NCBI GenBank assembly: GCA_018657525.1
Contig: JABHWZ010000004.1
Location: 26,245 to 90,244 of the forward strand
Direction: 5' to 3'
Source of the DNA: an archaeon
Lineage (GTDB): Archaea > Nanobdellota > Nanobdellia > Pacearchaeales > GW2011-AR1
DNA length: 64,000 bases
Part shown: positions 1-64,000 of the stretch, piece after piece
Layout: every line of letters starts with the position of its first letter
How positions within the stretch are numbered: the stretch's first letter is position 1
Position numbers and translations under genes: made by a program
The notes under the pieces: model-generated
What the model saw: the letters and a program-made list of their open reading frames with translations, nothing else
Databases searched by the model: none
What the model was told of the DNA's origin: nothing

Positions 1-11
1 AAAATAAAAAA

Positions 12-458
12 TTAATTTCGTCGCTTCTTAACTTTTTTCCAAGCAACAAAACCTATGGCTATCATGTAGAGTATTGAACCCACTTTTGGAATAATCAATG
101 ATAAACTAAACCATCCCGGATAATTTCTCTTTTCAAAAATTCTCCATGTAGCGATTACAAATAATACTAGCAATGGAATTGTTCCGAGTAATGGAATCAG
201 GAATAAAAATACCCAAGCCCAATGAAAGCCTCCCAACTGAAGCATCATAGCAACATTAGCAAAAGGAATCCAAGCAAGCCACGGCCGTTTGTATTTTAGT
301 TTTATTGCAATACTCCTCCATGCTAAAGCAACATAAACATATGTCGTAATTAAAACAACAGATATTACTGCAATCAAAGCAGCACCAACTAAACCTCCAA
401 AGATCCCGCTAGCAAAAATTTCTTCTCCTGTCATATTTGTAAATAAATCATAATTCAT
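12..458 (-). CDS. small integral membrane protein (4 predicted TM helices), unknown function
   Basis: 148-aa ORF with four hydrophobic helices and a basic C-terminus (KKVKKRRN); no catalytic motif recognised. Confidence 0.55.
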   Translation of the reverse strand: MNYDLFTNMTGEEIFASGIFGGLVGAALIAVISVVLITTYVYVALAWRSIAIKLKYKRPWLAWIPFANVAMMLQLGGFHWAWVFLFLIPLLGTIPLLVLFVIATWRIFEKRNYPGWFSLSLIIPKVGSILYMIAIGFVAWKKVKKRRN

Positions 459-577
459 ATTTTTTACCTCCTTATGATAAATACATGAAATTAAGTTTTA
501 TAAAATTATTGAAAATTATATTTGACCTTTTTTTAACTACAATTATTATCTCTTCTAATTTTGCTTCTCTTATAAGT

Positions 578-1330
578 TTAAGGAGAATCTATCATAATAT
601 CTTGGACTAAGCCTTGAAAACAATCCTTAAAATGAGCATCAATTCCCAGGTTTCCTTTTTGAAATGGAGCACTATGACCACAATATCTTTTAATATCCAT
701 TACCATTGTATCATATAGTTGAGATGGGAAACCAGAAGGATAACCATTTAACGGAAGCACTTTCTCATTAAGAAACTCTTCTATCAAAGAATATTGTTCT
801 TGAGTAGCATACGGAAACCTTAACTTAACTTCAGATTCTCCCATTTGAGCTTCTATAAAATTTAATAGTATTTCTGTTTTTTCTTCATTTGTAGTAGGAA
901 CTTCCCCCGAGGTTAAAGCAATTCCATTCTCTGGAGTAGGATAAACATATTCTAAAATTGTAAATGGATACATACTCAAATGAATTATACGAGATTCTTT
1001 TTTCCGATTCAATTCTTCTTTTTCAGCTTTCTCTGTTTCTTGTCCTAATCTTCTTCTCTCAGGTTCCCTTTTCTGGTTTAATCTTTTTTTATCTTCTCCT
1101 TTTGCTTTTTCCTTCCGAATAGCATAATTAAATCCTTTTAATGTTACTTCAAATTCACCCCTAGATCCTCTGTGAGTTTGCAACCACATCTCTGGAAACT
1201 CCCGCGAAAAATTGCCTTCCTCGTCCAAAGTTAGAGTTCCTATATCTAATGGTTTATGCTGAGTAGTATAAATTAAGTCTGCCATAAATCTTGTTCGATT
1301 TTGTAACTTATAAAGATAGTTGTATAACAA
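578..1330 (-). CDS. hypothetical protein with central K/E/R-rich low-complexity linker
   Basis: 250-aa ORF in an AT-rich genome where random ORFs this long are unlikely; charged linker KEKAKGEDKKRLNQKREPERRR; no recognised domain. Confidence 0.5.
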   Translation of the reverse strand: MLYNYLYKLQNRTRFMADLIYTTQHKPLDIGTLTLDEEGNFSREFPEMWLQTHRGSRGEFEVTLKGFNYAIRKEKAKGEDKKRLNQKREPERRRLGQETEKAEKEELNRKKESRIIHLSMYPFTILEYVYPTPENGIALTSGEVPTTNEEKTEILLNFIEAQMGESEVKLRFPYATQEQYSLIEEFLNEKVLPLNGYPSGFPSQLYDTMVMDIKRYCGHSAPFQKGNLGIDAHFKDCFQGLVQDIMIDSP

Positions 1331-1414
1331 AATAATCTTCGAAGGAGGGATATTAAATAGGTTTAAGATTTTAGTAAGTTTGGAAAAATGATAATATAAA
1401 ATTTTGTTAAAGTT

Positions 1415-3115
1415 TTATTCTGCTAATTGATACAAACGAACTTTATTTTGTTCAGTGTCAGTATAAGCTAATGTTCCATTGCCAATAGCCATAGACCTCA
1501 TTGCAGCCCATCCACCAGGATGATTTTGCGGATAAAAATGTGTCATTACTTCTCCAGTATTTGCTCCTTTCTTGTAAGCTTTTACACTAGCTACAACTTC
1601 TTCTGGATCTTGAGTTACTGCCCACAATAATCCCTTTCTATCCACGCAATGATTTGAAGGAACACACCCACTATCTAATTGTTCTCCGTTAATCATCTTA
1701 AATGATTTTTCATAAGCTTCTGTTGTTAAACTTTTATCTATTGCTACAATATCATGATTGGATTTTAAGTAAACATGATTTCCATTGATAACAATTCTTG
1801 CAGTATCATCAAAGCTAGTATTGCTATAACCTCCTGAAGGACTAAATCCTAATGGCACTCCAATTAATTTTTTCCCATCAGTTGCAACTAAAGCATTATC
1901 ATAACATTTTGGAAAATCATTTGGTCTAGTTACAAAATAATGAACCCCCTCATCTTCTTCAACTTGCCATATTCCTACGGAAGCCCAACGACCTCTTCTT
2001 GAAAATTCACTTATTCCTTTATCTGCCAATAAATTTAATGCATCTTGAAAGCCACCTTCATTTTCAGTGATTTCTTCTAAATTTCCATTAAATCTTTTTA
2101 ATTGATTATTCCCTCCAGCATAAATTATTCCATTTGAACCAACAGAAATATTTCCTTGAAAACTAGTTGACATCCCAGCAAAACCATCAAAAGCAGCCAT
2201 AATTCCTGTATCTGCAGAAGCAACTTTTCTCCCTGTTTTAATATCATAAGCATTTAATGTTAAATTCCTATCGGCCTCACTCTCACTTTGATATCTTTGA
2301 CCTAAAACGACAAGTTTATTATCTCTATCAAAGGCTATCGCACAAGGAGTAATATCTAAAGATAATGTTCTATCTTTCAATAATGTTGGTTGAGCTATTT
2401 TGTGTTGTGTTTTCAATTCCTCATCAAATTTTGTATGTTGTTCTAAATTAAATTTTCCTTCATTTTGTTTTCTATTAAAAGAATTCCAAACTTCTCTAAC
2501 TCCTTTTTCTTCATCAAAAGGATCTGTTACCTGATATTCAAATCCTTTTTGAGTAATATTTTCAAAATATCCCAATCCCATATTAGTTTCCCTAACCATT
2601 TCTACTAATCTTTCTTTTCCTAATATAATTCCATGTGATTTTTCCAAAACTCCAATTAATAATGTTGCATCAAATCCATTCCCCTCATAGTGTCTTTTAA
2701 AAAAATCTTCTTCTAATTTAATACCTCTTTCTTCAGCTATTCTTTTATAGTCTTCTTGAGATAACATAAACATCTGTTTTGCACCAGCTTCTAATTCTTG
2801 TGCGTCCATTTGTTGAATTGGCCTTCCTAAAACTTTTTCAATTCTTCCAATAGCTTTTTCCTCTCTTTCAGCTCTTGAAACAATTATGGCCACTGGATTG
2901 TTTTCCATCATAGAATCATAAATTCCCTCGCTTTGCCCACAAAAAGAATTTTGAATCTCATCCATAGATACCTCTCGTCCTAATTGAGTTACTAAATGAG
3001 TTAATAATCCTTTGGGTGCTTGAGAAAATAAAGAAGCTTTATCTCGACCACTAGCATAATCTAAGATTCCTTTTCTAATTTGTGTTGATGTATTATCAAT
3101 AACAGTTTCTGACAT
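1415..3115 (-). CDS. hypothetical large protein (566 aa), possible beta-propeller-like C-terminal half
   Basis: long uninterrupted ORF; Gly/Asn-rich repeats (GSNGIIYAGGNN, INGNHVYL) in the C-terminal half; no signal peptide; family not recognised. Confidence 0.55.
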   Translation of the reverse strand: MSETVIDNTSTQIRKGILDYASGRDKASLFSQAPKGLLTHLVTQLGREVSMDEIQNSFCGQSEGIYDSMMENNPVAIIVSRAEREEKAIGRIEKVLGRPIQQMDAQELEAGAKQMFMLSQEDYKRIAEERGIKLEEDFFKRHYEGNGFDATLLIGVLEKSHGIILGKERLVEMVRETNMGLGYFENITQKGFEYQVTDPFDEEKGVREVWNSFNRKQNEGKFNLEQHTKFDEELKTQHKIAQPTLLKDRTLSLDITPCAIAFDRDNKLVVLGQRYQSESEADRNLTLNAYDIKTGRKVASADTGIMAAFDGFAGMSTSFQGNISVGSNGIIYAGGNNQLKRFNGNLEEITENEGGFQDALNLLADKGISEFSRRGRWASVGIWQVEEDEGVHYFVTRPNDFPKCYDNALVATDGKKLIGVPLGFSPSGGYSNTSFDDTARIVINGNHVYLKSNHDIVAIDKSLTTEAYEKSFKMINGEQLDSGCVPSNHCVDRKGLLWAVTQDPEEVVASVKAYKKGANTGEVMTHFYPQNHPGGWAAMRSMAIGNGTLAYTDTEQNKVRLYQLAE

Positions 3116-3383
3116 CTTAAAATATCTATATGATATCGGTTTTTAAGTATTTGTGTTCATTATTACTATAAAATTATCAACACAAAATAATAATGCTAAA
3201 ATATTTTTAAATCGCCACCACCCTATTCGTCACCTGACTTTGATTTTTCAATTTTACCTTCGGTTATTTCATAAAGTCAAATAACTCAATCAAACTGGGA
3301 TGAAATCAAAGATTTCAGAAACATATTTGAATTTAACCACTTCAAATCCGGGAGGATTTATCTGAATAAAATTCAGATAAAAA

Positions 3384-3465
3384 CGCCACCACCCGGAATC
3401 GAACCGGGGCACCCCGAAGGGTCCAGATTAGCAATCTGGTGCAATAACCGCTATGCGATGGTGGC
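3384..3465 (-). tRNA. tRNA-Ser (anticodon GCU), class II with long variable arm
   Basis: hand-folded cloverleaf on the minus strand: acceptor GCCACCA/TGGTGGC, anticodon stem CCAGA/TCTGG, loop TTGCTAA, 14-nt variable arm, T-arm CCCGG-TTCGATT-CCGGG, discriminator G; CCA not encoded. Confidence 0.85.
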
Positions 3466-3516
3466 TTCAATGTTTACCACGCATTCGACAAAGTCGAGAG
3501 GAATTTCCTATTCTGA

Positions 3517-3665
3517 CTATGCGATGGTGGCATAAGTTTGAGTATGATTTGGAGTTTTTAATTTTTCTGGTGCAATAACCGCTACCTGAATTTATTCAGG
3601 TTCTCGTGACCTTTAGGTTACCTGTCCTCAGGTCCTCGTGACCCGAAGGGTTATGCGATGGTGGC
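3517..3665 (-). repeat. partial duplicated copies of the tRNA-Ser 5' end (pseudo-tRNA fragments), one interrupted by a 66-nt insert
   Basis: ctatgcgatggtggc at 3451-3465 (real tRNA 5' end), again at 3517-3531 and as ttatgcgatggtggc at 3651-3665; ctggtgcaataaccgct (3436-3452) repeated at 3570-3586; fragments lack the anticodon and 3' half. Confidence 0.6.
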
Positions 3666-3742
3666 TTATAAAAATATACAATATTTTGAGAATTTAAATC
3701 TTTGCGTTTTGAGGTTTTTTCTTTGGTTAAACATATTTTAAA

Positions 3743-4693
3743 TTATCTCTTCTCCACCAATTCCCTAAACCTTTTCTGTACTCTTTCTATTGGAGTTAAC
3801 CTCGGTTGTCCCTTTCTACGAAATGGAATACAAGTATGACGAAAATCATCAAACCATCCTCCTTTACCATAATCTCCCTTAGATTCAGCACCAGATGCGA
3901 GAGCTCCAACTCTTAACAGATTAAGAGTTCCATGATCAAATGGAGGTCCAGAAAAATTATCTCGAACATATTGCCCCATCATTAAATCAAGTCCATGTTC
4001 TTTTTTCCCAAATTCAAATGTTTTATCTATAATATATGTGACCACATCTTCAGGCAATGCAAACATCTCCCCAACATATTCTGGATGTTGTAATAGTGTT
4101 AAACGCAAAGGACATCTTTTAGCTTGCTCTATTGTCATATTTTCATTAAGTCCAATTAATTTCCCTTCCTTATCTTTTTCAAACCAGTCTTCTAATTGTC
4201 TGGAGTAAACTCCTTCACCACTTAAATTATCCCAAGAGATACCAGTATGAGAATAACTATTTGGAGCCCAATAATCATTTTTTAACTTAAATCCTGAACC
4301 TAAGTTTCCACGAGGATCGCTGTCTCCATCTCTTCTTCTTGCACCTGCGTCTTTGACTTTAGCAATTAAAGACAACGTGCGTTTTCCAATCTCCGGAAGC
4401 ATCCACCCATCAATTGTTCCACAACAAGGCAAGATAATTTTTAATTCTATTTCATTAGATTCTGGATTTTTTCTTGTAGCAATCATAGTTGAAACATCCC
4501 AATAACTTTCAGTCATTTCTGGCATCCCCCTATTTTGAATTGCTAAATATCTCATTCTTGCTTCAGAAGGAAATTCTCCTTCCATGTTTGAAGCATTAGA
4601 AATAAGAGAGAACATACTATCATCTCTATCAAGATTATGCACTTCAAGAGTTTCATTCCCTAACGCAATATCCCATTTTGCCTGTTCTGCCAT
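3743..4693 (-). CDS. hypothetical protein (316 aa)
   Basis: long ORF; conserved-looking patches PCCGTIDGW and GDSDPRGNLGSGF; family not recognised; adjacent to two tRNA genes. Confidence 0.55.
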   Translation of the reverse strand: MAEQAKWDIALGNETLEVHNLDRDDSMFSLISNASNMEGEFPSEARMRYLAIQNRGMPEMTESYWDVSTMIATRKNPESNEIELKIILPCCGTIDGWMLPEIGKRTLSLIAKVKDAGARRRDGDSDPRGNLGSGFKLKNDYWAPNSYSHTGISWDNLSGEGVYSRQLEDWFEKDKEGKLIGLNENMTIEQAKRCPLRLTLLQHPEYVGEMFALPEDVVTYIIDKTFEFGKKEHGLDLMMGQYVRDNFSGPPFDHGTLNLLRVGALASGAESKGDYGKGGWFDDFRHTCIPFRRKGQPRLTPIERVQKRFRELVEKR

Positions 4694-4776
4694 ATAATTT
4701 TTTAAATAATCTACTTTATAATAATTTCTGTGCTTAAAAGTTTTATAGTTTTTTCAAATTATGTTCAAAAAATAAA

Positions 4777-4852
4777 TAGCAGGGGCAGGATTTGAACCAT
4801 GCGACCTCCGGGTTATGGGCCCGACGAGCACTCCAGACTGCTCCACCCTGCT
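4777..4852 (-). tRNA. tRNA-Met (anticodon CAU), initiator-like (A1:U72, three G:C pairs in anticodon stem)
   Basis: minus-strand sequence AGCAGGGTGGAGCAGTCTGGAGTGCTCGTCGGGCCCATAACCCGGAGGTCGCATGGTTCAAATCCTGCCCCTGCT+A closely matches the archaeal tRNAi-Met consensus; one extra nucleotide or bulge in the T-arm. Confidence 0.8.
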
Positions 4853-4943
4853 ATATAAATTCAACTTTCTTTTTACTTATAAAATTATCTATTTTAATTC
4901 TTGACGCTTGTAGGAGGCAACGAAAAAGCGTCTATTCAGATAA

Positions 4944-5005
4944 CGCGATGCCTATGTTCAATGGCCTTCTCTTATCCGAGCTTCGCGATGCCTATGCGCA
5001 ATGGC
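4944..5005. repeat. 22-bp imperfect direct repeat (2 mismatches) duplicating the toxin gene 3' end
   Basis: cgcgatgcctatgttcaatggc (4944-4965) and cgcgatgcctatgcgcaatggc (4984-5005); second copy contains the toxin stop codon. Confidence 0.7.
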
Positions 5006-5315
5006 TTTTTAACTCTTTTTTGATCTCTTTTTTATTTTCCAAATATTTTTCATATTTTTTAAAATTTTTAAAAACTCGTAGAAAAATCAATCTATGATTT
5101 TTATCAATTGCATAAACATAATGAATCTCATCCTTCACTGCCCGAAAAATATCTGCACCATTTATATGTTCCTCAAACTTATGCAATCGACTAAAATGCT
5201 CATGATTACTATCCGTAATCAATCCAACATCAAAATCCCCCGCATCTTTCTTAAATCTTTTTGTAACAATGACCTCTGATATCTTTCCTTCAAACTTATC
5301 GAAATGATTTTCCAT
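4992..5315 (-). CDS. RelE/ParE-superfamily toxin-like protein (orphan, no adjacent antitoxin ORF)
   Basis: 107-aa protein; C-terminal segment FRAVKDEIHYVYAIDKNHRLIFLRV resembles the RelE motif (R.RVGDYRIIY.ID...VYIL RIG); only 49 bp to the next gene upstream. Confidence 0.45.
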   Translation of the reverse strand: MENHFDKFEGKISEVIVTKRFKKDAGDFDVGLITDSNHEHFSRLHKFEEHINGADIFRAVKDEIHYVYAIDKNHRLIFLRVFKNFKKYEKYLENKKEIKKELKSHCA

Positions 5316-5364
5316 ACTTCTTAATAATAAACAAACTTAAAAACTCTCCTAATTTTTTTACTAC

Positions 5365-6036
5365 ATGGAATTGATTTTAGGAATAGATGATGCAGGCAGA
5401 GGTCCAGTTATCGGTCCAATGGTTTTGGCAGGAGTTCTTTTAGATTCAAAAACTGAAAGTGAACTTAAAAAATTAGGCGTGAAAGATTCTAAAGATTTAA
5501 CTCCCAAACGAAGAGGAATATTAGCTGAAAAGATTAAAGAGAAAGCAGAAACATTTGAGATAGAAATAATTTCTGCTCCAGATATCGACGATAAAAACGC
5601 GCAAGGAATAAAGTTAAATGAAGTAGAAGCTTTCGCGTGTGCAAATATAATAAATAAAATAAATAAAGGATACAAAAAAATAAAAGTAATCCTTGATTGC
5701 CCGTCGGTAAGTCTAATAAAATGGGGAGATTTCTTAAAAACTAAAATTAATAATTTATCTAATTTGGAAATAAGATGTGAACACAAAGCAGACAAAAATC
5801 ATGTTGCAGTTTCAGCAGCTTCGATAATTGCAAAAGAAACTCGAGAAAGTGAAATGACAAAACTAAAAGAAAAATACGGAAATGAAATTGGGTCAGGTTA
5901 TTGTTCTGACCCTTTAACCCAAAAATTTTTAGAAAAATTTTTACATAAATATGACAATGACGGAATTTTTAGAAAAACTTGGACAACTTATAAACGGGCA
6001 AAAGAAAAACTCAAACAAAGAAAACTCAGTTTTTAA
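5365..6036 (+). CDS. rnhB: ribonuclease HII
   Basis: N-terminal GIDDAGRGPVIGPMVLAG is the RNase HII catalytic motif (GIDEAGRGP..GP); 223 aa is typical for the family. Confidence 0.9.
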   Translation: MELILGIDDAGRGPVIGPMVLAGVLLDSKTESELKKLGVKDSKDLTPKRRGILAEKIKEKAETFEIEIISAPDIDDKNAQGIKLNEVEAFACANIINKINKGYKKIKVILDCPSVSLIKWGDFLKTKINNLSNLEIRCEHKADKNHVAVSAASIIAKETRESEMTKLKEKYGNEIGSGYCSDPLTQKFLEKFLHKYDNDGIFRKTWTTYKRAKEKLKQRKLSF

Positions 6037-6281
6037 TCCTTTTCTGCTCTATCTTCACATTCTAACATTTTGTTCAAATTAGTAACCAAATCTGGACTAT
6101 TGTGCCCTGCCTTGATTTCTTCGCAAGCAACACATAAAGTGTAAGTTAAATATTTCTTCCTAATAGGATCAAATAAATAATCTTTGAACTGGCAAATAAT
6201 TGCAGGGTCTCTATAACCGGGTAATCTACTTGCTTGAACTTTCATAGCATATAGGCAACTTGGCGTTACATCATTTTCCAT
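6033..6281 (-). CDS. small hypothetical protein with Cys pairs
   Basis: 82-aa ORF overlapping the rnhB stop by 4 bp; contains cysteines (CLYA, CQF, CVACEE, C75) but no clear zinc-ribbon spacing. Confidence 0.35.
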   Translation of the reverse strand: MENDVTPSCLYAMKVQASRLPGYRDPAIICQFKDYLFDPIRKKYLTYTLCVACEEIKAGHNSPDLVTNLNKMLECEDRAEKD

Positions 6282-6363
6282 GAAAAAATATAGATAATTC
6301 TTTTTTTAAATATTATGCCACTCGACTAATAATCCTTAAAAACCTAAGTTCATTATCCTATGT

Positions 6364-9222
6364 ATGACTTATATCAAAAAATTGGTGATGAAAGGTTTCA
6401 AGAGTTTTGTAAAACAAACAGAATTACCTTTCGCTCAAGGAATAAATGTTGTCTTAGGACCCAATGGTTCTGGAAAATCCAATGTCTCCGACGCACTTTG
6501 TTTTGTCTTGGGAAGACTTTCGGTAAAATCAATGCGCGCAGCTAAGGCCAAAAATTTAATTTTTATGGGTTCTAAATCAGCGTCGCCAGCTAAAGAAGCT
6601 TCAGTAGAAATAATCTTTGAAAATCAAGATAGAATTTTCGCTTTAGATACAAATGAAATTTCAGTAAAAAGAATAGTTAGAAAAAATGGACAATCAATTT
6701 ATAAAATAAATAACGAAACAAAAACACGGCAAGATGTCCTCGCATTACTTGCACAAGTAGGAATTGACCCAAACGGGTTTAACATAATTCTTCAAGGAGA
6801 GATCCAAAATTTTGTAAGAATGCATACAGAAGAAAGAAGAAAAATAATTGAGGAGGTTTCGGGGATATCTACTTACGAATCGAGAAAATCCAAGGCGATT
6901 AAAGAATTAGATAAAACAGAAGAAAGGTTAAAAGAAGTCTTAGCAGTTTTAAGAGAACGAACAGCTTATCTAAATAACTTAGAAAAAGAAAGACAACAAG
7001 CCTTGCGTTATAAAAAACTAGAAAAAGATATCAAAAGATATAAGGCAAGTATAATTTATATCGACCTCTCCAAAAAGAAAAAAGAAGCCAATAGGATTCA
7101 AGGGGATATTCAGATAAAATTAAAAGAGATAGATAAAATAAAAAAATTAATTTTATCTGATGAAATTTTAATGGGTTCTCTTGAACAAAAAATATCTCAG
7201 ATAAATTCTACAATTTCTAATTCTACTGGAGTAGAACAAGAAAAATTAAACACAGAGATTTCTGATATTCGGGCGGAGTTAGCAGGATTAAATGTAAAAA
7301 TAGAAAATTATGAAACAAAGATAATTCAAATACAAAGACAAAAACAAGATTTGCAAGAAAAAGTTAGGGAAGGAATAATTACTTTGAAAGAACTTCAAAA
7401 AGAGTCTCCGACAATTATTAAAAAACAAGAAGAACTTTCTTCAAAAAAACAAGAACTTGAAAAGTTAGAAGAACAGAGAAAAAAGTTTTATATGATTAAG
7501 ACTGAATTAAAATCTATAAGAGAACGGCTTCAAGATAAAAAATCAGTTCTTCAAAGTTACGTCGACGAATCAGCTTTTTTGCTAAAAGAAATAGAATCAA
7601 TAACATTAGAACTTTTTGATAAAAAAACAGATCCAGAAAAATTACATCATTTAAAAATTGCTTTATCCAAAAAAAGAACGCACCTAGATGATTTATCAAA
7701 AAAGGAAATTGAGCTAGACAAAGTTTCACACACAAATGAATACGAAATCTCAAAACAAAATTTAGTCATAGAAAAAATATCAAAAATTGATGTTTGCCCA
7801 TTATGTAAATCAAAAATGACTCCTGAGCATATACATGTTATTGGTTCTGAAGTAAAACCAAAAATAGATTTACTAAAAAAAGAAATTGAAGAATCAGACA
7901 AAGAATTAAATTTAATTTATACTCAAAAAGAAGTTTTAAAAAAAGATATAGATCAGATAGAAACAGAAATAAATAAGAGAGAATCCGATTTATTAAAACT
8001 TTCTCAAATACATGGGAAGACAAAGCAGATAAAAGTGCTTCAAGAAAAAGTTGGATCGATTAAAAAAGAATTAGTTGAATTAAATAAACGGAAAAATTAT
8101 TTAGAAGAAAATTTCGATGAATCTTCAAATGTCGAAACAAAATATGAAACGGCCATGGTGGAAGTTCAAGAAATATCTTCAAGATCTGAGGAAACAATTG
8201 ATTCAGAAATTTCATTTAAACAAAGAGAATTAGAACGCTCAAAGATTACTTTAAAACAATTATGTCGAGATGAACAAGATATTCAAGAAGAATCTATTTC
8301 ATTAAGAAAAGAGATTGAACAAAAAGAACAATTACTCGAAAAAAAGAAAAAACAAGATGAAGAATTGAGCAAACAATTTAAGTCGCTAATTGCTGAAAGA
8401 GATTCATTACAAAATAAGATTAGAGAAATTGTATCTGATTTATCCTCTAAAAAAAATTCAATACATTTTATTGAACAAACAATTAATAATTTTAAAATAG
8501 AAAAAGCAAAGGTCGACGCTGAAACAGAGAATTTAGAAATTGAAATTCTAGAATTCCCTAATGTTGAAATAATGAAAATTCCAAAAGAAACCCTTCAAGA
8601 AAGATTAAATAAATCTCAGGAAATTATTTTAAGAATCGGCTCAGTTAATATGCGTTCTTTAGAAGTTTACGATGCAATAAAAAAAGAATATGATTCAATC
8701 AAAGAAAAAACAGAAATTATTGCTAAGGAAAAAGAAGACATATTGAAAATAATTAAGACAATAGATATCAAAAAGAAGAAAGCATTTATGCAAACCTTCC
8801 ATCAATTAAATGAAATTTTTTCTAGAAACTTTGCGCAAATTTCAACTAAGGGGCAAGTCTCATTAGAATTAGAAGATAAGAAAGACCCTTTCACTGCCGG
8901 AGTAGGAATTGTAGTAAAAACCGGGCATGGGAAATATTTCGACGTTACTTCGCTTTCAGGTGGAGAACAAACAATGGTAGCGCTTTCATTAATCTTCGGG
9001 ATACAAGAATTAAATCCTTACTGCTTTTATGTTCTAGACGAAATCGATGCGGCATTAGATAAACGAAACTCAGAGAGACTTGCAAGTCTTCTAAAAAAAT
9101 ACATGCAGAGAGGACAGTATATAGTAATAACCCACAACGATGAAATCATAAACAGTGCTACAAATATTTACGGAGTTTCAATGCACGATGGAATTTCTAA
9201 AGTAATAAGTTTGAAGATTTAA
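6364..9222 (+). CDS. SMC-family ATPase with coiled-coil arm and central CxxC zinc-hook in place of a hinge (SMC head / Rad50-like hook)
   Basis: N-terminus KGFKSF...VVLGPNGSGKSNVSDALCFVLG (SMC Walker A); C-terminus LSGGEQTMVALSLIFGIQELNPYCFYVLDEIDAALD (SMC signature plus Walker B); about 600 aa of K/E-rich coiled coil; central VCPLCKSK near aa 480; no Gly-rich hinge domain; 952 aa is short for canonical SMC. Confidence 0.85.
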   Translation: MTYIKKLVMKGFKSFVKQTELPFAQGINVVLGPNGSGKSNVSDALCFVLGRLSVKSMRAAKAKNLIFMGSKSASPAKEASVEIIFENQDRIFALDTNEISVKRIVRKNGQSIYKINNETKTRQDVLALLAQVGIDPNGFNIILQGEIQNFVRMHTEERRKIIEEVSGISTYESRKSKAIKELDKTEERLKEVLAVLRERTAYLNNLEKERQQALRYKKLEKDIKRYKASIIYIDLSKKKKEANRIQGDIQIKLKEIDKIKKLILSDEILMGSLEQKISQINSTISNSTGVEQEKLNTEISDIRAELAGLNVKIENYETKIIQIQRQKQDLQEKVREGIITLKELQKESPTIIKKQEELSSKKQELEKLEEQRKKFYMIKTELKSIRERLQDKKSVLQSYVDESAFLLKEIESITLELFDKKTDPEKLHHLKIALSKKRTHLDDLSKKEIELDKVSHTNEYEISKQNLVIEKISKIDVCPLCKSKMTPEHIHVIGSEVKPKIDLLKKEIEESDKELNLIYTQKEVLKKDIDQIETEINKRESDLLKLSQIHGKTKQIKVLQEKVGSIKKELVELNKRKNYLEENFDESSNVETKYETAMVEVQEISSRSEETIDSEISFKQRELERSKITLKQLCRDEQDIQEESISLRKEIEQKEQLLEKKKKQDEELSKQFKSLIAERDSLQNKIREIVSDLSSKKNSIHFIEQTINNFKIEKAKVDAETENLEIEILEFPNVEIMKIPKETLQERLNKSQEIILRIGSVNMRSLEVYDAIKKEYDSIKEKTEIIAKEKEDILKIIKTIDIKKKKAFMQTFHQLNEIFSRNFAQISTKGQVSLELEDKKDPFTAGVGIVVKTGHGKYFDVTSLSGGEQTMVALSLIFGIQELNPYCFYVLDEIDAALDKRNSERLASLLKKYMQRGQYIVITHNDEIINSATNIYGVSMHDGISKVISLKI

Positions 9223-9299
9223 TATTTTCTATAAATGTTTAAACTTGAAAGTAGTTACAAAATATAAAGATTTATAAAGTAGATTATTTAAAAAATTAT

Positions 9300-10280
9300 A
9301 TGACTGATTTAAAATTGGAAAATAATGATTTAGTTGAAAGATTACGTGATGGAGAATTAAACGTTGCCACAATTTCTTCTGCAATTGAAGGAGATTATGA
9401 AAGCGGGAAAGCTGTGGAAAGGCAATTCGCGGGACTTAGTATTGATGAACTAGAAGAATTGGGATTAGAAGTTATTGAATTTTTATCATTTATTACCCCC
9501 TTTATGGACGAATCTGAACCTCTTGAGAAAAGAGTGTTGGAATTAAAAGGGAAATCTTATTCACAACAATTGGAGCGAGCCAGATTAATTGCTTGGCAAG
9601 GTTTTGGATCAAAGGATTACAGCTCAATTAAGGGAGTTCAAGCATTATTGGAACAGCATAAAGATTGTGATTTACGGGAAGGGGAATTGAACGATTGTAA
9701 ATGTGTTAAGGAGATAAAAGCTAAGTTAGATTTATACAGTAGATTATTTAGGGGAGAGTTATCTTTGTTTTATACCAAAGGAATAGATATTTTTGAAACT
9801 GAAGAATATAAGTTAAGAATTCATCCAGGATCATGGGAAAATTTTGGTGGGGTTGAATTACATCTTTTTAGTCAAGGGAAATCAATAATGCAAGTGGGGG
9901 GTAAAATTCATAACTATGCTGAGATTCGTTCAATTCATGGGGGAAAAAAAGCAGGAGACGCTATTGCAGAGTTTAAAGAATCAACAGGAGTCCATCCAGC
10001 CAATTTGAATTTATTATTATTTTTAAAGTTAAGTCAACACCTAAGACATAAAAAATTAACTATCCGTGGAAGGACGAGTAGAGCATTTAATATGAAAAAT
10101 GTTGATAGTCCATTATATTTAATTCCCAGAAATTATTTTAGATTGAAAGCAAATCCAGAAAATGGATTATATGAATTTGAGGAGACTAAGAGAGATGCAC
10201 TATTAGAAAAATTTGCAAAAAATAATCCAATAATAGAGAATGCATTTGCTTCAATGGATTCATACCTTAGTGCTTTATAA
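9300..10280 (+). CDS. hypothetical protein (326 aa), possible partner of the upstream SMC-like gene
   Basis: long ORF 78 bp downstream on the same strand; acidic N-terminus; no recognisable domain. Confidence 0.5.
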   Translation: MTDLKLENNDLVERLRDGELNVATISSAIEGDYESGKAVERQFAGLSIDELEELGLEVIEFLSFITPFMDESEPLEKRVLELKGKSYSQQLERARLIAWQGFGSKDYSSIKGVQALLEQHKDCDLREGELNDCKCVKEIKAKLDLYSRLFRGELSLFYTKGIDIFETEEYKLRIHPGSWENFGGVELHLFSQGKSIMQVGGKIHNYAEIRSIHGGKKAGDAIAEFKESTGVHPANLNLLLFLKLSQHLRHKKLTIRGRTSRAFNMKNVDSPLYLIPRNYFRLKANPENGLYEFEETKRDALLEKFAKNNPIIENAFASMDSYLSAL

Positions 10281-10300
10281 GTTTGAAGATTTGAAAGTTA

Positions 10301-10798
10301 TTAATAACAATCATCTGGCATTTCCAATTCCCAACTTTCCCAATCCAACCGTGGATACGCATTGTTATACGTTCTATTTTCAAAAGACCTTTCCATTCCA
10401 AATCCATAAAAGCTCCCATAAAAATCACGATAATCAATTAATTTTACTTCTTCAACAGGAAATAATTGCATTTCATCTCCAAAATCATCTTCTAATCTTG
10501 ATTCAAATTCCCACCCCTCACTTTGATACGGAACCACTTTAAAGGTAAATGGAGAATTAGCAATATACCTTGCCAAAAGTCTGTGGTTCCCTCCATCTTT
10601 AAATTTGTCCCCCTCTTCTTCAATTTCTATGGAATAGCTTGGCATATACACTTTTGGTTCTATTTCTATAAGGGTGGGCATAGAAATTTCATCTCCAGCT
10701 TCAATCCCCCTAACTAAAGCATCAACTAAAACAATGTGACAATTTCTTTCCCAACAAAATATTTTATCTTTATCCCAATCAAAAAATCTGTGTTCCAT
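10301..10798 (-). CDS. hypothetical acidic protein (165 aa)
   Basis: ORF with Trp/acidic-rich composition; no known motif. Confidence 0.45.
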   Translation of the reverse strand: MEHRFFDWDKDKIFCWERNCHIVLVDALVRGIEAGDEISMPTLIEIEPKVYMPSYSIEIEEEGDKFKDGGNHRLLARYIANSPFTFKVVPYQSEGWEFESRLEDDFGDEMQLFPVEEVKLIDYRDFYGSFYGFGMERSFENRTYNNAYPRLDWESWELEMPDDCY

Positions 10799-10865
10799 TT
10801 TCGCCTAGGCCTTCGGCTAGGTTATAAAAAAATAAAATAAAAAAATTAAAAAAAATTAATTAGAT

Positions 10866-12110
10866 TTAGTAGTAACTTTCACCAAACTCTTCAGTCTGGG
10901 AAGGTTTCTTACCAAGTAAAACAATTAATACTACTAATAAAACTAGGAATACAATTCCTAAAATTACTGTTAATACTACAACTGGGTTGCTTGCTACTGA
11001 TTTACCTTCTACGTTCATGCTTAGAGGAACTGTACTTACAAGTTCGTCTCCGGAAAACACACTTACATCGAAAGCGTATGATCCTTCAGCATTTGCTACA
11101 GCACTAACCTTAACTATCTTGCTTGATCCGGCTGGAACAGCAACAACAGCAGATTCAGTACTAGAGGCAACGTCCGCAGAATTTTCTGTAACAACTCTGT
11201 ATACTTTTAATTTGTCAGTTGGGTTAACAACTAATAAATCATATACAGCTTCTTCTCCAGCTGCAATTGTTTTGCTTGCACTTGTCACAATAACGCTATT
11301 TGAAAAGTCGTTTTTAACAACAATTTGTTTAACAGCAACTGTTTCAGAATCTTCATTAGATACTGTAACCTCAACTGTATAAACACCTGCTTCAGCAGAA
11401 TAAGGAACATTCAAGTTGATTACTCCACTTGTACTGTCCTCATCATCGTCATCACAATTACTATCACAATCTTCCATAGCTACTAAGTCACCGAAATAAG
11501 CTGTCTTTTCGACACCTAATTCAACGATTCTAGCAGTTACATAAAGATCATCTAAGTCATTGTATCCTCTGTTTTTCAATACAACTGTTACCGGTAATTT
11601 ATCCCCAGCTTCAACTGTTTGACTAACAGTGATTGACTTAACTTCTGCATTGTATGAAGGTCTTTGAACCATTAAAGTAATTTCTGCTAATTCTGAATTG
11701 TACTCTTTACCATCTATTTCAATAGCTAAAGTTAACTCATCACTAACATCATCTTTAAGTTCATAGGGTACTGAAAGAACCAAAATTTTTGCGTATCTTG
11801 AACCATTTTCAATATCAAATGGAGCAGTGATAGCATCAACTTCGACTTTTTCACCTTCAAGTTCTGCTTCAATAGTAACATCTGTGTCATCATTAGTGGC
11901 AGTAAATTCTACTCGTACAAGAATTTTTTCGCCAGCAATAACTGCCACATCGTTCGCAACTCTCATACCATTAACTTCAACCTTTGCGGAATCTGTGATT
12001 CCAGGGGTTGCAGCAACAGCACTAACAGTAGCCATTAAAACCAGAACACTTGTGATTGCAACAAGAGAAACCAAAAGTTTCTTTGCATTCATTTTTGCTT
12101 TTTGTCTCAT
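10866..12110 (-). CDS. secreted cell-surface (S-layer-like) protein with N-terminal signal peptide and C-terminal transmembrane anchor
   Basis: N-terminal hydrophobic signal (LLVSLVAITSVLVLMATVSAVAA); Thr/Val/Ser-rich beta-rich body; acidic stretch DCDSNCDDDDED; C-terminal TM VVLTVILGIVFLVLLVVLIVLLGKK followed by a short tail; GC higher than surroundings, consistent with high expression. Confidence 0.6.
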   Translation of the reverse strand: MRQKAKMNAKKLLVSLVAITSVLVLMATVSAVAATPGITDSAKVEVNGMRVANDVAVIAGEKILVRVEFTATNDDTDVTIEAELEGEKVEVDAITAPFDIENGSRYAKILVLSVPYELKDDVSDELTLAIEIDGKEYNSELAEITLMVQRPSYNAEVKSITVSQTVEAGDKLPVTVVLKNRGYNDLDDLYVTARIVELGVEKTAYFGDLVAMEDCDSNCDDDDEDSTSGVINLNVPYSAEAGVYTVEVTVSNEDSETVAVKQIVVKNDFSNSVIVTSASKTIAAGEEAVYDLLVVNPTDKLKVYRVVTENSADVASSTESAVVAVPAGSSKIVKVSAVANAEGSYAFDVSVFSGDELVSTVPLSMNVEGKSVASNPVVVLTVILGIVFLVLLVVLIVLLGKKPSQTEEFGESYY

Positions 12111-12242
12111 ATTTAATTACACAGGATCCTTTGTTTCCTGTAGAAATTGAGGTCCAATTTTGTTTATAAACTTTATGGTGATAACATAAATTTGTCATTT
12201 TTTAGATACTTATTGTAAGTAACAACCAGTAAATTAAATTAC

Positions 12243-13022
12243 TCACAATAATTTTGTAGAATAAATTTCCAATCCAACACTGCTATCAGCGACGGGATTC
12301 GGTGATTCATTGATAATAGTTACACTTTTATTTTTAGGCATTGAATCCAGTAATTCTTTCCATTCTTTCTTAGTCGTTAATCTATGATGCTTTTCTCCTT
12401 TTTCTCCGTACACAATTCCCGAAAAATGGCAATGCCATTTTTTTTGTGGAAACAATCTTTTAATTTTTTGAATATCCACTTTTTTCTCCCTTGCAAGGAT
12501 ATGCGCAAAGTCCAAACAAAACCCGCACTGAGTGTCCTTCACAAGCTGTGCTACTTCTTCAGCGCTCCCAAAAACATTAATCTTTCCTATAGTTTCAACA
12601 CAAATTTGCGGGGTATATTTTTTTTCTTTACGAATTTTTTGCAACTCCAAAATTTGCTTTTTTATATTTTCATAAGCTATTTCTTTTTCCATTCCAGAAT
12701 AAAAACCAGCATGAATTATCACTTCTTTCGCTTTTAACCAAGTCCCAATTTCCAAACTTTTCAAAACTCGCTTTTTGCTCGCTTCAATTTTCGCCTTTTC
12801 TTTAGAATTCAAATTAATCCAATACGGCGCGTGAATACTCAAATCAATTCCAAACTTTTTCGCGCTTTTGCCGATCCGTACAGCATCTTCTTTTTTCTTT
12901 AGGTAAGCCCCATAAGTGAAAGCAAATGTCGCCGCTTTAAAACCCAATTTAGAATATTCTTCAAGCCGAGCCTCCACATTCTTGACAGAACCTAAACCAG
13001 CAGGACCAAATTTAATTACCAT
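12243..13022 (-). CDS. nfo: endonuclease IV (AP endonuclease, xylose-isomerase-like TIM barrel)
   Basis: motifs IHAPYWINLNS (Endo IV HAPYLINL), HAGF and CLDFAHI; length 259 aa. Confidence 0.75.
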   Translation of the reverse strand: MVIKFGPAGLGSVKNVEARLEEYSKLGFKAATFAFTYGAYLKKKEDAVRIGKSAKKFGIDLSIHAPYWINLNSKEKAKIEASKKRVLKSLEIGTWLKAKEVIIHAGFYSGMEKEIAYENIKKQILELQKIRKEKKYTPQICVETIGKINVFGSAEEVAQLVKDTQCGFCLDFAHILAREKKVDIQKIKRLFPQKKWHCHFSGIVYGEKGEKHHRLTTKKEWKELLDSMPKNKSVTIINESPNPVADSSVGLEIYSTKLL

Positions 13023-13112
13023 AAAATAACTTAGAAAAAGAGATATTTAATTTTATTGATTGAAAAATTAATGAGAACTAAACCTATCTAATCTTCCCTC
13101 AAGAAAAAAGCC

Positions 13113-13658
13113 CTAGCTCTTCCAGGTTTCTAAAGAATTCCCACACCTATATCCAGAACAAGTCGAATTAACTAATTCCTGTAATTTTTCTAAACCAATG
13201 TCTGTCCGTAATATTCTAGTAAATAAATCCTTATCCAATTGCAAATTTCCGCTATTATAATACCTTGCTCTTTCTGTTGCTTGCAAATAAATTCCCTTTT
13301 TTTGAGGATTTACTAATAAATCATATTGATTCGGGACAATAATTTGTGATTGTTCTCCAACTCTAAATTTCCCAAACCATACACTTTTATTAAATACTTC
13401 CTCAATTACATTCTTTAAATCATCAACTTCTATTGTTTCATCCCCTTGTAACATCTCCAATCCATTACAACAGACAATAAAATAAACAGAATCTTTAGAA
13501 TTACTATTAGTCACTTGACCTTTAAGTACCTTTACTAGAGCTTCTGAATCAACTGTCTCTTGATCAGAGATATCAAAATAATTTCTTTCCCTATATCTTT
13601 TTCTCCACGTTTTAAACATAAAATTTGGGATGCTCATTATTTTATAAATCTTCCCCAT
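13113..13658 (-). CDS. hypothetical protein (181 aa)
   Basis: ORF; no motif recognised. Confidence 0.45.
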   Translation of the reverse strand: MGKIYKIMSIPNFMFKTWRKRYRERNYFDISDQETVDSEALVKVLKGQVTNSNSKDSVYFIVCCNGLEMLQGDETIEVDDLKNVIEEVFNKSVWFGKFRVGEQSQIIVPNQYDLLVNPQKKGIYLQATERARYYNSGNLQLDKDLFTRILRTDIGLEKLQELVNSTCSGYRCGNSLETWKS

Positions 13659-13721
13659 TCAATAAATCTTTCTCCCAATAAAAATACAAATCCTTTTAAT
13701 AAACAAAGTTAATTTTTATTT

Positions 13722-14006
13722 ATGGGATATAGAAAAGGTTACCCAGTAATAATGGGCGTCGGAGATGCAGAAAGATTTGAAATTAATTTAAAAGATTTTG
13801 ACTATTTAGGGGAATACAACACAGAAAGAGCTTTCGCGTTTACATTTGATGGATTAGATAAAAAATTAATGAGTCAAGTCATGGATGGTCTGGAAGAAAA
13901 ACAAGCAGATTTAGCAGTAATCAACGAGCAGGATAATTCTAGTTTTCTATTAATTTTCCCAGCAAGAATTTGGCATTATAAAATGTATAGATATTCAACA
14001 GATTAA
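13722..14006 (+). CDS. small hypothetical protein (94 aa)
   Basis: ORF in an intergenic position with a plausible start; no homology recognised. Confidence 0.35.
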   Translation: MGYRKGYPVIMGVGDAERFEINLKDFDYLGEYNTERAFAFTFDGLDKKLMSQVMDGLEEKQADLAVINEQDNSSFLLIFPARIWHYKMYRYSTD

Positions 14007-14008
14007 AA

Positions 14009-14392
14009 TTATTCGCTAACCTCTTCCCGAATTTCTCTTGCCACTTTTTCAATCCCTCTTAACTTCATACAATATTCCTCTTTTGGAATTTCAATATTGT
14101 TCCTCAATCCCTGTATCTCTCGCCCCAACTTTTCTAAATCGCTTTCTCTTTTCTCTCTTTTCAAATCCCTTCTATAAGCTCCATCCACAAAATCTGCTTC
14201 TGCTTTAAACTCTTCAATAGCTTTGTCCTCATTTCCAGGTTTAGTCAAAAAAAGAAAAGCATAATCTGGATACCCTTCTTCACTCAATTCGTAGCCCAAA
14301 CCTTTACCAAATGAACATGCAAAAACCATCTGCTGAGCTTCAAGAAATCTAACTAAAATTTGCCCCTCTGCATATTCCGGCTTATATTCCAT
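14009..14392 (-). CDS. hypothetical protein (127 aa)
   Basis: ORF; charged C-terminal half. Confidence 0.4.
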   Translation of the reverse strand: MEYKPEYAEGQILVRFLEAQQMVFACSFGKGLGYELSEEGYPDYAFLFLTKPGNEDKAIEEFKAEADFVDGAYRRDLKREKRESDLEKLGREIQGLRNNIEIPKEEYCMKLRGIEKVAREIREEVSE

Positions 14393-14426
14393 AAAATAAT
14401 TGAAGACTTAAACTATTTAATTCTTT

Positions 14427-14867
14427 CTAAATAATTCCCTTCAATTCATTTTCTAAATTATTAACAATCTGCGAGTGCGTGTTCTTAATCATAATTTCTT
14501 GAATGTCTTCTTTTAATCTTCCGTGGCACATAGTTAAATCTGATTCGGGTAATTCAATGCTCCCAAGATTCAAATAACAATCCATTGATTTCCCCTCGAG
14601 AATCTGTCTGTCAAGTCGTCCTTCTTTTATCTGATTAATTGTAACTTCAATAATGCACTTGCCCCCTTCCTTTTCTTTTATTCTATAAAACCACGTCGTT
14701 GAATCAGTATCATAAACAAACTTTGTACGAACACATTTCATCTGATGAGATTTAAAACACGCCAAGTTATCACATCTATAATGAAAAAATATTGTAAAAT
14801 AAATCGAGGCTATCAAAATAATAAAAGCAATTACAATTACAAACATCGTCACCTTTCCTTTTTCCAT
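14427..14867 (-). CDS. membrane-anchored hypothetical protein (N-terminal TM)
   Basis: N-terminal hydrophobic helix VIVIAFIILIASIYFTIFF followed by a Cys-containing domain. Confidence 0.45.
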   Translation of the reverse strand: MEKGKVTMFVIVIAFIILIASIYFTIFFHYRCDNLACFKSHQMKCVRTKFVYDTDSTTWFYRIKEKEGGKCIIEVTINQIKEGRLDRQILEGKSMDCYLNLGSIELPESDLTMCHGRLKEDIQEIMIKNTHSQIVNNLENELKGII

Positions 14868-14908
14868 ATAATAAAATAAATAAGATATTATTTAAAGGTT
14901 TTTGAAAA

Positions 14909-15901
14909 TTATTTATAATCTTCAAGTTCAACATTTTCATAACTGACTTCTTTACCTCGCACAGTTAAGATTCCAGTTTGACCAGAACTTAAACAACCTG
15001 AATTCCAGAATAATTCATCAGTGTATTTTCCTTCTTCTACAACTTCTCCATTAGCATTAGTCGCTCTGTGACCTGTTCCGTGGAAATGCCCACTTATCGC
15101 CTTTTTAATTCCTAATTCTTTATATAATTTAGCCAATCCTTCATTTCCTCTGTTCCCTGTTTTTACTTCAACCGGAACTCCAGCTGCTTTGTATCTTTCC
15201 ACATGGGGCAAGGGAATAACTGTTCCTTTAGCTAAATGATTTTCTTCATCCAAAAAATCTTCAGTTACTTCTCCGAATTTAGTAACATCAACGCAATTTT
15301 CAATTCCTTTAAACTTTCTAGGAACATGACAAAATACAATTGTTTTATCTGGATTTGTAACTAATCTTTTTAAATCATTAATATTTGTATAATTTATTCC
15401 TTTGACTTGTTTACCCTCTTTCAGGGCCACTACATATTCTTCTAATTTTCCAAAAGGAGTAATTCCTTCTTGAGACATTAAATAATTCCCACTTGGCATT
15501 CTTGCGTCGTCTCCCAATTTATATGATCCAGTGCTAGGTCCAAAATCTGCTCCAGGTAAAAATACTAAATCATGTCCATCTGCTTCCACTTTCTGAGGTT
15601 TATTCACATTAATTAAATTATCACATTCTCCTCCTAATTTTTCCATTACTGACTCAAATGCTAACATCATATCATGACCTGCTGGCTGGACATACGCTTC
15701 TAAGCCACTTTTACCAACTCTCTCTAGAACTTCTGCAATATTTCTTTGACTTTCATCTAAACTCTTTCCAACTTCTGCTAAATCACCATTTAAAATAATC
15801 TTCTCAATTCCCTTCTCTTTAAAAGCTCTAAGAGACCTCTCCAGATTTTCTAAACTACCATGAATATCTGAAATAACCCCGTATTGCACTTCTTTTATCA
15901 T
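14909..15901 (-). CDS. calcineurin-like metallophosphoesterase
   Basis: motifs VISDIHGS (D-x-H), LNGDLAE (GD), and GHFHGTGHR (GH-x-H) in the correct order. Confidence 0.7.
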   Translation of the reverse strand: MIKEVQYGVISDIHGSLENLERSLRAFKEKGIEKIILNGDLAEVGKSLDESQRNIAEVLERVGKSGLEAYVQPAGHDMMLAFESVMEKLGGECDNLINVNKPQKVEADGHDLVFLPGADFGPSTGSYKLGDDARMPSGNYLMSQEGITPFGKLEEYVVALKEGKQVKGINYTNINDLKRLVTNPDKTIVFCHVPRKFKGIENCVDVTKFGEVTEDFLDEENHLAKGTVIPLPHVERYKAAGVPVEVKTGNRGNEGLAKLYKELGIKKAISGHFHGTGHRATNANGEVVEEGKYTDELFWNSGCLSSGQTGILTVRGKEVSYENVELEDYK

Positions 15902-16028
15902 AGTATATATTAGCCTCTTTTCTTTATAAACCTTTGCATAATGTTACCACTAAAAAGTTAATTAAATAATAAAAAAGACGGAAAATAAAAAAAAATAAAA
16001 AAGTGTGCCTTACGGTGCACTAATGAGT

Positions 16029-17165
16029 CTAAAGACTTAACAATTGAATTTTCGTATCTGTTGTAGCGAAATTCTTTGCCACAATAACACTGCATTTAGC
16101 ATCTTCTGCAGATTTGATAATTGGTACTGTAACAGTTCCATCAATAATTATCACTGACGGAGTTTTGTTTATTCTTTTAAGAGTTCCATTTAAACTCTTT
16201 ACTGAAACAGATTTAATCTTCTCTAAATCTGAATCAAGAATTACCGCATTATCACTACCCTGGTTTTTATCTGAAAGTTCTTTTAGCTTTTTTTTATCTG
16301 CTTCTTTAAGCTCAAAGTTTTCAGACTTTGCCTTAGGTTTCGGAAGTTTGTTCTGTCTAAAAAAATCTTCAACTGAGGTTTTTTTCCTCAAGTTCATAAG
16401 AATTTCTTTTCCAGTTAATTCTTCCACTTCTTTTCCATCTGGGGCCGAAGCTATGTAATCAATTTCAGCATTGTCAACAACATTTTGAGAAATTAACTTT
16501 CCTCCTCTGTCACCATCAACAAACAAAGTCACTTTTTTGTGCTTTGTTAATTCTTGGACACTTTTTGGAAGCTTTGTACCATTCATAGCTATGCAATTTT
16601 TGACACCTGCTCTTAACAAGTTAATTACATCTGCTCTTCCTTCTACAATAATAATTTCTTCTCCAGAGAGGTCACCACAGGGTAACTTTTCATCTCCATG
16701 TTCTTGGACATTCGAAGTCTTTGTTGATTCTTTGATTTCATTTGAAATTTCCCTTGAATCTGTTTCATCTGAAAGTTGTTGCATCAATTTTTTTGCCCTT
16801 TCAATGATATAGTCCCTTTTGCTCCCTCGAACATCTTCGATTTGCCCAATTTCTATCTGAGCATCGCAAGGACCAACTCTCTCAATTGTTTCAATGGCTG
16901 CTGCTATTAATGTTGTTTCAGATTGATCAAGTGCAGTTGGAATCTGAATTTTGCCCATAGTCTTTTTTTCATTTCTTTCTAATTGGACTTCAATTCTACC
17001 GATTTTTCCTTCTTTCTGCAGTTCTCTCAAATCTAACTCAGCACCAAGCAAACCTTCTGTTTGCCCAAAAAGAGCACCGATTACATCTGGTTTTTCTAAA
17101 GCACCTTCTGCAACTAAATTCGCATGTACCATATATTTTATTGATACCGGACTTACTTTTGCCAT
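16029..17165 (-). CDS. dnaG: archaeal DnaG-type primase (Toprim; exosome-associated)
   Basis: N-terminus MVHANLVAEGALEKPDVIGALFGQTEGLLGAELDLRELQKEGKIGRIEV matches the archaeal DnaG signature almost residue-for-residue; Toprim EGRADVINL / VDGDRGG. Confidence 0.85.
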   Translation of the reverse strand: MAKVSPVSIKYMVHANLVAEGALEKPDVIGALFGQTEGLLGAELDLRELQKEGKIGRIEVQLERNEKKTMGKIQIPTALDQSETTLIAAAIETIERVGPCDAQIEIGQIEDVRGSKRDYIIERAKKLMQQLSDETDSREISNEIKESTKTSNVQEHGDEKLPCGDLSGEEIIIVEGRADVINLLRAGVKNCIAMNGTKLPKSVQELTKHKKVTLFVDGDRGGKLISQNVVDNAEIDYIASAPDGKEVEELTGKEILMNLRKKTSVEDFFRQNKLPKPKAKSENFELKEADKKKLKELSDKNQGSDNAVILDSDLEKIKSVSVKSLNGTLKRINKTPSVIIIDGTVTVPIIKSAEDAKCSVIVAKNFATTDTKIQLLSL

Positions 17166-17357
17166 ATTATTTTATTTTCTCCATTTAATTTATTTGAAAT
17201 CTAGGATTTCATCGGAACTTCGTTCCTTTAGAAAATATAGAACTAATTTCTTATTACTGAAATTATACTGAAAATGTGAATGTTAATTGAATAATCTAAT
17301 AATCTTATATCTTCTAATACTGATTAATATAAACAAGACTATATAAATTTTACTGAT

Positions 17358-17771
17358 TTAGCTCCCAAATAACCTACTTTCCCTAAAATGGTGGACTTTC
17401 TTTAAACAAGGAACCGCAATTTCTTGGTATTTTGGATGCATTCCTAGATAAGTCCGGTCAAGGGTTAAACTTGGCAAAATAACCAAGTTCTTCTCATCAA
17501 ACTCAAAATTTCCATTTAATCCAAATCTTATCTCTCTTTTTACCAATCTTCTTGGAATTTGGTCATTTGAAATAAAATAATATCCTCTCGTAAAGTTTTT
17601 TTTCTTAAGTTTTTCTATAATCCAATATTCTGGGTAAAAACAATAATCTCCTTCAATTATACCAAAATCTATTCTTCCTTCAGAATCAAATCTCTCGTCG
17701 CCAATAGTAAATAAATTAACTTTTTTATTTGGGATTATCAACTCTCTTAATTTGTTTTCTCGTTTTTTCAT
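17358..17771 (-). CDS. hypothetical protein (137 aa)
   Basis: ORF only. Confidence 0.4.
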   Translation of the reverse strand: MKKRENKLRELIIPNKKVNLFTIGDERFDSEGRIDFGIIEGDYCFYPEYWIIEKLKKKNFTRGYYFISNDQIPRRLVKREIRFGLNGNFEFDEKNLVILPSLTLDRTYLGMHPKYQEIAVPCLKKVHHFRESRLFGS

Positions 17772-17802
17772 TAAACTTAAAAAGAAATCTCTTTTATTAA
17801 TT

Positions 17803-18027
17803 TTAGTAATTATGAACCTTTACTTGGCCAGACCAGGTATCACCAATTCTACCAAATACAACATGATTTTTATCCCCTTGATCTTGAAGCATGCCCTGAG
17901 TTTCTACAACTTGTTCAATCGTTGCATAAGATTTAACTGGTAACGCTCCACCATTTAAAACAGTTCCAACTGCGTAAGGATGTTCGTCATCCAATCTTGG
18001 TTTTATTTGTCTGCTTATTAGTTTCAT
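17803..18027 (-). CDS. small hypothetical protein (74 aa) at the position normally held by rps10
   Basis: ORF immediately downstream of tuf; sequence does not resemble ribosomal protein S10; GC higher than background. Confidence 0.35.
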   Translation of the reverse strand: MKLISRQIKPRLDDEHPYAVGTVLNGGALPVKSYATIEQVVETQGMLQDQGDKNHVVFGRIGDTWSGQVKVHNY

Positions 18028-18085
18028 TTTGTTTACTCTAAGTTTTAATTAGTCCAAAAATCGCCTCTCTTTTTTATAAGAAAAT

Positions 18086-19369
18086 TTATTTCTTTTTAAC
18101 AATCTCAGTACACATACCAGCAGCTACAGTTTGACCAGCGTCTCTAACCGCGAATCTACTCATAAATGGATTGTCTTTTTGAGTTTCTAAACATAAATTA
18201 CCTTGAGGCTTAATTCTAACTTTTGCTGAATCTCCGTTCTTTAAGAAGTCAGGATTATCCTTAATTGATTCTCCAGTTCTTGGATCAATCTGTGCGATTA
18301 GTTCTATAAACTGGCAAGGCACTTGAGCAGTATGTATATGGAATACAGGGGTGTATCCTTTAGCTAATACTGTTGGGTGATTAATTACTGTGATTGTAGC
18401 AATGAACTCTTCAACAACTGGGCATGGTGTTGCCGCTTCGCAAATAACATCTCCTCTTGCAATATCTTTCTTACCAACTCCTCGAACATTAACTCCCACA
18501 TTGTCTCCTGCAATAGCTTCTGGCAATGTTTCGTGATGAGCTTCAATAGTCTTAATTTCTCCTTCAATTCCTTCACCAGTTCTACCTGGAAGAACTTTAA
18601 CTTTCATACCTTGCTTCATGATTCCTGTTTCAACTTTTCCTACTGGAACAGTTCCAATACCTGTGATATCATAAACATCTTGAACTGGCATTCTCATAGG
18701 TAAGTTTGAAGGTAATTCAGGGGCCGGGAAAATATCCATTTGTTCTTTTATTGTCGGGCCTTTATACCAAGCCATATTTTCTGATTTGTTAGCAATATTA
18801 TCTCCCATTAATCCCGAGCAAGCAACAAAAGTAGTTGTTTCTGGGTTGATTCCAACACCTTGTAATAATTTACCTACATCTTCTTTAACTTTATTGAATG
18901 ATTCTTCTTTGTATTCTACTGCGTCCATTTTATTAACAGCGATAGCAATATTTTTTACGCCCATTGTTCTTAATAACCATAAATGCTCTGTTGTTTGTGG
19001 CTGAACTCCACTCGGAGCTGCAATTACTAAAAAAGCAGCATCTGCTTGTGAAGCACCAGTAATCATGTTCTTTACAAAATCTCTGTGACCAGGTGCATCA
19101 ATAATTGTAACTTCAAATTTATCAGTCATTAATTTTTTATAAGATAAATCAATTGTAACTCCTCTCTCTCTTTCTTCTTTAATACTATCCATAATATAAG
19201 CGAATTCAAAACCTGCCTTACCATGCTTAGTAGCTTCTTCTTTTAGCTTTTTCATTTCTTGCTCAGAAACAGCTCCACCGTCAAACATCATTCTACCTAC
19301 GCAAGTCGATTTTCCTGCATCAACATGCCCAACGAATACAACATTCATGTTCGGTTTTTCTTTTGCCAT
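18086..19369 (-). CDS. tuf: translation elongation factor 1-alpha (aEF-1alpha)
   Basis: G1-G4 GTPase motifs GHVDAGKST, DAPGH and NKMD, with full-length similarity to archaeal EF-1alpha. Confidence 0.95.
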   Translation of the reverse strand: MAKEKPNMNVVFVGHVDAGKSTCVGRMMFDGGAVSEQEMKKLKEEATKHGKAGFEFAYIMDSIKEERERGVTIDLSYKKLMTDKFEVTIIDAPGHRDFVKNMITGASQADAAFLVIAAPSGVQPQTTEHLWLLRTMGVKNIAIAVNKMDAVEYKEESFNKVKEDVGKLLQGVGINPETTTFVACSGLMGDNIANKSENMAWYKGPTIKEQMDIFPAPELPSNLPMRMPVQDVYDITGIGTVPVGKVETGIMKQGMKVKVLPGRTGEGIEGEIKTIEAHHETLPEAIAGDNVGVNVRGVGKKDIARGDVICEAATPCPVVEEFIATITVINHPTVLAKGYTPVFHIHTAQVPCQFIELIAQIDPRTGESIKDNPDFLKNGDSAKVRIKPQGNLCLETQKDNPFMSRFAVRDAGQTVAAGMCTEIVKKK

Positions 19370-19604
19370 GCATATCTAATAAAAAATTTAGTTTATAAAT
19401 GTTTCGATGTGCAACAAAATCTTTTTTCAAATAAATTTTTATCGTCGAGGATTTATATTTTTCCCTCGGCATTTAAAATATTTTCCATTGATTCCTTGAT
19501 AAGATTTTTATTTTTTGCCAAAAATCTAGAAGATTTTTGCAGTAGTAACTTAAAAGTGACTATTAAATAGAAACCTTTAAAAAGTAAAATTATTAGAATT
19601 AAAT

Positions 19605-20894
19605 ATGGACGGAGATAAATATAGAATAGTGATGGGGATTTATGATCGTGGTGTAGCTTTTGCATTAAAAAACGGGTTAAATTCTCATTTTAGAAAAAGG
19701 CAGATTGCCTCACAAGTTGAATTAGGTGAAACAACTACAAGTAGAGCAGTAATGACTTTAACACTTCCTCCTGGAACAGAGCTTTGTAAGAACGGATTTG
19801 ATAAATTAGTTGGTGAAAGTAAATGGTTTCCTTCGGATCTAAAAAAACGTCCCAGAAATATTCAAATAACAAAGCTTGAAGGTGCTCAAGAACCAGTTCC
19901 AGTAGAATCTACCCCTGATTATTCTAATCATCCAGAGGCAATTGCTCAGATGCAAGCAGGTTACGAGAAAAAATTAGTAGCATCAGAAAGAAGAGAATTA
20001 GACGCTTTTGAGAAAATATGCGAACTTGAGGTTAAATTAGAATCAAAACCCGCTGCTTTAGAAAAAGAAGTTATCGTCAAAAAACCAGCAATAATCACTT
20101 CCCCTCTACAAGGATTTTATTCTTTTATGAGAACATTAAAAGATGGTTGTGACTTCGCTGCAGCAGATTATGATGTTTTAAGATTTGCCGAGGGAATAGG
20201 ATTCTCAGGAACTGAAAAAAGATCGGAGTTAGTCGGAAGAATACTCGGAGTAGATTTCAAAGATGATACCGTTCAAGTTCATTTAGAAAGATTAAGACAG
20301 CAAGGTCAATCAATCAACAAAACATATCTGGATAAAGTCCAAAAAGAACTTAAAGAAAGAGAAGCACAAATTGATTTGTATGGAAAACAAAAAACTTCTG
20401 GAGTTGGAGATGAATTATTGGATGTTTTAAAAACTTACTCTGAAACAGCAAGTAAAAGAATTGGAGAATTAAATACTGAACTTGAAAATAAAAAAAGGGT
20501 AGTTGCAGAAGCAAAAGCAATTCTGCCTAGAGTAGAGGGCGTCTTAGAAAATTATGATCAAATGGTAGAAACAGCATCTAACGTTTCTAAAAGAAGTGAC
20601 ATAACAATTCAATTTCCTGTTTTAATTAACGGGTTTGAAAACCAAAATTTATTTATAACTTTGTTAAAAGCAGGGTATCAAAATTTTAATGATAGAGTAG
20701 CTGGCTTCCTGGGAGAAAAAGGTTTCGCTCCAATGGAGCCTATAGCAGAAGATTTTCTATCTTTCACAGGTTACTTAGACAAAAGAAAAACTCCGCCAAA
20801 AGTAGTGCAGTACTTTAATGAATTATTTTCTCAAGAATACTCTCCAACTGCAAGAGTCGGGTTAACTCCTAGAACAATGGCTTTCCATTGGTGA
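19605..20894 (+). CDS. hypothetical protein (429 aa) with coiled-coil segments, inserted between fusA and tuf on the opposite strand
   Basis: long ORF; no recognised domain. Confidence 0.5.
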   Translation: MDGDKYRIVMGIYDRGVAFALKNGLNSHFRKRQIASQVELGETTTSRAVMTLTLPPGTELCKNGFDKLVGESKWFPSDLKKRPRNIQITKLEGAQEPVPVESTPDYSNHPEAIAQMQAGYEKKLVASERRELDAFEKICELEVKLESKPAALEKEVIVKKPAIITSPLQGFYSFMRTLKDGCDFAAADYDVLRFAEGIGFSGTEKRSELVGRILGVDFKDDTVQVHLERLRQQGQSINKTYLDKVQKELKEREAQIDLYGKQKTSGVGDELLDVLKTYSETASKRIGELNTELENKKRVVAEAKAILPRVEGVLENYDQMVETASNVSKRSDITIQFPVLINGFENQNLFITLLKAGYQNFNDRVAGFLGEKGFAPMEPIAEDFLSFTGYLDKRKTPPKVVQYFNELFSQEYSPTARVGLTPRTMAFHW

Positions 20895-20961
20895 TCTAAA
20901 ATATTCTCAAAATGGTTGGTCAAGCCAAGTTTGTTTCATTTTATTTTCTCCAATAAATAAT

Positions 20962-21267
20962 TTATTCTGATTGCTCAAAAAAGCTTTTCATTCTATTAGC
21001 AAAATATTCTGAAGGCCTATTTACTTCAGTTTTCATAAGCTCCTCAACGTCTTCTTGTCTTTTTTCTCCAATATCTTCAACTCTGTACTCTTCAGATTTT
21101 AGGTGCGCTTCTAATTCAGAAACACGAGCTTGAGGTATTCTAAAGATATTCTCTGGCTGACATGGCGCGCTAACAAATCCTGCTTTTTCGTCTCCTTTTT
21201 CCAATAAGAAAAAGTCTTGAGGTGAAACCCATCTATGATACGCTCTCGCATAATTTTTTTCTGTCAT
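20962..21267 (-). CDS. small hypothetical protein (101 aa)
   Basis: ORF only. Confidence 0.4.
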   Translation of the reverse strand: MTEKNYARAYHRWVSPQDFFLLEKGDEKAGFVSAPCQPENIFRIPQARVSELEAHLKSEEYRVEDIGEKRQEDVEELMKTEVNRPSEYFANRMKSFFEQSE

Positions 21268-21391
21268 GTTATTTTTCTCCGATTTAATTTTAGAATTCTA
21301 TCGCGATTCTATACGATCACCTTATATTTTAAAGAAATATTTAATTTAAAAATCTATTGGTTACTAACTTGTTTTTAAAAAAAGAACCCCA

Positions 21392-21473
21392 TTATTGATT
21401 CTCTGATAACCCTTCCGAAGGTTTTTGCAGAGCATAATCTTCGCAAAGGTTTATTGATTTTCTGATAAACCTT
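21392..21473. repeat. 23-bp imperfect direct repeat (2 mismatches) duplicating the last codons and stop of fusA
   Basis: ttattgattctctgataaccctt (21392-21414) and ttattgattttctgataaacctt (21451-21473); the second copy encodes ...GLSENQ plus stop of EF-2. Confidence 0.7.
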
Positions 21474-23610
21474 TTCTCTCTCTAATCTTCTTAACAATAT
21501 CGTCTTGCATCGCTGGAGGAATCGTCTCAAATAACTGGTCCATTAAACTTGAAATTCCTCGACCCTCTGTCGCTGAACGTAAATCACTTGACCATCCCAT
21601 CATTTCTCCAACTGGAAGTTTAGATTTCATTTCTGCTGTTCCAGAATCTTGTTCAACATTAATCATTTGCCCTCTCTTACTTCCAACTAATTTTGTAACA
21701 GGTCCTAAAAATTCTTCAGGCATTTCAATTAAGTGAATCTGTAATGGTTCTAATAAACTAGGCTTTGCAGTTTTCATCGCTTCTGTGATACCTTCCCTAA
21801 CTGCCGGGTAAACTTGTGCAGGGCCACGATGAATTGCATCCTCATGAAGTTTAATATCCATTAACGAAACTTTCATCCTCGAGCACGGCTCTCTTGCTAA
21901 CGGACCTTGATCAATAACCATTTCAAAAGCATCCAAAATCATTTCAATAACTTCTTGCATGTGAACTTCTCCTTTTGTTGCATCCAAGAAAACATTGCCC
22001 TTGTAAACATCTCTTAAATTTCTAACAGTATTATTTTCCCAACTCAAATCCGCAAAAGTTTCTAAAAGTTCCTTCCCTGATTTTTTCTTTATTCTACCTT
22101 CAAAAATGTCCCCTTTCTGAATCGCCTTGGCAACATCTTCTTCTAATGGTTCAATTCTAATAAAAAAACTATTATGTTTATTCGGAGATCGACCTTCCAT
22201 TGTCTCTGATTCTTTGCCAACTGTTTCTCTATAAACAATAATCGGCGGGGAGGTTTTAACTTCTAATCCTTTTTCTGTTTTAATTCTATTCTCAATAATT
22301 TCTAAATGTAATTCCCCCATACCACTCATTAAAGATTCTCCTGTCTGATCATTAATTTCGATTTTCAAAGATGGATCTTCTTTACCAACCTGTCTTAAAA
22401 CTTCAACCAGCCTTGGTAAATCTGCTGCCTTGGTTGCCTCAATTGATTTTGTAACAACCGGATCAAATAAGTGAGTAATAGCTTCGAATGGTTCCATTTC
22501 ATCTTGGCTGACTGTCTCTCCCGCAACAACATCTCTCAATCCAACAATCCCAACGATATTTCCTGCTGAAACTTCTGGAACAATAATTCTCTGAGAACCC
22601 TTGTAAACTGAAACTTGTTGAACAGTAACATTTTTCTTTGCTGTACTCATGTAAAGCGAATCACCTTGTTTAATCTTTCCTGAAAATAATCTCCCTGCTG
22701 CAACTTCTCCTGCATGTTTATCAATAACAATCTTTGTAGGCACAAATACTGGAGTTCCGTTTGCATTACATTCAATCAAATTTTTTCCTAACTCTGATTC
22801 TTTATCTCCGTGCCAAATTTTGGGAATCCTATACGCCTGAGCTTGAACTGGATTTGGATGCTGTTTAATACTCATGTTTAAAACAACTTCATGTAGCGGT
22901 GCCTTTTTTGCTAGCTCTTTCCAGGTATCATTTTCATATGCATCAATAACTTCCTTGAAAGTAATTCCATGTTCTTTCATATAAGGAAAACTCAACGCCC
23001 AATTATGAAATGCAGAACCAAATGCAACTGTTCCCTCTGCAACTCCCACCTTCCATTTTTCTTTATAACCTTCCGGTGCAATCTGCTCGATTAATCTATT
23101 GATATGTTCAATAATTTTAACAAATTTTTCTTGCATAGCTTCTGGAGTCAATTTAACTTCTTTGATTAATCTATCAACTTTATTAATAAATAAAACCGGT
23201 TTAACCAATTCTTTTAATGCCTGTCTTAATACTGTTTCAGTTTGTGGCATAACTCCTTCAACAGCACAACTTAAAACAACACAACCATCAACTGCTCTCA
23301 TGGCTCTTGTAACGTCGCCACCAAAGTCAACATGTCCCGGCGTGTCAATTAAATTAATTAAAAATTCTCCACCTGCTTCTGGAAGATCATGAACCATTGA
23401 TACCGACGCTGAATCAATTGTAATTCCTCTTTCTGATTCATCTTCATGGAAATCCAAAGCTCTTTGTTTACCTGCTGTTTCTGCAGAAAGCATTCCTGCC
23501 CCCGCCAATAAATTATCTGAAAAAGTAGTTTTCCCGTGGTCAATATGCGCGGCAATCGCTATGTTTCGAATCTTCTCCTGTTGCTTCATTAAATCTTTTA
23601 TTTCTGTCAT
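21451..23610 (-). CDS. fusA: translation elongation factor 2 (aEF-2)
   Basis: AHIDHGKTT, DTPGH and NKVD GTPase motifs; diphthamide-region EDAIHRGPAQ; 719 aa. Confidence 0.95.
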   Translation of the reverse strand: MTEIKDLMKQQEKIRNIAIAAHIDHGKTTFSDNLLAGAGMLSAETAGKQRALDFHEDESERGITIDSASVSMVHDLPEAGGEFLINLIDTPGHVDFGGDVTRAMRAVDGCVVLSCAVEGVMPQTETVLRQALKELVKPVLFINKVDRLIKEVKLTPEAMQEKFVKIIEHINRLIEQIAPEGYKEKWKVGVAEGTVAFGSAFHNWALSFPYMKEHGITFKEVIDAYENDTWKELAKKAPLHEVVLNMSIKQHPNPVQAQAYRIPKIWHGDKESELGKNLIECNANGTPVFVPTKIVIDKHAGEVAAGRLFSGKIKQGDSLYMSTAKKNVTVQQVSVYKGSQRIIVPEVSAGNIVGIVGLRDVVAGETVSQDEMEPFEAITHLFDPVVTKSIEATKAADLPRLVEVLRQVGKEDPSLKIEINDQTGESLMSGMGELHLEIIENRIKTEKGLEVKTSPPIIVYRETVGKESETMEGRSPNKHNSFFIRIEPLEEDVAKAIQKGDIFEGRIKKKSGKELLETFADLSWENNTVRNLRDVYKGNVFLDATKGEVHMQEVIEMILDAFEMVIDQGPLAREPCSRMKVSLMDIKLHEDAIHRGPAQVYPAVREGITEAMKTAKPSLLEPLQIHLIEMPEEFLGPVTKLVGSKRGQMINVEQDSGTAEMKSKLPVGEMMGWSSDLRSATEGRGISSLMDQLFETIPPAMQDDIVKKIRERKGLSENQ

Positions 23611-23677
23611 CTTAATCTTTAAGAATAATAATTCTTCGGAAAATTAGTTTAAAAGGTTGTTGGTTTAGAGAAATTTA

Positions 23678-24034
23678 TTATTCCAATAAATCTTCAGGGG
23701 TTATTCCTTTACGTGCAAGGTCTTTTTTTTCTTGGGCAATTCTATCCTTGCGACGAGGAGATTTTCTACAAAATTCTGAATATTGAGAATTAAGATTCAA
23801 TTCTCCACGACTCTTATCTAAATGCGCTAAAAATTCTTTCGACATTGGAAACTCTCCCTGATAATCCCAAAGATTAATAGATTCGTCTCCCCCATAAGCC
23901 CTTGATTCACATCCCTCACATTCATAAAGAGTAGTTTGTGCATATTGTGTTCGACTATCAAATGAGTTTGTTTTAAAAATGGATTTCATTTCTCTTCCGC
24001 AATCACATTCAATTTTTGTAACTCGTTTTGCCAT
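23678..24034 (-). CDS. zinc-ribbon-containing hypothetical protein
   Basis: CDCGRE ... CEGCES cysteine pairs; basic C-terminus. Confidence 0.45.
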   Translation of the reverse strand: MAKRVTKIECDCGREMKSIFKTNSFDSRTQYAQTTLYECEGCESRAYGGDESINLWDYQGEFPMSKEFLAHLDKSRGELNLNSQYSEFCRKSPRRKDRIAQEKKDLARKGITPEDLLE

Positions 24035-24080
24035 ATTAAATTAGATTACCTCTTCTTTTTAAAGATTATTATTCTGTACT

Positions 24081-24428
24081 TCAATCCTGATCAAACTCTC
24101 CTTTTAAAACTCTTTGAATTTGTTCTGAATATTCTTGATAATTTTCACCAATTGATTCTTGAGAAACCATTTCAATTTGAATAAGTTCTTCCTCAGTTAA
24201 ATAATTAATTTTTAGCATTCTAACTCGATTACTTTGAGAAACATCTAACACTTTTAGATAATCTTCATCGACAAAAGTATGAATTACAATTGAAGCATGA
24301 TAGTCTGGACGACCTCCTATTCCACAAGCTCCCTGCTCATAAACAAGATCCCCTCTCTTAATTGATTCTAATCTTTCTCTTTCTGCAAAATATTTTTTCC
24401 GTATTGCATCAAATTCTGATTTTTTCAT
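24081..24428 (-). CDS. hypothetical protein (115 aa)
   Basis: ORF only. Confidence 0.4.
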   Translation of the reverse strand: MKKSEFDAIRKKYFAERERLESIKRGDLVYEQGACGIGGRPDYHASIVIHTFVDEDYLKVLDVSQSNRVRMLKINYLTEEELIQIEMVSQESIGENYQEYSEQIQRVLKGEFDQD

Positions 24429-24435
24429 TTTAGAA

Positions 24436-24693
24436 TTATTTCAATTTAGGATGAGTCAATCTCAACTCTTGAACTTTTTTATATGCTATGTCTCTTTCTT
24501 GACTTAATTCAATTTCTGTTTCATTCATTTTACGTGGATCTAATTTTCCAACTTTCCTGTCAAGTTCAGCATAATTCTTTAATGAAGAAGTATATTCAGA
24601 AAAAATACCCTTTTCATAACTATCTTGAGAACAGACACAACCAGTTAAAGTCGCTAAGCCTAAAACCGCTACAACTAATTTTCCTTTTGTCAT
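24436..24693 (-). CDS. small putative lipoprotein or secreted protein
   Basis: N-terminus MTKGKLVVAVLGLATLTGCVCS resembles a signal peptide with a lipobox-like Cys. Confidence 0.4.
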   Translation of the reverse strand: MTKGKLVVAVLGLATLTGCVCSQDSYEKGIFSEYTSSLKNYAELDRKVGKLDPRKMNETEIELSQERDIAYKKVQELRLTHPKLK

Positions 24694-24746
24694 GAAATTT
24701 AAATAAAAAATTACTTTAAAAGAATTATTATCCTCTATCCGTATAA

Positions 24747-25091
24747 TTATCTTACTATTTTCCTAATTTGCTCCTCTGTTCTTGAAAAAAATAAAACCTC
24801 TTCCATATTTCCATCCGTGCGATAATTGTAGTATCCTGCTAAAACTTTATCCGTGAATATGAATTCTCCAATATAGTCATCACTTTCAGAATTTATTCCA
24901 TGTCTTGAAGATAAATTTCTTAAATGAATCTCAAAATTGCCTTGCTCCATTAAATCCTGATATTGAGATTCCCCAATTTCATCTTTAATTACAGAATTAA
25001 CATCCTCACAAAGATCTGCCCATCTCTCTTCTAATTTAAGAATTTCATCTCCGCCAGTTGTGTCGTGAATTGGTTCTGGAATTTTTATCAT
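24747..25091 (-). CDS. hypothetical protein (114 aa)
   Basis: ORF only. Confidence 0.4.
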   Translation of the reverse strand: MIKIPEPIHDTTGGDEILKLEERWADLCEDVNSVIKDEIGESQYQDLMEQGNFEIHLRNLSSRHGINSESDDYIGEFIFTDKVLAGYYNYRTDGNMEEVLFFSRTEEQIRKIVR

Positions 25092-25120
25092 TTAAATTTA
25101 GAATAAAAAATTATTTAAAA

Positions 25121-25786
25121 TTACCTCGCAGAATCAGCCTGAGATTCTGCTTCCTTTTTCTTTCGCACTGAGAAGCTTTCCCCATTATCATCTGCAGCCA
25201 TCATAATTTCTTCAGCTAATGCTTGAAAAAGTTTTTTCTTTTTTCCGAAAGCTTTATCTGATGCTCCTTGAACTATGTGCTTTAAAACAATATTAACTCT
25301 TCTCAATGGAGAAACATCAACAGCTTGAGGATATCTTGCCCCACCATATTCAATTACTGTGATTTCATCTCGCGGCGCCCCATTTTCAAGTGCCTTAATT
25401 AAAACTGCCACTGGGTTTTGTTGCTTCTTTTTTTCAATTAGTTCAAATGCTTTCAAAACTATTTTCATATTTTTATTATATTTTCCAGACGCATCGCCTT
25501 TCTCTATTTTATGTTTTTTACCTCGGTGTCCAGCATTAGAAAGTTTATTCATTAGTCTTTCAACAATATGAACTTTTACTTGACCAAGTTTTGTAACATT
25601 TCTTCCATGACTTTTAACAATTAATTTTGGAGATAAATTGATCACATTAACTAATCCTGGATCTCCAATCTTAATTTCAGAAAGATCGTATTTATCAAAA
25701 ATTTTAAATTGCGGAACTGAAACCCCTGCTTTTCCAGTTACTTCAGCTTCGTTAATATTCGCATTTTCTTGAATTTGTTCTTCCAT
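25121..25786 (-). CDS. rps7: ribosomal protein S7
   Basis: segments VHIVERLMNKL...GKK, KAFELI and IKALENGAPRDEIT match archaeal S7/uS7; the annotated 235-aa ORF is probably N-terminally over-extended, likely start at MEEQIQ. Confidence 0.85.
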   Translation of the reverse strand: MEEQIQENANINEAEVTGKAGVSVPQFKIFDKYDLSEIKIGDPGLVNVINLSPKLIVKSHGRNVTKLGQVKVHIVERLMNKLSNAGHRGKKHKIEKGDASGKYNKNMKIVLKAFELIEKKKQQNPVAVLIKALENGAPRDEITVIEYGGARYPQAVDVSPLRRVNIVLKHIVQGASDKAFGKKKKLFQALAEEIMMAADDNGESFSVRKKKEAESQADSAR

Positions 25787-25787
25787 T

Positions 25788-26117
25788 TTAATCTGATCCT
25801 CCAAATACATTAGATAATAATGATCCATCTTTTGAACGCATTAAATGAACCTCAAAATCTTCAATAGTTATTTCTTCAATATCCTCAACCTCTGCTTTTG
25901 AGAATCGTCTAAACTTATTATCTCTTCCAAGAAAATAATAGCCTACTCCTGGATCTTCTTCAACCTCTGCTGGATTTATATGATCAAAATCGTTAATTAT
26001 CCTTTTAATATCCCCTGGCTTACCATAACCTATAGTTCCATCCATAGATTCTCCTTCAGAATCAAAAAATAAAATTCCTTGTCCCAAAACATCTTCTAAT
26101 CTAATTTGTTCTTCCAT
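25788..26117 (-). CDS. small acidic hypothetical protein inserted between rps12 and rps7
   Basis: 109-aa ORF flush against the S12 gene and overlapping the S7 start region; no recognised family. Confidence 0.45.
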   Translation of the reverse strand: MEEQIRLEDVLGQGILFFDSEGESMDGTIGYGKPGDIKRIINDFDHINPAEVEEDPGVGYYFLGRDNKFRRFSKAEVEDIEEITIEDFEVHLMRSKDGSLLSNVFGGSD

Positions 26118-26561
26118 TTAACGTCTTCCCTTCTCAACCTTTCCGCTCCATAATCTATGAAGTGGTTGATCATTTACTTTTAGAACTTTATATCTCACAC
26201 CCGGAATATCTCCCTTCGAACGTCCCTGTTTTCCACCGATTCTTTCAATCATAACTTCGTCATGTTCATCAATAAATTTTTGCGCCAAGTTTCCAGGAAT
26301 AAATGCAGTTACTTGTCTCCCATTTTTAGTCAATTGAACTTTACAACATTTTCTCAAAGCCGAGTTCGGCTGCTTTGCTTCTTTTTGAACTTTCGACAAA
26401 ACAATACCTTTTGCCTGATTAGCACCTTCTAACGGATCTGACTTTGCATAAAGATTTAAAGTTCTAACTTTAAATTTTCTACTTTTCCATCGGAATTTCT
26501 TCCGGTCTTTCATTTTTTTCTGTGCTGATTTTAATCCCATTTTACTAATATAAACTAACAA
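26118..26561 (-). CDS. rps12: ribosomal protein S12 (uS12)
   Basis: conserved segments [13 protein letters not shown] and [18 protein letters not shown]. Confidence 0.9.
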
Positions 26562-26583
26562 TTAATTTGCTTTATAAAGCTTA

Positions 26584-27000
26584 TTATTGAATCCGAAATT
26601 CTTTGCCAAAGAAATCTTTGATTATTTTTTGCATTTCTAAAAGCCGTCTTTTGTTTCTACCAATCAACGCTGCCTTGCTTTGACTTCCAGCAGTTAGAAT
26701 AATTTCATCTCCTTTAACTTCAATCTCCTTAAACTCAATCGGTTTTACAATAGCTGCAACAAACTTTTTCAAATCTGCAATGCCCTCGGGTTGAGGAATT
26801 ATTTTAATTCTCTTTTTTAAAACTTGACTTATTCTTTTAACATTTTGTGCATCTCTTCCAACAGCCATTTTTACAAATTGTCTTGGAACACAAAATAAAA
26901 CTTGATTATTATATGGAAAGCAAAATCGAGTTCTAACTCGAGTGACTTTTTCAAATAAATTCAATTGTCTCAAATCCTGCATATTTAATGTTTGTATCAT
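26584..27000 (-). CDS. nusA: archaeal NusA-like KH-domain transcription factor
   Basis: about 140 aa with two KH-like modules (VGRDAQNVKRI, GRNKRRL); located upstream of S12 as in canonical archaeal clusters. Confidence 0.75.
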   Translation of the reverse strand: MIQTLNMQDLRQLNLFEKVTRVRTRFCFPYNNQVLFCVPRQFVKMAVGRDAQNVKRISQVLKKRIKIIPQPEGIADLKKFVAAIVKPIEFKEIEVKGDEIILTAGSQSKAALIGRNKRRLLEMQKIIKDFFGKEFRIQ

Positions 27001-27122
27001 TATTTTTCTCTCTCCAATAGTGCTGCTTTGAAAAATCTTTGATTAATTTTTAATCCCCTTATTTTCCGAAGAGTAATCTAATTTGCTTAAAATTGTTTGT
27101 CTTATAAATCTTTTGGATTAGT

Positions 27123-27941
27123 TTAATGTTTGACTATTTCTCTTACTTTGAGTTTATATTTCTTTTCTAACATTCTAACTTCCTCCTCAATTTGTTTAAA
27201 ATATTCTTCAGGATTATTAATAGCAAATTCAAAATCTTTAATTTTATCTGGAAAATTTTCTTTGATAAATGGATAAAATCTTTTCATTACTGATTTTCTA
27301 GTATTTAGAACTTCAACCCAAACATATTCACAAAAACTTAATTCCCTGAATAATTTTTCTAAATTAGTTATCCCGGGAAGTATCGGAGAAATAAATCCAT
27401 AAACTTTAATTCCATTTTCTTTGGCTTCTTTTAAAACTTTGATTCTTTCTCGAGGAGAACTTGCCAACGGTTCGATTTTTCTAGCCACATTTTCATCCAA
27501 AGTATTTAACGAACAACCAACTTCAACATTTAACTTTTTCAACAAATCAAAATCCCTTTTTATTAATGCGGATTTTGTAAGAATTTCAATTGTAAATTTA
27601 TCTTTAAAATCAGACTCAGAAATTATTTCTAAAACTTTTCTTGTAAGTTTGTATTTTGCTTCAACAGGCATATAACAATCACAAACACTTGCTAACCAAA
27701 TGTTTCCAGGCTTTTTCTTTTCTAATTCTTTCGGAAGAAGATCAGGACAATTTACTTTTGCAAAAACAAATTCTCCCCAAGCATCTGGAATTTTTTGGAA
27801 CCTTCGAATAAAATCCGCATAACAATATTTGCATCCATGCTGGCAACCAGTATACGGATTAATTACGTAGTCTGTTAACTTACTTATAGTCATACAACTT
27901 TTACATTGGATTTCTTTGATTTTCATAATCTTAAGTCGCAA
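27123..27941 (-). CDS. radical SAM protein, spore-photoproduct-lyase (SplB)-like DNA repair family
   Basis: INPYTGCQHGCKYCYA gives the C-x3-C-x2-C radical-SAM triad in the NPY.GC.H.C.YCYA context typical of SplB-like proteins. Confidence 0.65.
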   Translation of the reverse strand: MRLKIMKIKEIQCKSCMTISKLTDYVINPYTGCQHGCKYCYADFIRRFQKIPDAWGEFVFAKVNCPDLLPKELEKKKPGNIWLASVCDCYMPVEAKYKLTRKVLEIISESDFKDKFTIEILTKSALIKRDFDLLKKLNVEVGCSLNTLDENVARKIEPLASSPRERIKVLKEAKENGIKVYGFISPILPGITNLEKLFRELSFCEYVWVEVLNTRKSVMKRFYPFIKENFPDKIKDFEFAINNPEEYFKQIEEEVRMLEKKYKLKVREIVKH

Positions 27942-27971
27942 AAGAGGTTTATAAATTTAAGAAAATATTTT

Positions 27972-28223
27972 TTAGATAGAATTTTTGATTTTTATTCTAC
28001 AATCTAAATAGTCCCTCGAACATTTTCCATTAAATGTTGCTTCATCCTTTGCACTCTCACATTGATATGCCCAAGGACAGATTGTGGCTTCCCAACCAAT
28101 CGTTTGATTAGGTTCACCCATTTCGTAGATATATTCTAAAAAACTTTCTCTATCTAAGCAAATTTCATCTTCTTCATCTAACCATTTCTTTCTATAATCA
28201 TTTTCATTAGAATCTAATCCCAT
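27972..28223 (-). CDS. small Cys-rich hypothetical protein
   Basis: 83-aa ORF containing seven cysteines. Confidence 0.35.
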   Translation of the reverse strand: MGLDSNENDYRKKWLDEEDEICLDRESFLEYIYEMGEPNQTIGWEATICPWAYQCESAKDEATFNGKCSRDYLDCRIKIKNSI

Positions 28224-28261
28224 ATTTGAACAAAATAAAATTCATTTAAAAAACTTTAGAA

Positions 28262-28507
28262 TTATTTATTCATCCAAATCTTTTTAAAAAAAGGTAAAGT
28301 CAAAGTTGATAAAATAAACGCCAGCGACGGAACAATAGAATTAATAAATGGTTTTGGAAGTCCAGCAGAATAAAAGAAAATTACAATAACTGCGTAAGTC
28401 AAAACTGAAATCGAGATTCTTCTTGTCCAACTTGTTTCCCATGCCTTGTCTAATTCCACTCGTTTGTTTCTTTCTTGAATTTTTTTGATTGATTTTTCAA
28501 TACTCAT
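28262..28507 (-). CDS. small membrane protein (2 TM)
   Basis: two hydrophobic helices. Confidence 0.35.
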   Translation of the reverse strand: MSIEKSIKKIQERNKRVELDKAWETSWTRRISISVLTYAVIVIFFYSAGLPKPFINSIVPSLAFILSTLTLPFFKKIWMNK

Positions 28508-28531
28508 AATTAAAATAAAGAATGCAATTAT

Positions 28532-29083
28532 TTAAGGATTTTGGTTTGCATCAATTTCAAGTATTCTGTTTTTTAAATATCTCCAATTATAATAAGTCAG
28601 GTGTGGATTTAATGTTTTTGTTTCATCTGTCCCACAAATTTTATCCTCATCTTGATTGTATCCATAAATCGCAGGCATATCCTTCAGAGATCCTGTAACA
28701 TGGATTCTTGAGTTTCTTATTTTAATAACTTCCCCTTCCAATTTAGCCAAATCCCCTCCTGCCCGAGTATAAAGTCCTACAATCGGAACTTCTTTCTTAC
28801 ATGCTTCTACTGCGAGATTAATTGCTATCCTAGGACGATGAGAATAAAGTCCTTGTCCATATCCATATTCAATCAAAGCCATATCAAATTTATCTGGAAA
28901 TTCTTCTTGAGAGGGCATCTCTCTTGAAATCCCTTCCCAAAAAAATAATTCATCATCCCCCAACAATTGCGTGGCAAGAATATTATCCCACCCAGTAAGT
29001 TTCTTGGCATATAGACCCTTTGGAACATCTTGCTTCCACATTCTTTCATCACTAATTAATATTTTCATAATTATCTTTATCAA
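28532..29083 (-). CDS. hypothetical protein (183 aa)
   Basis: ORF only. Confidence 0.45.
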   Translation of the reverse strand: MIKIIMKILISDERMWKQDVPKGLYAKKLTGWDNILATQLLGDDELFFWEGISREMPSQEEFPDKFDMALIEYGYGQGLYSHRPRIAINLAVEACKKEVPIVGLYTRAGGDLAKLEGEVIKIRNSRIHVTGSLKDMPAIYGYNQDEDKICGTDETKTLNPHLTYYNWRYLKNRILEIDANQNP

Positions 29084-29148
29084 TTTATATTTAAAAGGAT
29101 TACCGAAGAGAAATATAGATTTGTAATTTTTTAACTTAAAAGTAATCC

Positions 29149-29691
29149 TTAAACTAACGCGTCAATAAAATCCGACTTAGTTACAACCCCCACAAATTTG
29201 CCCCTCTTCTCTACCAAAACTATTGGATAAAATTTTAACAATTGTTTTATAACACTCATTTCTGTTTTATGATTAATTATTGGGGGAGGATTCTCCATTA
29301 TCTCTTCAGCACTCAACTCTTTGATTTCTTCGATATCTCTCGACAAAATCGAAAATTCAGAAACTAATCCAATTATTTTATTTTTCTTAATTACCGGAAT
29401 TTGGGAAATACCATGTTTGTTCATTAATTTTATTATTTCTTTAACTTTCTCAATTGGATTAATAGAAATCATTTTTTTATTCATAATTTCAATAGCAGTT
29501 TTCTCGTGACTTTTTGTTAAATTTTCCAAAGCATTTTCTATTAGCTTCACCTTAGAATATGTTGGATCTAATCTTCCAGCTTCGATTTTAGCAATCATAC
29601 TCTGACTAATCCCCGCTTCTTTTGCAAACTGAAATTGAGTCAAACCAATTTGTTTTCTAATTTTCTTTAGTTGAGTTATATCAAACACCAT
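29149..29691 (-). CDS. XRE-family helix-turn-helix transcriptional regulator fused to a CBS-domain pair
   Basis: N-terminal HTH LTQFQFAKEAGISQSMIAKIEAG; two CBS-like modules (GISQIPVIKKNKIIGLV and IVLVEKRGKFVGVVTKSD). Confidence 0.75.
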   Translation of the reverse strand: MVFDITQLKKIRKQIGLTQFQFAKEAGISQSMIAKIEAGRLDPTYSKVKLIENALENLTKSHEKTAIEIMNKKMISINPIEKVKEIIKLMNKHGISQIPVIKKNKIIGLVSEFSILSRDIEEIKELSAEEIMENPPPIINHKTEMSVIKQLLKFYPIVLVEKRGKFVGVVTKSDFIDALV

Positions 29692-29780
29692 AATTATTCT
29701 AATTTATTCTAACTTTTAAATATTCCTATAAGAATAATTTTGTCAGAATTTTATTTAAAGAGAAAGAAAGTTAATTTGTT

Positions 29781-30386
29781 ATGGAAAATAAACGAATAAA
29801 AATAATAGAATTTAAGGATGGAACAAATATAGATTGGAAAGTAGATCATTTTGGGAAGACCCTCTGTAATTCGGGTTTATCTATCTTTGCAGATTATTGG
29901 CCTACATTTCAACAAGCGGATGATTTTAGTTTGCCATATTTTATGGATTTGGAAGAAAGAAAGATAGTTTTTTACTCTTTGTTGAAATCATCTCATGAGA
30001 CAAAACACAAAGTTCCCTGGACGCGAATACAAAAAAGATATACTGGTAATTATGTGTGTGCACGCGGATATGCAATATGTGATGTCAAATATAATCGTTT
30101 CTCTGAATATGTGGAGAAATCTGGTCCTCTTTGGGAGCATATCAGATATTCAGTTAATTTTGAAACTAGAGAAAAAGAAGAAAGCAGAGAAGAATTTTGC
30201 AAGTCTATAGGTAACAATGGCTATTCTTTTGATAAGGACCTTCCTTGCATCCTTCATTCCCCTCTACTAAACTTAAGTAAAGGGAGATTTAATTTAAAAT
30301 CACGAGAATGCTTCCTTACCAAAAATACATTTCGCTCTTTGGAAATTTTTCTGAATAATCAAGGAAGATTATTAGGGGAAAATTAA
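29781..30386 (+). CDS. hypothetical protein (201 aa)
   Basis: ORF only. Confidence 0.45.
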   Translation: MENKRIKIIEFKDGTNIDWKVDHFGKTLCNSGLSIFADYWPTFQQADDFSLPYFMDLEERKIVFYSLLKSSHETKHKVPWTRIQKRYTGNYVCARGYAICDVKYNRFSEYVEKSGPLWEHIRYSVNFETREKEESREEFCKSIGNNGYSFDKDLPCILHSPLLNLSKGRFNLKSRECFLTKNTFRSLEIFLNNQGRLLGEN

Positions 30387-30387
30387 A

Positions 30388-30774
30388 ATGACAAGAAAAA
30401 AACCCAAAGATGGCTGGGTAGCATTGGATTCTGGAACAACCGGTTTTTACAATGCAATATCTTATACAAAATGGGGATATTATGATTCTGAAAAAAATGC
30501 GGCAATGTTTGTTGAATCTAGGGGAGGAAGAAAGACCTCGAGGATATCTTCAATACGAATTACAAGATCAAGGAATATTTCTCAATTAGAAAAAGAAGAA
30601 ATTCTCCGGACTCATCCAGAATATCAAAACTATCTCCGATCAATAAGGGCAGATGAAGAACGCAATAGAAGATACAGTAGGATGATTGAAGAAAATAATC
30701 AAAGGTTGAATAAAAAAGAAAAAAAAGAAAAAGCACGTAAAACAAGAGTTAGTAGAAAATATGGATTTAAATAA
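30388..30774 (+). CDS. basic hypothetical protein (128 aa), R/K-rich C-terminus
   Basis: ORF; start adjacent to the upstream stop, suggesting co-transcription. Confidence 0.45.
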   Translation: MTRKKPKDGWVALDSGTTGFYNAISYTKWGYYDSEKNAAMFVESRGGRKTSRISSIRITRSRNISQLEKEEILRTHPEYQNYLRSIRADEERNRRYSRMIEENNQRLNKKEKKEKARKTRVSRKYGFK

Positions 30775-30780
30775 TAGTGA

Positions 30781-31416
30781 TTATTCCAACATCACATTAA
30801 AAATTCTAAATTCTGCTTTTCTTAAATGATTTTGAAGAGTTGTCCTTGGAACTTTTATTTTTCTTGCCAAATCTTTCAAAGAAATTTTTCTAGGGTATTC
30901 ATAATAACCATTTAATTTAGCAATCTCAAAAAAATTTCTCTGCTTATTTGTCAATTTTGGAACTGAAGTTTGGATAAAGATTTCTGGGACTTTTCGAGTT
31001 AAGGATAAGATATCTATTTTAGCAAATTTTTCTATTTTATCAATAAACTCCGTTAAATTTTTTCTATTCCATGATCCGATTTCCCAATACTCAAAACCTT
31101 TTTTTATTAGAACTGGTTTAATAAAAAATAATTCTGGATTAAAAAAATTAGCGGTATAATTTTTTCCTTCTAATAAAACAATAATCTGGTTATTTTTCAC
31201 TTCTAATTTTTTAACTGATTTTTCTTTTTCCAAACTTTTAATAAAAGCTTTTTTATTTTTTTCATCTCCATTTATAAAAATAACTGCCCCATGAAATTTC
31301 TTTTTGTTCTTCGAAAAATTATTCAGTGGAATCCCGACTGCAGTTATATTAAACTTTTTAGTTCTTGGAGCAATCCAATCTCTTTCATGTTTTATTTTAA
31401 ATTTGCCAAACCACAT
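30781..31416 (-). CDS. transcriptional regulator with C-terminal HTH_10 (bacterio-opsin-activator-like) domain
   Basis: C-terminus ISLKDLARKIKVPRTTLQNHLRKAEFRI matches the HTH_10 signature (..TL..HLR.AE.K.). Confidence 0.6.
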   Translation of the reverse strand: MWFGKFKIKHERDWIAPRTKKFNITAVGIPLNNFSKNKKKFHGAVIFINGDEKNKKAFIKSLEKEKSVKKLEVKNNQIIVLLEGKNYTANFFNPELFFIKPVLIKKGFEYWEIGSWNRKNLTEFIDKIEKFAKIDILSLTRKVPEIFIQTSVPKLTNKQRNFFEIAKLNGYYEYPRKISLKDLARKIKVPRTTLQNHLRKAEFRIFNVMLE

Positions 31417-31529
31417 AAGTGGATAAATTAATCATCATTTTTAAATATTGTGGTCATATGCCTACTAAAGCTATATCTATCGAGAGTTCAATCTTTTATT
31501 AATAAAATTGCTCACAAGAGCAGGAGAAA

Positions 31530-31841
31530 ATGAAAATGACAACAGAATATTATAAAGCAGAGTATGAAGAAATGAAAGGGATAGCTGAAAATCCAAATCA
31601 TCCAGTTCGTAAAGAGATAAGATCTCTTCTTGAAGATGGAATGGTTATAGAGATGGCCCCTGAAAGGACGTGGCCACATCCAGATGACTGCGGAGGTGTT
31701 GAGCAGGGATTTTATCGATATCTTATGGATACCTTTAATGCTGAATATGTAACAGTTGCATTTTCTCTTGAAATGGAATTTAGTCCAGAAACATTTAGAA
31801 AAAAATTTGAATTTTGTAAAAGTGCTTGGGGGATAAAATGA
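31530..31841 (+). CDS. hypothetical protein (103 aa)
   Basis: ORF only. Confidence 0.4.
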   Translation: MKMTTEYYKAEYEEMKGIAENPNHPVRKEIRSLLEDGMVIEMAPERTWPHPDDCGGVEQGFYRYLMDTFNAEYVTVAFSLEMEFSPETFRKKFEFCKSAWGIK

Positions 31842-32323
31842 TGCAGAAGGAATTTGAGAAGATTAAGAAAATATTTTACGAGAGAAATTTAAAAATAGAA
31901 ATAATTCAACATGAAGTTCCTAAAACTAGTGAAGAACTTGCAAGAACAGTTAATTATGATTTAAAACAAGGAATTAAAGCGATTGTTTTAAGCAATGGGC
32001 AAGGAGAATACCTTGTTGTTAATATTCCTGCAAATGAAAAAGTGAATATGAAAAAAGTAGCAGAGCAAATTGGATGGCCTAAAAGCAGGATAAAATTTGC
32101 ATTACCAGAAGAAGTCGAAATCCAAACAGGTTGTAAAATAGGAGAAGTTCCTCCTCTCTATCATAAAAAGAAACTTCCAATTTTGATTGATAAGAAAATT
32201 TATTGGAACAAGAATAATTTCTTTACTCCCGGAATAGTTTCCCATACTATTAAAATTAAAACGGAAACTTTAAAGGATCTTTTCAAGAAAGTTGATGCAA
32301 TTGAAGGAGAGTGGACAAAATGA
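31826..32323 (+). CDS. YbaK/ProX-like aminoacyl-tRNA deacylase domain protein
   Basis: size and motif KAIVLSNGQGEYLVV...GCKIGEVPPL resemble the YbaK/EbsC editing-domain fold. Confidence 0.5.
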   Translation: MGDKMMQKEFEKIKKIFYERNLKIEIIQHEVPKTSEELARTVNYDLKQGIKAIVLSNGQGEYLVVNIPANEKVNMKKVAEQIGWPKSRIKFALPEEVEIQTGCKIGEVPPLYHKKKLPILIDKKIYWNKNNFFTPGIVSHTIKIKTETLKDLFKKVDAIEGEWTK

Positions 32324-32658
32324 GAGAAAAATATTTCACGAGGTCTGAAAAAAAGTTCTTAGGAATCATTAGTGCATTAGCTGCTGCGACTTTGATTTAT
32401 GGAATTTCTGTATTGCCTTCTATTCATGAAAAAGAGAGAAAGGCTCACCCAGAAAGAGTTTACTTAGATCAAGGAAGGGGGTATTTAGAAGATACTACTA
32501 GCCCTCCAGATGGAATTCCAGATAAAAGAGTAGAAATTTATTATATCCCAACCGGATCATTCCAATGGGATTATCCTTGCACTTTAGAAGAAATTAAATA
32601 TTTTCAGAGATATCAGGAGGATAAAAAAACCAATAGAAGATACAGGTTTCCCAAATAA
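32311..32658 (+). CDS. membrane-anchored hypothetical protein
   Basis: one N-terminal TM (LGIISALAAATLIYGISVL). Confidence 0.4.
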   Translation: MDKMREKYFTRSEKKFLGIISALAAATLIYGISVLPSIHEKERKAHPERVYLDQGRGYLEDTTSPPDGIPDKRVEIYYIPTGSFQWDYPCTLEEIKYFQRYQEDKKTNRRYRFPK

Positions 32659-32719
32659 AAGATTATTATCCCCCTAAATAATAATAATAACAAAATAAAC
32701 ATTTAAAAACTTAAAAAAT

Positions 32720-33130
32720 ATGATTATGAAAATGACAATGATGCAACAAATACCTGCGGGTTTAACTCCAGGACAAATAAAACGAAAATATGGTTCAGGT
32801 AATTGGAACCTTTTTGTTCAAATATATCCTGATTATGCTTACGATTTATTTTCTCAATTGGGTTTGGCAGACTTAGGGCGGGCTATTTTGAATGAATGTT
32901 CTAGAAAAGAAATATCACTCTCGAGTAATTTATTAGAAGAGGTTCAATTAAAAATGGATTATTTAAATGAGAAGAGTTCAAGAAGAAGCGTTTCCTATAT
33001 GGGCTCAACAGAACCAGGCCCCCAAAAGGATAATGCTCCCTTGAGTCTAAACTGGAGAGATCAAAATGTCTGGGAAGGAAATGTGCGTAGTTATGAAGAA
33101 TCTGGAAATAATACTAGGATTTTTTTATAA
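32720..33130 (+). CDS. hypothetical protein (136 aa)
   Basis: ORF only. Confidence 0.4.
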   Translation: MIMKMTMMQQIPAGLTPGQIKRKYGSGNWNLFVQIYPDYAYDLFSQLGLADLGRAILNECSRKEISLSSNLLEEVQLKMDYLNEKSSRRSVSYMGSTEPGPQKDNAPLSLNWRDQNVWEGNVRSYEESGNNTRIFL

Positions 33131-33168
33131 TCTTCAGAAAATATTTTTATTTATTACCTTCATCAACT

Positions 33169-36100
33169 CTACTTGTTTGCATTATCCACAGTTTTTGCCT
33201 TGGCTGTTTTCTTATCTTTGTCTTTCTTAATTAACGGACCAATAACATTAACTAACAATCCAGGAAGACCAGTTCCTACTGGCACCGGCTGATTAATAAT
33301 AATATTCTCAACAACACTTGTCAAATTATCCTGGCTACCTTTAATTGAAGCATTAATAAATTGTTTAACTGGCGTCTCGAAAGTAGCTCTTGCAAGTATC
33401 GAAGATTTTTGCGCAATTATTCCCATTCTTGTAACACCCTTAACTTCACCAGTATTACACATAGCATCTGAGATTAATTTTAAATGTCTCTTGTCGATAT
33501 CGATACCTTGACTATTCAACACTTCATTAACTTCATCCATAATTAATTGTCTCGCAGCCTCGATACCAAGAACTTTTGCAACTTCATGAAGATCGTTTGA
33601 AACTATTTTTTTCTTATTAACTTCTTTTAATTTTAACACTTCATCTAAGTTTGTCCCAAGCGTCATAATCACATAATTTGATTCTTTCTTTGCCACAAGA
33701 ATTTGCTCTACGCCCTTAACTCCTGAAATAATTGTATCCTTTAATTTTTCTTTTAATTTATAAATTTCTTTAAAATTAAACTCTTCAGCATTAACCTTAA
33801 TTGCATCTGGTTTTTCTTTTACTTTAAATCCTAAATCTTCTAATCTTTCTGTAATTTTTTTGATTGAAGTATGAGTTTGTTGTAGACCTTTTTTATTAAT
33901 AATTATTTCAATATTCTTTTCACTAAAATCTAAATTTATTTCTGAAGAAATTTCTTTTAACTTAACTTCTTTAATTTTTTCTGCAAAAACTCTTGCATCT
34001 TTTTCATTATTATATTCTTTCTCTAAATAGATTTCCATTTTTGGAGAAGAAGGTTTTTTTCTTGCATCGAAAATTTCAATCAATCTTGGTAATCCTGATG
34101 TGACTTGCATCTCTGCAACACCTGCCATATGGAAAGTATTTAGAACCATCTGCGTCGAACTCTCACCAAATGATTGTGCAGTAATTAATCCAATCGCTTC
34201 CCCGAATTCAACTTGTCCATCGTTCAAATGTAATTTACAAACATCTTTACCATCTTCACCAAATTTGAACTGGATTATTCTATTTCCAGAATCTCTTACC
34301 GTGCCGTCGTATTCAACTCTTAAATCTTGTAATGCATTAGCTAATCTTCTATACAAATAACCTGATTTTGGAGTTCTTAATGCAGTATCCATAAGTGAAT
34401 CTCTACCAGTAATTGCTTGAAAGAAAAATTCATCTGGTCTTAATCCTTTAATAAATGGACTATGGATAAATCCTCTTGACCTCGGAGACAAGTCTCCTTT
34501 TTTAAAGAATGACAATGTTCTATCATTATAACCGATTCCAATTCTTCCGCCCATAAATGCTTGCTGACCTACACATGAAGCCATCTGAGTAATATTCAAA
34601 ACATTTCCACCACCACCAGATTTAATCATATGACTTACTGGATTTGTAGCCGGGAATTTTTCTTTAACAATTGCACCAATCTTTGTTCGGATCTCATTTA
34701 ATGTTTGAAGAACTTTAATCTCTCTTGATTCTTCTGCAGTCTTACCAGGAATAATCTCCAATGTTTTTTCATTATAAGATTGAAGAATTTCTTGAGTTTT
34801 CTTTTCAGATTTTTTAATAATTTCTTCCCCTTCTTTTACAACATCTTCAGATAAATCCAAATCTTCTACTGAGATTGTAATTCCTCTTGAAGTTAAATAT
34901 TTTGTACCCAAATCAAAAACTTTCTTTAAAGTTCCAACCGCTTCAATTCTACCTAAATTTCTGTCTAGCTCTTTTACTAATTCTCCATCTTCTTCTGCAA
35001 AAGCTGTTTTGTCAACAACCCCACTTTCAATTTTTCCACCTTTGACCACTATAGAACTATTCTTAAAGTCAATCTTAGGAATAACTTCTGAGATTATATC
35101 TAATCCAGTGATTTGTTTCTTAGTAATTTCAGAATCAATTCCCGAGTTATATAATAACTGATTTGCTTCTGCTTTTGTTAACTCTGCTAGTCCTAATAAA
35201 TATCCCCCTGTAATTGAATCTGCTTGCGTTCCAAGTAAATTAGTATTATTCTTTGGAGAGATCAAATTTTGCTTAACATCCAATAAAATCTTCGCTTCAG
35301 CACGAGCCTCTTCGGTTTGAGGACTATGGATATTCATCTCATCACCATCAAAATCAGCGTTATAAGGGAATGTTGCCGCAGGATGTAATCTAAAAGTTCG
35401 TCCTGGTAAAACTTTAACATAATGAGCCATTAAACTTCCTCGATGTAACGACGGATGCCGATTAAATAAAACAATGTCTCCATCTTGTAAGTGTCTTTCA
35501 ACTCTATACCCAATATCTAATTCTTCAATAATTTCTTCTTTTAATTCTTCAGTAATCTTTTTTCTTTTCCCATCTGGCCTAATAATATAATTTGCTCCAG
35601 GATATTCTTTTCCTTTTTTAATTAATTTTTTCAATTTTTCAATATTTAAATCATTCACTGTTTCAGCAAAAGTAACTATCTCAGCAATTTCATAAGGAAC
35701 CCCAACTTCATTAATTTCTAAGGAAGGATCTGGAGATACAACTGAACGAGCAGAATAATTAACTCGCTTTCCTGCAAGGTTCTTTCTAATTCTTCCTTCT
35801 TTTCCTTTAATTCTTTCTGTAATTGTCTTCAATGGTTGTCCTGATCGATGTCTTGCAGGAGGAATTCTCGTAGTAGTATTATCAAAGAATGTCGTAATAT
35901 GAAATTGCAATAAGTCCCACAAATCCTCAATGATAACTTCTGGAGCACCAGCATTTAAATTTTCCCATAGTCTTTGATTAGCCCGGATAATGTCTGAAAG
36001 TTTATGAGTTAAATCATCTTCTGATCTCTCCCCTGACTCCAAAATAATACTTGGCCTAATTGTCACAGGAGGAACAAGCAACATTGTGAGAATCGCCCAT

Positions 36101-36663
36101 TCTGGTCTTGCTGAATTGGGATCAACGCCTATTTTTTCAAATTCTTCATCAGGAATATTAGTTAACATCTCTCGAACCTGAGTTGGAAAAAGTCTTTTTT
36201 TCCCAATATAAAAACTAGTAGGTTTCTCTAATTTCACCCTTGGATGCTCAACTCCACAATAAGGACATTTTTTAACATCCTTAGCTTTTTTAGCTCTTTC
36301 ACTTAAAGAATATTTCTTCATTTTTTCTTCGTTCAATAATAATTTCCCACAATCATGACAGAAAGATCTCAAAGCAATTTCAACTAATGGAATATATTTT
36401 AGATGCATAACTGGTCTTGCTAAATCAATACTCCCTGGATGTCCCAAACATTCTTTTAATCTTCCACCACAAGTTCTACATCTAACTCCCGGATCAACTG
36501 CCCCCATTCTTAAATCCATCAATCCACCATCGACAGGGTATCCATCAATATCATAAAGTTCTGGAGTTACTATTTTCGCCGAAGATATTTTCTTAATTTT
36601 CTCAGGACTAACTAATGAAAACTTTATATTCTTTATTTTTTTTCTAATTATTTTTGGTGCCAT
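33169..36663 (-). CDS. rpoA: DNA-directed RNA polymerase subunit A, unsplit (A' and A'' fused in one 1164-aa ORF)
   Basis: N-terminal zinc motifs CRTCGGRLKECLGHPG; catalytic NADFDGDEMN; bridge helix TALRTPKSGYLYRRLANALQDL; trigger-loop region SFGESSTQMVLNTFHMAGVAE (normally the start of A'') all in one frame. Confidence 0.95.
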   Translation of the reverse strand: MAPKIIRKKIKNIKFSLVSPEKIKKISSAKIVTPELYDIDGYPVDGGLMDLRMGAVDPGVRCRTCGGRLKECLGHPGSIDLARPVMHLKYIPLVEIALRSFCHDCGKLLLNEEKMKKYSLSERAKKAKDVKKCPYCGVEHPRVKLEKPTSFYIGKKRLFPTQVREMLTNIPDEEFEKIGVDPNSARPEWAILTMLLVPPVTIRPSIILESGERSEDDLTHKLSDIIRANQRLWENLNAGAPEVIIEDLWDLLQFHITTFFDNTTTRIPPARHRSGQPLKTITERIKGKEGRIRKNLAGKRVNYSARSVVSPDPSLEINEVGVPYEIAEIVTFAETVNDLNIEKLKKLIKKGKEYPGANYIIRPDGKRKKITEELKEEIIEELDIGYRVERHLQDGDIVLFNRHPSLHRGSLMAHYVKVLPGRTFRLHPAATFPYNADFDGDEMNIHSPQTEEARAEAKILLDVKQNLISPKNNTNLLGTQADSITGGYLLGLAELTKAEANQLLYNSGIDSEITKKQITGLDIISEVIPKIDFKNSSIVVKGGKIESGVVDKTAFAEEDGELVKELDRNLGRIEAVGTLKKVFDLGTKYLTSRGITISVEDLDLSEDVVKEGEEIIKKSEKKTQEILQSYNEKTLEIIPGKTAEESREIKVLQTLNEIRTKIGAIVKEKFPATNPVSHMIKSGGGGNVLNITQMASCVGQQAFMGGRIGIGYNDRTLSFFKKGDLSPRSRGFIHSPFIKGLRPDEFFFQAITGRDSLMDTALRTPKSGYLYRRLANALQDLRVEYDGTVRDSGNRIIQFKFGEDGKDVCKLHLNDGQVEFGEAIGLITAQSFGESSTQMVLNTFHMAGVAEMQVTSGLPRLIEIFDARKKPSSPKMEIYLEKEYNNEKDARVFAEKIKEVKLKEISSEINLDFSEKNIEIIINKKGLQQTHTSIKKITERLEDLGFKVKEKPDAIKVNAEEFNFKEIYKLKEKLKDTIISGVKGVEQILVAKKESNYVIMTLGTNLDEVLKLKEVNKKKIVSNDLHEVAKVLGIEAARQLIMDEVNEVLNSQGIDIDKRHLKLISDAMCNTGEVKGVTRMGIIAQKSSILARATFETPVKQFINASIKGSQDNLTSVVENIIINQPVPVGTGLPGLLVNVIGPLIKKDKDKKTAKAKTVDNANK

Positions 36664-36666
36664 TAT

Positions 36667-39600
36667 TTATTCGTATTTGTTTTTTAAATTTAATGTTGTT
36701 TGAATATGTAATCCTTGCAGTTCTTCAAGTAATAATTTGAAAGCATAAGATACTTCAATGTATTCAACGTCCTCTGAATTACAAGTAGAACAATACACTT
36801 TTCCCCTCGCTGTATCATCAATTGCAACCGCACCACATTTAGTACAAATTGGAAGCACAACTTTATCTGAATCATATCTTTCCTTTAATAATAATGAAGC
36901 CCCGTGTGCAACTAATGCTTGCTGTTCCATTTCACCAAGTCTTAACGCTCCTCCTCTTGATCTACCCTCTACTGGCTGTCTCGTTAAAAGTGCAACTTTT
37001 CCAGATGCTCTACCATGAATTTTATTCCCAACCATATACTTAAGTTTAAGATAATAAAGATCACCAATAAATATTCTCGCTTCCATCCTCTTCCCTGTCA
37101 CCCCATTATACATTGTTTCTTTACCATCATATCTAAATCCTAATTTAGTTAATTGCGCTTCTAACTCTTTCTTACCTTCCCCACTAAATGAAGTTCCATC
37201 AACTGTTTCTCCTCTTAAACATCCAACTTTACCAGCTAATAATTCTAATAAATAACCTACAGTCATACGCGAAGGTAAACCATGCGGGTTAAAAATAACA
37301 TCCGGCCTAACTCCATTTGCTGTGAATGGAATATCTGATTCAGGAACAATGGCCCCAATAACCCCTTTCTGACCGTGGGCTGTCGCAAATTTATCTCCTA
37401 ATTCTGGAATTCTTAAATCCCTTGTTTTAATTTGCACAATTTTATTTCCCTCTTTATCTTCTGTAATAAACACTGCATCTACAATTCCTGTCTCTTCTTG
37501 TCGCATAGTGATACTCGCTTCCTTATTTGTTCTTATTGAAATTTCTCTAGCTTCTGATAAAAATTTGGGGGGGGAAGTTTTACCAACCATAACGTCTCCT
37601 CCTTCAACTTCTGCTTCAGGATAAACAATTCCGTCCGGCTCAAGATATTGATAACTCTCTTCAGTTCTATACCCTGAAGTATCTTTTTCAGGTATTCCTA
37701 ATTCATCTTTTAATCCGCCCGCATAATTCATCTCAACAGTTGAATACGGTCTAAAATAAAAACTTCTTCCAACGCCACGATCCAAACTTCCCTTATTAAA
37801 AATCAAAGCGTCTTCAATATTATATCCTTCATAAGTCATAATCGCTACAGTTAAATTCTGTCCCGCGGGATAAGTATTAAGAGTATCATAAACAAAACTT
37901 CTAACAATTGGTTTTTGTGGATATTGTAATATCGAAACATCTGTGTCAAGTCGACAATGATAATTTGCAGCATATAATCCGAGAGCTTGTTTCTGAGTTT
38001 TACTTCCACGATTTAATCTTGAACTTTGATCATGATTTCCATAAGGAACTAATGAAGTTATAACACCAAATAAATCAATTGAATCAATTTCTAAGTGTGT
38101 ATGTTTATCAGTTAACTCTTCTTCTAATAATGCAACCAAAGTATTTTCTTCCTCTGCAGCGTCGAGGTATTCTACAATTCCGTTAGAAACTAAATCCTTC
38201 CATTTCAATTCATCTTGTTCAATTTGAATTAGATGTTCATGTTTTAATCTTGGAATTCCATTATCTACAATAATCAAAGGTCTTAATGCTCTTCCTGGTT
38301 CAGTTGAAATAATCACAATATGAAGCCCATTATTATAAGAAATATTTAGTTGAAGGGGCAATGTGCCAGATCTCCTTTTCTCTCTAATCTTAGATACAAA
38401 TTCTTCAGGCGATTTAACAGATCCAATAAATAGACCATTTAAGAAAACTTCTTCTCCTTCAACACCCGCTGAATCCAATCCATCTGTTTTTAAATCATCT
38501 ATAAATTTAGATCTTTCTAGATTAATTCTTGTAGATATTTTAGATAGGATAGCTAAATTTTTTCTTAAACCAATTTCAGTTCCTTCTGGAGTTTCAATAG
38601 GACAGAATCTACCATAGTGAGTAGGATGCAGTGTTCTTGCCATAAGATTCTCTTGATCAGAAGGCAACATCGAGGCAACTCTTTGCAATTGCGAAATCGT
38701 ATCCAGATAATTTGTTTTGCTCATATTTTGAGTAACCCCTTTTCTTTCTCCAGTCCATGAACCAGTAGCAATAGCTGATTCAACTCTATGTGAGAATAAT
38801 GTTGATTTAGCAATAGTTTTAATTGAATAGAATTTTTTTCTCTTTGAAGATTTTTGTAAAGAGTATTGAATATCCCTAATTAAAATTCCCAAATTAACTC
38901 TAAATAAACTTGATAACAAATCTCCTGAAAGTCTAACTCTTTTATTTGCATAATGATCTTTATCGGTAATTAAAGAAGGGTTCTCTTTGGCGATTAAATA
39001 CTGCTTAATTAATTTACATAATGTAACCGCTTTATTTATTCTATCTTCTTTTTTTGTTCCAATATGTGGGAATAAATACGAGTCAATTCTTTGTTTAACT
39101 CTATCTAAAATTTCTTTTTTTGTACCTTGAAGATTTGTTTTTTCAGCAATATACATCATGGCGTCCTCGGGAGTTGCGATATTTACAAATTCATAAAGAT
39201 TAACAATAACACTATCTGTTTCCTTACCAATATATTTTGCGATGTCTGATTCTTTTGTTAAACCAAGTGCTTTCAAAAGTATTAACGACGGAGTATCTCT
39301 GAATCTACTAAAAGTTGTTTCAATAATTCCCTCTTTATTTTCAGTAATTGTAACCGGAATTCTGTAAGTTCCCTTTAACGAAAAAAGTCTCAACATTAGT
39401 CCACCCTTTTTGTTTGATTCAATAAATGATTGGTTTTCCGCAAGGTCCTCTGCCATAACCATAACTCTTTCATTTCCATTAATAATAAAATAACCTCCTG
39501 GATCCATTGGATCATTATAGTTTGCAATTAAATCTTCTTTAGACATCCCATGCGTGTTACATGCTTTACTTTTTACCATTATCGGAATTCTACCAATTTC

Positions 39601-39930
39601 TACAATCTCTGAATCAATTTGATCATCTTTTTTAACAGTAAGTTCAAGTTTAACCGGAGCAGAATAAGTAAGATTTCTTAGTCGAGCATCGGCCGGAATA
39701 ATTTGAGAAGTGCTTCCGTCAGCTTCGGTCATTTCAGGTTTACCCACTTCTATTTTCCCAAGAGTGATTTCAAAATCTTCATTATTTATTGTCTCTTGAA
39801 TTTCATTCACAATTTCTTGCATCCTCTGTCCTATAAATTCATTAAAAGAAGTGATGTTTGATTCTACTAACGAATGTTCTTTCAGATATTTTTTAATAAT
39901 GATATGTGAGTTTTTGTCTTTAACCATCAT
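36667..39930 (-). CDS. rpoB: DNA-directed RNA polymerase subunit B (unsplit)
   Basis: 1087 aa with conserved RNAP beta-like blocks (GDKFATAHGQKG, NPHGLPSRMTVG) and C-terminal zinc motif CTKCG...CSTC. Confidence 0.95.
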   Translation of the reverse strand: MMVKDKNSHIIIKKYLKEHSLVESNITSFNEFIGQRMQEIVNEIQETINNEDFEITLGKIEVGKPEMTEADGSTSQIIPADARLRNLTYSAPVKLELTVKKDDQIDSEIVEIGRIPIMVKSKACNTHGMSKEDLIANYNDPMDPGGYFIINGNERVMVMAEDLAENQSFIESNKKGGLMLRLFSLKGTYRIPVTITENKEGIIETTFSRFRDTPSLILLKALGLTKESDIAKYIGKETDSVIVNLYEFVNIATPEDAMMYIAEKTNLQGTKKEILDRVKQRIDSYLFPHIGTKKEDRINKAVTLCKLIKQYLIAKENPSLITDKDHYANKRVRLSGDLLSSLFRVNLGILIRDIQYSLQKSSKRKKFYSIKTIAKSTLFSHRVESAIATGSWTGERKGVTQNMSKTNYLDTISQLQRVASMLPSDQENLMARTLHPTHYGRFCPIETPEGTEIGLRKNLAILSKISTRINLERSKFIDDLKTDGLDSAGVEGEEVFLNGLFIGSVKSPEEFVSKIREKRRSGTLPLQLNISYNNGLHIVIISTEPGRALRPLIIVDNGIPRLKHEHLIQIEQDELKWKDLVSNGIVEYLDAAEEENTLVALLEEELTDKHTHLEIDSIDLFGVITSLVPYGNHDQSSRLNRGSKTQKQALGLYAANYHCRLDTDVSILQYPQKPIVRSFVYDTLNTYPAGQNLTVAIMTYEGYNIEDALIFNKGSLDRGVGRSFYFRPYSTVEMNYAGGLKDELGIPEKDTSGYRTEESYQYLEPDGIVYPEAEVEGGDVMVGKTSPPKFLSEAREISIRTNKEASITMRQEETGIVDAVFITEDKEGNKIVQIKTRDLRIPELGDKFATAHGQKGVIGAIVPESDIPFTANGVRPDVIFNPHGLPSRMTVGYLLELLAGKVGCLRGETVDGTSFSGEGKKELEAQLTKLGFRYDGKETMYNGVTGKRMEARIFIGDLYYLKLKYMVGNKIHGRASGKVALLTRQPVEGRSRGGALRLGEMEQQALVAHGASLLLKERYDSDKVVLPICTKCGAVAIDDTARGKVYCSTCNSEDVEYIEVSYAFKLLLEELQGLHIQTTLNLKNKYE

Positions 39931-40139
39931 ATGACCACCCTATAATAGATGGCAACCTCTTCGGTCTCATCATCTTTTCTTTCAATTTTAATTATATCAC
40001 CAATTTCCCAACCTTCTTGAAGCGACGGATCGTCGATAAAAATCTTAGGTAATTGCGCTTTAGAGATGTTTAATTTCTTTAAGAACTCTTCTGATTCTTT
40101 TTCATTAAGTTTAGTGTGTTTGGGTTGTAGAATGTGCAT
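39927..40139 (-). CDS. rpoH: DNA-directed RNA polymerase subunit H (Rpb5 homologue)
   Basis: 70 aa; HILQPKHTKL...GDIIKIERK...IYYRVV matches RpoH; 4-bp overlap with rpoB. Confidence 0.85.
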   Translation of the reverse strand: MHILQPKHTKLNEKESEEFLKKLNISKAQLPKIFIDDPSLQEGWEIGDIIKIERKDDETEEVAIYYRVVI

Positions 40140-40175
40140 TTTGATGATAATATGAGTTAGTATAAGCTATTCGCT
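40140..40175 (-). promoter_or_regulatory. putative TATA/BRE promoter of the rpoH-rpoB-rpoA operon (leaderless)
   Basis: minus-strand gcgaatagcTTATACTaactcatattatcatcaaaATG places a TATA-like element about 21-26 nt upstream of the ATG. Confidence 0.3.
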
Positions 40176-40334
40176 TTAACAACTTTACAATAATAAAAGA
40201 TTATGAATTTTCATTTAAAAAGCTTTCTATAATCTGGGAAATATGCTTTAAATTGAATATTTGCGAAACAAAAGCTTTTTTAAAGTATTTATCCCCATTT
40301 AATTTATTATTTGGGTTTAGTATTCAAATAATAT

Positions 40335-40408
40335 GGCTTCGTAGCTCAGCCTGGCAGAGCACTAGACTTTTAATCTAGGTGTCGCGGGTTCAAATCCCGT
40401 CGAGGCCA
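40335..40408 (+). tRNA. tRNA-Lys (anticodon UUU)
   Basis: hand-folded: acceptor GGCTTCG/CGAGGCC (one G-U), D-arm GCTC-AGCCTGGCA-GAGC, anticodon stem CTAGA/TCTAG with loop CTTTTAA, T-arm GCGGG-TTCAAAT-CCCGT, discriminator A. Confidence 0.85.
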
Positions 40409-40411
40409 TTT

Positions 40412-40672
40412 ATGTTTGACAAAGATATCTCTGAAATTTTATGCTATTGTTGTGGAGAAGAATATTCTATCAGAGAATTTAATTCAGAACTCCCCTTAGA
40501 GTTTTGTGGAGAATGTGGAGCAGAATTTTTCCTCCCTAAATCACACAATCCCTTAAAAGGTTACAAGTGCCTTGATCAATATTACAGTTTATTAGAATTG
40601 TTGCCCCCCCATCTTCTTAATCATTTACCTCTCTATCTAACTCCTCAGTTAAGTCCTCAAAGAATCAGTTAA
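40412..40672 (+). CDS. small zinc-ribbon-like protein (CxxC...CxxC)
   Basis: the track ORF starts inside the tRNA; a likelier ATG at 40412 gives MFDKDISEILCYCCGEE...CGECGAEF; overlaps the thioredoxin gene on the opposite strand at its 3' end. Confidence 0.35.
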   Translation: MFDKDISEILCYCCGEEYSIREFNSELPLEFCGECGAEFFLPKSHNPLKGYKCLDQYYSLLELLPPHLLNHLPLYLTPQLSPQRIS

Positions 40673-40969
40673 TTTCTCTTCAAGTTCTTCAGCACTAACC
40701 GCTCCAACAATTCTATCAAAAATCTTGCCATCTTTTATTATAATCATATTTGGAATTGAACTAACTTTATATTTGTCCGCCAACGCAGGATTATTTGCAA
40801 TATCTATTTTCCCAAATTTAATTTTATCATTAAATTTATCTTCCATCTCGTCGACAATTGGAGACATCATTATACAAGGCATACACCAATCTGCAAAAAA
40901 ATCAATAAATACAATTCCCCCTTTAAGGAACTCTTCAAATTCATGATTGGTTAATTCTTTGACAACCAT
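40649..40969 (-). CDS. trx: thioredoxin (CMPC active site)
   Basis: FFADWCMPCIMMSPIV thioredoxin-fold motif; 106 aa. Confidence 0.8.
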   Translation of the reverse strand: MVVKELTNHEFEEFLKGGIVFIDFFADWCMPCIMMSPIVDEMEDKFNDKIKFGKIDIANNPALADKYKVSSIPNMIIIKDGKIFDRIVGAVSAEELEEKLTDSLRT

Positions 40970-41008
40970 TAAATTTGAACAATTTTTTAATTTATAAAAT
41001 TATTCGTT

Positions 41009-41557
41009 CTATAAAATATCCTGTAAAACTTCCTCTACCTTTTTTTCCAAATCTTCAAAACTCCCATTATTTTCAAAAACAAAATCTGCCTTATTAATAC
41101 ATTGAGAAATATTTTGTTTAGCAGGATCATTGGAAATCATTTCTCTTTTTTCATTTACTACAAATTCTTGGAAAGAAACATTATCTGTTTTGCTCTGCCT
41201 TAAGAGAATTCTTTCATACCTTTTCCTAATTTCTGCATCAACTGCTAATAAATAAAATTTTCCTTTGGACTGAAGTGCTTCAACTTCTCCAACTGCTCGC
41301 AGACTTTCAATAACTGCCAAACCTCCATCTTCCCTCGCTGATTCGTATAATTTTTCCACTATATAACTTGGGGAATTTTCAGCCCGCAATTTATTTGCCA
41401 CCAGAACCATATTATCTCGGTTCACTGCTAGACTTAATATTTTTATTTCGTCGACGATAAAATCCCTAACAGAATAATGCACAAAACCCTTTGTCTTTAA
41501 ATAATCTACAATCGTTCCTTTCCCTGCTCCGAGTGTTCCAGTAATTCCGATTATCAT
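41009..41557 (-). CDS. P-loop (deoxy)nucleotide or dephospho-CoA kinase-like protein
   Basis: Walker A GITGTLGAGKGT at the N-terminus; 182 aa; 4-bp overlap with dut in a dNTP-metabolism operon. Confidence 0.55.
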   Translation of the reverse strand: MIIGITGTLGAGKGTIVDYLKTKGFVHYSVRDFIVDEIKILSLAVNRDNMVLVANKLRAENSPSYIVEKLYESAREDGGLAVIESLRAVGEVEALQSKGKFYLLAVDAEIRKRYERILLRQSKTDNVSFQEFVVNEKREMISNDPAKQNISQCINKADFVFENNGSFEDLEKKVEEVLQDIL

Positions 41558-41985
41558 GCTCCACTACTCCCAAACCCGCTGTCACTTCTTTCACTTTCTT
41601 TTAACTTTTCAACTTCTTCAAATTCTATTTGTGGATAAGGAAGAATTATAATTTGACAAATTTTATCTCCCACTTCATAAACTTCTTCCCCAATTTTTCT
41701 AAATCTTAATTTTAATTCTCCACGATAACCAGAATCAATGACTGCTACATGATTTGTTAAAACCAAATCTTTATTGGATAAACTACTTCGTGGAAAAATA
41801 ATACCCACATACCCTTCTGGAATTTCAAATGCTAATTCAGTCCCATATTCAATAAACTTTTCTTTTTCTTCCTTAGACATTGCAATCAAGTCCATCCCAG
41901 CGTCACCAAATTTAGCATATTCAGGAATAATTGCATTAGAATTTAATTTCTTTATTTTTACTCGCATTTGCTTCCACACCCACAA
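41554..41985 (-). CDS. dut: dUTP diphosphatase (trimeric dUTPase/dCTP-deaminase fold)
   Basis: motifs AGMDL, FPRSSLS and VIDSGYRGEL; 143 aa. Confidence 0.8.
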   Translation of the reverse strand: MWVWKQMRVKIKKLNSNAIIPEYAKFGDAGMDLIAMSKEEKEKFIEYGTELAFEIPEGYVGIIFPRSSLSNKDLVLTNHVAVIDSGYRGELKLRFRKIGEEVYEVGDKICQIIILPYPQIEFEEVEKLKESERSDSGFGSSGA

Positions 41986-44522
41986 ACTTTACATCCTTCT
42001 TGATAAGTAAAGGGTTGTCCACAATCTTTACATACCTCTCTTGTTTGTGTACCATCTTCGATATATTTTTTCAATGCCCTTCTAACCCCACTTTTCCAAC
42101 TATGAATTCCCTCTATCTTATCATCCATTTTATCAATTATATGGACTATCTCTTCTAACGGAACTTGATTTCGCATCATTCCAGAAATCATTCTACTATA
42201 ATTCCAGTAAGCTCTATCAAACTGGTGTGAAATTCCTCCAACTCTTGATTGAAATCCATTTCTATCGGCATAGATAAAATCATAATGAGTTCGTTGTCCA
42301 TCCTTTTCCTTTACAATTATCCCTTCAGTTATGTTACTGGGAACCGCTAAGACTTCCTCTTCTGATTTGCCTGTAAAAATCTCATACGGTCTGCCTTCAT
42401 GTAATCCCACAAACGCAATCCATTTATCTAGACAATCAGGTGATTGATTATTAAATCTCAAAACTTCAGCTTCAAGTTCTTTTGGACGATTACTTAGTAT
42501 ACTTGTCACAGAGTTTTCTTTTGTAGTCATAACCCCTGACCCTCTTGATCCATCTCGATAGATAGTAATTCCCTTACATCCGGCTTCCCATGCTTTTTGA
42601 TAAACTTTTGCTACAGTTTCTTTAGTAGTCTCTTCTGGAAGATTAACTGTAGCACTAATAGAATGATCTACCCATTTCTGAACTCTTCCCTGCAATTCTA
42701 CTTTTTTTACCCAATCAGTATCTTGGGCTGTTGATTTATTATAAGGTGATTCTTTCACTAGTTCTTTTAACTCTTCTTTACCCATATTTAAAATATTCTG
42801 TTTAGAATATCCTAATGGTTCTGCCCATTCCATAAAAGGTCTATGAACTATGTCAAAAATTTCCCATTCATCCCCAACATTATCCACATCATCCACTTTT
42901 GCCCCGCGATTTGTTTTGGCATTTGTATCTATTTTTTTCCGTCTTTGGTATCTTGCTGCAAATAAGGGTTCTATTCCTGAGGATGTTTGTGTCATAATGC
43001 TTGTAGTCCCAGTGGGAGCAATTGTAAGAAGAGCTATATTTCTTCTCCCATCTTTTTGCATTTCATTATAAAGTTCTGGGCGCGCCTCACGAATTCTCTC
43101 AATAAAAGGATTGTCTGCTTCTAGTTCTGGATCATAGACTGAAAATGCTCCTCTCTCCCTAGACATTTCAATAGATGATTGATATGCGCTTAGTGCCATT
43201 TCTTCATGTAATTTTTCTTCAAATTGATTTCCTTCTTCTGTAGCATATCCTAATCCTAATGCTGCCAATGTGTCTGCTTCGCCAACAATCCCCAACCCAG
43301 TTCTTCTCCCCCCAGAGGTTTGCTTTCTAATTTTTTCCCATAATCTTCTTTCTACACTCTTTATTTCATCTAACTCTGGATCCCTATTAATTTTATCCAA
43401 AATTTTATCTATTTTCTCCAATTCTAAATCTACAATATCATCCATAATTCTCTGCGCTTTCTTAACATTTTTTTGAAATAAATCATGATTAAATTCAGCT
43501 TCAGGAGTAAAACGATTTTCAACATGCTCATAAAGATTTAGAGCTAATAATCTACAAGAATCATAAGGGCAAAGGGGAATCTCCCCACAAGGATTTGTTG
43601 AAGTGGTTTTATAACCAAATTCAGAGTACCTATCTGGAAGAGATTCCCGGATAATATTATCCCAAAATAAAATTCCCGGTTCAGCAGATTGCCAAGCATT
43701 ATGAATTATCTTTCCCCAAAGTTCACCAGCATTAACTGCTTGAGTGTATTTTGGATCATCAGTTTCAATTGGAAATTGTTGAAAATATTCCCCTCCATTT
43801 AACGCTTTATTCATAAATTCATCATCTACTCTGACTGAACAATTTGCCCCAGTAATTCTTCCCAAATCCATTTTAGCATCAATAAAATCTTCTGCATCTG
43901 GATGTCGAATAGATAAGCTTAACATAAGTGCCCCCCGCCTACCATCTTGAGCAACTTCCCTTGTAGAATTTGAATGTCTATCTGCAAAAAGTACCACTCC
44001 CGTAGAAGTTAATGCAGAATTATTTACTGGACTCGCTTTAGGACGAATTCCTGATAAATCATACCCTACTCCTCCTCGACGTTTCATAAGTTGTACTTGT
44101 TCTTGATCTATTTGCATGATCGCTCCGTAAGAATCCGCAGATTCTTCTTGCACTCCAATCACAAAACAATTTGATAATGATGCAACTTGAAAATCATTTC
44201 CAATGCCAGTCATTGGGCTTCCCTGTGGAACTATATATTTAAAATCTTTAATCAATTCAAAAATTTCTTCTTCTTCCATTGGATTTTTATAATTTGCCTC
44301 AACTCTTGCAATTTCCCCAGCAATTCTATGATGCATATCCTCTGGAGTTCTCTCATATAAATTTCCAAAAGAATCTTTCAAAGCATATTTGTCAAGCCAA
44401 GTTAATGCAGCAAATCTATTTCCATTAAAGTATCTTGTGGATGCTTCAGCTGCTTCTTGGAAACTATATTTGGGAAGCTCCTTTGATACCAAAGTCTTAT
44501 TTTCTATTGTCTTTCCCATCAC
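41958..44522 (-). CDS. nrdJ: ribonucleoside-diphosphate reductase, class II (adenosylcobalamin-dependent, monomeric type) with C-terminal zinc ribbon
   Basis: active-site NPCGEIPL with the preceding Cys; conserved glycyl/thiyl-radical-domain blocks; C-terminal CKDCGQ...CKVCGCGSKCE; no NrdB-like gene nearby. Confidence 0.85.
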   Translation of the reverse strand: MMGKTIENKTLVSKELPKYSFQEAAEASTRYFNGNRFAALTWLDKYALKDSFGNLYERTPEDMHHRIAGEIARVEANYKNPMEEEEIFELIKDFKYIVPQGSPMTGIGNDFQVASLSNCFVIGVQEESADSYGAIMQIDQEQVQLMKRRGGVGYDLSGIRPKASPVNNSALTSTGVVLFADRHSNSTREVAQDGRRGALMLSLSIRHPDAEDFIDAKMDLGRITGANCSVRVDDEFMNKALNGGEYFQQFPIETDDPKYTQAVNAGELWGKIIHNAWQSAEPGILFWDNIIRESLPDRYSEFGYKTTSTNPCGEIPLCPYDSCRLLALNLYEHVENRFTPEAEFNHDLFQKNVKKAQRIMDDIVDLELEKIDKILDKINRDPELDEIKSVERRLWEKIRKQTSGGRRTGLGIVGEADTLAALGLGYATEEGNQFEEKLHEEMALSAYQSSIEMSRERGAFSVYDPELEADNPFIERIREARPELYNEMQKDGRRNIALLTIAPTGTTSIMTQTSSGIEPLFAARYQRRKKIDTNAKTNRGAKVDDVDNVGDEWEIFDIVHRPFMEWAEPLGYSKQNILNMGKEELKELVKESPYNKSTAQDTDWVKKVELQGRVQKWVDHSISATVNLPEETTKETVAKVYQKAWEAGCKGITIYRDGSRGSGVMTTKENSVTSILSNRPKELEAEVLRFNNQSPDCLDKWIAFVGLHEGRPYEIFTGKSEEEVLAVPSNITEGIIVKEKDGQRTHYDFIYADRNGFQSRVGGISHQFDRAYWNYSRMISGMMRNQVPLEEIVHIIDKMDDKIEGIHSWKSGVRRALKKYIEDGTQTREVCKDCGQPFTYQEGCKVCGCGSKCE

Positions 44523-44962
44523 TTAATCCCTCCAATCTCTTTTTTAAAATCTTTAACATCTTGAAAATCTTTATATACCGACGCAAATCTTATGTATGCA
44601 ATATTATCTAATCGCTTAATTTTTTTAATGATTAATTCTCCAATTTTAAAACTCTTGATTTCCTTTTTCCCCTTTCTTCTTATTTGTTCCTCAATTTCGT
44701 TTACCATTTTTTTAATTTTTTCTTGCGACACCGGTCGCTTTTCAAATGCTCTTGTCACCCCAATCCCAATTTTTTCAATATTAAATTTTTGTCTTGCACC
44801 ATCTTTTTTTATTACCCAAATTTCTCCCTTATCAATTTTTTCATATGTTGTGAATCTTTTTTGACATTTGAGACATTCCCTTCTTCTTCTGATGCCCTCT
44901 GGAGAATTTCTTTTATCTGTAACCCTATGGGTCGTATGTGAGCAATATGGACATTCTATCAT
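44519..44962 (-). CDS. nrdR: NrdR-family transcriptional repressor of ribonucleotide reductase genes (zinc ribbon plus ATP-cone)
   Basis: MIECPYCSHTTHRVTDKR...RRRRECLKCQKRFTTYEKI then ATP-cone VIKKDGARQKF...KRPVS and C-terminal IAYIRFASVYKDFQDVKDF match NrdR; the track ORF (to 44977) begins at a TTG, ATG at 44962 fits NrdR length. Confidence 0.8.
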   Translation of the reverse strand: MIECPYCSHTTHRVTDKRNSPEGIRRRRECLKCQKRFTTYEKIDKGEIWVIKKDGARQKFNIEKIGIGVTRAFEKRPVSQEKIKKMVNEIEEQIRRKGKKEIKSFKIGELIIKKIKRLDNIAYIRFASVYKDFQDVKDFKKEIGGIK

Positions 44963-44972
44963 TCTTTTAATA

Positions 44973-45017
44973 TACAATATGTTGTATGAAGTTATTCTCT
45001 CTTACACCATAATTTGT
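44973..45017. promoter_or_regulatory. two candidate NrdR-box-like imperfect palindromes spaced 31 bp centre-to-centre, immediately upstream of nrdR
   Basis: tACAATATGTTGTa (44973-44986) and ACACCATAATTTGT (45004-45017) resemble the ACAC.ATAT..GTGT NrdR box; 31-bp spacing equals the tandem-box spacing known in bacteria. Confidence 0.4.
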
Positions 45018-45108
45018 ATTATAACTAAAAATAAATCCTATTTAAACATTTATAATCACTTTAAAGTGGGCGGAGGAAATTGAAGGATTTTTTAGTTGTT
45101 ATCATTAT

Positions 45109-45939
45109 TCATGCACAAATCCCAACTAACTGACATTTCTTACAAATTTTTCCACGCGAAGGCTCCCCACAATTTTCACAATATTTAACGCCTTCGCTCT
45201 TTTTCTCAACCCGCTTCAAAAGTTTCTTTGAATTTTTAATTATATTCTCTTTTTGTTTTGTCGGAACTTTTTCTAAAAAATTCCTTATCTGAATCCTATA
45301 AGAATCAATAGCACACGGACATCCCTCATAATGAACTGGAAGTTTATTTTTCTTTGAATATTTTTTAATATCTTCTTCAGCAATATAAAACAGCGGTTTA
45401 ATCCTCGGAATAAATTTTTTATTTGAAATATTTTTTGTTACAATTCCAGAACTTGCACTTAATTCTAAACTTCCCTTAAAAACATTCATTAAAATTGTCT
45501 GCGCTTCGTCGTCGAGATTATGACCGGTTGCAATATAATCCGCTTTCAATCCCCTCACTGCTTTATTTAAAATCCATTTTTTAATAACCCCACAAATTGC
45601 ACAATTTTTAATCTGTGATTTTTTCTGTTTGTAATGTTCAGTCTGAATCGCAGTTCGAAGATAACACATTCCAGAACCCATTTCTTTTTTCATATCATAA
45701 AGATGCAATCGCATATCCAATAATTTACAAAGCTCGACAACTTTTTTCAAACACTCTTCAGAATATTTCCCAATTTTTAAATCAATGTGTAACCCTTCAA
45801 TTTTATGTCCAAGTTTGTGCAAAAGATATGCAACAACAGTAGAGTCCTTCCCTCCAGATAAAGCTACCACGATTTTTTTTTCCTTATTTAAACCAATTCG
45901 CTTTATAGTTTCCTTAAATTTTTTCTCAAGTTTATCCAT
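45109..45939 (-). CDS. PP-loop ATP pyrophosphatase, TtcA/TtuA-family tRNA thiolase-like, with extra C-terminal zinc ribbon
   Basis: PP-loop VALSGGKDS; Cys motifs CAICG and EGCPC at TtcA-like Fe-S ligand spacing; C-terminal CENCGEPSRGKICKKCQ. Confidence 0.65.
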   Translation of the reverse strand: MDKLEKKFKETIKRIGLNKEKKIVVALSGGKDSTVVAYLLHKLGHKIEGLHIDLKIGKYSEECLKKVVELCKLLDMRLHLYDMKKEMGSGMCYLRTAIQTEHYKQKKSQIKNCAICGVIKKWILNKAVRGLKADYIATGHNLDDEAQTILMNVFKGSLELSASSGIVTKNISNKKFIPRIKPLFYIAEEDIKKYSKKNKLPVHYEGCPCAIDSYRIQIRNFLEKVPTKQKENIIKNSKKLLKRVEKKSEGVKYCENCGEPSRGKICKKCQLVGICA

Positions 45940-45977
45940 AGAATAAATTAGTTCTAAGAAGTTTTAAATGTTATTAG

Positions 45978-46373
45978 TTATCTATCTAATTCTGTGTGAC
46001 AATGAACTGTCCATAAAAATGAAGGCAATAAATATGTTTTTCCTTTGTGCTCTGTCAAGTATCCAAATTTCTTTTCCAGAACTGCATCCAATCCATAATC
46101 TTTTCTTCCTTTAACTTCTCTGGCTCTCCATTCTCCTACTTTAGCTGCTCTCATAATCAAATTAACAAGATGTTGTTCATATTTGGAGTTTCCCAAAGTG
46201 TCCATAACTAATCTGGCTACAACATTTTTTCCCTGCGCAATAGCGCTTTTATGTTTACCAAAAACATCTTCGACAGGACTTTCCCTGTTTAAAATTCTCA
46301 TATAATCATCAGAATAAATTTCATCATCTAAGATTACATTTTGACCAATTAATTTTCTACTTGGAATTGTCAT
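45978..46373 (-). CDS. hypothetical protein (131 aa), downstream partner of Cys-rich small protein copy 1
   Basis: ORF with 4-bp overlap to the upstream small gene. Confidence 0.45.
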   Translation of the reverse strand: MTIPSRKLIGQNVILDDEIYSDDYMRILNRESPVEDVFGKHKSAIAQGKNVVARLVMDTLGNSKYEQHLVNLIMRAAKVGEWRAREVKGRKDYGLDAVLEKKFGYLTEHKGKTYLLPSFLWTVHCHTELDR

Positions 46374-46588
46374 CTTTTTTTCTCCATATGATTATCACAT
46401 CGTCCCTTGCCACAAGTCTGATGAAGTCTTTCGCCTTCTGCAGTTGGTTTACAGTTTAAACAATCATATATCTCTAATCCCTCAACATCATGCGCTTTAA
46501 CTCTGTGGGGCTTTGTCTTGTCTGGATCATATTTAGAGCATCCTCCAACATAGCTTCGATGCAAAATGCCGTTTTCATCTATAGTCAT
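46370..46588 (-). CDS. 72-aa Cys-rich (zinc-ribbon-like) small protein, paralog copy 1
   Basis: about 55% identical to the ORF at 47312-47530 (RSYVG.CS.Y.PD.T.P..VKA.DVEGL..Y.CLNC.PT.EGE...Q.CGK..C.N); the 17-nt stretch tccaacatagcttcgat is shared at nucleotide level. Confidence 0.5.
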   Translation of the reverse strand: MTIDENGILHRSYVGGCSKYDPDKTKPHRVKAHDVEGLEIYDCLNCKPTAEGERLHQTCGKGRCDNHMEKKR

Positions 46589-46649
46589 TGTATTATTGTA
46601 ATTTTAAAGGGGTATTTAAATCTTTTGTTCTAAGAAGTTTTAAACTTTC

Positions 46650-47315
46650 TTATCTGTAAAATTCTTCAACTTTATTATCTAAATACTCTGCCTCTTCTAG
46701 TGGAAGTTTACCTTTTCTTCTCATTTGGCAAGCCCATCCCATCATCAACCCTGCTGTTGAAGTCATAAATGGAGGAAAAACTTGTGTCATAAATTCCATA
46801 TGAGCCTGGATCTCAGCAGAAGGGGCAGGATTAACTCCCCCTGTTAGATAATTACAGAGAAGAGGTGCTATTGTATACGCCATTGCTGCAGTAATTGCCA
46901 CCATCCCCACAAAATTATCTGGTGCTAAAATTCCATCAGTTCTTAAATAATTCAATCCCCTGCTAACCAATTCTTTTGTTTGTCCTAATCTTTCATTATG
47001 AACTTTATTTCTTCTCCTAGGAAATAATCTCCAAACCGGTTTATCAACTCGATCAGATAACTCTCTTAAAGAATCTCCAATAGTTATCTTTCCATTTATC
47101 GCATCTTTCAAAACAGGATTCTCTTCATATGCTCTTATTATTTGTTTTTGATATTCAGACATATCAATCCAAGGTAAATCCTCAAGAGTGGGCCCCATAT
47201 AGTTTTCTTCAAACATTCTATATCCTTCAAACTTTTTTCTTACTTCATCAAACTCTTGTCGAATTTCATCATTTATTCCTTCTGATTCTTTTAATTGAGC
47301 ATATAAACTTGTCAT
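46650..47315 (-). CDS. hypothetical protein (221 aa) with hydrophobic C-terminal half, downstream partner of Cys-rich small protein copy 2
   Basis: ORF with 4-bp overlap to the upstream small gene; hydrophobic segment GMVAITAAMAYTIAPLLCNYL. Confidence 0.5.
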   Translation of the reverse strand: MTSLYAQLKESEGINDEIRQEFDEVRKKFEGYRMFEENYMGPTLEDLPWIDMSEYQKQIIRAYEENPVLKDAINGKITIGDSLRELSDRVDKPVWRLFPRRRNKVHNERLGQTKELVSRGLNYLRTDGILAPDNFVGMVAITAAMAYTIAPLLCNYLTGGVNPAPSAEIQAHMEFMTQVFPPFMTSTAGLMMGWACQMRRKGKLPLEEAEYLDNKVEEFYR

Positions 47316-47530
47316 CTTTTTTTCTTCCTAAAATTTTCACAATATCTCTTACCACACGGTTGAGTTATTTTCTCTCCTTCATCAGTTGGCACACAATTCA
47401 AACATTCATAAACATCCAAACCTTCCACATCACGCGCTTTAACTCCGCGAGGTCTTGTAGTGTCTGGTAAATAACTAGAACACTCTCCAACATAGCTTCG
47501 ATTTAAAATTCTGTTTCTATTTCTTACCAT
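47312..47530 (-). CDS. 72-aa Cys-rich (zinc-ribbon-like) small protein, paralog copy 2
   Basis: paralog of 46370-46588 with the same Cys spacing. Confidence 0.5.
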   Translation of the reverse strand: MVRNRNRILNRSYVGECSSYLPDTTRPRGVKARDVEGLDVYECLNCVPTDEGEKITQPCGKRYCENFRKKKR

Positions 47531-47618
47531 CGTAATATTTCAATTTTTAAAACATTTATAAACATTTGTATGTTCAATAAATCCAAATATTTATAAAACA
47601 TTTTTTTATCTAATTTTT

Positions 47619-47921
47619 ATGACAAAACAATTAGATAAGATGGCAAGTGACTTTTCTTTAGCCTATGCTTTATGTTCTAGTGCAAGAAGGACTTGTTGTA
47701 TAATTGGGCCCGCTCTAAGACTTGGAAGTTTTGATTTAGAAAATATGCAAATGTTTATTGAAGGACTTAAAGATAATTGGAATTTGTTAAACCAACTTTC
47801 CACCAGATATCTTAAAACTCAAGAGATTACAAATTATCTTCTTCAAGTTAAATCTACTGCAAAAGACTCCTTGCCAGAAAATTTTTATAATTGGATTTAT
47901 GAAACTGACTCTACAGATTAA
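47619..47921 (+). CDS. hypothetical protein (100 aa)
   Basis: ORF only. Confidence 0.4.
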   Translation: MTKQLDKMASDFSLAYALCSSARRTCCIIGPALRLGSFDLENMQMFIEGLKDNWNLLNQLSTRYLKTQEITNYLLQVKSTAKDSLPENFYNWIYETDSTD

Positions 47922-47933
47922 TCAAATCTAATC

Positions 47934-48920
47934 TTAATCACATGTTTCAATTTTTTCTTTTGTTATATACTGATATGCAGAATAAGCTGCAGTGCAACCA
48001 TCCGCCACTCCAATAATTAATTGTTTGAATTCTTTATCAGTTACATCCCCTGCTGCGAAAATCCCTTTAACATTAGTTAAACAATTTTTATGGTCAATTA
48101 TTATTTCATCTTTCTTATTTGTTTTAACTCCAATATCTTTTGCTAATCCCGAAAGAACCTTATGGCCAATTGCAACAAAAACAGCATTAACTTCTAATTC
48201 TTTCTTCTTTTTGTAGGGTTTATCCAAAGTCACTGATTCAGCTTTGGAACTTCCTTTAACTTCTATGACGTTTGTTTTATTTATTACTTTAATTTTTTTA
48301 TTCTCTTTAATTTTTTCTAAATTTGTCGGTTCAGGATGAATCTTTTCCCCTCGATAAATCATGTAAACTTTATCTGCATATTGAGCTAAAATAAGTGCAT
48401 CAATCGCAGCACTATCTGACCCTCCAATAACTGCCACAGTTTTCCCCCTATACAAAGGACCATCACATAAGGCACAATAATTAATTCCTCTTCTGTCAAA
48501 TTTTTCAGAACCTTTCACAGTTTTTGGAAGTTTCCTCCATTTTGTTCCTGTTGCAAAAATAATTGCCTTTGATTTATATCCTTCTTTTTCAGTTTTAATA
48601 TTAAAACAAGTTTTCATTTTTTCCACTGATTCAGCTTTTTCAGTTTTAATAGTAATATCTTCATAATTTCTTGCATGTTCTTCGATTTTTCTAGCAAGTT
48701 CCATCCCTCCAATTTTTTTAAAACCAGGATAATTTTCCACCACATTTGTTGTAGTGATAACTCCTCCAATTGGTAACTCGGAACCATGAGGAGTCCCTAA
48801 AACCAAAGTTTTCAAACCCAATCTTGAAGCATACATTCCCGCGGCCAAACCTGTTCCTCCTGCACCGATAATAATCAAATCATAATTTTCTTTAACAACT
48901 TCTTTTCCCTCTTTTTTCAT
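47934..48920 (-). CDS. trxB: thioredoxin-disulfide reductase-like FAD/NAD(P) oxidoreductase
   Basis: FAD-binding IIGAGGTGLAAG; redox CALCDGPLYRGKTVAVIGGSDSA (TrxB CAxCDG then NAD site); C-terminal GIFAAGDV. Confidence 0.8.
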   Translation of the reverse strand: MKKEGKEVVKENYDLIIIGAGGTGLAAGMYASRLGLKTLVLGTPHGSELPIGGVITTTNVVENYPGFKKIGGMELARKIEEHARNYEDITIKTEKAESVEKMKTCFNIKTEKEGYKSKAIIFATGTKWRKLPKTVKGSEKFDRRGINYCALCDGPLYRGKTVAVIGGSDSAAIDALILAQYADKVYMIYRGEKIHPEPTNLEKIKENKKIKVINKTNVIEVKGSSKAESVTLDKPYKKKKELEVNAVFVAIGHKVLSGLAKDIGVKTNKKDEIIIDHKNCLTNVKGIFAAGDVTDKEFKQLIIGVADGCTAAYSAYQYITKEKIETCD

Positions 48921-48960
48921 ATTATCTTCCTATTTTTATTTAATTTAAATGTTCCCTTTT

Positions 48961-49314
48961 TTATCCCCGCCATCGATCAATTTTATTTTCAACTTTGGTA
49001 GACCAGCTTTGGATAATCTGTTTTATTTTTTTTCTAATCTGCATTTTTGAATTACATTCATAGGTAAAAATATACCCTCCATTTTGCAAATTCTTTTGAT
49101 GTCTAATTATAACTTCTTGCCCAAATAATTTTTTTACTGCTTTTTGAATTGTAGTTAAACCTAAATTTAATTTTTTAATCATCCCTATAGTGGTATGTTC
49201 TGTTTTGGAATTAGCTAAAAAATATTTAAAAATTTCAAATTCCTTTTTAGTCAGTCCTAATCCACATTTAATAATATCATCCAAATTAAACTTTTTACAC
49301 GCAAAGTTTATCAT
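48961..49314 (-). CDS. putative winged-helix transcriptional regulator
   Basis: segment [13 protein letters not shown]...[22 protein letters not shown] resembles a MarR/TrmB-type wHTH; 4-bp overlap with the thioredoxin gene. Confidence 0.4.
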
Positions 49315-49634
49315 CCTAGAATAGATTCAATTTTTTCTTTCAAAGCTTCTTTCGGCACAAATCCCACAATTCTATCAATTTCTTTCCCATCTTTAGTTAC
49401 AATCAGACAAGGGATCCCACTAACCTCAAATTGTGCAGGAAGATTCTCTTCCTCTTCGATATTAACCTTGACAAATTTTAGTTTCCCAACAAAGTCTTCA
49501 CTAAGTTCTTCAAAAACCGGGCCCATCATTTGACACGGACCACACCACGAAGCCCAGAAATCAATGATTACAGGAATTTCTGATTTTTCAACTTCCTCTT
49601 GGAAATTCAAACTTATTACTTTTTTTGTTGTCAT
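49311..49634 (-). CDS. trxA: thioredoxin (WCGPC)
   Basis: [18 protein letters not shown] active site; 107 aa. Confidence 0.85.
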
Positions 49635-49769
49635 TTTTGCTCCAATACTTCACAATTTAGAGTACCTAATTGCACTTTATAAGTACTTATATAATCAAGA
49701 AGTACTATTTAAACCTTTCTCAGATAAATTTTCCACAACTTTTATAATCTCCACCCTCCTTTCTTAAAT

Positions 49770-50522
49770 ATGAAAAAGAAAGTTTTACTTTTAGGTGCTT
49801 CTGGAAATATTGGAACCGGTTTCATAGAAAACTATTTGGAAAATCAAGAATATCAAAAAGATTACGATTTGATTATTGGAATTCATCAACACAATTCAAT
49901 AACAGACAAACTTAAAACAAGAAAGTTTTCACTAACAGATTTAGATTCTTTAAGAAAAGCATTCCAAGGAATTGATGTAATAATCAACTTAGCCGCCAAT
50001 CCACATCCCGAAGCTGATTTCGAAAATTTAATCGATTCCAATTTAATCGGAGCTTATAATGTTTTCCAAATTGCAAAAGAAAAAAAAGTTGCGAGAGTAA
50101 TTTTTGCAAGTAGTGTGCATGCTATAAAAGGTTATGATTTAGATTACAAAGTCAGAGCAGAGGACGCACCAAAACCTCTAACAATTTACGGAGCAACAAA
50201 AGCATTTGGCGAAGCACTTTGTTACACTTTTTCACAAAATTCAGAATTATCTTGCATTGCAATACGAATCGGAGCTTACGCAGCAAAAGAAAAAATGCAC
50301 AATGTTTGTTCTCAGAGAACAGATTATCATTACGTCGTAAGTCAAAAAGACCTTTCCCAATTAATCCATAAAACAATTATTGCTCCAGAAAAAATCAAAT
50401 ATACAATTCTAGCTGGAATATCAAACAATAAAAAACATAGTATGGATTTAGAACTCGCAAAAAAGTTAGTTAATTACAATCCTAAAGACGACGCTTATGC
50501 AATTTGTGAGAAGACTAGATAA
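49770..50522 (+). CDS. NAD(P)-dependent epimerase/dehydratase-family (SDR-like) protein
   Basis: Rossmann LLLGASGNIGTG at the N-terminus; YxxxK-like YGATK. Confidence 0.65.
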   Translation: MKKKVLLLGASGNIGTGFIENYLENQEYQKDYDLIIGIHQHNSITDKLKTRKFSLTDLDSLRKAFQGIDVIINLAANPHPEADFENLIDSNLIGAYNVFQIAKEKKVARVIFASSVHAIKGYDLDYKVRAEDAPKPLTIYGATKAFGEALCYTFSQNSELSCIAIRIGAYAAKEKMHNVCSQRTDYHYVVSQKDLSQLIHKTIIAPEKIKYTILAGISNNKKHSMDLELAKKLVNYNPKDDAYAICEKTR

Positions 50523-51384
50523 AATAATAATCATAAAATAATCTTTTATTGATATAAAATAATATCCCTAAGAGGCCAGTAAAAGACAATATTAATGCCA
50601 CCCAATTTAATGAATTCTCCCCGAGCTCTTTAATTATATTCCCAGTAATACTTGAATTAATTAAAAACATACTAAAACTCAATAATGCTATCCCAATACT
50701 CAAGCATAATTTTTGAGATAAGTCTTTGCTTTTTTGTTTGATTAATCCTCCACTTACATATTCTTCTCCTTCTTGCCTGTATTGTGAAAAACAATAATCC
50801 TCTGTAGGAACTATTTTAAATCTAAATTTTGCATCTCTCGAAAGGTCATCTAGCGCAGAATGCAACATACTTTGTTTACCTATCCTACATTTCGAAGTTT
50901 TAACCTTCCGCTTAAATCTCACAATTAGATTTCTTTTTCTATCTTCATCTATTCTGTCTGTTTCTTTTGATTTTTTCATAACCAAATAACCTGCTAACTG
51001 CCCTGAAGGTTTTTCTTTATATGCAATTACTGCAGTCTTCACTCTTGAATCTCTCAAAAAAGCATCAACATCCTCTGGACTTGGAGCAACAGTTATAGAT
51101 TTTTTGGAAGGCAAAAATCTATGAGTATGTATCAAAGTGTAAGGTTTTTTCCCGTGTCTTTCACTTAAGAATAGGGCCTTAAGTGGATGGACTTCCACTC
51201 CCCCTTCTTCAGGCAAGGCACTCACATCAACCGGTTCTTCCCCGGGAAATTTGATTAGGGCTTCTTCAGTTTTTGTATATCCACTCCCCTCAATAATCTC
51301 TCTAGGACTTTTCCTTTTTTTCATATTAAAAGATTTATTGAGATATTTAAATAATTTTGCTTTGGAAAAAGAAAAGTCCCCCAA
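50515..51384 (-). CDS. hypothetical protein with C-terminal transmembrane anchor
   Basis: 289-aa ORF; C-terminal TMs LCLSIGIALLSFSMFLI and WVALILSFTGLLGILFYI. Confidence 0.45.
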   Translation of the reverse strand: MGDFSFSKAKLFKYLNKSFNMKKRKSPREIIEGSGYTKTEEALIKFPGEEPVDVSALPEEGGVEVHPLKALFLSERHGKKPYTLIHTHRFLPSKKSITVAPSPEDVDAFLRDSRVKTAVIAYKEKPSGQLAGYLVMKKSKETDRIDEDRKRNLIVRFKRKVKTSKCRIGKQSMLHSALDDLSRDAKFRFKIVPTEDYCFSQYRQEGEEYVSGGLIKQKSKDLSQKLCLSIGIALLSFSMFLINSSITGNIIKELGENSLNWVALILSFTGLLGILFYINKRLFYDYYFI

Positions 51385-51415
51385 AATTTATAAACCATCC
51401 ACCCTTATTTTCAAT

Positions 51416-52159
51416 ATGGAAAAAGCAGTTCAGATAACTTTGATAATTTGTGGAACAATTTTATTCTTGGGATTAGTAGCTTTCTCAATAATTAGTCCTG
51501 CATTTCCACAAACTAATACTGTGACTGGAACAGGTGAAGCCTCAATAAAAGTTACTCCTGACATCGTTGGAGTTTACTTCAATGTAGAAACTTCTGGAAC
51601 AACAAGCAAAGAAGCAAAAGACGCAAACTCTGAAATTGTGGATGGTTTAATAACTGAATTACTAAAGCAAGGATTTGAAAGAAAACAAATTCAAACTCAA
51701 AATTTTAATATTTATGAAGATTATGATTGGACAAATGGGCAAAGAATTCCAAAAGGTTTCAAAGCAACACATTCAATTAAGGTAGAATTGTCTTCAGAAA
51801 ATTCTGAGAAAATAGGTGAAATAATCGACGCTGGAGTTGACGCAGGAGCAAGAATTAGTTACATAAATTTTGAGTTAAGCCAAGAACTTCAAAATACTCA
51901 TAAAGCAGAAGCAATGAAACTTGCTGCTCAAGATGCGAAAACAAAAGCAAACGCAATCGCAGAAGGGTTATCCGAAAAATTGGGGAACTTAGTTTCAACA
52001 TCAAGTAATGACTTTGATTATCAACCTTGGAGACTACATGAGGCAGTTGGTTCGGGGATATCTGAAGACGCTGAATTAGCAAAAGAAGCTTCAACAAATA
52101 TCCAACCTTCTGAAAGAGAAATATCTGCACGAGTTACAGCAGTTTTTAAATTAAAATAA
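51416..52159 (+). CDS. SIMPL/DUF541-domain secreted or membrane-anchored protein
   Basis: N-terminal signal/TM ITLIICGTILFLGLVAFS; body matches the SIMPL family (FERKQIQTQNFNIYEDYDW..., KLAAQDAKTKANAIAEGL); the track ORF is N-terminally over-extended, ATG at 51416 preferred. Confidence 0.65.
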   Translation: MEKAVQITLIICGTILFLGLVAFSIISPAFPQTNTVTGTGEASIKVTPDIVGVYFNVETSGTTSKEAKDANSEIVDGLITELLKQGFERKQIQTQNFNIYEDYDWTNGQRIPKGFKATHSIKVELSSENSEKIGEIIDAGVDAGARISYINFELSQELQNTHKAEAMKLAAQDAKTKANAIAEGLSEKLGNLVSTSSNDFDYQPWRLHEAVGSGISEDAELAKEASTNIQPSEREISARVTAVFKLK

Positions 52160-52195
52160 AAATTTAAAAAATTATTTAATTTATGAATCAGTTAT

Positions 52196-52411
52196 TTACC
52201 TACATCCACAACTTCCACTGCTAACTGCTCCACATGTTGCTCTTCCACAATTGTTTTCAAGTGTGCAACTATTTCCACAAGTCGTTCCGCAACTAAGCGC
52301 ATCAGTTTGTTCAGTGTCAGTTGATGAATCAGTAGTAACCGCATTAATTGTCGTGATTCCAGCAAAAACTAAAACCAACGCAATAACTCCTAATGTTATC
52401 CATAGCTTCAT
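52196..52411 (-). CDS. secreted Cys-rich small peptide precursor (71 aa; signal peptide plus 8-Cys C-terminal core)
   Basis: N-terminal Sec-like signal MKLWITLGVIALVLVFAGITTINA; Thr/Asp-rich linker; C-terminal core SCGTTCGNSCTLENNCGRATCGAVSSGSCGCR with 8 Cys in 32 residues. Confidence 0.55.
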   Translation of the reverse strand: MKLWITLGVIALVLVFAGITTINAVTTDSSTDTEQTDALSCGTTCGNSCTLENNCGRATCGAVSSGSCGCR

Positions 52412-52489
52412 ATTTATACCTCCAATTTAATTGAAATAATAAAAAAATAATTTTATATAATCGGTTCGCTGAAACTAGTTACATTTTAT

Positions 52490-52582
52490 TTAAGCACAAC
52501 AAAATTATTCATCGTGTCAAGAAAACTTCAATATATCTTAATGCTTTGATTAATTTTGCTTAAGCACAACAAAATTATTCAT
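52490..52582. repeat. perfect 23-bp direct repeat (two copies, 70 bp start-to-start) upstream of the Cys-rich peptide gene
   Basis: ttaagcacaacaaaattattcat at 52490-52512 and 52560-52582; the second copy lies within the last codons of the regulator gene at 52550-53023. Confidence 0.8.
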
Positions 52583-53023
52583 TCCTCTTCGCTTTCTTTC
52601 TACAATTTCTCGTGCTTCTAGCTTATCTAAAAGCCGAGTCATTCCAACTTTTCCAATTCCCAATTCTTCCATCAATGTTTTCTGAAACATTCCCCCTTCC
52701 TTCTGAAGCATTTCAATAGCTTGTTTCTCCCGCACATTTAATCCCTTCAATTCAATTGGCTTCTTTTTCTCTTTTACTATTTTATATTTAATTTTCTCTC
52801 GCGGTTTTGTATTCATTATAACTAACCCAATAATTAAAATAACTGCAACAATACTTAGACTTATCCAAGTTTGAATATTAGCATTTGTGTACATTCCACA
52901 CGTGGGTCCATGCGAACAACTTATATCTAGATTTGCCTTTATCAAATTATTAAATATCCAAACCATGGCTCCCATTACCCCTGAAATTCCCACAATTAAC
53001 CAACCGACATTTTTATTTTCCAT
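52550..53023 (-). CDS. membrane-anchored winged-helix (MarR/ArsR-like) transcriptional regulator
   Basis: two TM helices (WLIVGISGVMGAMVWIF and WISLSIVAVILIIGLVIM) followed by wHTH QKTLMEELGIGKVGMTRLLDKLEAREIVERKRRGMNNFVVL. Confidence 0.6.
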   Translation of the reverse strand: MENKNVGWLIVGISGVMGAMVWIFNNLIKANLDISCSHGPTCGMYTNANIQTWISLSIVAVILIIGLVIMNTKPREKIKYKIVKEKKKPIELKGLNVREKQAIEMLQKEGGMFQKTLMEELGIGKVGMTRLLDKLEAREIVERKRRGMNNFVVLKQN

Positions 53024-53405
53024 TTATTTTCCCCTCATAATTTTTAATTGCCTTCCCAAGTGCTTCAATTCCTAAAATAGAACAATGAACTTTTATTCTG
53101 GGCATTCCCCCCAAAGCTTTCACAATATCCTCTTTTTTTATTTTCTTTGCCTGTTCTAAAGTTTTACCTTTTGCTAATTCACAAACAACATCTGAAGCTG
53201 CTATCGCAGCTCCACATCCAAAAGTCTTAAATCCAATATCCTTGATCACTTTTGTCTTTTTATCTAACTTGAATTCTAAATGCATAACATCCCCGCACGC
53301 AACATTTCCAACTTCTCCAACAGCGTCGGGATTTTTTACATCTTTTACAAATTTTGGATTTTGAAATCTTTTTAAAAGTTCTTTGGTGTAATTTAATTGT
53401 ATCAT
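53013..53405 (-). CDS. iscU: Fe-S cluster assembly scaffold IscU/NifU-like
   Basis: three conserved Cys in GNVACGDV, FGCGAAIA and HCSILG. Confidence 0.8.
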   Translation of the reverse strand: MIQLNYTKELLKRFQNPKFVKDVKNPDAVGEVGNVACGDVMHLEFKLDKKTKVIKDIGFKTFGCGAAIAASDVVCELAKGKTLEQAKKIKKEDIVKALGGMPRIKVHCSILGIEALGKAIKNYEGKINGK

Positions 53406-53456
53406 TTTAAATTATGCCAAAGAAAATATTCATATTTACTTTAGTATAGGTGTTAT

Positions 53457-54335
53457 TCATTTTGCATGAATGTATTTTAATTTACTTAGTTCTTGAACAT
53501 ACTTTTTCCTGACTTCTTCATTTTCTTCAATTCTACAATTTCCCCAGGTTCCTGGACTTCCCCAAGTTTTATCTTTTATCCAATCCCAATTAATATAACA
53601 AAAAGCCTTGATTTGCTTATGTTTTCCAATCCATTCAAAATATGGTTTAAACCAGTTATCCCAACTTTTTTCTCCATCTAAAACTCCAACTTCTGCAGCA
53701 GTTGATTCTCCAATCATCACCGGTTTTTTATGTTTTTTAGCTAATGTTAAAAAATCTTCTACAGGCTTATATTTTCCTGTCAAGTGCCTAGCAAAGAACA
53801 CATCTATCCCAAACCAATCCACATAATCATCTCCGGGATAATATTTTTCAACAGGATCTGTTCCATTAAATGGGCAAGCACACCAAACAGTAGCAATATT
53901 TTCAATTTTAGCTTTTCTAAATTTATCTGTGATATATTGCCACGCCTCCACAAAATTATCTGAATCATATTTTCCTTTTTTATCAAATTCATATCCTATC
54001 CTAATAAATGTTGACCTTTTCATTTTTTGAATCATTCTAAAAAATTTATCCAAATCTTCATCATACTTTCCAGCCAACACCTTAGAGGTTTGATCTTTTC
54101 CATCAGCATCTAATAATTTTAATCCAATTTGCAACATCAGATCTGGAAATTGTTTTAATTCATTTCTAATTTTTTTTATCCATTGTTGAATTTTATGAAT
54201 TTTTGCATAAGTCATATATATGGCTGGTTTAAATTCTTCAACGGAATCAGAATATTTTTTAAATTGTTCTAAACTTTGTCCTGCGCCATGGATTACTTTA
54301 TTCCCTTTTGGCTCAAATTTTTGATTAAAATTCAT
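53457..54335 (-). CDS. glycoside-hydrolase-like TIM-barrel protein (GH26/GH113-like)
   Basis: segments WCACPFNG, YYPGDDYVDWFGIDVF and MIGESTAAE resemble GH26-type mannanase blocks; assignment tentative. Confidence 0.45.
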   Translation of the reverse strand: MNFNQKFEPKGNKVIHGAGQSLEQFKKYSDSVEEFKPAIYMTYAKIHKIQQWIKKIRNELKQFPDLMLQIGLKLLDADGKDQTSKVLAGKYDEDLDKFFRMIQKMKRSTFIRIGYEFDKKGKYDSDNFVEAWQYITDKFRKAKIENIATVWCACPFNGTDPVEKYYPGDDYVDWFGIDVFFARHLTGKYKPVEDFLTLAKKHKKPVMIGESTAAEVGVLDGEKSWDNWFKPYFEWIGKHKQIKAFCYINWDWIKDKTWGSPGTWGNCRIEENEEVRKKYVQELSKLKYIHAK

Positions 54336-54730
54336 TTTATTTTCAATGGTAAAAAAGGTTTAATTGCTTTCCGCAGTTGTGGATACGTCCATTTCTTTTG
54401 GAACGAAATATAATCAAGTTCTTTTAAATGAGCTAGTGCTTCAGGGATTAATCTTTTTGAATCTGTAACATTAATTTCAATAAATTTGTTTTTTCCAATA
54501 TTAAATTTATTTTGCAAAACATCTTTTAACCTTTTTCTGACAGTGATAATTATATCTGCCCAATCAACATCTTCTTGTGAAATAGGATTCCACTTCATAT
54601 TTGGATCTTCAAAACCTTCGGCTCCACCATACCTTGTTTTATATCCTTTTCTCCCAAGATATTCTGCAAGATACTTACTCCGATTAAGTCCTTTAGAACA
54701 TACAGCCAATACTTTAATTTTTTCTTTCAC
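54332..54730 (-). CDS. low-molecular-weight protein-tyrosine phosphatase / ArsC-like arsenate reductase family
   Basis: N-terminal CX5R P-loop VLAVCSKGLNRSKYLAEYL; 132 aa. Confidence 0.6.
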   Translation of the reverse strand: MKEKIKVLAVCSKGLNRSKYLAEYLGRKGYKTRYGGAEGFEDPNMKWNPISQEDVDWADIIITVRKRLKDVLQNKFNIGKNKFIEINVTDSKRLIPEALAHLKELDYISFQKKWTYPQLRKAIKPFLPLKIK

Positions 54731-54996
54731 TCCAGTGCCTCCAACTTTTTCATCAATTCATTAATTTCTTTTTCAGAAAACCCGTGTGCCTGACAGCCCT
54801 GTTCAATGGATTCCATCTGCGACATCGGGCATCCAAAACAATGCATTCCAGCTTCCAATAAAACTTCTGCCGACTCTGGAATTTTATCAAGCAGTTCTGA
54901 AAAAGTCATGTCTTTTGTAATCTTTGCCCCAGCATTCCGCAATTTGGGGTACACTGAGCAGTGTTGTTTTTTCATTTCAATTTTTCTGGTTTCCAA
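54727..54996 (-). CDS. DUF1858-like redox-disulfide small protein
   Basis: TFSELLDKIPESAEVLLEAGMHCFGCPMSQMESIEQGCQAHG matches the DUF1858 pattern including the paired Cys. Confidence 0.5.
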   Translation of the reverse strand: METRKIEMKKQHCSVYPKLRNAGAKITKDMTFSELLDKIPESAEVLLEAGMHCFGCPMSQMESIEQGCQAHGFSEKEINELMKKLEALE

Positions 54997-55364
54997 TTTA
55001 ATTCTTTCATTCTCTTTCTAGCAAAATCTTCCATCCCCTGTTTAACAACCAGCACATCTAATTTATGGAGGATATTGTTAATTTGAATTTTACCTCCACG
55101 ATAAAGTTTCCACCAATCTCTCTCAGTGTTTAGGAATTTCCAATCCTTGGGAATAGAATCTTCAGGAACAATCGCTACTAAATCAATATCACTCCCATCA
55201 TGATTTCTGTAGGAAGTTTCATATTTACCAAATTCTCCAGTCGTAGAGCTTCCGACTAAGTATGCTTCTTTAACTTCGGGAACTAATTGTGATTTAACAA
55301 ATTTAATAATTCTTTGATGGACTTCCTCCTGATTCGAATAAATTATCTTTTTTGGTTTAGTCAT
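54972..55364 (-). CDS. nucleotidyltransferase-domain protein (Pol-beta-like NTase)
   Basis: GS-x-(9-13)-Dh[DE]h NTase motif: [31 protein letters not shown]. Confidence 0.6.
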
Positions 55365-56100
55365 TTTTACTTAGTTCCAATTTTAAACTTTCTAATTTAA
55401 TTCCTGAATATTGCACCTTACTTATCTCTTTATCTTCCCCAAGAATTTTAATTTTAAATCCCTCTTTTTTTATCAAATCTAAATAATCTTCCTTTTGTAA
55501 TGCTCCCGCCACACATCCAGAAATTAAATCTGGATTATTTTTTTGTTCTTTTGTTAGTTCTCCTAATAGAACTATATCTGAAACATACATCTGTCCATTA
55601 TTCTTCAGAACTCTTTTTGCTTCTTGAAAGACTTTTGATTTATCTACTGAAAGATTAATCACACAATTACTGATTATTAAATTAACACTTTCATCTCCTA
55701 ATGGAAGATTTTCTATTTCTCCAAGTTTAAATTCAACATTTTGATAATTATTTTTTGCAGCATTTTCCCTTGCCCTTTTCACCATTTCCGGCGTCATATC
55801 AACCCCAATAACTTTGCCTTTCTTTCCAACTTTCTTGGAAGCAAGAAAACAATCAAAACCTGCTCCACTTCCTAAATCTAGAACAATATCTCCCTCTTTA
55901 ATTTGAGCAAGCGCAATAGGATTTCCACAACCTAACCCAAGATTTCCTGGGGCACCTAACTCATCTTCTGAGTAACCGATATTTCTTGCAATATTTTCTT
56001 GTTCATCTTTTTTGCAACTACAAGTACAACATGAGCCTTTATTTGTAGCAATATTTGTATAATTCTTTTTTACTATTTTTTTTATTTCTTCAGTTTGCAT
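55357..56100 (-). CDS. arsM: arsenite S-adenosylmethionine methyltransferase-like (ArsM family)
   Basis: SAM motif [13 protein letters not shown]; three ArsM-type Cys contexts GCGNP, SNCVINL and ISGCVAG. Confidence 0.65.
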
Positions 56101-57267
56101 TTAAATGTCCCCCACCAACGGACTTATCCGTCGCAGTTTTTCAACTGTTTTTTTTAATTGCTCAATTGCAAAATCAATTTCTTCTTTTGTTGTATATTTA
56201 CTGATTGAAATTCTAATGGATGAATTTGCTTCCAAAGGAGTTTTACCAATAGCTAATAAAACATGACTCGGGTCTAAATTTTTTGACGAGCAAGCTGAAC
56301 CAGTTGAAGTAAAAATTCCAGCTGAATTTAAAAAACTACCAATTGCTTCCCCTTCAATGTTATTAAAACATAAATTAATATTATTACAAAGCCTATCTTC
56401 TCTAGATGGACCATTCAAACTAACATTTGAAATTTCATTAGTAATTTTTTCAATAAAGTAATCTCTTAATTTTTTAATCCTCTTGACATCTCGATTTGAA
56501 GCAACTTGAACTGCTTTCCCAAAACCAACAATTCCCGGAACATTTTCTGTTGAACTTCTCAATTTAAATTCCTGCCCCCCACCATGCAATAAAGGGGTAA
56601 TTTTAATCCCCTCCCGAATATATAAAGCACCAACTCCCTTCGGACCATGAATCTTGTGTGCATTAATTGTCATCAAATCTAAATTCATTTTTTTAATTTT
56701 AATAGGAACTTTTGTAAAACTCTGACAAGCATCTGTATGAAACAAAACATTTTTTTCTTGACAAATTTTTCCTATTTCTTGTAAATGTTGAATAGTCCCA
56801 ATTTCATTGTTCCCGTGAATCACTGAAACTAAAATTGTTTTTTCTGTAATAGCATCTGCAACATCTTGAGGATTTACAAAGCCGGTTGCATCAACATCCA
56901 AATAAGTAACCTTGCCTCCTTGAGTTACAACCCATTTACATGCATTCAAAATACAATCGTGTTCAATTTTTGTAGTTATAATATGGTTCTTCCCACTTTT
57001 GATTGTCTGCTCTTTTAAAAATAATCCTTTAATCACAAAATTATTAGCTTCTGTTCCACTTCCGGTAAAAATAATATCTTTAAATTTTGCTCCAATTTCT
57101 CGAGCGATTATTTCCCGCGCCTCATCCAATCCTCTCTTAGCTTCCTGTCCCTTAAAATGTAGTGACGACGGATTACCATAATTTTCAGTTAAATAACTTT
57201 GCATTGCTTTAGCCACTTTTTCGTCAACCTTTGTTGTTGCCGCATTGTCAAGATATATTTCTTTCAT
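56101..57267 (-). CDS. cysteine desulfurase (NifS/IscS, class V aminotransferase)
   Basis: N-terminus IYLDNAATTKVDEKV; PLP lysine context INAHKIHGPKGVGALY; active-site Cys loop STGSACSS. Confidence 0.85.
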   Translation of the reverse strand: MKEIYLDNAATTKVDEKVAKAMQSYLTENYGNPSSLHFKGQEAKRGLDEAREIIAREIGAKFKDIIFTGSGTEANNFVIKGLFLKEQTIKSGKNHIITTKIEHDCILNACKWVVTQGGKVTYLDVDATGFVNPQDVADAITEKTILVSVIHGNNEIGTIQHLQEIGKICQEKNVLFHTDACQSFTKVPIKIKKMNLDLMTINAHKIHGPKGVGALYIREGIKITPLLHGGGQEFKLRSSTENVPGIVGFGKAVQVASNRDVKRIKKLRDYFIEKITNEISNVSLNGPSREDRLCNNINLCFNNIEGEAIGSFLNSAGIFTSTGSACSSKNLDPSHVLLAIGKTPLEANSSIRISISKYTTKEEIDFAIEQLKKTVEKLRRISPLVGDI

Positions 57268-57641
57268 TTTAATTTAACCTTTAAATTTTTCAAAATATCT
57301 AAAGTTTGACTCAAATCTTTTTCTTTAACTAATAAATGATCAGTAGAATATGAAGATACAACAAAGATACTTATTCCTGCTTTAGCTAACGCACTGGATA
57401 TTTTAGCGATAAAGCCAACTAATTCAAAATCAAGAACTATCTCAAAAGTAATCAGTTTCCAGTCTTTTTCAATTTTGATAATATCTTTTTTGTTAATTTC
57501 ACCCTCCTCAATAATTACCGTAATCTCTTTCTTATCTTTAATATTTGCAAAAGCTTCGGGACAGATTTTTTTAGATTTAACTACCCAAAATTTTTCATCC
57601 CAAATATGAATCATTTCCTTTTTCATTTCCCCCCTCCACAA
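57264..57641 (-). CDS. small ACT-like domain protein
   Basis: 125 aa; beta-alpha-beta pattern LVGFIAKISSALAKAGISIFVVSSYSTDHLLV typical of ACT/DUF ligand-binding folds. Confidence 0.4.
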   Translation of the reverse strand: MWRGEMKKEMIHIWDEKFWVVKSKKICPEAFANIKDKKEITVIIEEGEINKKDIIKIEKDWKLITFEIVLDFELVGFIAKISSALAKAGISIFVVSSYSTDHLLVKEKDLSQTLDILKNLKVKLK

Positions 57642-57934
57642 AATTTACAATTTCCAGAACAATATGTTTTCGAATGTTTATCAATCAATTTTAAAATAGG
57701 TAAAATAGTTTTTTTATTTAAAGAATAAATTCTCTGTTTCCCCTTCTGTTTAAAATCCACAATATTGCAACTTTTCAACGAGGCCAATGCATGAGAGACT
57801 TTGCTCTGCTCAACTTTTAATTCTCTAGAAATTTCCCCCACACTTCGCGGTTTCTCTTTTAATTGAGAAACAATTTCAACTCTAAGTGGATTTGCTAAAT
57901 TACTAAAAAATACATGATATGTTGATTTTAACAT
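57623..57934 (-). CDS. arsR: ArsR/SmtB-family metalloregulator with C-terminal Cys cluster
   Basis: wHTH LANPLRVEIVSQLKEKPRSVGEISRELKVEQSKVSHALASL; C-terminal CSGNCKFCGGG. Confidence 0.75.
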   Translation of the reverse strand: MLKSTYHVFFSNLANPLRVEIVSQLKEKPRSVGEISRELKVEQSKVSHALASLKSCNIVDFKQKGKQRIYSLNKKTILPILKLIDKHSKTYCSGNCKFCGGGK

Positions 57935-57985
57935 TGTGTTATTTTAATTTTTAATTTAAATAATGCGGTGAAATGTGCGAAATAT

Positions 57986-58010
57986 TTCATATGAAACTAT
58001 ATTCATATGA
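57986..58010. promoter_or_regulatory. candidate ArsR operator: two copies of palindromic TTCATATGAA
   Basis: ttcatatgaa at 57986-57995 and ttcatatga at 58002-58010, about 50-75 bp upstream of the arsR start codon (minus strand). Confidence 0.45.
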
Positions 58011-58021
58011 CTTTATAAATC

Positions 58022-58360
58022 TTACCTTTTCCTTTTTAATCTTTTATCCAAATTTCTTTTATATAAAATAGCATGAATTATCAAAACTTTTCTATTTTTA
58101 GGGCAAGTAGCTATTGAAAAAGTTACATTTTTACTTAAACTATAAAATAATTCATATCCAAAATCTCCCTGTTTCAGTCTATCCTTTTCAATTTCAAATA
58201 CCTTATCAAATTTTGGGAAAATTTCTAAAACTTTTTCATGTTCTATTCCCCTTTTCATAATCCCAAACTGATAATACTTTGTAAAAATTAATTTTTTACC
58301 TTTAATTTTTTCATTAATAATCCTATTGATTTCCTTTTTATCCTTAATTAAAAATGTCAT
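58022..58360 (-). CDS. DUF4258-like putative toxin (RelE-fold) of a two-gene TA-like pair
   Basis: 112 aa; IFTKYYQFGIMKRGIEHEKVLEIF resembles the DUF4258 N-terminus (I..H...RM.ERGI..EEV); 4-bp overlap with the upstream gene. Confidence 0.45.
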   Translation of the reverse strand: MTFLIKDKKEINRIINEKIKGKKLIFTKYYQFGIMKRGIEHEKVLEIFPKFDKVFEIEKDRLKQGDFGYELFYSLSKNVTFSIATCPKNRKVLIIHAILYKRNLDKRLKRKR

Positions 58361-58689
58361 TGTATCAACAATGGTTTTTCAATTGCTTGGATGTTATATG
58401 GGATTCTTTCTATATTTTTTCCTGCCTTAAGAATAAAATAAATTAGGTACCCATTTCTACATGGTTTAAACATAATCTTCGCCTGATTTAAACTCTCCAA
58501 AATTCTAGGATTAATCCCAATAGATTTCAAATAACTTGACGCTTTTATCAATTCTATATTAGCAATTTTATTACCCGAAAGAAAGTCTATATTTAAATTC
58601 AAAAATCTAAGACTTCCTACAACATCTCCTTCATTACAGGAAATCATCAATCTATCTGAAAAATCATCATACATAAAATTCTTGGTCAT
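58357..58689 (-). CDS. DUF2283-like putative antitoxin
   Basis: MYDDFSDRLMIS...GNKIANIELIKAS matches the DUF2283 pattern YD.E.D.L.I...G.IVGIEIL.AS. Confidence 0.45.
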   Translation of the reverse strand: MTKNFMYDDFSDRLMISCNEGDVVGSLRFLNLNIDFLSGNKIANIELIKASSYLKSIGINPRILESLNQAKIMFKPCRNGYLIYFILKAGKNIERIPYNIQAIEKPLLIQ

Positions 58690-58703
58690 AATAAAATATA
58701 TTT

Positions 58704-59696
58704 TTACTTCTTTAAAAATTTACCCTTTTTATTCCAATTCTCCGCAATTTCAGTTAATTGTTTTTTTCTGCTATTCAATTTTTTCAAACTCACCAAAATA
58801 TATTCCTTAATTTCTTTTAATGCATGTTTATCACTATCTAACAAAAACTTATCTAAATATTCAGATAAATCTTCCAAAAGTCTATCATACATATAGAAAA
58901 TTAGAGCATTCTTATTTAATTTAAATTTTCCATAGCTTTTTTTATATCCCTTTAAAATTGACTGAATATTATTATTCGAATGTAACCATAAATCTTTTTC
59001 TCTTAGATTTGAACCAACTCCATCCCAATCAATAAGGAATACTTCATTTTTTTCCACAATCATATTTTCCCCAATTGCATCCCCATGGCACAAAACAAAA
59101 TCCTTTTTTTCTAATCTGTTTTTTAATCCTTTTGCTTTAATTAACAAGTTCATAATTATCCTTCGAGAAATTAATTTTTTCAATAAATTATTCTTTTCTA
59201 GCCTTTTTAAATTATTTATTAAACACTTTTCATAATGAGGAGGTGCATTGAAATTTTCTTTATTTAATCCATCTACATCAACTAAATTTATTGATTTATG
59301 GACGCTTCCAATTAATTTTCCAAAGTTATATGCTTCTTTTTTATTTAATTTCCAATTTCCTTCTGTTCTTCCCGAAATATATTCATAAATAATTAATGGG
59401 TTTCGCATAAATTTTGTTTTTAGTTTTCTTTTAATTGTAGGGATGGGATAAGAAATATTTTGAATTCCTGCTTTTGAAAATAAATCAAAATTGACTCTTA
59501 ATGTGATATTTAATCCCTTTGCAATCCCTTGCCCATATTTATTCATATTAATTATTTTCAGAAAAAATTGCTTCTCTTCAGAATTCAAAATAGCTGTGTA
59601 AGACATTTCACCGAGGGGAATTTCTTTTATCCTTTTGACTTTTATTCCATATTGTTTTTTTAAAAATTTTTTCAAAAGGATTTTATTGATTTTCAT
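58704..59696 (-). CDS. aminoglycoside-phosphotransferase-fold kinase (APH/CotS/choline-kinase family)
   Basis: catalytic VLCHGDAIGENMIV (HGD...N) and FLIDWDGVG (DWD metal-binding motif). Confidence 0.6.
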   Translation of the reverse strand: MKINKILLKKFLKKQYGIKVKRIKEIPLGEMSYTAILNSEEKQFFLKIINMNKYGQGIAKGLNITLRVNFDLFSKAGIQNISYPIPTIKRKLKTKFMRNPLIIYEYISGRTEGNWKLNKKEAYNFGKLIGSVHKSINLVDVDGLNKENFNAPPHYEKCLINNLKRLEKNNLLKKLISRRIIMNLLIKAKGLKNRLEKKDFVLCHGDAIGENMIVEKNEVFLIDWDGVGSNLREKDLWLHSNNNIQSILKGYKKSYGKFKLNKNALIFYMYDRLLEDLSEYLDKFLLDSDKHALKEIKEYILVSLKKLNSRKKQLTEIAENWNKKGKFLKK

Positions 59697-60406
59697 GCTC
59701 TCTTTCCCTTATGCAACTTTCTATCACTAACTATCTTACCATCTTTTAACTTAATCAAACGAGAAACATATTTTGTGTGCCATTCTTCATGTGTCACCAT
59801 CACAATTGTCTGACCGTATTTTTTATTCAACTCTTTAAAGACTTCCAAAACTTGCTCTGAAGTTCTAGAATCTAAATTTGCACATGGTTCGTCAGCAAAA
59901 AGAATTCTCGGATTTTTAGAAATTGCCCTAGCTATAGCAACTCTTTGCTTCTCTCCTCCTGAAAGTTCACCTGGGATTCTATTTAATTTATCTCCTAACC
60001 CCACTTTATCTAAAGCTTCCTTCGCAGTCAACATAGATTCTTTTTTAGATTTACCTTCCATCAAAGACAGCACATAAACATTTTCCAAAGCGCTCATTTC
60101 ATTCATTAAAGCATAATCCTGAAAAACATAACCTAACTGAGTCAGTCTATAATAAGTCCTTTCCTCTTCTGGCAATTGCCCCACATTTAATCCTTGAACT
60201 GAATATTCTCCCTTAGTGGGATTATCCATCAAACCGAGAATTCTCAACATTGTAGTTTTCCCACTTCCACTCGGACCCATAATCGCAACAAACTCTCCTT
60301 TCTTTATTCCAAAATTCACCCCATCAATCGCCTTCACAGTAACACTTCCAGATTTATAAAATCGTTTCATATCTTCAACTTTAATTAGTGTTTTTTCTTT
60401 TTTCAT
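59693..60406 (-). CDS. ABC transporter ATP-binding protein (MacB/LolD type)
   Basis: Walker A GPSGSGKTT; signature LSGGEKQRVAIARA; Walker B ILFADEP; H-loop VTHEE. Confidence 0.85.
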   Translation of the reverse strand: MKKEKTLIKVEDMKRFYKSGSVTVKAIDGVNFGIKKGEFVAIMGPSGSGKTTMLRILGLMDNPTKGEYSVQGLNVGQLPEEERTYYRLTQLGYVFQDYALMNEMSALENVYVLSLMEGKSKKESMLTAKEALDKVGLGDKLNRIPGELSGGEKQRVAIARAISKNPRILFADEPCANLDSRTSEQVLEVFKELNKKYGQTIVMVTHEEWHTKYVSRLIKLKDGKIVSDRKLHKGKRA

Positions 60407-60837
60407 TTTAATCTTTTTTCCATTAAAAGATAATTTCCATCATATCTTGAATTTATTTTTTTGAATCCAAATTTTTTATAAAATTTAGGAATCTCTGTTG
60501 AAATTAAAATAATTTTAGATTTAGGTTTCTTTTGTTTTTTTATTTGATTTATTAGCTCTTTCATTAGTTTCGTGCCAATTCCTTGTTTTTGATATTTAGA
60601 ATTTGTATTCATCCAAAAAATATTGAATACCGCATTATCAACCCAGGAAGAGATAAACCCTCCCAATGCCACAATTTCTTTTTTATTTTCCGCAACAAAA
60701 TAAGTGGGCCTAAGCAAAGATTCAGAAAACATTTCTTTTAACTCTTTATGCACTAATTGTTTTGGATATTTGGGATTATTAGTTTTAATTATTTCCAACA
60801 TTTTTAAAAGATCCTTTTTAGTAGCTTTTTTCATTTT
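60403..60837 (-). CDS. GNAT-family N-acetyltransferase
   Basis: acetyl-CoA-binding motif QKQGIGTKLMKELI; probable start at MKMKKATKK since the track ORF overlaps the permease gene. Confidence 0.65.
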   Translation of the reverse strand, partial: KMKKATKKDLLKMLEIIKTNNPKYPKQLVHKELKEMFSESLLRPTYFVAENKKEIVALGGFISSWVDNAVFNIFWMNTNSKYQKQGIGTKLMKELINQIKKQKKPKSKIILISTEIPKFYKKFGFKKINSRYDGNYLLMEKRLK

Positions 60838-62042
60838 CATCGTCCCCAAATTGCCTCCAATATATCCTCTTTCGAAACCCGCCAAGCAGGAAGAATTCCT
60901 GCAACCACCGACATAATCAGCATAGTAAGTACACTTTTAATTATTAATCCTGATTGAATTTCCGGAATAATTGTTATGCTTTCATAAAATGTAACCGGAC
61001 TTACCGTAAAATAATACATAAGTGAAAAGTGCAAAACCAACCCAGCAAGGATTCCCATTGAAACATAAAACATACTGATAAATGCATAAGTTAAAACAAT
61101 AGAACGGGGCGTGATTCCTATCGCCTTTAAAATTCCAATTTCTTTTTTCCTATGTAAAACATTAATATAAATAATAATTAAAATTAAAGCCGCGCCCACA
61201 ATTAAACTTACCAAATTAGAAACAACATTAATCATATCTATACTTTGCATTGCTTGCCGTAAAATTGCATCAGATTTCTCGTCAGCAGTAAATATTTCTT
61301 CATTAATCCCTGCCGCAATAATCTTCTCCTTGGCTTTCGCAGAATTAACATTACCCTTTAATTTTATAACAACACTTGTAGCTTTTCCCCCTTCTAAACC
61401 ATAAACATCTTCAATTTCTTTATAGTGAACTAAAGCATTAAGGTCCACAAGCTCAAAAGTCCCCTCCATGATGCCTTTAACTTTGTAAGTTCTTACAACA
61501 CCATTACCATAAACCACGTCGACAAGAGAACCAACTCCTACCGCTCCCAGATTATCATATATCTCCGAACCAAAATAACCTTCCACAAGCATCGCACCAA
61601 TTATGATTTCGTTTCTAGAAAGATCCCCTAAAAATTCTCCCTCAGCAATAATATTTGGATAATTAGAAATATCATATTCCTCAGAGGGAAGTAACCCTGT
61701 TATCGTCGATCCCACAATTTTTTGCTTATGCTTAATCGAAGCACCGACATCCAATCTTTTCGTAGCCGCATGTACATCTGGCACTGCTCTTGCTTTCTGC
61801 AAAACATTATCTGCATTGTTGATATAAGCATTATCGCCGCTTGGCTCCACAACAACATCCCCATACGGATATTGCATAAAATTAGTAAACATCCCAGAAA
61901 TTCCCCCAATCATCGAGGGCAAAAAAACCAGATTCATAAAAATCAGCGACAAAACAAAAATGATAAAAACTATTGTTTTTTTGTTTCCTCTTTTTATGGA
62001 ACTTTTTGCACCAAGCAATCCAACCTTAAGATCATTAATCAT
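60837..62042 (-). CDS. ABC transporter permease, FtsX/MacB-like (4 TM with large extracytoplasmic loop)
   Basis: N-terminal TM, large loop, then three C-terminal TMs ending ILPAWRVSKEDILEAIW, the typical FtsX-family terminus. Confidence 0.75.
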   Translation of the reverse strand: MINDLKVGLLGAKSSIKRGNKKTIVFIIFVLSLIFMNLVFLPSMIGGISGMFTNFMQYPYGDVVVEPSGDNAYINNADNVLQKARAVPDVHAATKRLDVGASIKHKQKIVGSTITGLLPSEEYDISNYPNIIAEGEFLGDLSRNEIIIGAMLVEGYFGSEIYDNLGAVGVGSLVDVVYGNGVVRTYKVKGIMEGTFELVDLNALVHYKEIEDVYGLEGGKATSVVIKLKGNVNSAKAKEKIIAAGINEEIFTADEKSDAILRQAMQSIDMINVVSNLVSLIVGAALILIIIYINVLHRKKEIGILKAIGITPRSIVLTYAFISMFYVSMGILAGLVLHFSLMYYFTVSPVTFYESITIIPEIQSGLIIKSVLTMLIMSVVAGILPAWRVSKEDILEAIWGR

Positions 62043-62063
62043 TTTTTCTCAATTTAGGAATCA

Positions 62064-62981
62064 TTATTTTTTCTTTTCACTCCCTTTAAGAAGTTGATGA
62101 ATAATATTATCCTTTGATTTTTTAACTTTTGAAAAATAATAAATTCCCCCAACAAAAAGAGCAAGAATGATTATCCAAAATAAAATGAATAATATATTTG
62201 TGGGTTTTTTCAAGACACTAATATTGATTTCTCTTTCAATTTGGTTTTCACCAAAGTCATCATAATATGAAATTAAAACTGGAAAAGTTTGCTCCCCTGA
62301 TTTGTCTACTATAAATGTGAATATTGCTGGACCATCTTCATCTGGTTCAAGTGTTCCAATAAAAGATTGTTTTAATCCTTGAAATGAATGATTCACATAA
62401 ACTTCTACTGATTTAGCAGTTCCTTTACCTGCATTTTCAATTCTCAATGTTAATTCAGCTATTTCTCCTTTTACTGGAAGTACGGGATCTGTTTTTAAAG
62501 ACGCAATATTCAATTCTGCCTCTTCTCCAATAACAGTTAAACTAAATTCTCCTTCTCTTAAAAATTCTCCATCCTCTCCAGAGTAATCGACTCGATATTT
62601 AACTATATACTCTCCTGGAATTGCTTCTGGCTTTGTGCCCATGTGAAATGTAATAAAACGTTTACTATTTGTATAACCCATTCGACCAATATCCTGAACT
62701 AAATCCTCTTTCACTTCAATTAATGGAGAGATATCAGTTATTGTAAAAACGACCTCGTCAGAAACTTTCGAACCGCAATTGTCAATTAAAATGCCAACTG
62801 TAAAGTCCTCATCAATTCCAATCGAACTCGGACTAATATCTGAAACTGCCACTTCAACACAATGTCCCGACGTCACATTTCCAGTCATATTAAAATATCC
62901 TAAAACAAACAAAAAAACTACACATGCCAAGCCAATCCAAAATCCATGCTTTCGCATAAATTCATTTAACCCCTTTTTCAT
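62064..62981 (-). CDS. bitopic surface protein (N-terminal TM/signal, extracellular beta-rich domain, C-terminal TM anchor)
   Basis: N-terminal hydrophobic FWIGLACVVFLFVLGYF; C-terminal TM ILFILFWIIILALFVGGIYYF followed by a basic tail; probably co-transcribed with the ABC transporter. Confidence 0.5.
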   Translation of the reverse strand: MKKGLNEFMRKHGFWIGLACVVFLFVLGYFNMTGNVTSGHCVEVAVSDISPSSIGIDEDFTVGILIDNCGSKVSDEVVFTITDISPLIEVKEDLVQDIGRMGYTNSKRFITFHMGTKPEAIPGEYIVKYRVDYSGEDGEFLREGEFSLTVIGEEAELNIASLKTDPVLPVKGEIAELTLRIENAGKGTAKSVEVYVNHSFQGLKQSFIGTLEPDEDGPAIFTFIVDKSGEQTFPVLISYYDDFGENQIEREINISVLKKPTNILFILFWIIILALFVGGIYYFSKVKKSKDNIIHQLLKGSEKKK

Positions 62982-63054
62982 AAGATAATTAGCTATTTGT
63001 TATTTATAAAACTAACTAGAAAAGAAAATATCTTAAAACACATTTGGTCAAGGA

Positions 63055-63093
63055 AATAAAAAAAATAAAAAAAAGCCGAGCCCGAAGGCCCGG
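63055..63093 (-). terminator. intrinsic-terminator-like hairpin (UUCG tetraloop) followed by oligo-T
   Basis: minus strand CCGGGCC-TTCG-GGCTCGG then CTTTTTTTTATTTTTTTT, immediately after the stop of the gene at 63103-63966. Confidence 0.6.
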
Positions 63094-63102
63094 TTAAATT
63101 TA

Positions 63103-63966
63103 CTATACGTCAAGTTCGTCTCCGTCAATATAGATTCGTCCACTAGTATTGCCAAATCGTCCTTGCCTTAAAGCCAATCCACCCGAGTTCCCCCCTATTA
63201 CATCGGCATCTACCCTGGGATTTAATAATCCACCTATAATGAGTTGTTCTTGATGCATCCCGTATGTATTCTCAGGGATTATGTGTACCCTTTCAGGCCA
63301 GGGCGAGGAAACAATGTTCTCATAACTTCTGTCGCCAACATATATGGTATTCCCGCTGACACTAAGTTTAGCAGATCCTCCTGAAACCTGACCCCAATTA
63401 AAACCATGGCCATGACTGAATTCTACAGGGTTGTCATAATATTGTGTTAGATCGACATCAAGACTACAGGGTCCTCCTTTTGCAAGGGGAGCCAGTGCTC
63501 TTACTAAATCCTGTAGAGGTTTTTTCTTGCTCTTAGATCTTTGAGAACAAATCTCTTTCCATTTTAACCCGAAGGAGGGATCTGTTTTGCTGAGTTGATA
63601 ATCTAATTTCATACCCCCTTTTTCCACATAAGGCCTTGACGAAGTTCCGATTATAGTGGTTTCAGAATTCATTTGCCTAATTGTTTGTATAAGATCATAG
63701 CCCACCGGAGAAGGAGAGTCGCCCAATCTATTTGGTAGTTCATCATCTAGTAAAACAAAGTCAAACCCCGTACTACTTACAAACGCTCTGGCAGAATTAT
63801 AAGTTCTTGCTACACCAACTCCAAGACTTCTTAAATCCTCCGCCGGATCTTCTGGTTCATCCATAGAATCTTCCCCCAAAAGCTCTAACCTATAATACAT
63901 ATCGAATAGTTTCATTACTTCCGGCGAATCTTCCACAATCAAAGTTCTTCCTTTTCTTCTTTCCAT
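63103..63966 (-). CDS. response-regulator receiver (REC) domain protein with uncharacterised Gly-rich C-terminal domain; GC-rich relative to the rest of the window
   Basis: N-terminus TLIVEDSPEVMKLF ... FDFVLLDDELP...G..L is REC-like; C-terminal about 170 aa unknown; GC roughly 45% versus about 30% elsewhere. Confidence 0.5.
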   Translation of the reverse strand: MERRKGRTLIVEDSPEVMKLFDMYYRLELLGEDSMDEPEDPAEDLRSLGVGVARTYNSARAFVSSTGFDFVLLDDELPNRLGDSPSPVGYDLIQTIRQMNSETTIIGTSSRPYVEKGGMKLDYQLSKTDPSFGLKWKEICSQRSKSKKKPLQDLVRALAPLAKGGPCSLDVDLTQYYDNPVEFSHGHGFNWGQVSGGSAKLSVSGNTIYVGDRSYENIVSSPWPERVHIIPENTYGMHQEQLIIGGLLNPRVDADVIGGNSGGLALRQGRFGNTSGRIYIDGDELDV

Positions 63967-64000
63967 TTTCTATCACCTCCTTTCATCACTATATTTCTCT

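Follow-up and report, generated by a model that had tools for sequence, protein, structure and literature searches.

The window, by which we mean the whole 64,000-nt stretch of archaeal DNA that was analyzed, contains one intact tRNA-Ser(GCU) gene surrounded by exact copies of pieces of its own termini. We favor, with some reservation, a reading of this cluster as a mosaic of footprints that recombination has left around a single working tRNA-Ser(GCU) gene, and not as a second, split or intron-bearing tRNA. The evidence comes from the repeats themselves, from the position of the probable promoter of the gene, and from the state of the same locus in related genomes.

Exact copies of tRNA-Ser pieces around an intact gene

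The gene and the features assigned to its duplicated pieces are as follows.

3384..3465, minus strand: intact, intron-less tRNA-Ser(GCU), 82 nt (ARAGORN; Rfam tRNA, 58.8 bits)
3517..3531, minus strand: fragment B, exact copy of tRNA positions 1-15 (repeat search, shuffles, alignment)
3566..3584, minus strand: fragment A, second piece, exact copy of tRNA positions 13-31 (local alignment score 38)
3585..3651, minus strand: 67-nt insert within fragment A (repeats, palindrome, fold)
3652..3665, minus strand: fragment A, first piece, exact copy of tRNA positions 1-14 (repeat search, shuffles, alignment)
3691-3698, minus strand: weaker TATA-like box TTTAAATT upstream of the first piece of fragment A
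3209..3223, minus strand: fragment C, copy of the 3'-terminal 11 nt of the tRNA (3213-3223) with a T-rich flank (repeat search, shuffles, alignment)
3224..3383, minus strand: 160-nt element between the tRNA 3' end and fragment C (similarity to a segment of locus L014)

Five exact pieces of the gene recur nearby, namely positions 1-15 (3517-3531), 1-14 (3652-3665), 13-31 (3566-3584), 44-53 (3642-3651) and the last 11 nt (3213-3223), all of them well above chance expectation. Local alignment of the tRNA-Ser with its flanks gave scores of 38, 30, 28, 22 and 20, compared with a 95th percentile of 17-18 in shuffled sequence; TATGCGATGGTGGC occurs three times (at 3452, 3518 and 3652; shuffle expectation 0.10, with 0 of 100 shuffles reaching three) and CGCCACCACCC twice (at 3213 and 3384; expectation 0.06). 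Repeat search, shuffles and local alignment thus agree with the initial annotation that the copies of the tRNA-Ser termini around the intact gene are real, exact and non-random. Its 15-nt 5' copy at 3517-3531 corresponds to tRNA positions 1-15, and its 11-nt 3' copy at 3213-3223 was likewise recovered, the match extending with the flank to 14 of 15 nt between 3209-3223 and 3380-3394. Several boundaries had to be redrawn. The second 5' copy, annotated as 15 nt at 3651-3665, comprises 14 nt (3652-3665) because base 3651 differs; the D-arm copy placed at 3570-3586 exists and is a 19-nt copy at 3566-3584 (tRNA 13-31); and the insert between these two exact tRNA pieces is 67 nt long (3585-3651), not 66 nt. 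The internal repeat tcgtgacc is present as well, its second occurrence lying at 3636-3643 and not at 3635-3642, and the true direct repeat is 16 nt (3596-3611 and 3628-3643).

Every fragment is a 100% match to the present tRNA-Ser allele of the window, and the duplicated segments lie on the outward side of the intact gene, the 5' pieces upstream and the last 11 nt downstream. The whole intergenic region is identical base for base in a second assembly (an ENA contig, which may share its source with the window), and the flanking proteins are present in more than 40 blocks of a public collection, which argues against an assembly artefact. Exact-protein look-ups for three flanking genes retrieved one gene arrangement only (24 contigs, collapsed by shared neighboring genes).

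Apart from the 16-nt direct repeat, the 67-nt insert of fragment A contains a palindrome (3585-3600) and, directly abutting the 1-14 copy, 10 nt duplicated from the variable arm (tRNA 44-53, 3642-3651); it folds with -31.9 kcal/mol (z = -2.8). The palindrome CTGAAT..ATTCAG occurs only twice in the 64 kb, inside this insert (3586-3599) and just past the gene (3362-3376), with an expectation of 0.05. The second piece of fragment A extends as far as the 5' strand of the anticodon stem, and the promoter region of fragment B adjoins it directly. An nhmmer search with the insert yielded no match to the rest of the window or to the relative loci compared. Among known classes of small elements, an IS630-type MITE was considered for the insert and rejected (a TA duplication is present, the inverted termini are absent), and the only match to integron attC sites was GTTAAAT, expected by chance in AT-rich DNA. 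No C/D or H/ACA sRNA boxes were seen by eye in the inserts.

A probable displaced promoter and 5' leader

Between fragment B and the gene lies a spacer in which we delineated the following features.

3466..3516, minus strand: 51-nt spacer, body of the probable 5' leader (fold; homology to the spacer of L013)
3499-3509, minus strand: hairpin P2
3485-3497, minus strand: hairpin P3
3476-3484, minus strand: anti-segment AUGCGUGGU, complementary to positions 4-13 of the tRNA and of the fragment
3466-3475, minus strand: 10-nt linker
3556..3563, minus strand: TATA-like box AATTAAAA, 25-32 nt upstream of fragment B

The relatives used for comparison are Woesearchaeota-like "Nanoarchaeota" loci (L003-L026), with L013 representing the sister species. 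In L003, L004, L005, L018, L023 and L026, a TTTTAAAA-like box is located at -32..-23 from G1 of the tRNA-Ser, and fragment B occupies the same position relative to its box as tRNA G+1 does in these relatives. The box precedes the fragment, not the tRNA, in the window, L013 and L021, and in neither the window nor L013 does a comparable box stand at the corresponding distance from the tRNA itself. AATTAAAA is probably the promoter of the whole leader and tRNA-Ser. Given that the box is now upstream of fragment B, the intact gene is most likely read as a precursor of ~148 nt; the tRNA-Ser is probably transcribed with a 66-nt hairpin leader, from a predicted start and with predicted subsequent removal of the leader.

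The leader of the window folds with -20.1 kcal/mol (z = -3.6), and a second leader fold has z = -3.0. Its 51-nt spacer is homologous to that of L013, with different stem sequences in both P2 and P3; an nhmmer search with the spacer retrieved nothing elsewhere. Equivalents of fragment B are found in L013 (14 nt, matching the acceptor of L013 itself) and in L021, and since fragment B and the spacer are common to the window and the sister species, they are old. The acceptor stems of the window and L013 differ in 3 of 7 positions, and the anti-segment of L013 matches the fragment of L013. The duplex of the window anti-segment with its own 5' segment has an energy of -10.2 kcal/mol, compared with -5.3 and -7.1 with the segments of other species. 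The L021 leader pairing (-6.2 and -7.5 kcal/mol) is weak and unspecific, and scores better against the window sequence. Comparison of the leader helix between the window and L013 reveals double changes in 3 of the 4 variable pairs, a count from a set of only three sequences in which L021 is ambiguous; a MAFFT alignment of the three leaders misaligned the hairpins and was not used for counting pairs. The anti-segment also resembles the 3' end of each species' own tRNA. By reading of the sequences, no more than 4 of 7 pairs can form between the L021 fragment and the 3' strand of the tRNA, so that the fragment is not an exon there; as it can no longer pair with this strand, the mature 5' end must be that of the downstream copy.

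A 160-nt element downstream of the gene

TTTTT follows the tRNA-Ser at its 3' side, and the 160-nt element begins with T5 and a palindrome (3357-3381), with fragment C forming its outer border. The element is similar to a segment downstream of the tRNA-Met of L014 (z = 5.9; 0 of 300 shuffles), which in turn is similar to segments of L019 and L021 (z = 4.6-8.3); compared directly with the latter two, the window element yields no match (z = 1.0 and 1.6). The shared blocks are GTTAAATT, CCGAAGGTAAAAT and AAGyxAGGTGxCGAxT. The copies that follow tRNA-Met comprise 15 nt in L014 and 13 nt in L021 and in each case derive from the local tRNA, and the L019 segment carries no terminal tRNA copy. Homologous elements are thus found at different tRNAs (tRNA-Ser in the window, tRNA-Met in L014), with a terminal copy of the local tRNA except in L019. 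A consensus fold of the four 3' elements is weak (-6.1 kcal/mol). To judge from these similarities, the 160-nt element belongs to a family sited beside tRNA-Met in the relatives.

The locus in related genomes

The genes that border the fragments are as follows.

3743..4693, minus strand: orphan gene, 316 aa, between tRNA-Met (4777-4852) and fragment A (no Pfam or PHROGs match)
1415-3115, minus strand: orphan gene, 566 aa (no Pfam or PHROGs match)
578-1330, minus strand: orphan gene, 250 aa (no Pfam or PHROGs match)
12-458: DUF5684 gene

The genes for RNase HII and SMC are syntenic across the relatives, whereas those around tRNA-Met and tRNA-Ser differ in every species. The 566-aa and 250-aa orphans (578..3115) sit between fragment C and the DUF5684 gene; in L013, a DUF5684 homolog is found directly 3' of the tRNA-Ser. 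The slot of the 316-aa orphan is occupied in L013 by an unrelated 88-aa DUF3850 gene, and no homolog of the 316-aa protein other than itself was found among 5.8 billion proteins, nor any in GTDB genomes, so that we regard this orphan as a lineage-specific filling of a variable slot. Fragment A, which has no counterpart in L013 or L021, is by the same comparison lineage-specific and adjoins this lineage-specific gene. Fragment C is specific to the window lineage; L013 has neither it nor fragment A, and also lacks the 160-nt element. The tRNA-Ser of the window is 97.6% identical to that of L004 and unlike those of the species closest by RNase HII in the D loop and T stem.

Empty sites, in which promoter and tRNA are contiguous and no fragment is present, were found in L014, L018, L003, L004 and L005. 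In L019, a perfect 48-nt direct repeat of the 3' part of tRNA-Ser bounds an island of 4.4 kb; the anticodon loop that precedes the distal copy has no intron, whereas the L019 gene itself contains a 67-nt intron. A survey of 24 tRNA genes of the clade identified outward-facing terminal duplicates of at least 11 nt in 6 of them, and the longest match among 96 controls (wrong side or tRNA middle) was 10 nt. The tRNA-Leu of L005 has an 85-nt tandem repeat with a period of 146. DNA scans with tRNA positions 14-43 retrieved one Woesearchaeota genome and three metagenome contigs, none of them with fragments. Taken together, the comparison marks the tRNA-Ser locus as a recombination hot spot.

Search for an integrase or a mobile element

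In agreement with the initial annotation, no integrase was found in the window: none of the 45 ORFs scanned (most ORFs of at least 120 aa) had a Pfam recombinase match, and the four flanking orphan ORFs had no match in PHROGs. Neither did the L019 island yield an integrase, a transposase or a recognizable mobile-element gene. Scans of IMG/VR revealed no virus or element carrying tRNA-Ser pieces, and scans with tRNA 3' halves gave no match. The 19-mer matches lie inside a phage structural gene or in one unrelated contig, and the 15-mer matches in phage contigs of 56-64% GC; both sets look like chance and were discarded, and the 21 matches of the 16-mer insert repeat were taken as chance uninspected. 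The inserts between the repeats amount to 51, 67 and 160 nt only, with no visible terminal inverted repeats, and the duplications vary in length (11-20 nt). A dif-like site of a tyrosine recombinase (an inverted repeat made of the anti-segment, 6-13 nt and the tRNA 5' end) was considered and rejected because its arms change with the tRNA sequence, unlike a protein site. The proposal that the copies are att-site scars divides into two parts: recombination scars in general are backed by the relatives, while no missing element behind the fragments was identified.

A model of the locus and its alternatives

The favored model starts from direct observations (the repeats, their statistics, presence and absence in the relatives, the homologies and the box positions) and adds an enzyme or element that we infer. 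DNA would have been inserted repeatedly at the ends of the tRNA-Ser by an integrase-type or target-duplicating mechanism, each insertion keeping the gene intact and marking the outer border of the new DNA with a copy of whichever terminus was hit; these inserts would later have been reduced to 51-160 nt, or would consist of orphan genes. Three layers can be distinguished. Fragment B and the 51-nt spacer form the old layer, in which the ancestral promoter box now lies upstream of the fragment, most likely giving the ~148-nt precursor; the 66-nt leader would open with a decoy of the tRNA 5' end that folds back on the complementary anti-segment, and 5' processing would subsequently cleave the leader off at the true G1. 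The second layer is the lineage-specific fragment A (1-14, 67 nt, 13-31) beside the orphan gene, and in the third, fragment C closes the 160-nt element of the tRNA-Met-adjacent family.

Several observations speak against this model. Neither an integrase or element gene nor an IMG/VR carrier of tRNA-Ser pieces was found; the inserts are far too small for elements; the terminal repeats vary between 11 and 20 nt; and, with three different tRNA segments duplicated, several events or enzymes would be needed. Furthermore, a simple old scar does not predict the 100% match of fragment B, because the acceptor stems of the window and L013 diverge at 3 of their 7 positions, and the tandem repeat at the L005 tRNA-Leu looks more like plain duplication.

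The strongest alternative, to which we assign a minor share of the probability, is that fragment B, the spacer and the anti-segment are a selected RNA module: a maintained, minihelix-like leader that holds the only promoter of the gene and is needed for folding or 5' maturation of the tRNA-Ser. Such a module might offer a handle for processing, or might switch between two states, the anti-segment being paired with the decoy in one and with the real 5' end in the other. The helix is kept (12 bp in L013, fewer in the window) despite differences in three of the four variable pairs (A-U/G-C, C-G/G-U and A-U/U-A), the species' own duplexes (-10.2 and -12.1 kcal/mol) are more stable than the cross-species ones (-5.3 to -7.3), P2 and P3 retain the same shape with different sequences, the promoter box stands before the fragment in three species, and the leader folds have z-scores of -3.6 and -3.0. 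However, only two species are informative, L021 being weak and unspecific; the leader is absent in L014, L018, L019, L023 and L026; and we know of no enzyme that requires such a leader. The apparent covariation could also arise without selection because the anti-segment resembles the tRNA 3' end, in which case the ends of the leader would be copies of the two ends of the tRNA itself, a reading that fits the pair changes equally well.

Somewhat less probable still is local duplication followed by decay, that is, slippage, template switching or unequal crossing-over and then internal deletions, with no involvement of mobile DNA. The leader retains a 5' copy together with a degenerate segment resembling the 3' end, as expected of an internally deleted tandem copy; the start of fragment A, where tRNA 1-14 is joined directly to 44-53, resembles a copy without 15-43; the L005 tRNA-Leu provides an example of tandem repetition; and no integrase was found in the ORFs of the window or in the L019 island. 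Nevertheless, the fragments are 100% identical and sharp-edged and the intervening sequences are unrelated to the tRNA, a pattern not to be expected from gradual decay. This reading also has to contend with the homology of the 160-nt element to one that sits beside a different tRNA with a terminal copy of that tRNA, with the lineage-specific orphan genes exactly at the fragment borders, and with the 4.4-kb island between the L019 repeats.

The possibility that the locus encodes a functional disrupted tRNA is very slight. Under this reading, 3566-3665 would represent 5' exons with a D-loop intron, to be ligated to a 3' part in a split or multi-intron gene, or fragment B would be exon 1 and the next 66 nt an intron. 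Fragment A would indeed splice to exactly tRNA positions 1-31, its 3' junction has a relaxed, half bulge-helix-bulge look (a 4-bp helix, AACC/GGUU, beside one 3-nt bulge, AGC, with no proper bulge at the 5' junction, by hand inspection only), introns of 62-68 nt occur in tRNA-Ser genes of relatives, fragment B is paired with the 3' acceptor strand in the minimum-energy structure of the 148-nt precursor, and the tRNA genes of the clade look leaderless, as in the RNase P-free Nanoarchaeum equitans (PMC10100707). Against this, the window contains no anticodon loop, T arm or 3' strand to complete fragment A, and apart from the gene and the 11-nt fragment C, no 3' half with the acceptor strand TGGTGGC exists in the 64 kb. 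When the folds were inspected by hand, no strict bulge-helix-bulge was seen at the candidate junctions, nor anything comparable at fragment B; the true introns of the relatives are at 37/38, not in the D loop; and an intact intron-less gene lies 100 nt away. ARAGORN with introns allowed (-i), the check proposed in the initial annotation, reported no extra gene in the window and did recover the real introns of L019 (67 nt) and L026 (62 nt), and Rfam searches of the region 3000-5000 at E-values up to 10 detected no extra family or partial tRNA. The suggestion of degenerate split or intron-bearing copies is thus unsupported as far as a working gene is concerned, the copy at 3570-3665 ending at tRNA position 31.

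A bolder combination of these ideas, which we put forward as a conjecture more apt to fail than to hold, is that the tRNA-Ser gene is promoterless and expressed only via a decoy-headed, minihelix-like 66-nt leader that tracks the acceptor stem, and that the 51-160-nt inserts are tiny non-autonomous elements homing to tRNA ends in DPANN archaea and duplicating 11-20 nt. If the promoterless-gene part were true, it would imply a selected processing module or an unrecognized route of 5' maturation in an otherwise leaderless-looking lineage.

Relationship to known systems

tRNA genes are classic landing sites of mobile DNA, and mobile-DNA events at archaeal tRNA genes have been proposed as an origin of tRNA introns and split tRNAs. 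Casposons and some other transposons target tRNA 3' ends with target duplications of 14-15 bp. Similarly, the 11-20-nt duplications described here straddle tRNA ends, and short homologous elements occur at different tRNAs, each with a local copy; unlike casposons, these elements are 50-160 nt long, have neither terminal inverted repeats nor a Cas1 or polymerase gene, and produce duplications of variable length. The sublocations within tRNA genes that integrases use were reportedly treated by Williams in 2002, and the L019 island, whose repeat begins at the anticodon loop and reaches the 3' end, is consistent with the classical anticodon-loop integrase class.

Direct att repeats of archaeal viruses and plasmids include the 44-bp repeat of SSV1 in tRNA-Arg and those of the pNOB8 type (PMC3293823). 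As in these systems, the gene has been restored, with a copy of its terminus at the far border; unlike them, the window has repeats of 11-19 nt, no element between these, no partitioned or adjacent integrase, and no attP-bearing element that could be found. Disrupted archaeal tRNA genes comprise those with non-canonical introns, split tRNAs as in N. equitans and Caldivirga, and recently split tRNAs (Chan et al. 2011, PMC3218864). The window organism is from the same broad group as N. equitans, and its fragment A resembles such disrupted genes in having a 5' portion that ends at the anticodon-stem boundary and a D-loop interruption, but it lacks a 3' partner, a complementary leader and trailer and a strict bulge-helix-bulge, and an intact gene is present.

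The closest precedent is Caldiarchaeum subterraneum, in which a 5' fragment of tRNA-Thr(GGU), tRNA-Thr-F, upstream of the intact gene has been explained by integration of a mobile element; the two are separated by 1.8 kb that encodes a recombinase (Sugahara et al. 2012, PMC3293823). Both loci have a 5' fragment upstream of an intact gene as a direct repeat, in both cases fragmentation takes place within a short evolutionary time, and in both groups an intron may be present in the gene but not in its fragment, here seen in L019. The window differs in the size of its inserts (51-160 nt), the lack of a recombinase, the duplication of three tRNA segments and the presence of the probable promoter at one fragment. 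By analogy, the published model of tRNA fragments derived from mobile-element integration (PMC3293823) fits the window locus.

Together with its relatives, the locus forms a compact series in uncultured DPANN archaea, comprising an empty site, an island with 48-nt repeats and an intron difference, miniature inserts with terminal copies at their borders, and a probable case of promoter displacement by insertion, in which the gene would now be read through a hairpin leader. If the leader or the small elements are functional, the series bears on tRNA 5'-end formation in reduced archaeal genomes and on the survival of tRNA genes under repeated invasion; if they are not, it is an ordinary but well-documented scar field. 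In comparison with the systems above, the window locus is a variant of a known phenomenon.

Organization of the tRNA-Ser cluster

The window (GC about 32%) is part of the chromosome of an uncultured DPANN archaeon and encodes EF-1alpha, EF-2, SMC, RNase HII, ribosomal protein S7 and ribonucleotide reductase. The RNase HII homologues, 70-83% identical, carry the NCBI names 'Nanoarchaeota archaeon' or 'archaeon', and a Woesearchaeota MAG is the one GTDB genome with a match to tRNA-Ser positions 14-43. Both ARAGORN and Rfam call the genes for tRNA-Ser(GCU) (3384-3465, minus strand), tRNA-Met (4777-4852) and tRNA-Lys (40335-40408), and the sequence of the tRNA-Ser locus is identical in a second public assembly (ENA). 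The repeat cluster that the initial annotation described around the tRNA-Ser gene is confirmed, with coordinates corrected by small amounts only; all tRNA-Ser repeats in the window are exact and far exceed the number predicted by chance.

Layout of the cluster on the tRNA strand, in order of descending coordinates
3691-3698, weak TATA-like box upstream of fragment A
3665-3652, fragment A, first piece (tRNA positions 1-14)
3651-3585, 67-nt insert in fragment A
3651-3642, start of this insert, a copy of tRNA positions 44-53
3584-3566, fragment A, last piece (tRNA positions 13-31)
3563-3556, TATA-like box within the 34 nt separating fragments A and B
3531-3517, fragment B (tRNA positions 1-15)
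3516-3466, 51-nt spacer from fragment B to the intact gene
3465-3384, intact tRNA-Ser gene
3383-3224, T5 and 160-nt segment 3' of tRNA-Ser
3223-3209, fragment C (last 11 nt of the tRNA and T-rich flank)
beyond fragment C, start region of a 566-aa orphan gene

The palindrome CTGAAT(3-4 nt)ATTCAG, a candidate protein site or hairpin, occurs at only two sites in the 64 kb (3357-3381 and 3585-3600), both adjoining an edge of tRNA-derived sequence; in relatives, palindromes are also present directly 3' of the tRNA-Met T-run.

Terminal tRNA duplicates at a variable locus

RNase HII and SMC synteny is kept in all relatives fetched, and the genes amid RNase HII, tRNA-Met, tRNA-Ser and a tRNA-deacylase gene are different in each species (groups in the RNase HII tree: (window, L013), (L014, L016), (L021, L019), (L023, L026), L018). 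The order in the sister species, L013, is tRNA-Met, an 88-aa DUF3850 gene, a promoter box, a 5' fragment, a 49-nt spacer, tRNA-Ser and a DUF5684 gene. Compared with it, the position of the DUF3850 gene is taken in the window by a 316-aa orphan and fragment A, and the 160-nt segment, fragment C and the 566-aa and 250-aa orphan genes are inserted ahead of the DUF5684 gene. Among 5.8 billion proteins, the only homologue of the 316-aa protein is itself, and none of the orphan genes (250, 566 and 316 aa) has a Pfam or PHROGs match. The tRNA-Met/tRNA-Ser region is a predicted recombination hot spot. The three orphan genes are consecutive (578-4693), and the content of this slot differs in every relative.

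For the 24 tRNA genes in the compared loci, we sought copies of the 5' end upstream and of the 3' end downstream, within 400 nt, counting duplicates of at least 11 nt. Six genes had such duplicates, and the longest match among 96 control comparisons (wrong side, or tRNA middle) was 10 nt. Terminal duplicates at tRNA genes are common in this clade.

tRNA genes with terminal duplicates of at least 11 nt
Window tRNA-Ser, duplicates of at least 11 nt
L013 tRNA-Ser, 14-nt duplicate, 64 nt upstream
L014 tRNA-Met, 15-nt duplicate
L014 tRNA-Arg, 13-nt duplicate (20 nt with flank)
L021 tRNA-Met, 13-nt duplicate
L005 tRNA-Leu, 85-nt tandem repeat

Downstream of L014 tRNA-Arg (6445-6520, minus strand), a 29-nt insert has the 20-nt repeat (9 nt of tRNA 3' end and 11 nt of flank) on both sides, and a T-run terminator is present after the second copy but not after the first. 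At L005 tRNA-Leu (11205-11291, minus strand), the final 17 nt and about 68 nt of downstream flank form a tandem repeat (period 146 nt) that extends about 290 nt downstream of the gene; this more closely resembles simple tandem duplication, or else a mini-element present as two tandem copies.

The 160-nt segment of the window resembles the L014 segment between tRNA-Met and its 3' copy (z = 5.9, 0 of 300 shuffles), which in turn resembles the L019 and L021 segments (z = 4.6 to 8.3); compared directly with the latter two, the window segment gives no match (z = 1.0 and 1.6), and with nhmmer alone it stays below significance. The proposed homology with L014 is based on a global alignment together with collinear blocks (GTTAAATT, CCGAAGGTAAAAT and the final 17 nt). 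The terminal copy has the sequence of the adjoining tRNA in the window, L014 and L021. There are two candidate explanations: movement of the segment with duplication of its new target, or the involvement of related elements whose att cores differ.

The reading of the fragments as att-type scars is supported in outline by the relatives. No element with a matching attP (the element-side attachment site) was found in IMG/VR. The exact 19-mer TAGCGGTTATTGCACCAGA is present in four related IMG/VR phage contigs (L007-L010), in L009 inside a 183-aa ORF within a run of large co-directional genes; this match was judged to be due to chance. The absence of an integrase from the window holds for the 45 ORFs scanned (most of those of at least 120 aa), none of which matches a Pfam recombinase family. 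In L018, a tyrosine-recombinase gene (14349-15194; Phage_integrase, possibly XerA-like) is found past SMC, at a distance of about 7 kb from tRNA-Ser, and adjoins no tRNA fragment.

Fragment B as the start of a probable promoter-bearing leader

A TTTTAAAA-like box is located 23-32 nt upstream of G1, the first nucleotide of tRNA-Ser, in L003, L004, L005, L018, L023 and L026, and at equal distance from the window tRNA-Met. In three loci (window, L013 and L021), it is the fragment that has the box at this distance; the window and L013 have none at that distance before tRNA-Ser proper. Judging by where the motif lies relative to the fragment, the probable transcription start is G1 of fragment B or a nucleotide close to it, with read-through across the spacer into tRNA-Ser. 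Upstream of tRNA genes in the window (4853-4900, 40290-40334) and in relatives, an AT-rich box terminates 21-24 nt before position 1, which is immediately preceded by TAT. The motifs suggest that in this clade, as in Nanoarchaeum equitans, tRNA transcripts have a very short 5' leader or none.

The window and L013 spacers are homologous, with TAGTC.G.ATA, CTCTCG and CGAATGCG in common, and each has two hairpins (stems AGGA/UCCU vs GGG/CCC, and UCGAC/GUCGA vs UCGUUC/GAACGA). The 3' anti-segment of the spacer (AUGCG-UGGU in the window, AUGCG-CUGA.GC in L013) is complementary to positions 4-13 of both fragment and tRNA; three of the four variable pairs in its helix with the fragment are changed on both sides, and own-species leader duplexes are better by about 5 kcal/mol than cross-species ones. 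The leader of L021 is shorter, its fragment (GCCUCAG) no longer equals the tRNA (GCCCAGU), and by eye only four of seven acceptor pairs are possible with it; judging from the sequence, the downstream copy in L021 must be the mature tRNA 5' end, and by parsimony we infer the same for the window.

For the matched changes, compared in three sequences only, two explanations remain: selection on a leader hairpin, and descent of both leader ends from the tRNA's own two ends. In line with the latter, the anti-segment resembles the tRNA 3' terminus of each species, as in an internally deleted tandem copy. The main unexplained point is that fragment B exactly equals the present window allele: because the acceptor stem differs at three of seven positions between the window and L013, and yet this identity is exact, a simple old scar does not explain it.

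Exchange of tRNA-Ser alleles

The window tRNA-Ser (3384-3465) is 97.6% identical to that of L004 (942-1023), differing in a single base pair, whereas the L004 tRNA-Met is clearly more distant. The species closest by RNase HII share a D loop and T stem unlike those of the window tRNA-Ser. Acceptor types also cross the RNase HII tree: L021 and L023 have GCCCAGU, and L013 and L003 have GCCUCGG. This pattern fits an exchange of tRNA-Ser sequence between lineages, which may have proceeded via recombination with foreign copies.

No support for a split or intron-bearing tRNA

The alternative that the fragments are degenerate split or intron-bearing tRNA copies is unsupported: at E values up to 10, Rfam detects no tRNA besides the intact tRNA-Ser at the locus, and neither does ARAGORN in intron mode, in a run that recovered the 67-nt and 62-nt tRNA-Ser introns of L019 and L026; the pieces of fragment A, if spliced, would yield positions 1-31 only, and the 64-kb window contains neither an anticodon loop nor a T arm or another 3' strand for it. 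In folds inspected by hand, the 3' junction of fragment A forms at best half a bulge-helix-bulge motif and fragment B shows no such motif.

The tRNA-Ser gene of L023 has, by eye, a 68-nt intron at the same position as in L019 and L026. These tRNA-Ser(GCU) anticodon-loop introns (62-68 nt) terminate in ..AGGT(AA/TGCA)AATA in L023 (minus strand, about 4460-4608) and L026 (374-517), and default ARAGORN overlooks both genes; several tRNA-Met genes of the clade also contain long introns.

Comparison with known integration at tRNA genes

That tRNA genes are recombination targets at which terminal fragments are left behind is known, and the locus is a variant of this phenomenon. Two features stand out: the predicted promoter-bearing decoy leader, common to the window and L013, and the very short inserts, which form a family and have copies of tRNA ends at their borders. 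In L019, a perfect 48-nt direct repeat of the 3' part of tRNA-Ser lies 4.4 kb downstream of the intron-bearing gene.

Features of the L019 locus
2360-2511, tRNA-Ser(GCU), interrupted after position 38 by a 67-nt intron
6886-6933, distal 48-nt copy of the tRNA-Ser 3' part

The 4.4-kb island comprises five genes, including those for a dCMP deaminase, a PHP protein and a kinase-like protein; none of the five encodes an integrase. The arrangement is the classical signature of an island that would have integrated at a tRNA gene. Directly before the distal copy is an intron-less anticodon loop, so that L019 is like Caldiarchaeum, where a tRNA fragment and the corresponding gene likewise differ by an intron (PMC3293823).

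What the first reader, a model, noticed from the sequence alone, without database searches (positions are those of the whole stretch)
6364..10280. SMC-head protein in which the hinge is replaced by a central CxxC zinc hook, followed by an uncharacterised 326-aa gene
The 952-aa protein has textbook SMC-type N- and C-terminal head motifs (GPNGSGKSNVSDALCFVLG; LSGGEQTMVALSLIFGIQ...YVLDEIDAALD). The roughly 600-aa arm between them is continuous K/E-rich coiled coil with no Gly-rich hinge domain. Exactly at its midpoint (near aa 480) sits VCPLCKSK, the arrangement of a Rad50/SbcC zinc hook. Canonical condensin SMC is about 1150-1200 aa with a hinge. SMC head plus zinc hook is the architecture of hinge-less SMC-like proteins, whose cellular roles are still poorly defined. 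The co-directional 326-aa ORF (9300-10280) has no recognisable kleisin, ScpA or Mre11 motifs and could be a novel partner. No scpA, scpB or mre11 is adjacent.
Basis: partly seen in the sequence, partly recalled or inferred. Interest (0 to 1): 0.7.

Follow-up and report, generated by a model that had tools for sequence, protein, structure and literature searches.

The report
Natural SMC with a zinc hook
The chromosome-organising SMC protein of this tiny DPANN archaeon, and of its whole order, has lost the usual hinge and carries a Rad50-type zinc hook instead, a swap so far known only from engineered proteins; the neighbouring 326-aa gene is unrelated to it.

Summary
ORF 6364-9222 encodes a 952-aa protein whose ATPase head and both arms are those of archaeal SMC. 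NCBIfam SMC_prok_A scores 532 bits against 108 for Rad50, and the Pyrococcus Smc head matches at E 1e-101. No hinge is detectable even at E<=10. CPLC sits at aa 478-481, the exact midpoint.

[quoted passage not shown] CPxC is invariant in 120/120 close homologues, in all full-length 50%-identity cluster representatives of 946-1023 aa (down to 39% identity), and in about 52 GTDB species representatives labelled Pacearchaeota, Nanoarchaeota or Woesearchaeota.

About 54 aa replace about 229 aa of the nearest hinge-bearing Woesearchaeota SMCs. The arms stay colinear and nearly invariant in length. The hook clade has 94% bootstrap support, is nested among hinge SMCs, and shares an upstream RNase HII gene with two of four hinge-type loci examined. 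It is therefore the lineage's SMC orthologue.

The 326-aa ORF is a rare GNAT-fold protein. It is absent from this position in relatives, and its homologues lie elsewhere. It is not a partner.

No kleisin was found in the window; genome-wide presence could not be tested. I found no published description.

The parts
6364..9222 (+). smc gene, 952 aa: SMC head and SMC arms, with a Rad50-type zinc hook in place of the hinge
   Evidence: NCBIfam SMC_prok_A scores 532 bits. The Pyrococcus Smc head structures 5xei, 5xns and 4i99 match at E 1e-101 to 1e-84 by sequence, and 5xns and 4i99 give TM-scores of 0.87-0.89 by fold.
6364..6864 (+). N-terminal half of the ABC ATPase head (aa 1-167), with Walker A GPNGSGKS at nt 6457-6480 and the Q-loop Q144
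   Evidence: G32, N34, G35, G37, K38, S39 and Q144 are invariant in 35 sequences down to 37% identity.
6865..7785 (+). Ascending arm helix (aa 168-474), with breaks at aa 206-215, 346-351 and 416-423
   Evidence: AlphaFold2 secondary structure. It aligns colinearly with the N-arm of the hinge-type SMC P0158, query aa 1-454 to target aa 1-451. The distance from Walker A to CPxC is 446 aa in 100 of 133 homologues.
7726..7887 (+). Exchanged apex segment (aa 455-508), which stands where about 229 aa of hinge plus flanks lie in the nearest hinge-type SMC; it includes the Pfam Rad50_zn_hook match at aa 468-508
   Evidence: A profile of this region hits the P. furiosus Rad50 hook structures 6zff and 1l8d at E 3e-10.
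7795..7806 (+). CPLC (aa 478-481), the predicted zinc ligands, within the conserved motif [LIM]D.CP.CK.K[IM]T.EH
   Evidence: C478, P479 and C481 are invariant in all alignments.
7822..8841 (+). Descending arm helix (aa 487-826), with breaks at aa 587-589, 606-612, 730-740 and 759-768
   Evidence: It aligns colinearly with the C-arm of P0158, query aa 509-951 to target aa 681-1139. The distance from CPxC to LSGGE is 386 aa in 110 of 133 homologues.
8842..9219 (+). C-terminal half of the head (aa 827-952): signature LSGGE at nt 8953-8967, Walker B and D-loop YVLDEIDA at nt 9028-9051, and H-loop H924
5365..6036 (+). RNase HII gene, the conserved upstream neighbour of smc
   Evidence: Pfam RNase_HII at E 3.8e-46. 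It lies upstream of hook-type smc in 45 of about 55 loci, with a median gap of 140 nt. It is also upstream of hinge-type smc in L006 and L071.
9300..10280 (+). 326-aa lineage-specific ORF with an N-terminal helical domain and a C-terminal GNAT-like fold. It is listed because it is part of the finding, but it is NOT part of the SMC system.

Best explanation
This is the chromosomal SMC (condensin-type Smc) of a Pacearchaeota-lineage DPANN archaeon. In an ancestor of this lineage, the roughly 230-aa hinge segment was replaced by a roughly 54-aa Rad50-type zinc hook, while the SMC head and nearly full-length SMC arms were kept.

Shown: the domain composition; homology of the apex to Rad50 hooks; invariance of CPxC; colinearity and length constancy of the arms; intact ATPase motifs; monophyly of the clade and its nesting among hinge-bearing Woesearchaeota SMCs; and the conserved rnhB-smc neighbourhood.

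Inferred: two protomers dimerise constitutively by jointly coordinating one Zn2+ through four cysteines, C478 and C481 from each, as Rad50 does. The arms zip into a rod, and ATP-driven head engagement and release drive DNA entrapment and loop extrusion as in Smc-ScpAB. The hook supplies only the stable arm-tip link that the hinge normally provides.

An unlinked kleisin partner (ScpA, with or without ScpB) is assumed but was not found.
For: Head and arms are SMC:
- NCBIfam SMC_prok_A scores 531.9 bits, with aa 3-474 aligned to model positions 1-463. Rad50 scores 108 and ASRP 105.
- PDB sequence search gives the Pyrococcus Smc head at E 1e-101 and Rad50 at 1e-15.
- Foldseek gives TM-scores of 0.87-0.89 to 5xns and 4i99.

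The apex is a Rad50-type hook:
- Pfam PF04423 matches the window fragment at 26.6 bits, above the gathering score, and matches 18 of 25 clade members.
- The clade profile hits the Rad50 hook structures 6zff and 1l8d at E 3e-10 and human 5gox at 3e-5. CPxC aligns to CPVC, and T.EH aligns to TDEH. The next unrelated hit is at E 0.003.

Conservation:
- CPxC is present in 120/120 close homologues, in all full-length 50%-identity cluster representatives of 946-1023 aa down to 39% identity, and in about 52 GTDB species loci.
- ATPase motifs are invariant.

The swap is precise:
- Query aa 455-508 replace aa 452-680 of P0158, and the arms are colinear.
- Arm lengths are almost fixed at 446 and 386 aa.

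Orthology:
- A neighbour-joining tree of the heads gives 94/100 bootstrap support for the clade, nested among hinge SMCs from Woesearchaeota MAGs.
- RNase HII lies upstream in both hook and hinge types.

Feasibility:
- An engineered B. subtilis Smc carrying the P. furiosus Rad50 hook supports normal growth (PMC5344682).
- Hook and hinge are interchangeable in Rad50 as well (PMC6969161).
Against: - No kleisin (ScpA) or ScpB was detected in the 64-kb window or next to smc in any related locus. Genome-wide presence could not be checked, and divergent archaeal kleisins can escape Pfam.
- I could not show that these genomes lack a second, hinge-bearing SMC or a separate Rad50.
- Zinc binding and dimerisation are inferred from homology only. 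The AlphaFold2 run was a monomer.
- The protein falls below the NCBIfam SMC equivalog cutoff (532 against 729 bits), as expected when about 200 model positions are missing.
- The tree is neighbour-joining on heads only and midpoint-rooted.
Confidence: 0.72

Rival explanations
1. It is functionally a Rad50-like or dual-purpose DNA-repair and tethering ATPase. In a reduced genome, the hook-bearing SMC bridges DNA ends or sister DNAs through hook-hook contacts and works without a kleisin, possibly replacing Rad50.
For: The apex is homologous to Rad50 hooks. No kleisin was found in the window or in syntenic loci. No Rad50 or Mre11 was seen in the window. The neighbours include DNA-repair and replication genes: RNase HII, AP endonuclease 2 and DnaG.
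Against: The head and both arms are SMC-type, not Rad50-type. No Mre11-like gene is adjacent; the Metallophos ORF at 14909-15901 matches only weakly and is separated from smc by several genes on the other strand. The conserved neck region next to the head (aa 168-214) is what kleisin-binding SMCs conserve. Absence of Rad50 from these genomes was not shown.
Confidence: 0.13
2. It is an accessory SMC-like paralogue that coexists with a canonical SMC. Candidates are the ASRP/ClsN (coalescin) type or a defence ATPase such as Lamassu LmuB or Wadjet JetC.
For: ASRPs are archaeal, SMC-related and carry a zinc hook (PMC9389158). PADLOC gives weak hits: mad3 at 170 bits on the C-terminal head only, LmuB at 76 bits and JetC at 50 bits.
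Against: ASRP scores 105 bits against a 300-bit cutoff, and ASRPs are about 590 aa. The defence hits are far weaker than the SMC hit at 532 bits. The gene sits in a housekeeping, syntenic position shared with two hinge-type SMC loci of related DPANN MAGs, L006 and L071. It is near-universal and single-copy in the loci recovered, and it nests inside SMC in the tree. No defence-system partner genes are adjacent.
Confidence: 0.1
3. The CPxC is only a structural turn or an intramolecular metal or disulfide site at the coiled-coil tip. Dimerisation, if any, occurs elsewhere.
For: Relatives nested within the clade (779-804 aa 'mini' forms) have lost the whole apex, including CPxC, yet persist. This suggests the hook is not absolutely required.
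Against: Two cysteines per chain cannot complete a tetrahedral site alone. The flanking motif and register match Rad50 hooks, where dimerisation has been shown structurally. CPxC is strictly invariant across hundreds of sequences, while the surrounding arm diverges to 14-46% identity.
Confidence: 0.05

Closest known systems
Prokaryotic/archaeal Smc of Smc-ScpAB (NCBIfam TIGR02169 SMC_prok_A; Pyrococcus Smc heads 5xei, 5xns, 4i99)
   Same: ABC head with all ATPase motifs; a neck and joint-like break; antiparallel arms of about 300 aa that align colinearly; tree position; and the upstream RNase HII neighbour also seen in two of four hinge-type loci of related DPANN MAGs.
   Different: There is no hinge domain: PF06470 is absent, and about 229 aa are replaced by about 54 aa. 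The total length is 952 aa instead of about 1140-1190. The score falls below the equivalog cutoff. No kleisin has yet been identified.
[quoted passage not shown] 2017, PMC5344682)
   Same: The same architecture, namely SMC head and arms plus an archaeal Rad50-type hook. The chimera supports normal growth, and its function depends on arm length. This parallels the near-invariant arm lengths seen here.
   Different: This one is natural, ancient (members diverge to about 37-40% identity) and fixed in a whole archaeal lineage. It has not been tested experimentally.
Rad50/SbcC zinc hook (Pfam PF04423; PDB 1l8d, 6zff, 5gox)
   Same: CPxC at the apex of an antiparallel coiled coil. The flanking motif ...D.CP.CK.KIT.EH aligns to ...KCPVCGRELTDEH, with a profile E-value of 3e-10.
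   Different: The head and arms are not Rad50: the NCBIfam Rad50 model scores 108 bits against a 700-bit cutoff. There is no Mre11/SbcD neighbour.
Archaea-specific SMC-related proteins (ASRP: ClsN/coalescin, Sph1/Sph2; Yoshinaga et al. 2022, PMC9389158)
   Same: Archaeal, with an SMC-related head and a zinc hook instead of a hinge.
   Different: ASRPs are a separate family of about 590 aa. This protein scores 105 bits against a 300-bit cutoff on that model and 532 bits on SMC, and its arms are about twice as long.
Hinge-less SMC of marine Actinobacteria (Sussfeld et al. 2025, PMC12153180)
   Same: A natural SMC-clade protein lacking the hinge.
   Different: Those lack the CXXC hook altogether and are bacterial. 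They resemble the 779-804-aa 'mini' relatives noted here more than the window protein.

Membership tests
SMC (prokaryotic condensin Smc, TIGR02169/TIGR02168) | Split ABC ATPase head with Walker A, Q-loop, signature LSGGE, Walker B, D-loop and H-loop | tested here: met
   All motifs are present and invariant in 35 sequences. The Pyrococcus Smc head matches at E 1e-101.
SMC (prokaryotic condensin Smc, TIGR02169/TIGR02168) | Long intramolecular antiparallel coiled-coil arm homologous to SMC arms | tested here: met
   The AlphaFold2 model has helices over aa 168-474 and 487-826. The NCBIfam SMC model aligns through aa 474. The arms are colinear with the hinge-type SMC P0158.
SMC (prokaryotic condensin Smc, TIGR02169/TIGR02168) | Central hinge dimerisation domain (Pfam PF06470) | tested here: not met
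   No hit at E<=10 on aa 392-590. None is recorded among the 120 homologues. Positive controls P0158, P0160 and P0167 do carry PF06470.
SMC (prokaryotic condensin Smc, TIGR02169/TIGR02168) | Score at or above the curated equivalog cutoff | tested here: not met
   531.9 bits against 729.4 for TIGR02169, and 495.4 against 567.35 for TIGR02168. The shortfall is consistent with the missing hinge columns.
SMC (prokaryotic condensin Smc, TIGR02169/TIGR02168) | Kleisin (ScpA) and kite (ScpB) partners encoded in the genome | tested here: inconclusive
   None was found in the 64-kb window or in about 60 syntenic loci.
Rad50/SbcC | CxxC zinc hook at the coiled-coil apex (PF04423) | tested here: met
Rad50/SbcC | Rad50-type head (family model at or above cutoff) | tested here: not met
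   The best Rad50 model scores 108 bits against a 700-bit cutoff. PDB Rad50 heads match at E 1e-15, against 1e-101 for Smc.
Rad50/SbcC | Adjacent Mre11/SbcD nuclease gene | tested here: not met
   No Mre11 in the window. The only Metallophos ORF (14909-15901) matches weakly and lies about 5.7 kb away on the other strand. None is conserved near smc.
ASRP (ClsN/Sph) | NCBIfam NF045487 at or above cutoff; protein of about 590 aa | tested here: not met
   105.5 bits against 300, matching only the C-terminal head (aa 637-924), in a protein of 952 aa.
Defence SMC-like ATPases (Lamassu LmuB, Wadjet JetC) | Strong match to PADLOC models and cognate partner genes adjacent | tested here: not met
   LmuB scores 76 bits and JetC 50 bits. 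The neighbours have no PADLOC hits.
Kleisin / Mre11 (for the 326-aa ORF) | Winged-helix kleisin domains, or a calcineurin-like phosphoesterase fold, plus conserved linkage to smc | tested here: not met

The most novel reading that the evidence does not exclude
An entire, globally abundant archaeal order (Pacearchaeales-type DPANN) organises its chromosome with a natural Smc(Zn-hook) as its only SMC. Some members have gone further and deleted the apex altogether (779-804-aa forms with neither hinge nor hook). In nature, then, the SMC hinge would be a replaceable or even dispensable module, and these would be the smallest natural SMC motors. In its boldest form, the hook-SMC works without a kleisin and also covers the role of Rad50.
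Probability: 0.4. Interest if true: 0.8.

Novelty: new variant of a known kind. Interest (0 to 1): 0.62.

Why it matters
Whether the SMC hinge does anything beyond holding two arms together, such as binding DNA or acting as an entry gate, is a long-running question. The main evidence that it is dispensable comes from two engineered chimeras. Here evolution has run the same experiment: a Rad50-type hook has replaced the hinge in a large, ancient lineage, while arm length has stayed almost fixed. That supports the view that the arms and heads carry the mechanism. It also offers a compact natural SMC of 952 aa, or about 800 aa in the mini forms, for structural and single-molecule work. Finally, it is a clear case of module exchange between the SMC and Rad50 families. 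Database annotation ('chromosome segregation protein SMC') hides this difference.

Tried and rejected
- A single-sequence phmmer search of the 100-aa apex against the PDB found nothing useful. Only the clade profile revealed the Rad50 hook.
I used the full protein instead.
- The kleisin hunt found no ScpA or ScpB. It covered Pfam at relaxed E-values on unannotated ORFs of the window and on ORFs flanking hinge-type and hook-type smc in L004-L008, L071 and L073. It also covered the precomputed Pfam labels of 9 loci and clustering of all ORFs in about 60 loci.
- The ORF downstream of smc in a Thermoplasmata locus (L073, 267 aa), which sits where scpA often lies next to smc in other archaea, also gave no Pfam hit. 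Absence by Pfam is therefore weak evidence.
- Literature and supplement searches for ScpA/ScpB in Pacearchaeota gave nothing specific.
- I considered and rejected four ideas: that this is a Rad50 orthologue, an ASRP, or a defence SMC, and that the 326-aa ORF is a kleisin, an Mre11, or an Eco1-like acetyltransferase partner. The last is excluded because its linkage to smc is unique to this genome.


Full report
**Observation**

The window has about 32% G+C and mostly minus-strand genes. It carries archaeal housekeeping genes: EF-1alpha, EF-2, ribosomal proteins S7 and S12, RNA polymerase subunits B, A and H, DnaG and a class II ribonucleotide reductase.

ORF 6364..9222 (+) encodes 952 aa, and ORF 9300..10280 (+) encodes 326 aa. 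GPNGSGKS is at nt 6457-6480. LSGGEQT...YVLDEIDA is at nt 8953-9051. CPLC is at nt 7795-7806, aa 478-481.

**What the 952-aa protein is**

- Pfam SMC_N spans aa 3-945 (E 7.6e-57).
- NCBIfam ranks archaeal-type SMC_prok_A first at 531.9 bits, with aa 3-474 aligned to model positions 1-463. Rad50 (108 bits), ASRP (105), RecN and SbcC fall far behind.
- Against PDB sequences, the best matches are Pyrococcus Smc heads 5xei, 5xns and 4i99 (E 1e-101 to 1e-84). Rad50 heads reach only 1e-15.
- PADLOC defence models are weak: mad3 at 170 bits on the C-terminal head only, LmuB at 76 and JetC at 50.
- An AlphaFold2 model built from 35 clade members has mean pLDDT 80. It shows the head, two long helices (aa 168-474 and 487-826) with a few matched short breaks, and a loop at 475-486 carrying CPLC.
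- Foldseek places the head on Smc head structures, with TM-scores of 0.87-0.89 to 5xns and 4i99.

**Hinge absent, hook present**

- No SMC_hinge (PF06470) match appears at E<=0.01 on the whole protein or at E<=10 on aa 392-590.
- The same model is recorded on the related hinge-type proteins P0158, P0160 and P0167.
- Pfam Rad50_zn_hook is the top hit of the central region. It scores 26.6 bits on the 100-aa fragment, against a gathering score of 24.3, and matches 18 of 25 diverse clade members.
- A profile of 25 apex segments (alignment A2) searched against all PDB sequences returns Rad50 hooks as its four best hits. These are P. furiosus 6zff and 1l8d (E 3e-10, 43 bits) and human 5gox and 9q9h.
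- In those alignments CPxC lies on CPVC, and the following ...T.EH lies on TDEH. The next, unrelated hit is at E 0.003.
- A single-sequence search had found nothing.

**Conservation and spread**

- The database holds about 7000 relatives. The best 120 share 66-100% identity with the query (all but the identical P0001 at 66-76%), are nearly all 943-958 aa, and are named SMC from Pacearchaeota or Nanoarchaeota MAGs. All carry CPxC at 0.50 of their length.
- Among 50%-identity cluster representatives, every full-length member of 946-1023 aa has CPxC at aa 470-500, down to 39% identity.
- A scan of GTDB species representatives returned 66 loci. About 52 have a complete hook-type gene, and all of those carry the motif. 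The MAGs are labelled Woesearchaeota, Nanoarchaeota, Pacearchaeota and, in one case, Iainarchaeum.
- In a 35-sequence alignment reaching 37% identity, C478, P479 and C481 are the only invariant residues between aa 290 and 714. The ATPase motifs and the neck next to the head are densely invariant.
- Arm lengths are almost fixed. Walker A to CPxC is 446 aa in 100 of 133 sequences. CPxC to LSGGE is 386 aa in 110 of 133.

**Origin**

- Against the nearest hinge-type SMC (P0158, 1140 aa), query aa 1-454 align with target aa 1-451, and query aa 509-951 align with target aa 681-1139.
- So about 54 aa stand in for about 229 aa, and the arms are otherwise colinear.
- A neighbour-joining tree of head domains (102 sequences) puts all hook proteins in one clade with 94/100 bootstrap support. 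That clade is nested among hinge-bearing SMCs. Members of that hinge group that carry a source name (P0162, P0166, P0168) come from Woesearchaeota MAGs.
- RNase HII lies just upstream of hook-type smc in 45 of about 55 loci, with a median gap of 140 nt. It also lies upstream of hinge-type smc in L006 and L071.
- Together this argues for an in-place exchange of the dimerisation module in the orthologous gene, not for a separate paralogue.

**Mechanism**

- Inferred: by homology with Rad50, two chains share one zinc ion through C478 and C481 of each, giving a constitutive arm-tip dimer.
- Inferred: heads and arms then work as in Smc-ScpAB.
- This is plausible because a B. subtilis Smc with the P. 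furiosus hook in place of the hinge supports normal growth and remains sensitive to arm length (PMC5344682).
- The converse Rad50-hinge chimeras also function (PMC6969161; reviewed in PMC7752040).
- Not shown here: zinc binding, dimerisation, the identity of a kleisin, absence of a second SMC, or presence of Rad50-Mre11 in the same genomes.
- No ScpA, ScpB, Rad50 or Mre11 family was detected in the window. None appeared among the conserved neighbours in about 60 loci either.

**The 326-aa ORF**

- It has no Pfam, NCBIfam or PADLOC match and only 6 homologues in the large protein database.
- In the closest relative (76% identical SMC, locus L003), smc is followed directly by the convergent 409-aa gene that corresponds to 10866..12110 here. 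The 326-aa and 165-aa ORFs therefore occupy a variable slot.
- Homologues P0122 and P0124 lie next to exosome/Rpb6 genes and next to YjeF/HD genes respectively, not next to smc.
- It is neither a kleisin nor an Mre11, and there is no evidence that it is a partner.

**Comparison and novelty**

- The protein works like, and descends from, archaeal Smc, but it fails the hinge criterion and the equivalog cutoff.
- It shares the hook, but not the head, with Rad50. It is not an ASRP.
- Hinge-less SMCs described from marine Actinobacteria lack the CXXC (PMC12153180).
- Full-text searches combining SMC, zinc hook, hinge and the DPANN lineage names found only the engineered chimeras and ASRPs.
- I rate it a new variant of a known kind: real, widespread, hidden by routine annotation, and of clear interest to SMC mechanists. 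Function remains untested.

Noticed in passing
Not in the window; relatives P0147, P0148, P0150, P0155 (779-804 aa; e.g. PIU75690.1) and locus L070:400-2808: These are 'mini' SMCs nested inside the hook clade that have neither hinge nor CxxC. They lack the equivalent of query aa ~405-565, i.e. the hook plus about 75 aa of each arm strand. How they dimerise is unknown.
   Followed up: partly
Relatives P0005 (1476 aa), P0128 (1479 aa), P0134 (1483 aa): Hook-type SMCs carrying a roughly 520-aa insertion at the Walker A P-loop (within or directly after it). P0005 has intein/LAGLIDADG Pfam domains (PF14528, PF14890) and reads GPNGSGKS|S...HNS|NVSDAL.
   Followed up: no
window 5365-6036 (+) and ~55 related loci: RNase HII and smc form a strongly conserved co-directional gene pair. 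It is present in 45 of about 55 loci with a median gap of 140 nt, and also in two hinge-type loci of related DPANN MAGs (L006, L071). Any functional meaning is unknown.
   Followed up: partly
Relatives P0161 (963 aa), P0163 (943 aa), P0208, P0221, P0222, P0241-P0243, P0247 (810-838 aa): SMCs with a normal hinge sequence but arms shortened by roughly 100-170 aa per strand. Arm length seems unusually plastic across these related archaeal SMCs, yet it is rigidly fixed within the hook clade.
   Followed up: no
window 33169-36663 (-): A single 1164-aa ORF contains Rpb1 domains 1 to 5. RNA polymerase subunit A therefore appears to be encoded as one gene rather than the usual archaeal split into A' and A'', and no separate A'' ORF follows it.
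   Followed up: no
window 9300-10798: The slot between smc and the conserved convergent 414-aa gene (10866-12110, present downstream in 38 loci) holds two lineage-specific ORFs here: the 326-aa GNAT-fold protein and a 165-aa ORF with no detectable family. Other genomes carry different genes in this slot, for example a 206-aa protein that looks like an isoaspartate methyltransferase (assigned by eye from its N-terminal sequence, not tested), found in 17 loci.
   Followed up: partly
window 1415-3115 (-), 3743-4693 (-), 19605-20894 (+), 578-1330 (-): Several sizeable ORFs (566, 316, 429 and 250 aa) have no Pfam family even at relaxed thresholds. This is typical of DPANN genomes.
   Followed up: no
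locus L071 (contig CAZOXR010000023.1): A contig labelled 'uncultured Methanosarcinales archaeon' carries a hinge-type SMC that is 44% identical to the window protein, with the DPANN-like rnhB-smc arrangement. This may be a mis-binned DPANN contig.
   Followed up: no

Follow-up and report, generated by a model that had tools for sequence, protein, structure and literature searches.

Among described archaeal proteins, the C(P)XCG zinc-finger micro-proteins of Haloferax volcanii, such as HVO_2753 and HVO_0758 (PMC11241148, PMC10716476, PMC6562870), resemble the two small proteins reported here. Both groups consist of one-domain proteins that have four cysteines and a length of at most about 70 aa, and both are predicted metal binders. 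Many of the Haloferax proteins have unknown or pleiotropic functions, several of the predicted Cys4 micro-proteins do not carry bound zinc (PMC11241148), and AlphaFold2 cannot decide whether they bind metal, as is also the case for the proteins below. The classical zinc ribbon is likewise a small Cys module, with two CxxC knuckles, as in NrdR (PF22811). With respect to gene arrangement, there are the archaeal ATGA gene pairs with a canonical -4 overlap and downstream genes without visible promoters (Huber et al. 2019, PMC6728339; Huber et al. 2023, PMC10666635). Termination-reinitiation has been shown at such overlaps in an archaeon and requires that the genes overlap or lie very close together (PMC6728339, PMC10666635), and gene overlaps are enriched among heteromeric complexes (PMC10666635). 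Type II toxin-antitoxin and polymorphic toxin-immunity cassettes also have two overlapping genes, a small one first and a variable one of unrecognisable family second.

We analyzed a stretch of DNA of 64,000 nt, which as a whole is called the window here. It encodes aEF-2 (999 bits) and Rpb2 domains 4/5, which identify the host as an archaeon; its GC is low and it is of DPANN type. Genomes of DPANN archaea are tiny, with about half of their genes uncharacterised, and roughly half of the genes on the DPANN contigs that we examined are orphans. The initial annotation of the window had recognised two tandem paralogous modules, each with a gene for a small Cys protein (here S1 and S2) overlapping a downstream partner gene by 4 bp. 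All four ORFs are present on the minus strand, and the overlap is ATGA in both cases. The features of the locus are the following.

47934-48920: TrxR gene, flanking the modules on one side
47619..47921, plus strand: 100-aa orphan ORF (HN832_04075), divergent from S1; it is called in other assemblies too
47531..47567, minus strand: upstream part of head repeat D1a, putative S1 promoter, with TTTATAAA at 47555-47562 (-32 to -25 from the ATG)
47312-47530, minus strand: S1, ORF of 72 aa (HN832_04080), annotated as hypothetical protein; family HMM 112.9 bits
47309..47325, minus strand: junction 1, AGAAAAAAAGATGACAA, where the S1 stop TGA overlaps the ATG of the 221-aa gene (ATGA)
46650..47315, minus strand: ORF of the 221-aa orphan protein (HN832_04085), acidic in its N-terminal region and hydrophobic over the C-terminal half
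46624..46652, minus strand: tail repeat D2a, core TTTAAAACTTCTTAGAAC, beginning at the 221-aa gene's stop codon and adjoining D1b
46589..46625, minus strand: upstream part of head repeat D1b, putative S2 promoter, with TTTAAATA at 46613-46620 (-32 to -25 from the ATG)
46370-46588, minus strand: S2, ORF of 72 aa (HN832_04090); family HMM 118.3 bits, nearer the family consensus than S1
46367..46383, minus strand: junction 2, AGAAAAAAAGATGACAA, where the S2 stop overlaps the start of the 131-aa gene (ATGA)
45978..46373, minus strand: ORF of the 131-aa basic soluble protein (HN832_04095), from a two-member family
45948..45976, minus strand: tail repeat D2b, with TTTAAAAC at -29 to -22 relative to the start codon of the TtuA/NcsA-like gene
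45109-45939: gene of a TtuA/NcsA-like PP-loop enzyme (ATG at 45939), flanking the modules on the other side

S1 and S2 are paralogs, as had been proposed; the identity is 60% rather than the roughly 55% first given (43 of 72 amino acids, gapless, E 1e-31). At the DNA level, 157 of 219 positions are identical, including uninterrupted runs of 18 nt (47485-47502 and 46543-46560) and 12 nt. The Cys spacing described earlier, C17, C43-x2-C46, and C59-x4-C64, is found in both copies. Between the two genes, dN is 0.27 and dS is 0.87, giving a dN/dS of about 0.32; since dN is well under dS (Fisher p = 6e-4), both S1 and S2 have been maintained as coding genes. The two were sisters in 246 of 300 neighbor-joining bootstraps of the 12-member S family. 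S2 is 60% identical to P0005 and 56% identical to P0007.

The S family is very rare and is without annotation in any curated library searched. A profile search over all 1.84 billion representative proteins gave 13 matches with E < 1e-3, of which 10 are relatives, 69 to 105 aa in length. Two long proteins were discarded as spurious, P0014 (with Ig-like repeats), which matched via many short stretches, and P0016 (without a Pfam domain), which matched via 12 short stretches. The relatives with usable context are all on archaeal or low-GC contigs. S proteins have no significant match in Pfam, NCBIfam, PHROGs, or PADLOC, and the same four libraries recognised neither partner, in agreement with the initial annotation. 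A place among the housekeeping small Cys families, such as ribosomal or RNAP zinc subunits, is not indicated by any Pfam or NCBIfam profile match; with about 10 relatives among the 1.84 billion representatives and single copies at the other loci, neither housekeeping homology nor retention of both copies in relatives was found. This was the combination that the initial annotation had named as speaking against its own reading, so a regulator-effector role keeps some probability. Purifying selection has kept the S family in lineages that are deeply diverged, and a protein of 72 aa in which four Cys are conserved and five residues, polar or aromatic, are invariant is a concrete and tractable target.

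Across the 12 members, C17, C43, C59, and C64 are conserved, and S12, Y20, P22, D23, and N45 are invariant. S1 and S2 hold one CxxC (C43-x2-C46), but just 6 of the 12 sequences have its second Cys, C46, and the family has no second knuckle, unlike classical zinc ribbons, an example of which, the N-terminal PF22811 ribbon of NrdR, is encoded 1.5 kb away in the window. Searches against Pfam and NCBIfam, zinc-ribbon models included, gave no match at E <= 1, and the earlier assignment of the small proteins as zinc ribbons is unsupported. The conserved spacing, C-x25-C-x15-C-x4-C in the numbering of the window copies, also differs from that of the Haloferax proteins: S1, S2, and the family consensus have no C(P)XCG motif, there is no detectable homology, and, in contrast to the Haloferax proteins, the S family is limited to a few DPANN-type lineages. 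AlphaFold2 on the 12-sequence alignment returned a low-confidence model (pLDDT 52.5) with almost no secondary structure.

The only PDB match for S was the thyroglobulin type-1 domain of EpCAM (PDB 6i07/4mzv), a eukaryotic extracellular disulfide domain. The shared pattern, Y-D-P-D ... K-A ... G ... C-x-N, extends over about 42 residues with E = 0.57, which is not significant. One Cys of the domain is matched by a Cys of S, whereas three others (after YDPD, in KQC, and in MCW) face non-Cys residues. With the disulfide cysteines misaligned in this way, we regard it as a chance match.

Outside this genome, S is a stand-alone gene. The other S loci have one copy each, counts that rest on the 64-kb window and short metagenomic contigs. 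In the fully read archaeal loci, the next gene is 18 to 90 nt away or convergent and never overlaps S, and TATA-like boxes are present in those gaps of 40 nt or more that were read, which suggests that S has its own promoter there. The neighbors are mutually unrelated, comprising EF-2, TrmB regulators, membrane proteins, and orphans, and none is a consistent partner. In two lineages, S is located near and downstream of EF-2; the EF-2 proteins of these two lineages share 67% identity, and one of them is 57% identical to that of the window. This synteny hints at translation as one possible connection of S. A locus search with the S alignment against genome, viral, and metagenome collections gave no match. 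At one locus (L011), S is followed by genes for proteins of 206 and 125 aa, and an ancestral S-221-131 operon was considered and dropped, as neither is similar to the 221-aa or 131-aa protein of the window.

The two partners are unrelated to each other (BLASTP E 23, hhalign probability 0.5%), as the initial annotation had it, and a distant homology between them was rejected on these values. The hydrophobic C-terminal half that it ascribed to the 221-aa protein is borne out by a Kyte-Doolittle peak at about residues 134-157; a second, weaker hydrophobic segment is visible by eye near 175-198, and the pI is 5.3. A word-indexed search of 5.8 billion proteins returned only the 221-aa protein itself, and it has no family, PDB, or viral match. 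The 131-aa protein has a sole homolog, P0004, from Nanoarchaeota MAGs (56% identity, dN 0.35, dS 1.05). The P0004 gene lies between FKBP and eIF5A genes and is monocistronic, with its own TATA box and no upstream S. When the 131-aa alignment was run against the genome, viral, and metagenome collections, only the Nanoarchaeota MAG of P0004 was recovered, and AlphaFold2 on the pair gave a poor model (pLDDT 35.5). A DUF2711 assignment for the 131-aa protein (E 0.0086) was below the cut-off and was rejected, as it was not reproduced with P0004. No S-partner combination was found as a conserved pair in other genomes. Because S is single and unpaired elsewhere and the 131-aa homolog stands alone, the coupling to partners is specific to the window's genome, and the earlier view of small protein plus coupled partner is not supported as a property of the family.

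The architecture within the window is, however, more cassette-like than the initial annotation saw. The two modules form a head-to-tail repeat, each with a head (putative promoter plus S, 259 nt), an unrelated body, and a 29-nt tail, so that D1 heads and D2 tails bracket the unrelated bodies. The D1 copies (47309-47567 and 46367-46625) are 71% identical, and the 37 nt upstream of S match at 24 of 37 positions. Both heads end in the identical 17-nt junction AGAAAAAAAGATGACAA, which had been noted before, and relative to S the partner frame is open only across the A7 run at the junction. The D2 copies are 86% identical, with an 18-nt exact core that occurs at these two sites only in the window, and D1 and D2 are contiguous at 46624/46625. 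By archaeal TATA-box geometry, the position of TTTATAAA suggests that the S1 transcript is leaderless, and the spacing of TTTAAAAC makes D2b probably the promoter of the TtuA/NcsA-like gene. Upstream of S1, a possible third copy of D2 in degenerate form was rejected, as the alignment was too weak. The D2 18-mer had 29 single matches in metagenomes, none of them near homologs of S or of the 221-aa, 131-aa, or 100-aa proteins, and these were attributed to chance.

The explanation that we favor, with about as much confidence as doubt, is that S1 and S2 are lineage-specific tandem paralogs derived from an old local duplication, and that their family is a rare one of small stand-alone proteins, passed on vertically in DPANN-type archaea. 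The duplicated unit would comprise the promoter, the S gene, and the first 7 nt of the next gene, followed by a gene body and the 29-nt tail. It may have arisen by an old head-to-tail segmental duplication or by single-crossover integration of a circular copy, with one body replaced later or the two units assembled from different sources. Local duplication of this kind is ordinary genome evolution. In each module, S would come first on a leaderless transcript of two genes, and the downstream partner gene, which has no visible promoter of its own, would probably be translated by termination-reinitiation at ATGA. Compared with the pairs of Huber et al., coupling in our modules is predicted from the overlap, which is a general habit of this genome (11/62, see below) and is not kept in S homologs. 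As to its role, our best guess from the sequence is that S is most likely a small structural metal-binding protein, probably Zn(Cys)4, that acts as an autonomous binding or adaptor protein. If S does bind a metal, or a partner that is conserved in the cell, DPANN cell biology would gain one more lineage-specific component. The Cys spacing of S matches no classical zinc motif. The 18-nt core of D2 is kept better than a duplication with a dS of about 0.9 predicts, which points to some function, or to gene conversion, outside the favored model.

A different view of the overlaps is that they mark dedicated pairs. S1 would serve the membrane-associated 221-aa protein as its small subunit, chaperone, or assembly factor, S2 would do the same for the soluble 131-aa protein, and ATGA would enforce stoichiometric co-translational assembly. 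The identical 17-nt ATGA junction, kept twice despite a dS of about 0.9, argues for this view, and so does the purifying selection on both paralogs. We nonetheless think it rather unlikely. S homologs elsewhere never overlap or consistently pair with any partner family, the 131-aa family is present without S in another nanoarchaeote, and, as the partners are unrelated, one small fold would have to suit two different proteins. Moreover, -4 overlaps occur in 11 of the 62 co-directional neighbor pairs of the window and are the commonest short spacing there, so that the overlap at both modules is ordinary for this genome. Both overlaps are kept, which, together with the enrichment of overlaps among heteromeric complexes (PMC10666635), would suit a specific S-partner interaction in the window's genome.

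The gene neighborhood suggests another role, that of a thiol-redox or iron-sulfur helper, for example, a small carrier of electrons or sulfur or a factor that binds a cluster, serving the Trx/TrxR/TtuA-like/NrdR-NrdJ neighborhood. The modules are located between the TrxR and TtuA/NcsA-like genes, with genes for thioredoxins, NrdR, NrdJ, and Dut close by; D2b coincides with the putative promoter of the TtuA-like gene; and at locus L018 a ferredoxin gene is two genes away from S. This role appears quite improbable to us, as the redox context is not kept at the other S loci described above, a CxxC redox motif is not conserved in the family, and S has no similarity to the thioredoxin, glutaredoxin, NrdH, rubredoxin, or ferredoxin families in Pfam, NCBIfam, or PDB.

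The initial annotation read the locus as a polymorphic accessory system, such as a toxin-immunity or regulator-effector pair, or as a virus or plasmid remnant, in which a small zinc protein is combined with variable effectors; we considered defence cassettes along with it. The head and tail repeats around unrelated orphan bodies would fit, one partner is a small membrane protein, and at nearly all homologous loci S is followed by an orphan gene lacking any Pfam domain, with local duplication of neighbors at two of them; orphans, however, make up roughly half of the genes on the examined DPANN contigs anyway. We give this reading little credence. PADLOC assigned no family to the five locus proteins and three homologs, PHROGs gave no match for the locus proteins, and no toxin, antitoxin, or immunity domain was found in them with Pfam and NCBIfam. 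Nor was there a match in GenBank/INPHARED phages for S2 and both partners, in PLSDB plasmids for S2, or in IMG/VR, which was also queried with the 221-aa and 131-aa proteins. The GC content, first described as above background, is average: it is 0.346 in the module region, the mean for the window is 0.323 +/- 0.022, and 13% of segments of equal size reach or exceed the value of the region. The flanking genes are housekeeping genes, and no integrase or attachment-site signature was found in the flanks. Strain variability had been suggested as a check, and the locus proved practically the same across about 40 contigs of this species and at least four MAGs, with 1 SNP in 1554 nt in two contigs. 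Unlike toxin-antitoxin or immunity cassettes, the modules are in no defence-island or mobile context and S is autonomous elsewhere, with S-EF-2 synteny in diverged lineages. That the toxin and mobile-element reading is without support saves follow-up effort in this direction.

A further model, in which S would be the head of a gene-capture and diversification locus of DPANN archaea, strikes us as very improbable. Here the promoter, the leader cistron, and the D2 tail would recruit unrelated orphans by recombination, and the downstream gene would be expressed via the ATGA / A7 junction, possibly with S-partner fusion by a -1 slip on the A-run. Such a model would account for the D2 18-nt core being conserved better than the coding repeat, for the two unrelated bodies between identical boundaries, and for the orphan, often locally duplicated neighbors of S in other lineages. 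Finally, that the S ORFs are chance ORFs or the coding shadow of a repeated non-coding element is virtually excluded: short ORFs like these can be over-called by gene finders where DNA is AT-rich, but amino acid conservation is 32 to 60% among the 12 sequences, the lineages of which have EF-2 proteins with an identity of only 57 to 67%, dN/dS is 0.1 to 0.66 for every pair where it could be estimated, and no Rfam family was found at the locus.

The 100-aa ORF HN832_04075, divergent from S1, has no family match in Pfam, NCBIfam, PHROGs, or PADLOC, and is a candidate part of the module. A 16-nt inverted repeat (I8) spans its start codon.

Four ORFs lie on the minus strand from 45948 to 47567; two of them encode small cysteine-containing proteins, S1 and S2, and each of these two overlaps a partner gene.

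Genes of the two modules
47312-47530 (-), ORF, S1, 72 aa
46650-47315 (-), ORF, partner of S1, 221 aa
46370-46588 (-), ORF, S2, 72 aa
45978-46373 (-), ORF, partner of S2, 131 aa

The S1 and S2 proteins align without gaps at 43 of 72 identical residues (E 1e-31), and their genes at 157 of 219 nucleotides, with identical runs of 18, 12, and 17 nt. The 17-nt run, AGAAAAAAAGATGACAA, is the gene junction, with the stop codon of S and the start codon of its partner overlapping as ATGA in both copies. Among short spacings this overlap of 4 nt is the commonest in this genome, with 11 of the 62 co-directional pairs. An acidic protein, the 221-aa partner is strongly hydrophobic at about residues 135 to 157 and, judged by eye, more weakly so near 175 to 198; the 131-aa partner is a basic, soluble protein, and the two are unrelated (BLASTP E 23; hhalign probability 0.5%). 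The ORFs, the alignment, and the ATGA junctions thus bear out the initial annotation in its two 72-aa paralogs with overlapping, unrelated partners; the paralogy stands, and the identity, put there at about 55%, measured 60%. The GC excess it described is insignificant (0.346 versus 0.323 ± 0.022, with 13% of equal-sized windows as high). Between S1 and S2, omega is 0.32 (dN 0.27, dS 0.87; Fisher p 6e-4); in all estimable pairs with homologs from other organisms it lies between 0.1 and 0.66, and the 131-aa gene gives dN 0.35 and dS 1.05 against its own homolog. On these values, the ORFs are real genes.

Each module is bounded by repeats. The head repeat, D1 (259 nt, 71% identity, 47309-47567 versus 46367-46625), starts 37 nt upstream of S, takes in the whole S gene, and runs 7 nt (ATGACAA) into the gene that follows. 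The tail repeat, D2 (29 nt, 86% identity, 46624-46652 versus 45948-45976), follows each partner's stop codon, and its core is an 18-nt exact match, TTTAAAACTTCTTAGAAC, with no other site in the window; a metagenome scan for this 18-mer returned chance matches only. Because the D2 copy of the S1 module ends exactly where D1 of the next copy starts, the modules are head-to-tail copies of a head-body-tail unit with unrelated bodies. This pair would result from tandem duplication and later replacement of a body, and Campbell-type integration of a circle carrying tail-head-body would yield the same structure. At a dS of about 0.9 the tail core would be expected to be less well preserved than it is, which points to a function (promoter or operator) or to gene conversion. 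Reading the sequence against standard archaeal promoter spacing, we found a TATA-like octamer at -32 to -25 of both S genes, a position that suggests leaderless S transcripts. The second D2 copy puts TTTAAAAC at -29 to -22 of a TtuA-like gene and so is probably its promoter.

A word-indexed search of 5.8 billion proteins returned only a 99% identical variant, and a profile search in which all 1.84 billion cluster representatives were read gave 13 matches. Ten of these are relatives of 69 to 105 aa (E 1e-21 to 3e-4). Two long proteins were treated as spurious: P0014, made of Ig-like repeats, and P0016, which lacks Pfam domains and matched in 12 short stretches. In the 12-sequence alignment S12, C17, Y20, P22, D23, C43, N45, and C64 are invariant and C59 is present in 11 sequences. 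The zinc ribbon proposed earlier found no support, there being no two knuckles and C46 being kept in only 6 of the 12. Four cysteines are thus conserved, spaced x25, x15, and x4, a pattern that fits neither the two knuckles of a zinc ribbon nor the C(P)XCG finger of the Haloferax type (PMC11241148). Pfam, NCBIfam, PHROGs, and PADLOC held no matching family. A PDB sequence search matched nothing but the EpCAM thyroglobulin type-1 domain (E 0.57), which was rejected, its cysteines being unaligned, and the AlphaFold2 model had a low pLDDT, 52.5. The S family is new to curated databases.

Neighborhoods of S homologs in other genomes
L011 (305-kb archaeal contig): TrmB, S, then 206-, 125-, and 99-aa orphans; 18-nt gap after S
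L018: S12, S7, 111-aa gene, EF-2, S, 120-aa orphan; 47-nt gap
L025: EF-2, three genes, S, two paralogous orphans
L024: S, then TrmB
L016: S, then a convergent gene
L014, L020, L022: other unrelated neighbors

In the loci read, the proteins downstream of S are mutually unrelated and none overlaps S, and TATA-like boxes occur in those of the intergenic spacers read that are 40 nt or longer. Each homologous locus with available DNA has a single S copy. Given that EF-2 is 67% identical between L018 and L025 and 57% between L018 and the window, the S family persists across deep divergence, with synteny kept within one sub-lineage; such behavior is typical of a chromosomal, not a mobile, gene. S lies directly downstream of EF-2 in L018 (1751-4222) and 1.8 kb downstream in L025 (33-4210); no S gene is near the window's EF-2 (21451-23610). 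For the 131-aa partner the searches gave a single homolog, 56% identical and encoded in Nanoarchaeota MAGs. Its gene there is monocistronic, has a TATA box of its own, and sits between the genes for FKBP and eIF5A, with no room for an S gene upstream; no relative of the 221-aa protein was detected. Because homologous S genes stand alone and the 131-aa homolog lacks S, the S-partner coupling is peculiar to this genome. S1 and S2 are sisters in 246 of 300 bootstraps, a grouping that indicates a lineage-specific duplication.

Other features of these loci were also recorded. TrmB-family regulators adjoin S upstream in L011 (5165-6225) and downstream in L024 (88-1158), and the two are barely similar (21% identity over about 60 aa). 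Neighbors of S homologs can themselves be local duplicates: in L011 (6244-7602) the orphan 206-aa protein consists of two copies of the domain in the nearby 99-aa orphan, and in L025 (4252-5660) the adjacent 227- and 241-aa orphans are paralogs, 33% identical. In the related archaeal contig L018, the stretch 4640-5478 (-), convergent to the S and 120-aa genes, encodes a small ferredoxin and a HepT/MNT (nucleotidyltransferase) toxin-antitoxin pair.

The modules are a real feature, correctly observed in the initial annotation, and segmental duplication of an ordinary kind, in a compact archaeal chromosome, is the best reading of the local architecture. What has been duplicated locally is a small Cys4 protein that is rare, conserved, and autonomous, and each copy now heads a two-gene unit. 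We infer that the four cysteines hold a structural metal and that the modules would be leaderless bicistronic transcripts, the partner genes, which lack promoters here, probably being translated by termination-reinitiation at ATGA, a process demonstrated in Haloferax that needs an overlap or very short distance (PMC6728339, PMC10666635). Since gene overlaps are enriched among heteromeric complexes (PMC10666635), the main rival is a genome-specific S-partner interaction, which we consider unlikely. A thiol-redox role of S agrees with the redox neighborhood of the modules, but that context is not conserved, and the role is improbable. Still more doubtful is a toxin, defense, or mobile origin, for which there is no positive evidence: no match arose in defense, phage (S2 and both partners), plasmid (S2), or IMG/VR sequences, and the modules are of average base composition, so the toxin-immunity, viral, or plasmid cassette suggested earlier finds no footing. 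A check of strain-to-strain variability revealed almost none: across about 40 contigs, which come from at least four MAGs, all five genes of the locus are identical, and in two more contigs a single nucleotide is changed over about 1.5 kb (L21F in S1). With a Pfam domain missing from roughly half of all genes in these DPANN contigs, orphan neighbors are simply the base rate. A cassette or gene-capture reading is very improbable. The partner frame is open only 5 to 7 codons upstream of each ATG, a stretch spanning an A7 run; speculatively, slippage by -1 in this stretch would produce an S-partner fusion.

The host is a low-GC (32%) archaeon with aEF-2 (TIGR00490, 999 bits) and an RpoB carrying Rpb2 domains 4 and 5; its NCBI records are labelled "archaeon," and locus tags HN832_04075 to HN832_04095 are all "hypothetical protein." The modules lie between thioredoxin reductase and the TtuA/NcsA-like PP-loop enzyme. 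Thiol-redox and dNTP-synthesis genes flank them on both sides (40649-49634), with thioredoxin, a DnaD_N-like winged-helix protein, and TrxR upstream and the TtuA/NcsA-like tRNA thiolase, NrdR, NrdJ (class II RNR), Dut, an AAA_18 kinase, and a second thioredoxin downstream. The neighborhood has no integrase, the locus has no Rfam family, and the closest tRNA gene, at 40334, lies some 5.5 kb off. NrdR is full-length (TIGR00244, 174.7 bits, above cutoff; 44519-44977, -) and overlaps NrdJ by 4 nt; as NrdR is chiefly a bacterial regulator, the nrdR-nrdJ pair may have been acquired horizontally. The largest RNA polymerase subunit (33169-36663, -), usually split into A' and A'' genes in archaea, is one 1,164-aa ORF with Rpb1 domains 1 to 5. 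Finally, a 16-nt inverted repeat at 47606-47638 (TTATCTAATTTTTATG / CAAAACAATTAGATAA, 88% complementary, 1-nt spacer) straddles the start codon of a divergent 100-aa orphan ORF (47619-47921, +) and may be an operator in the divergent promoter region shared with S1.
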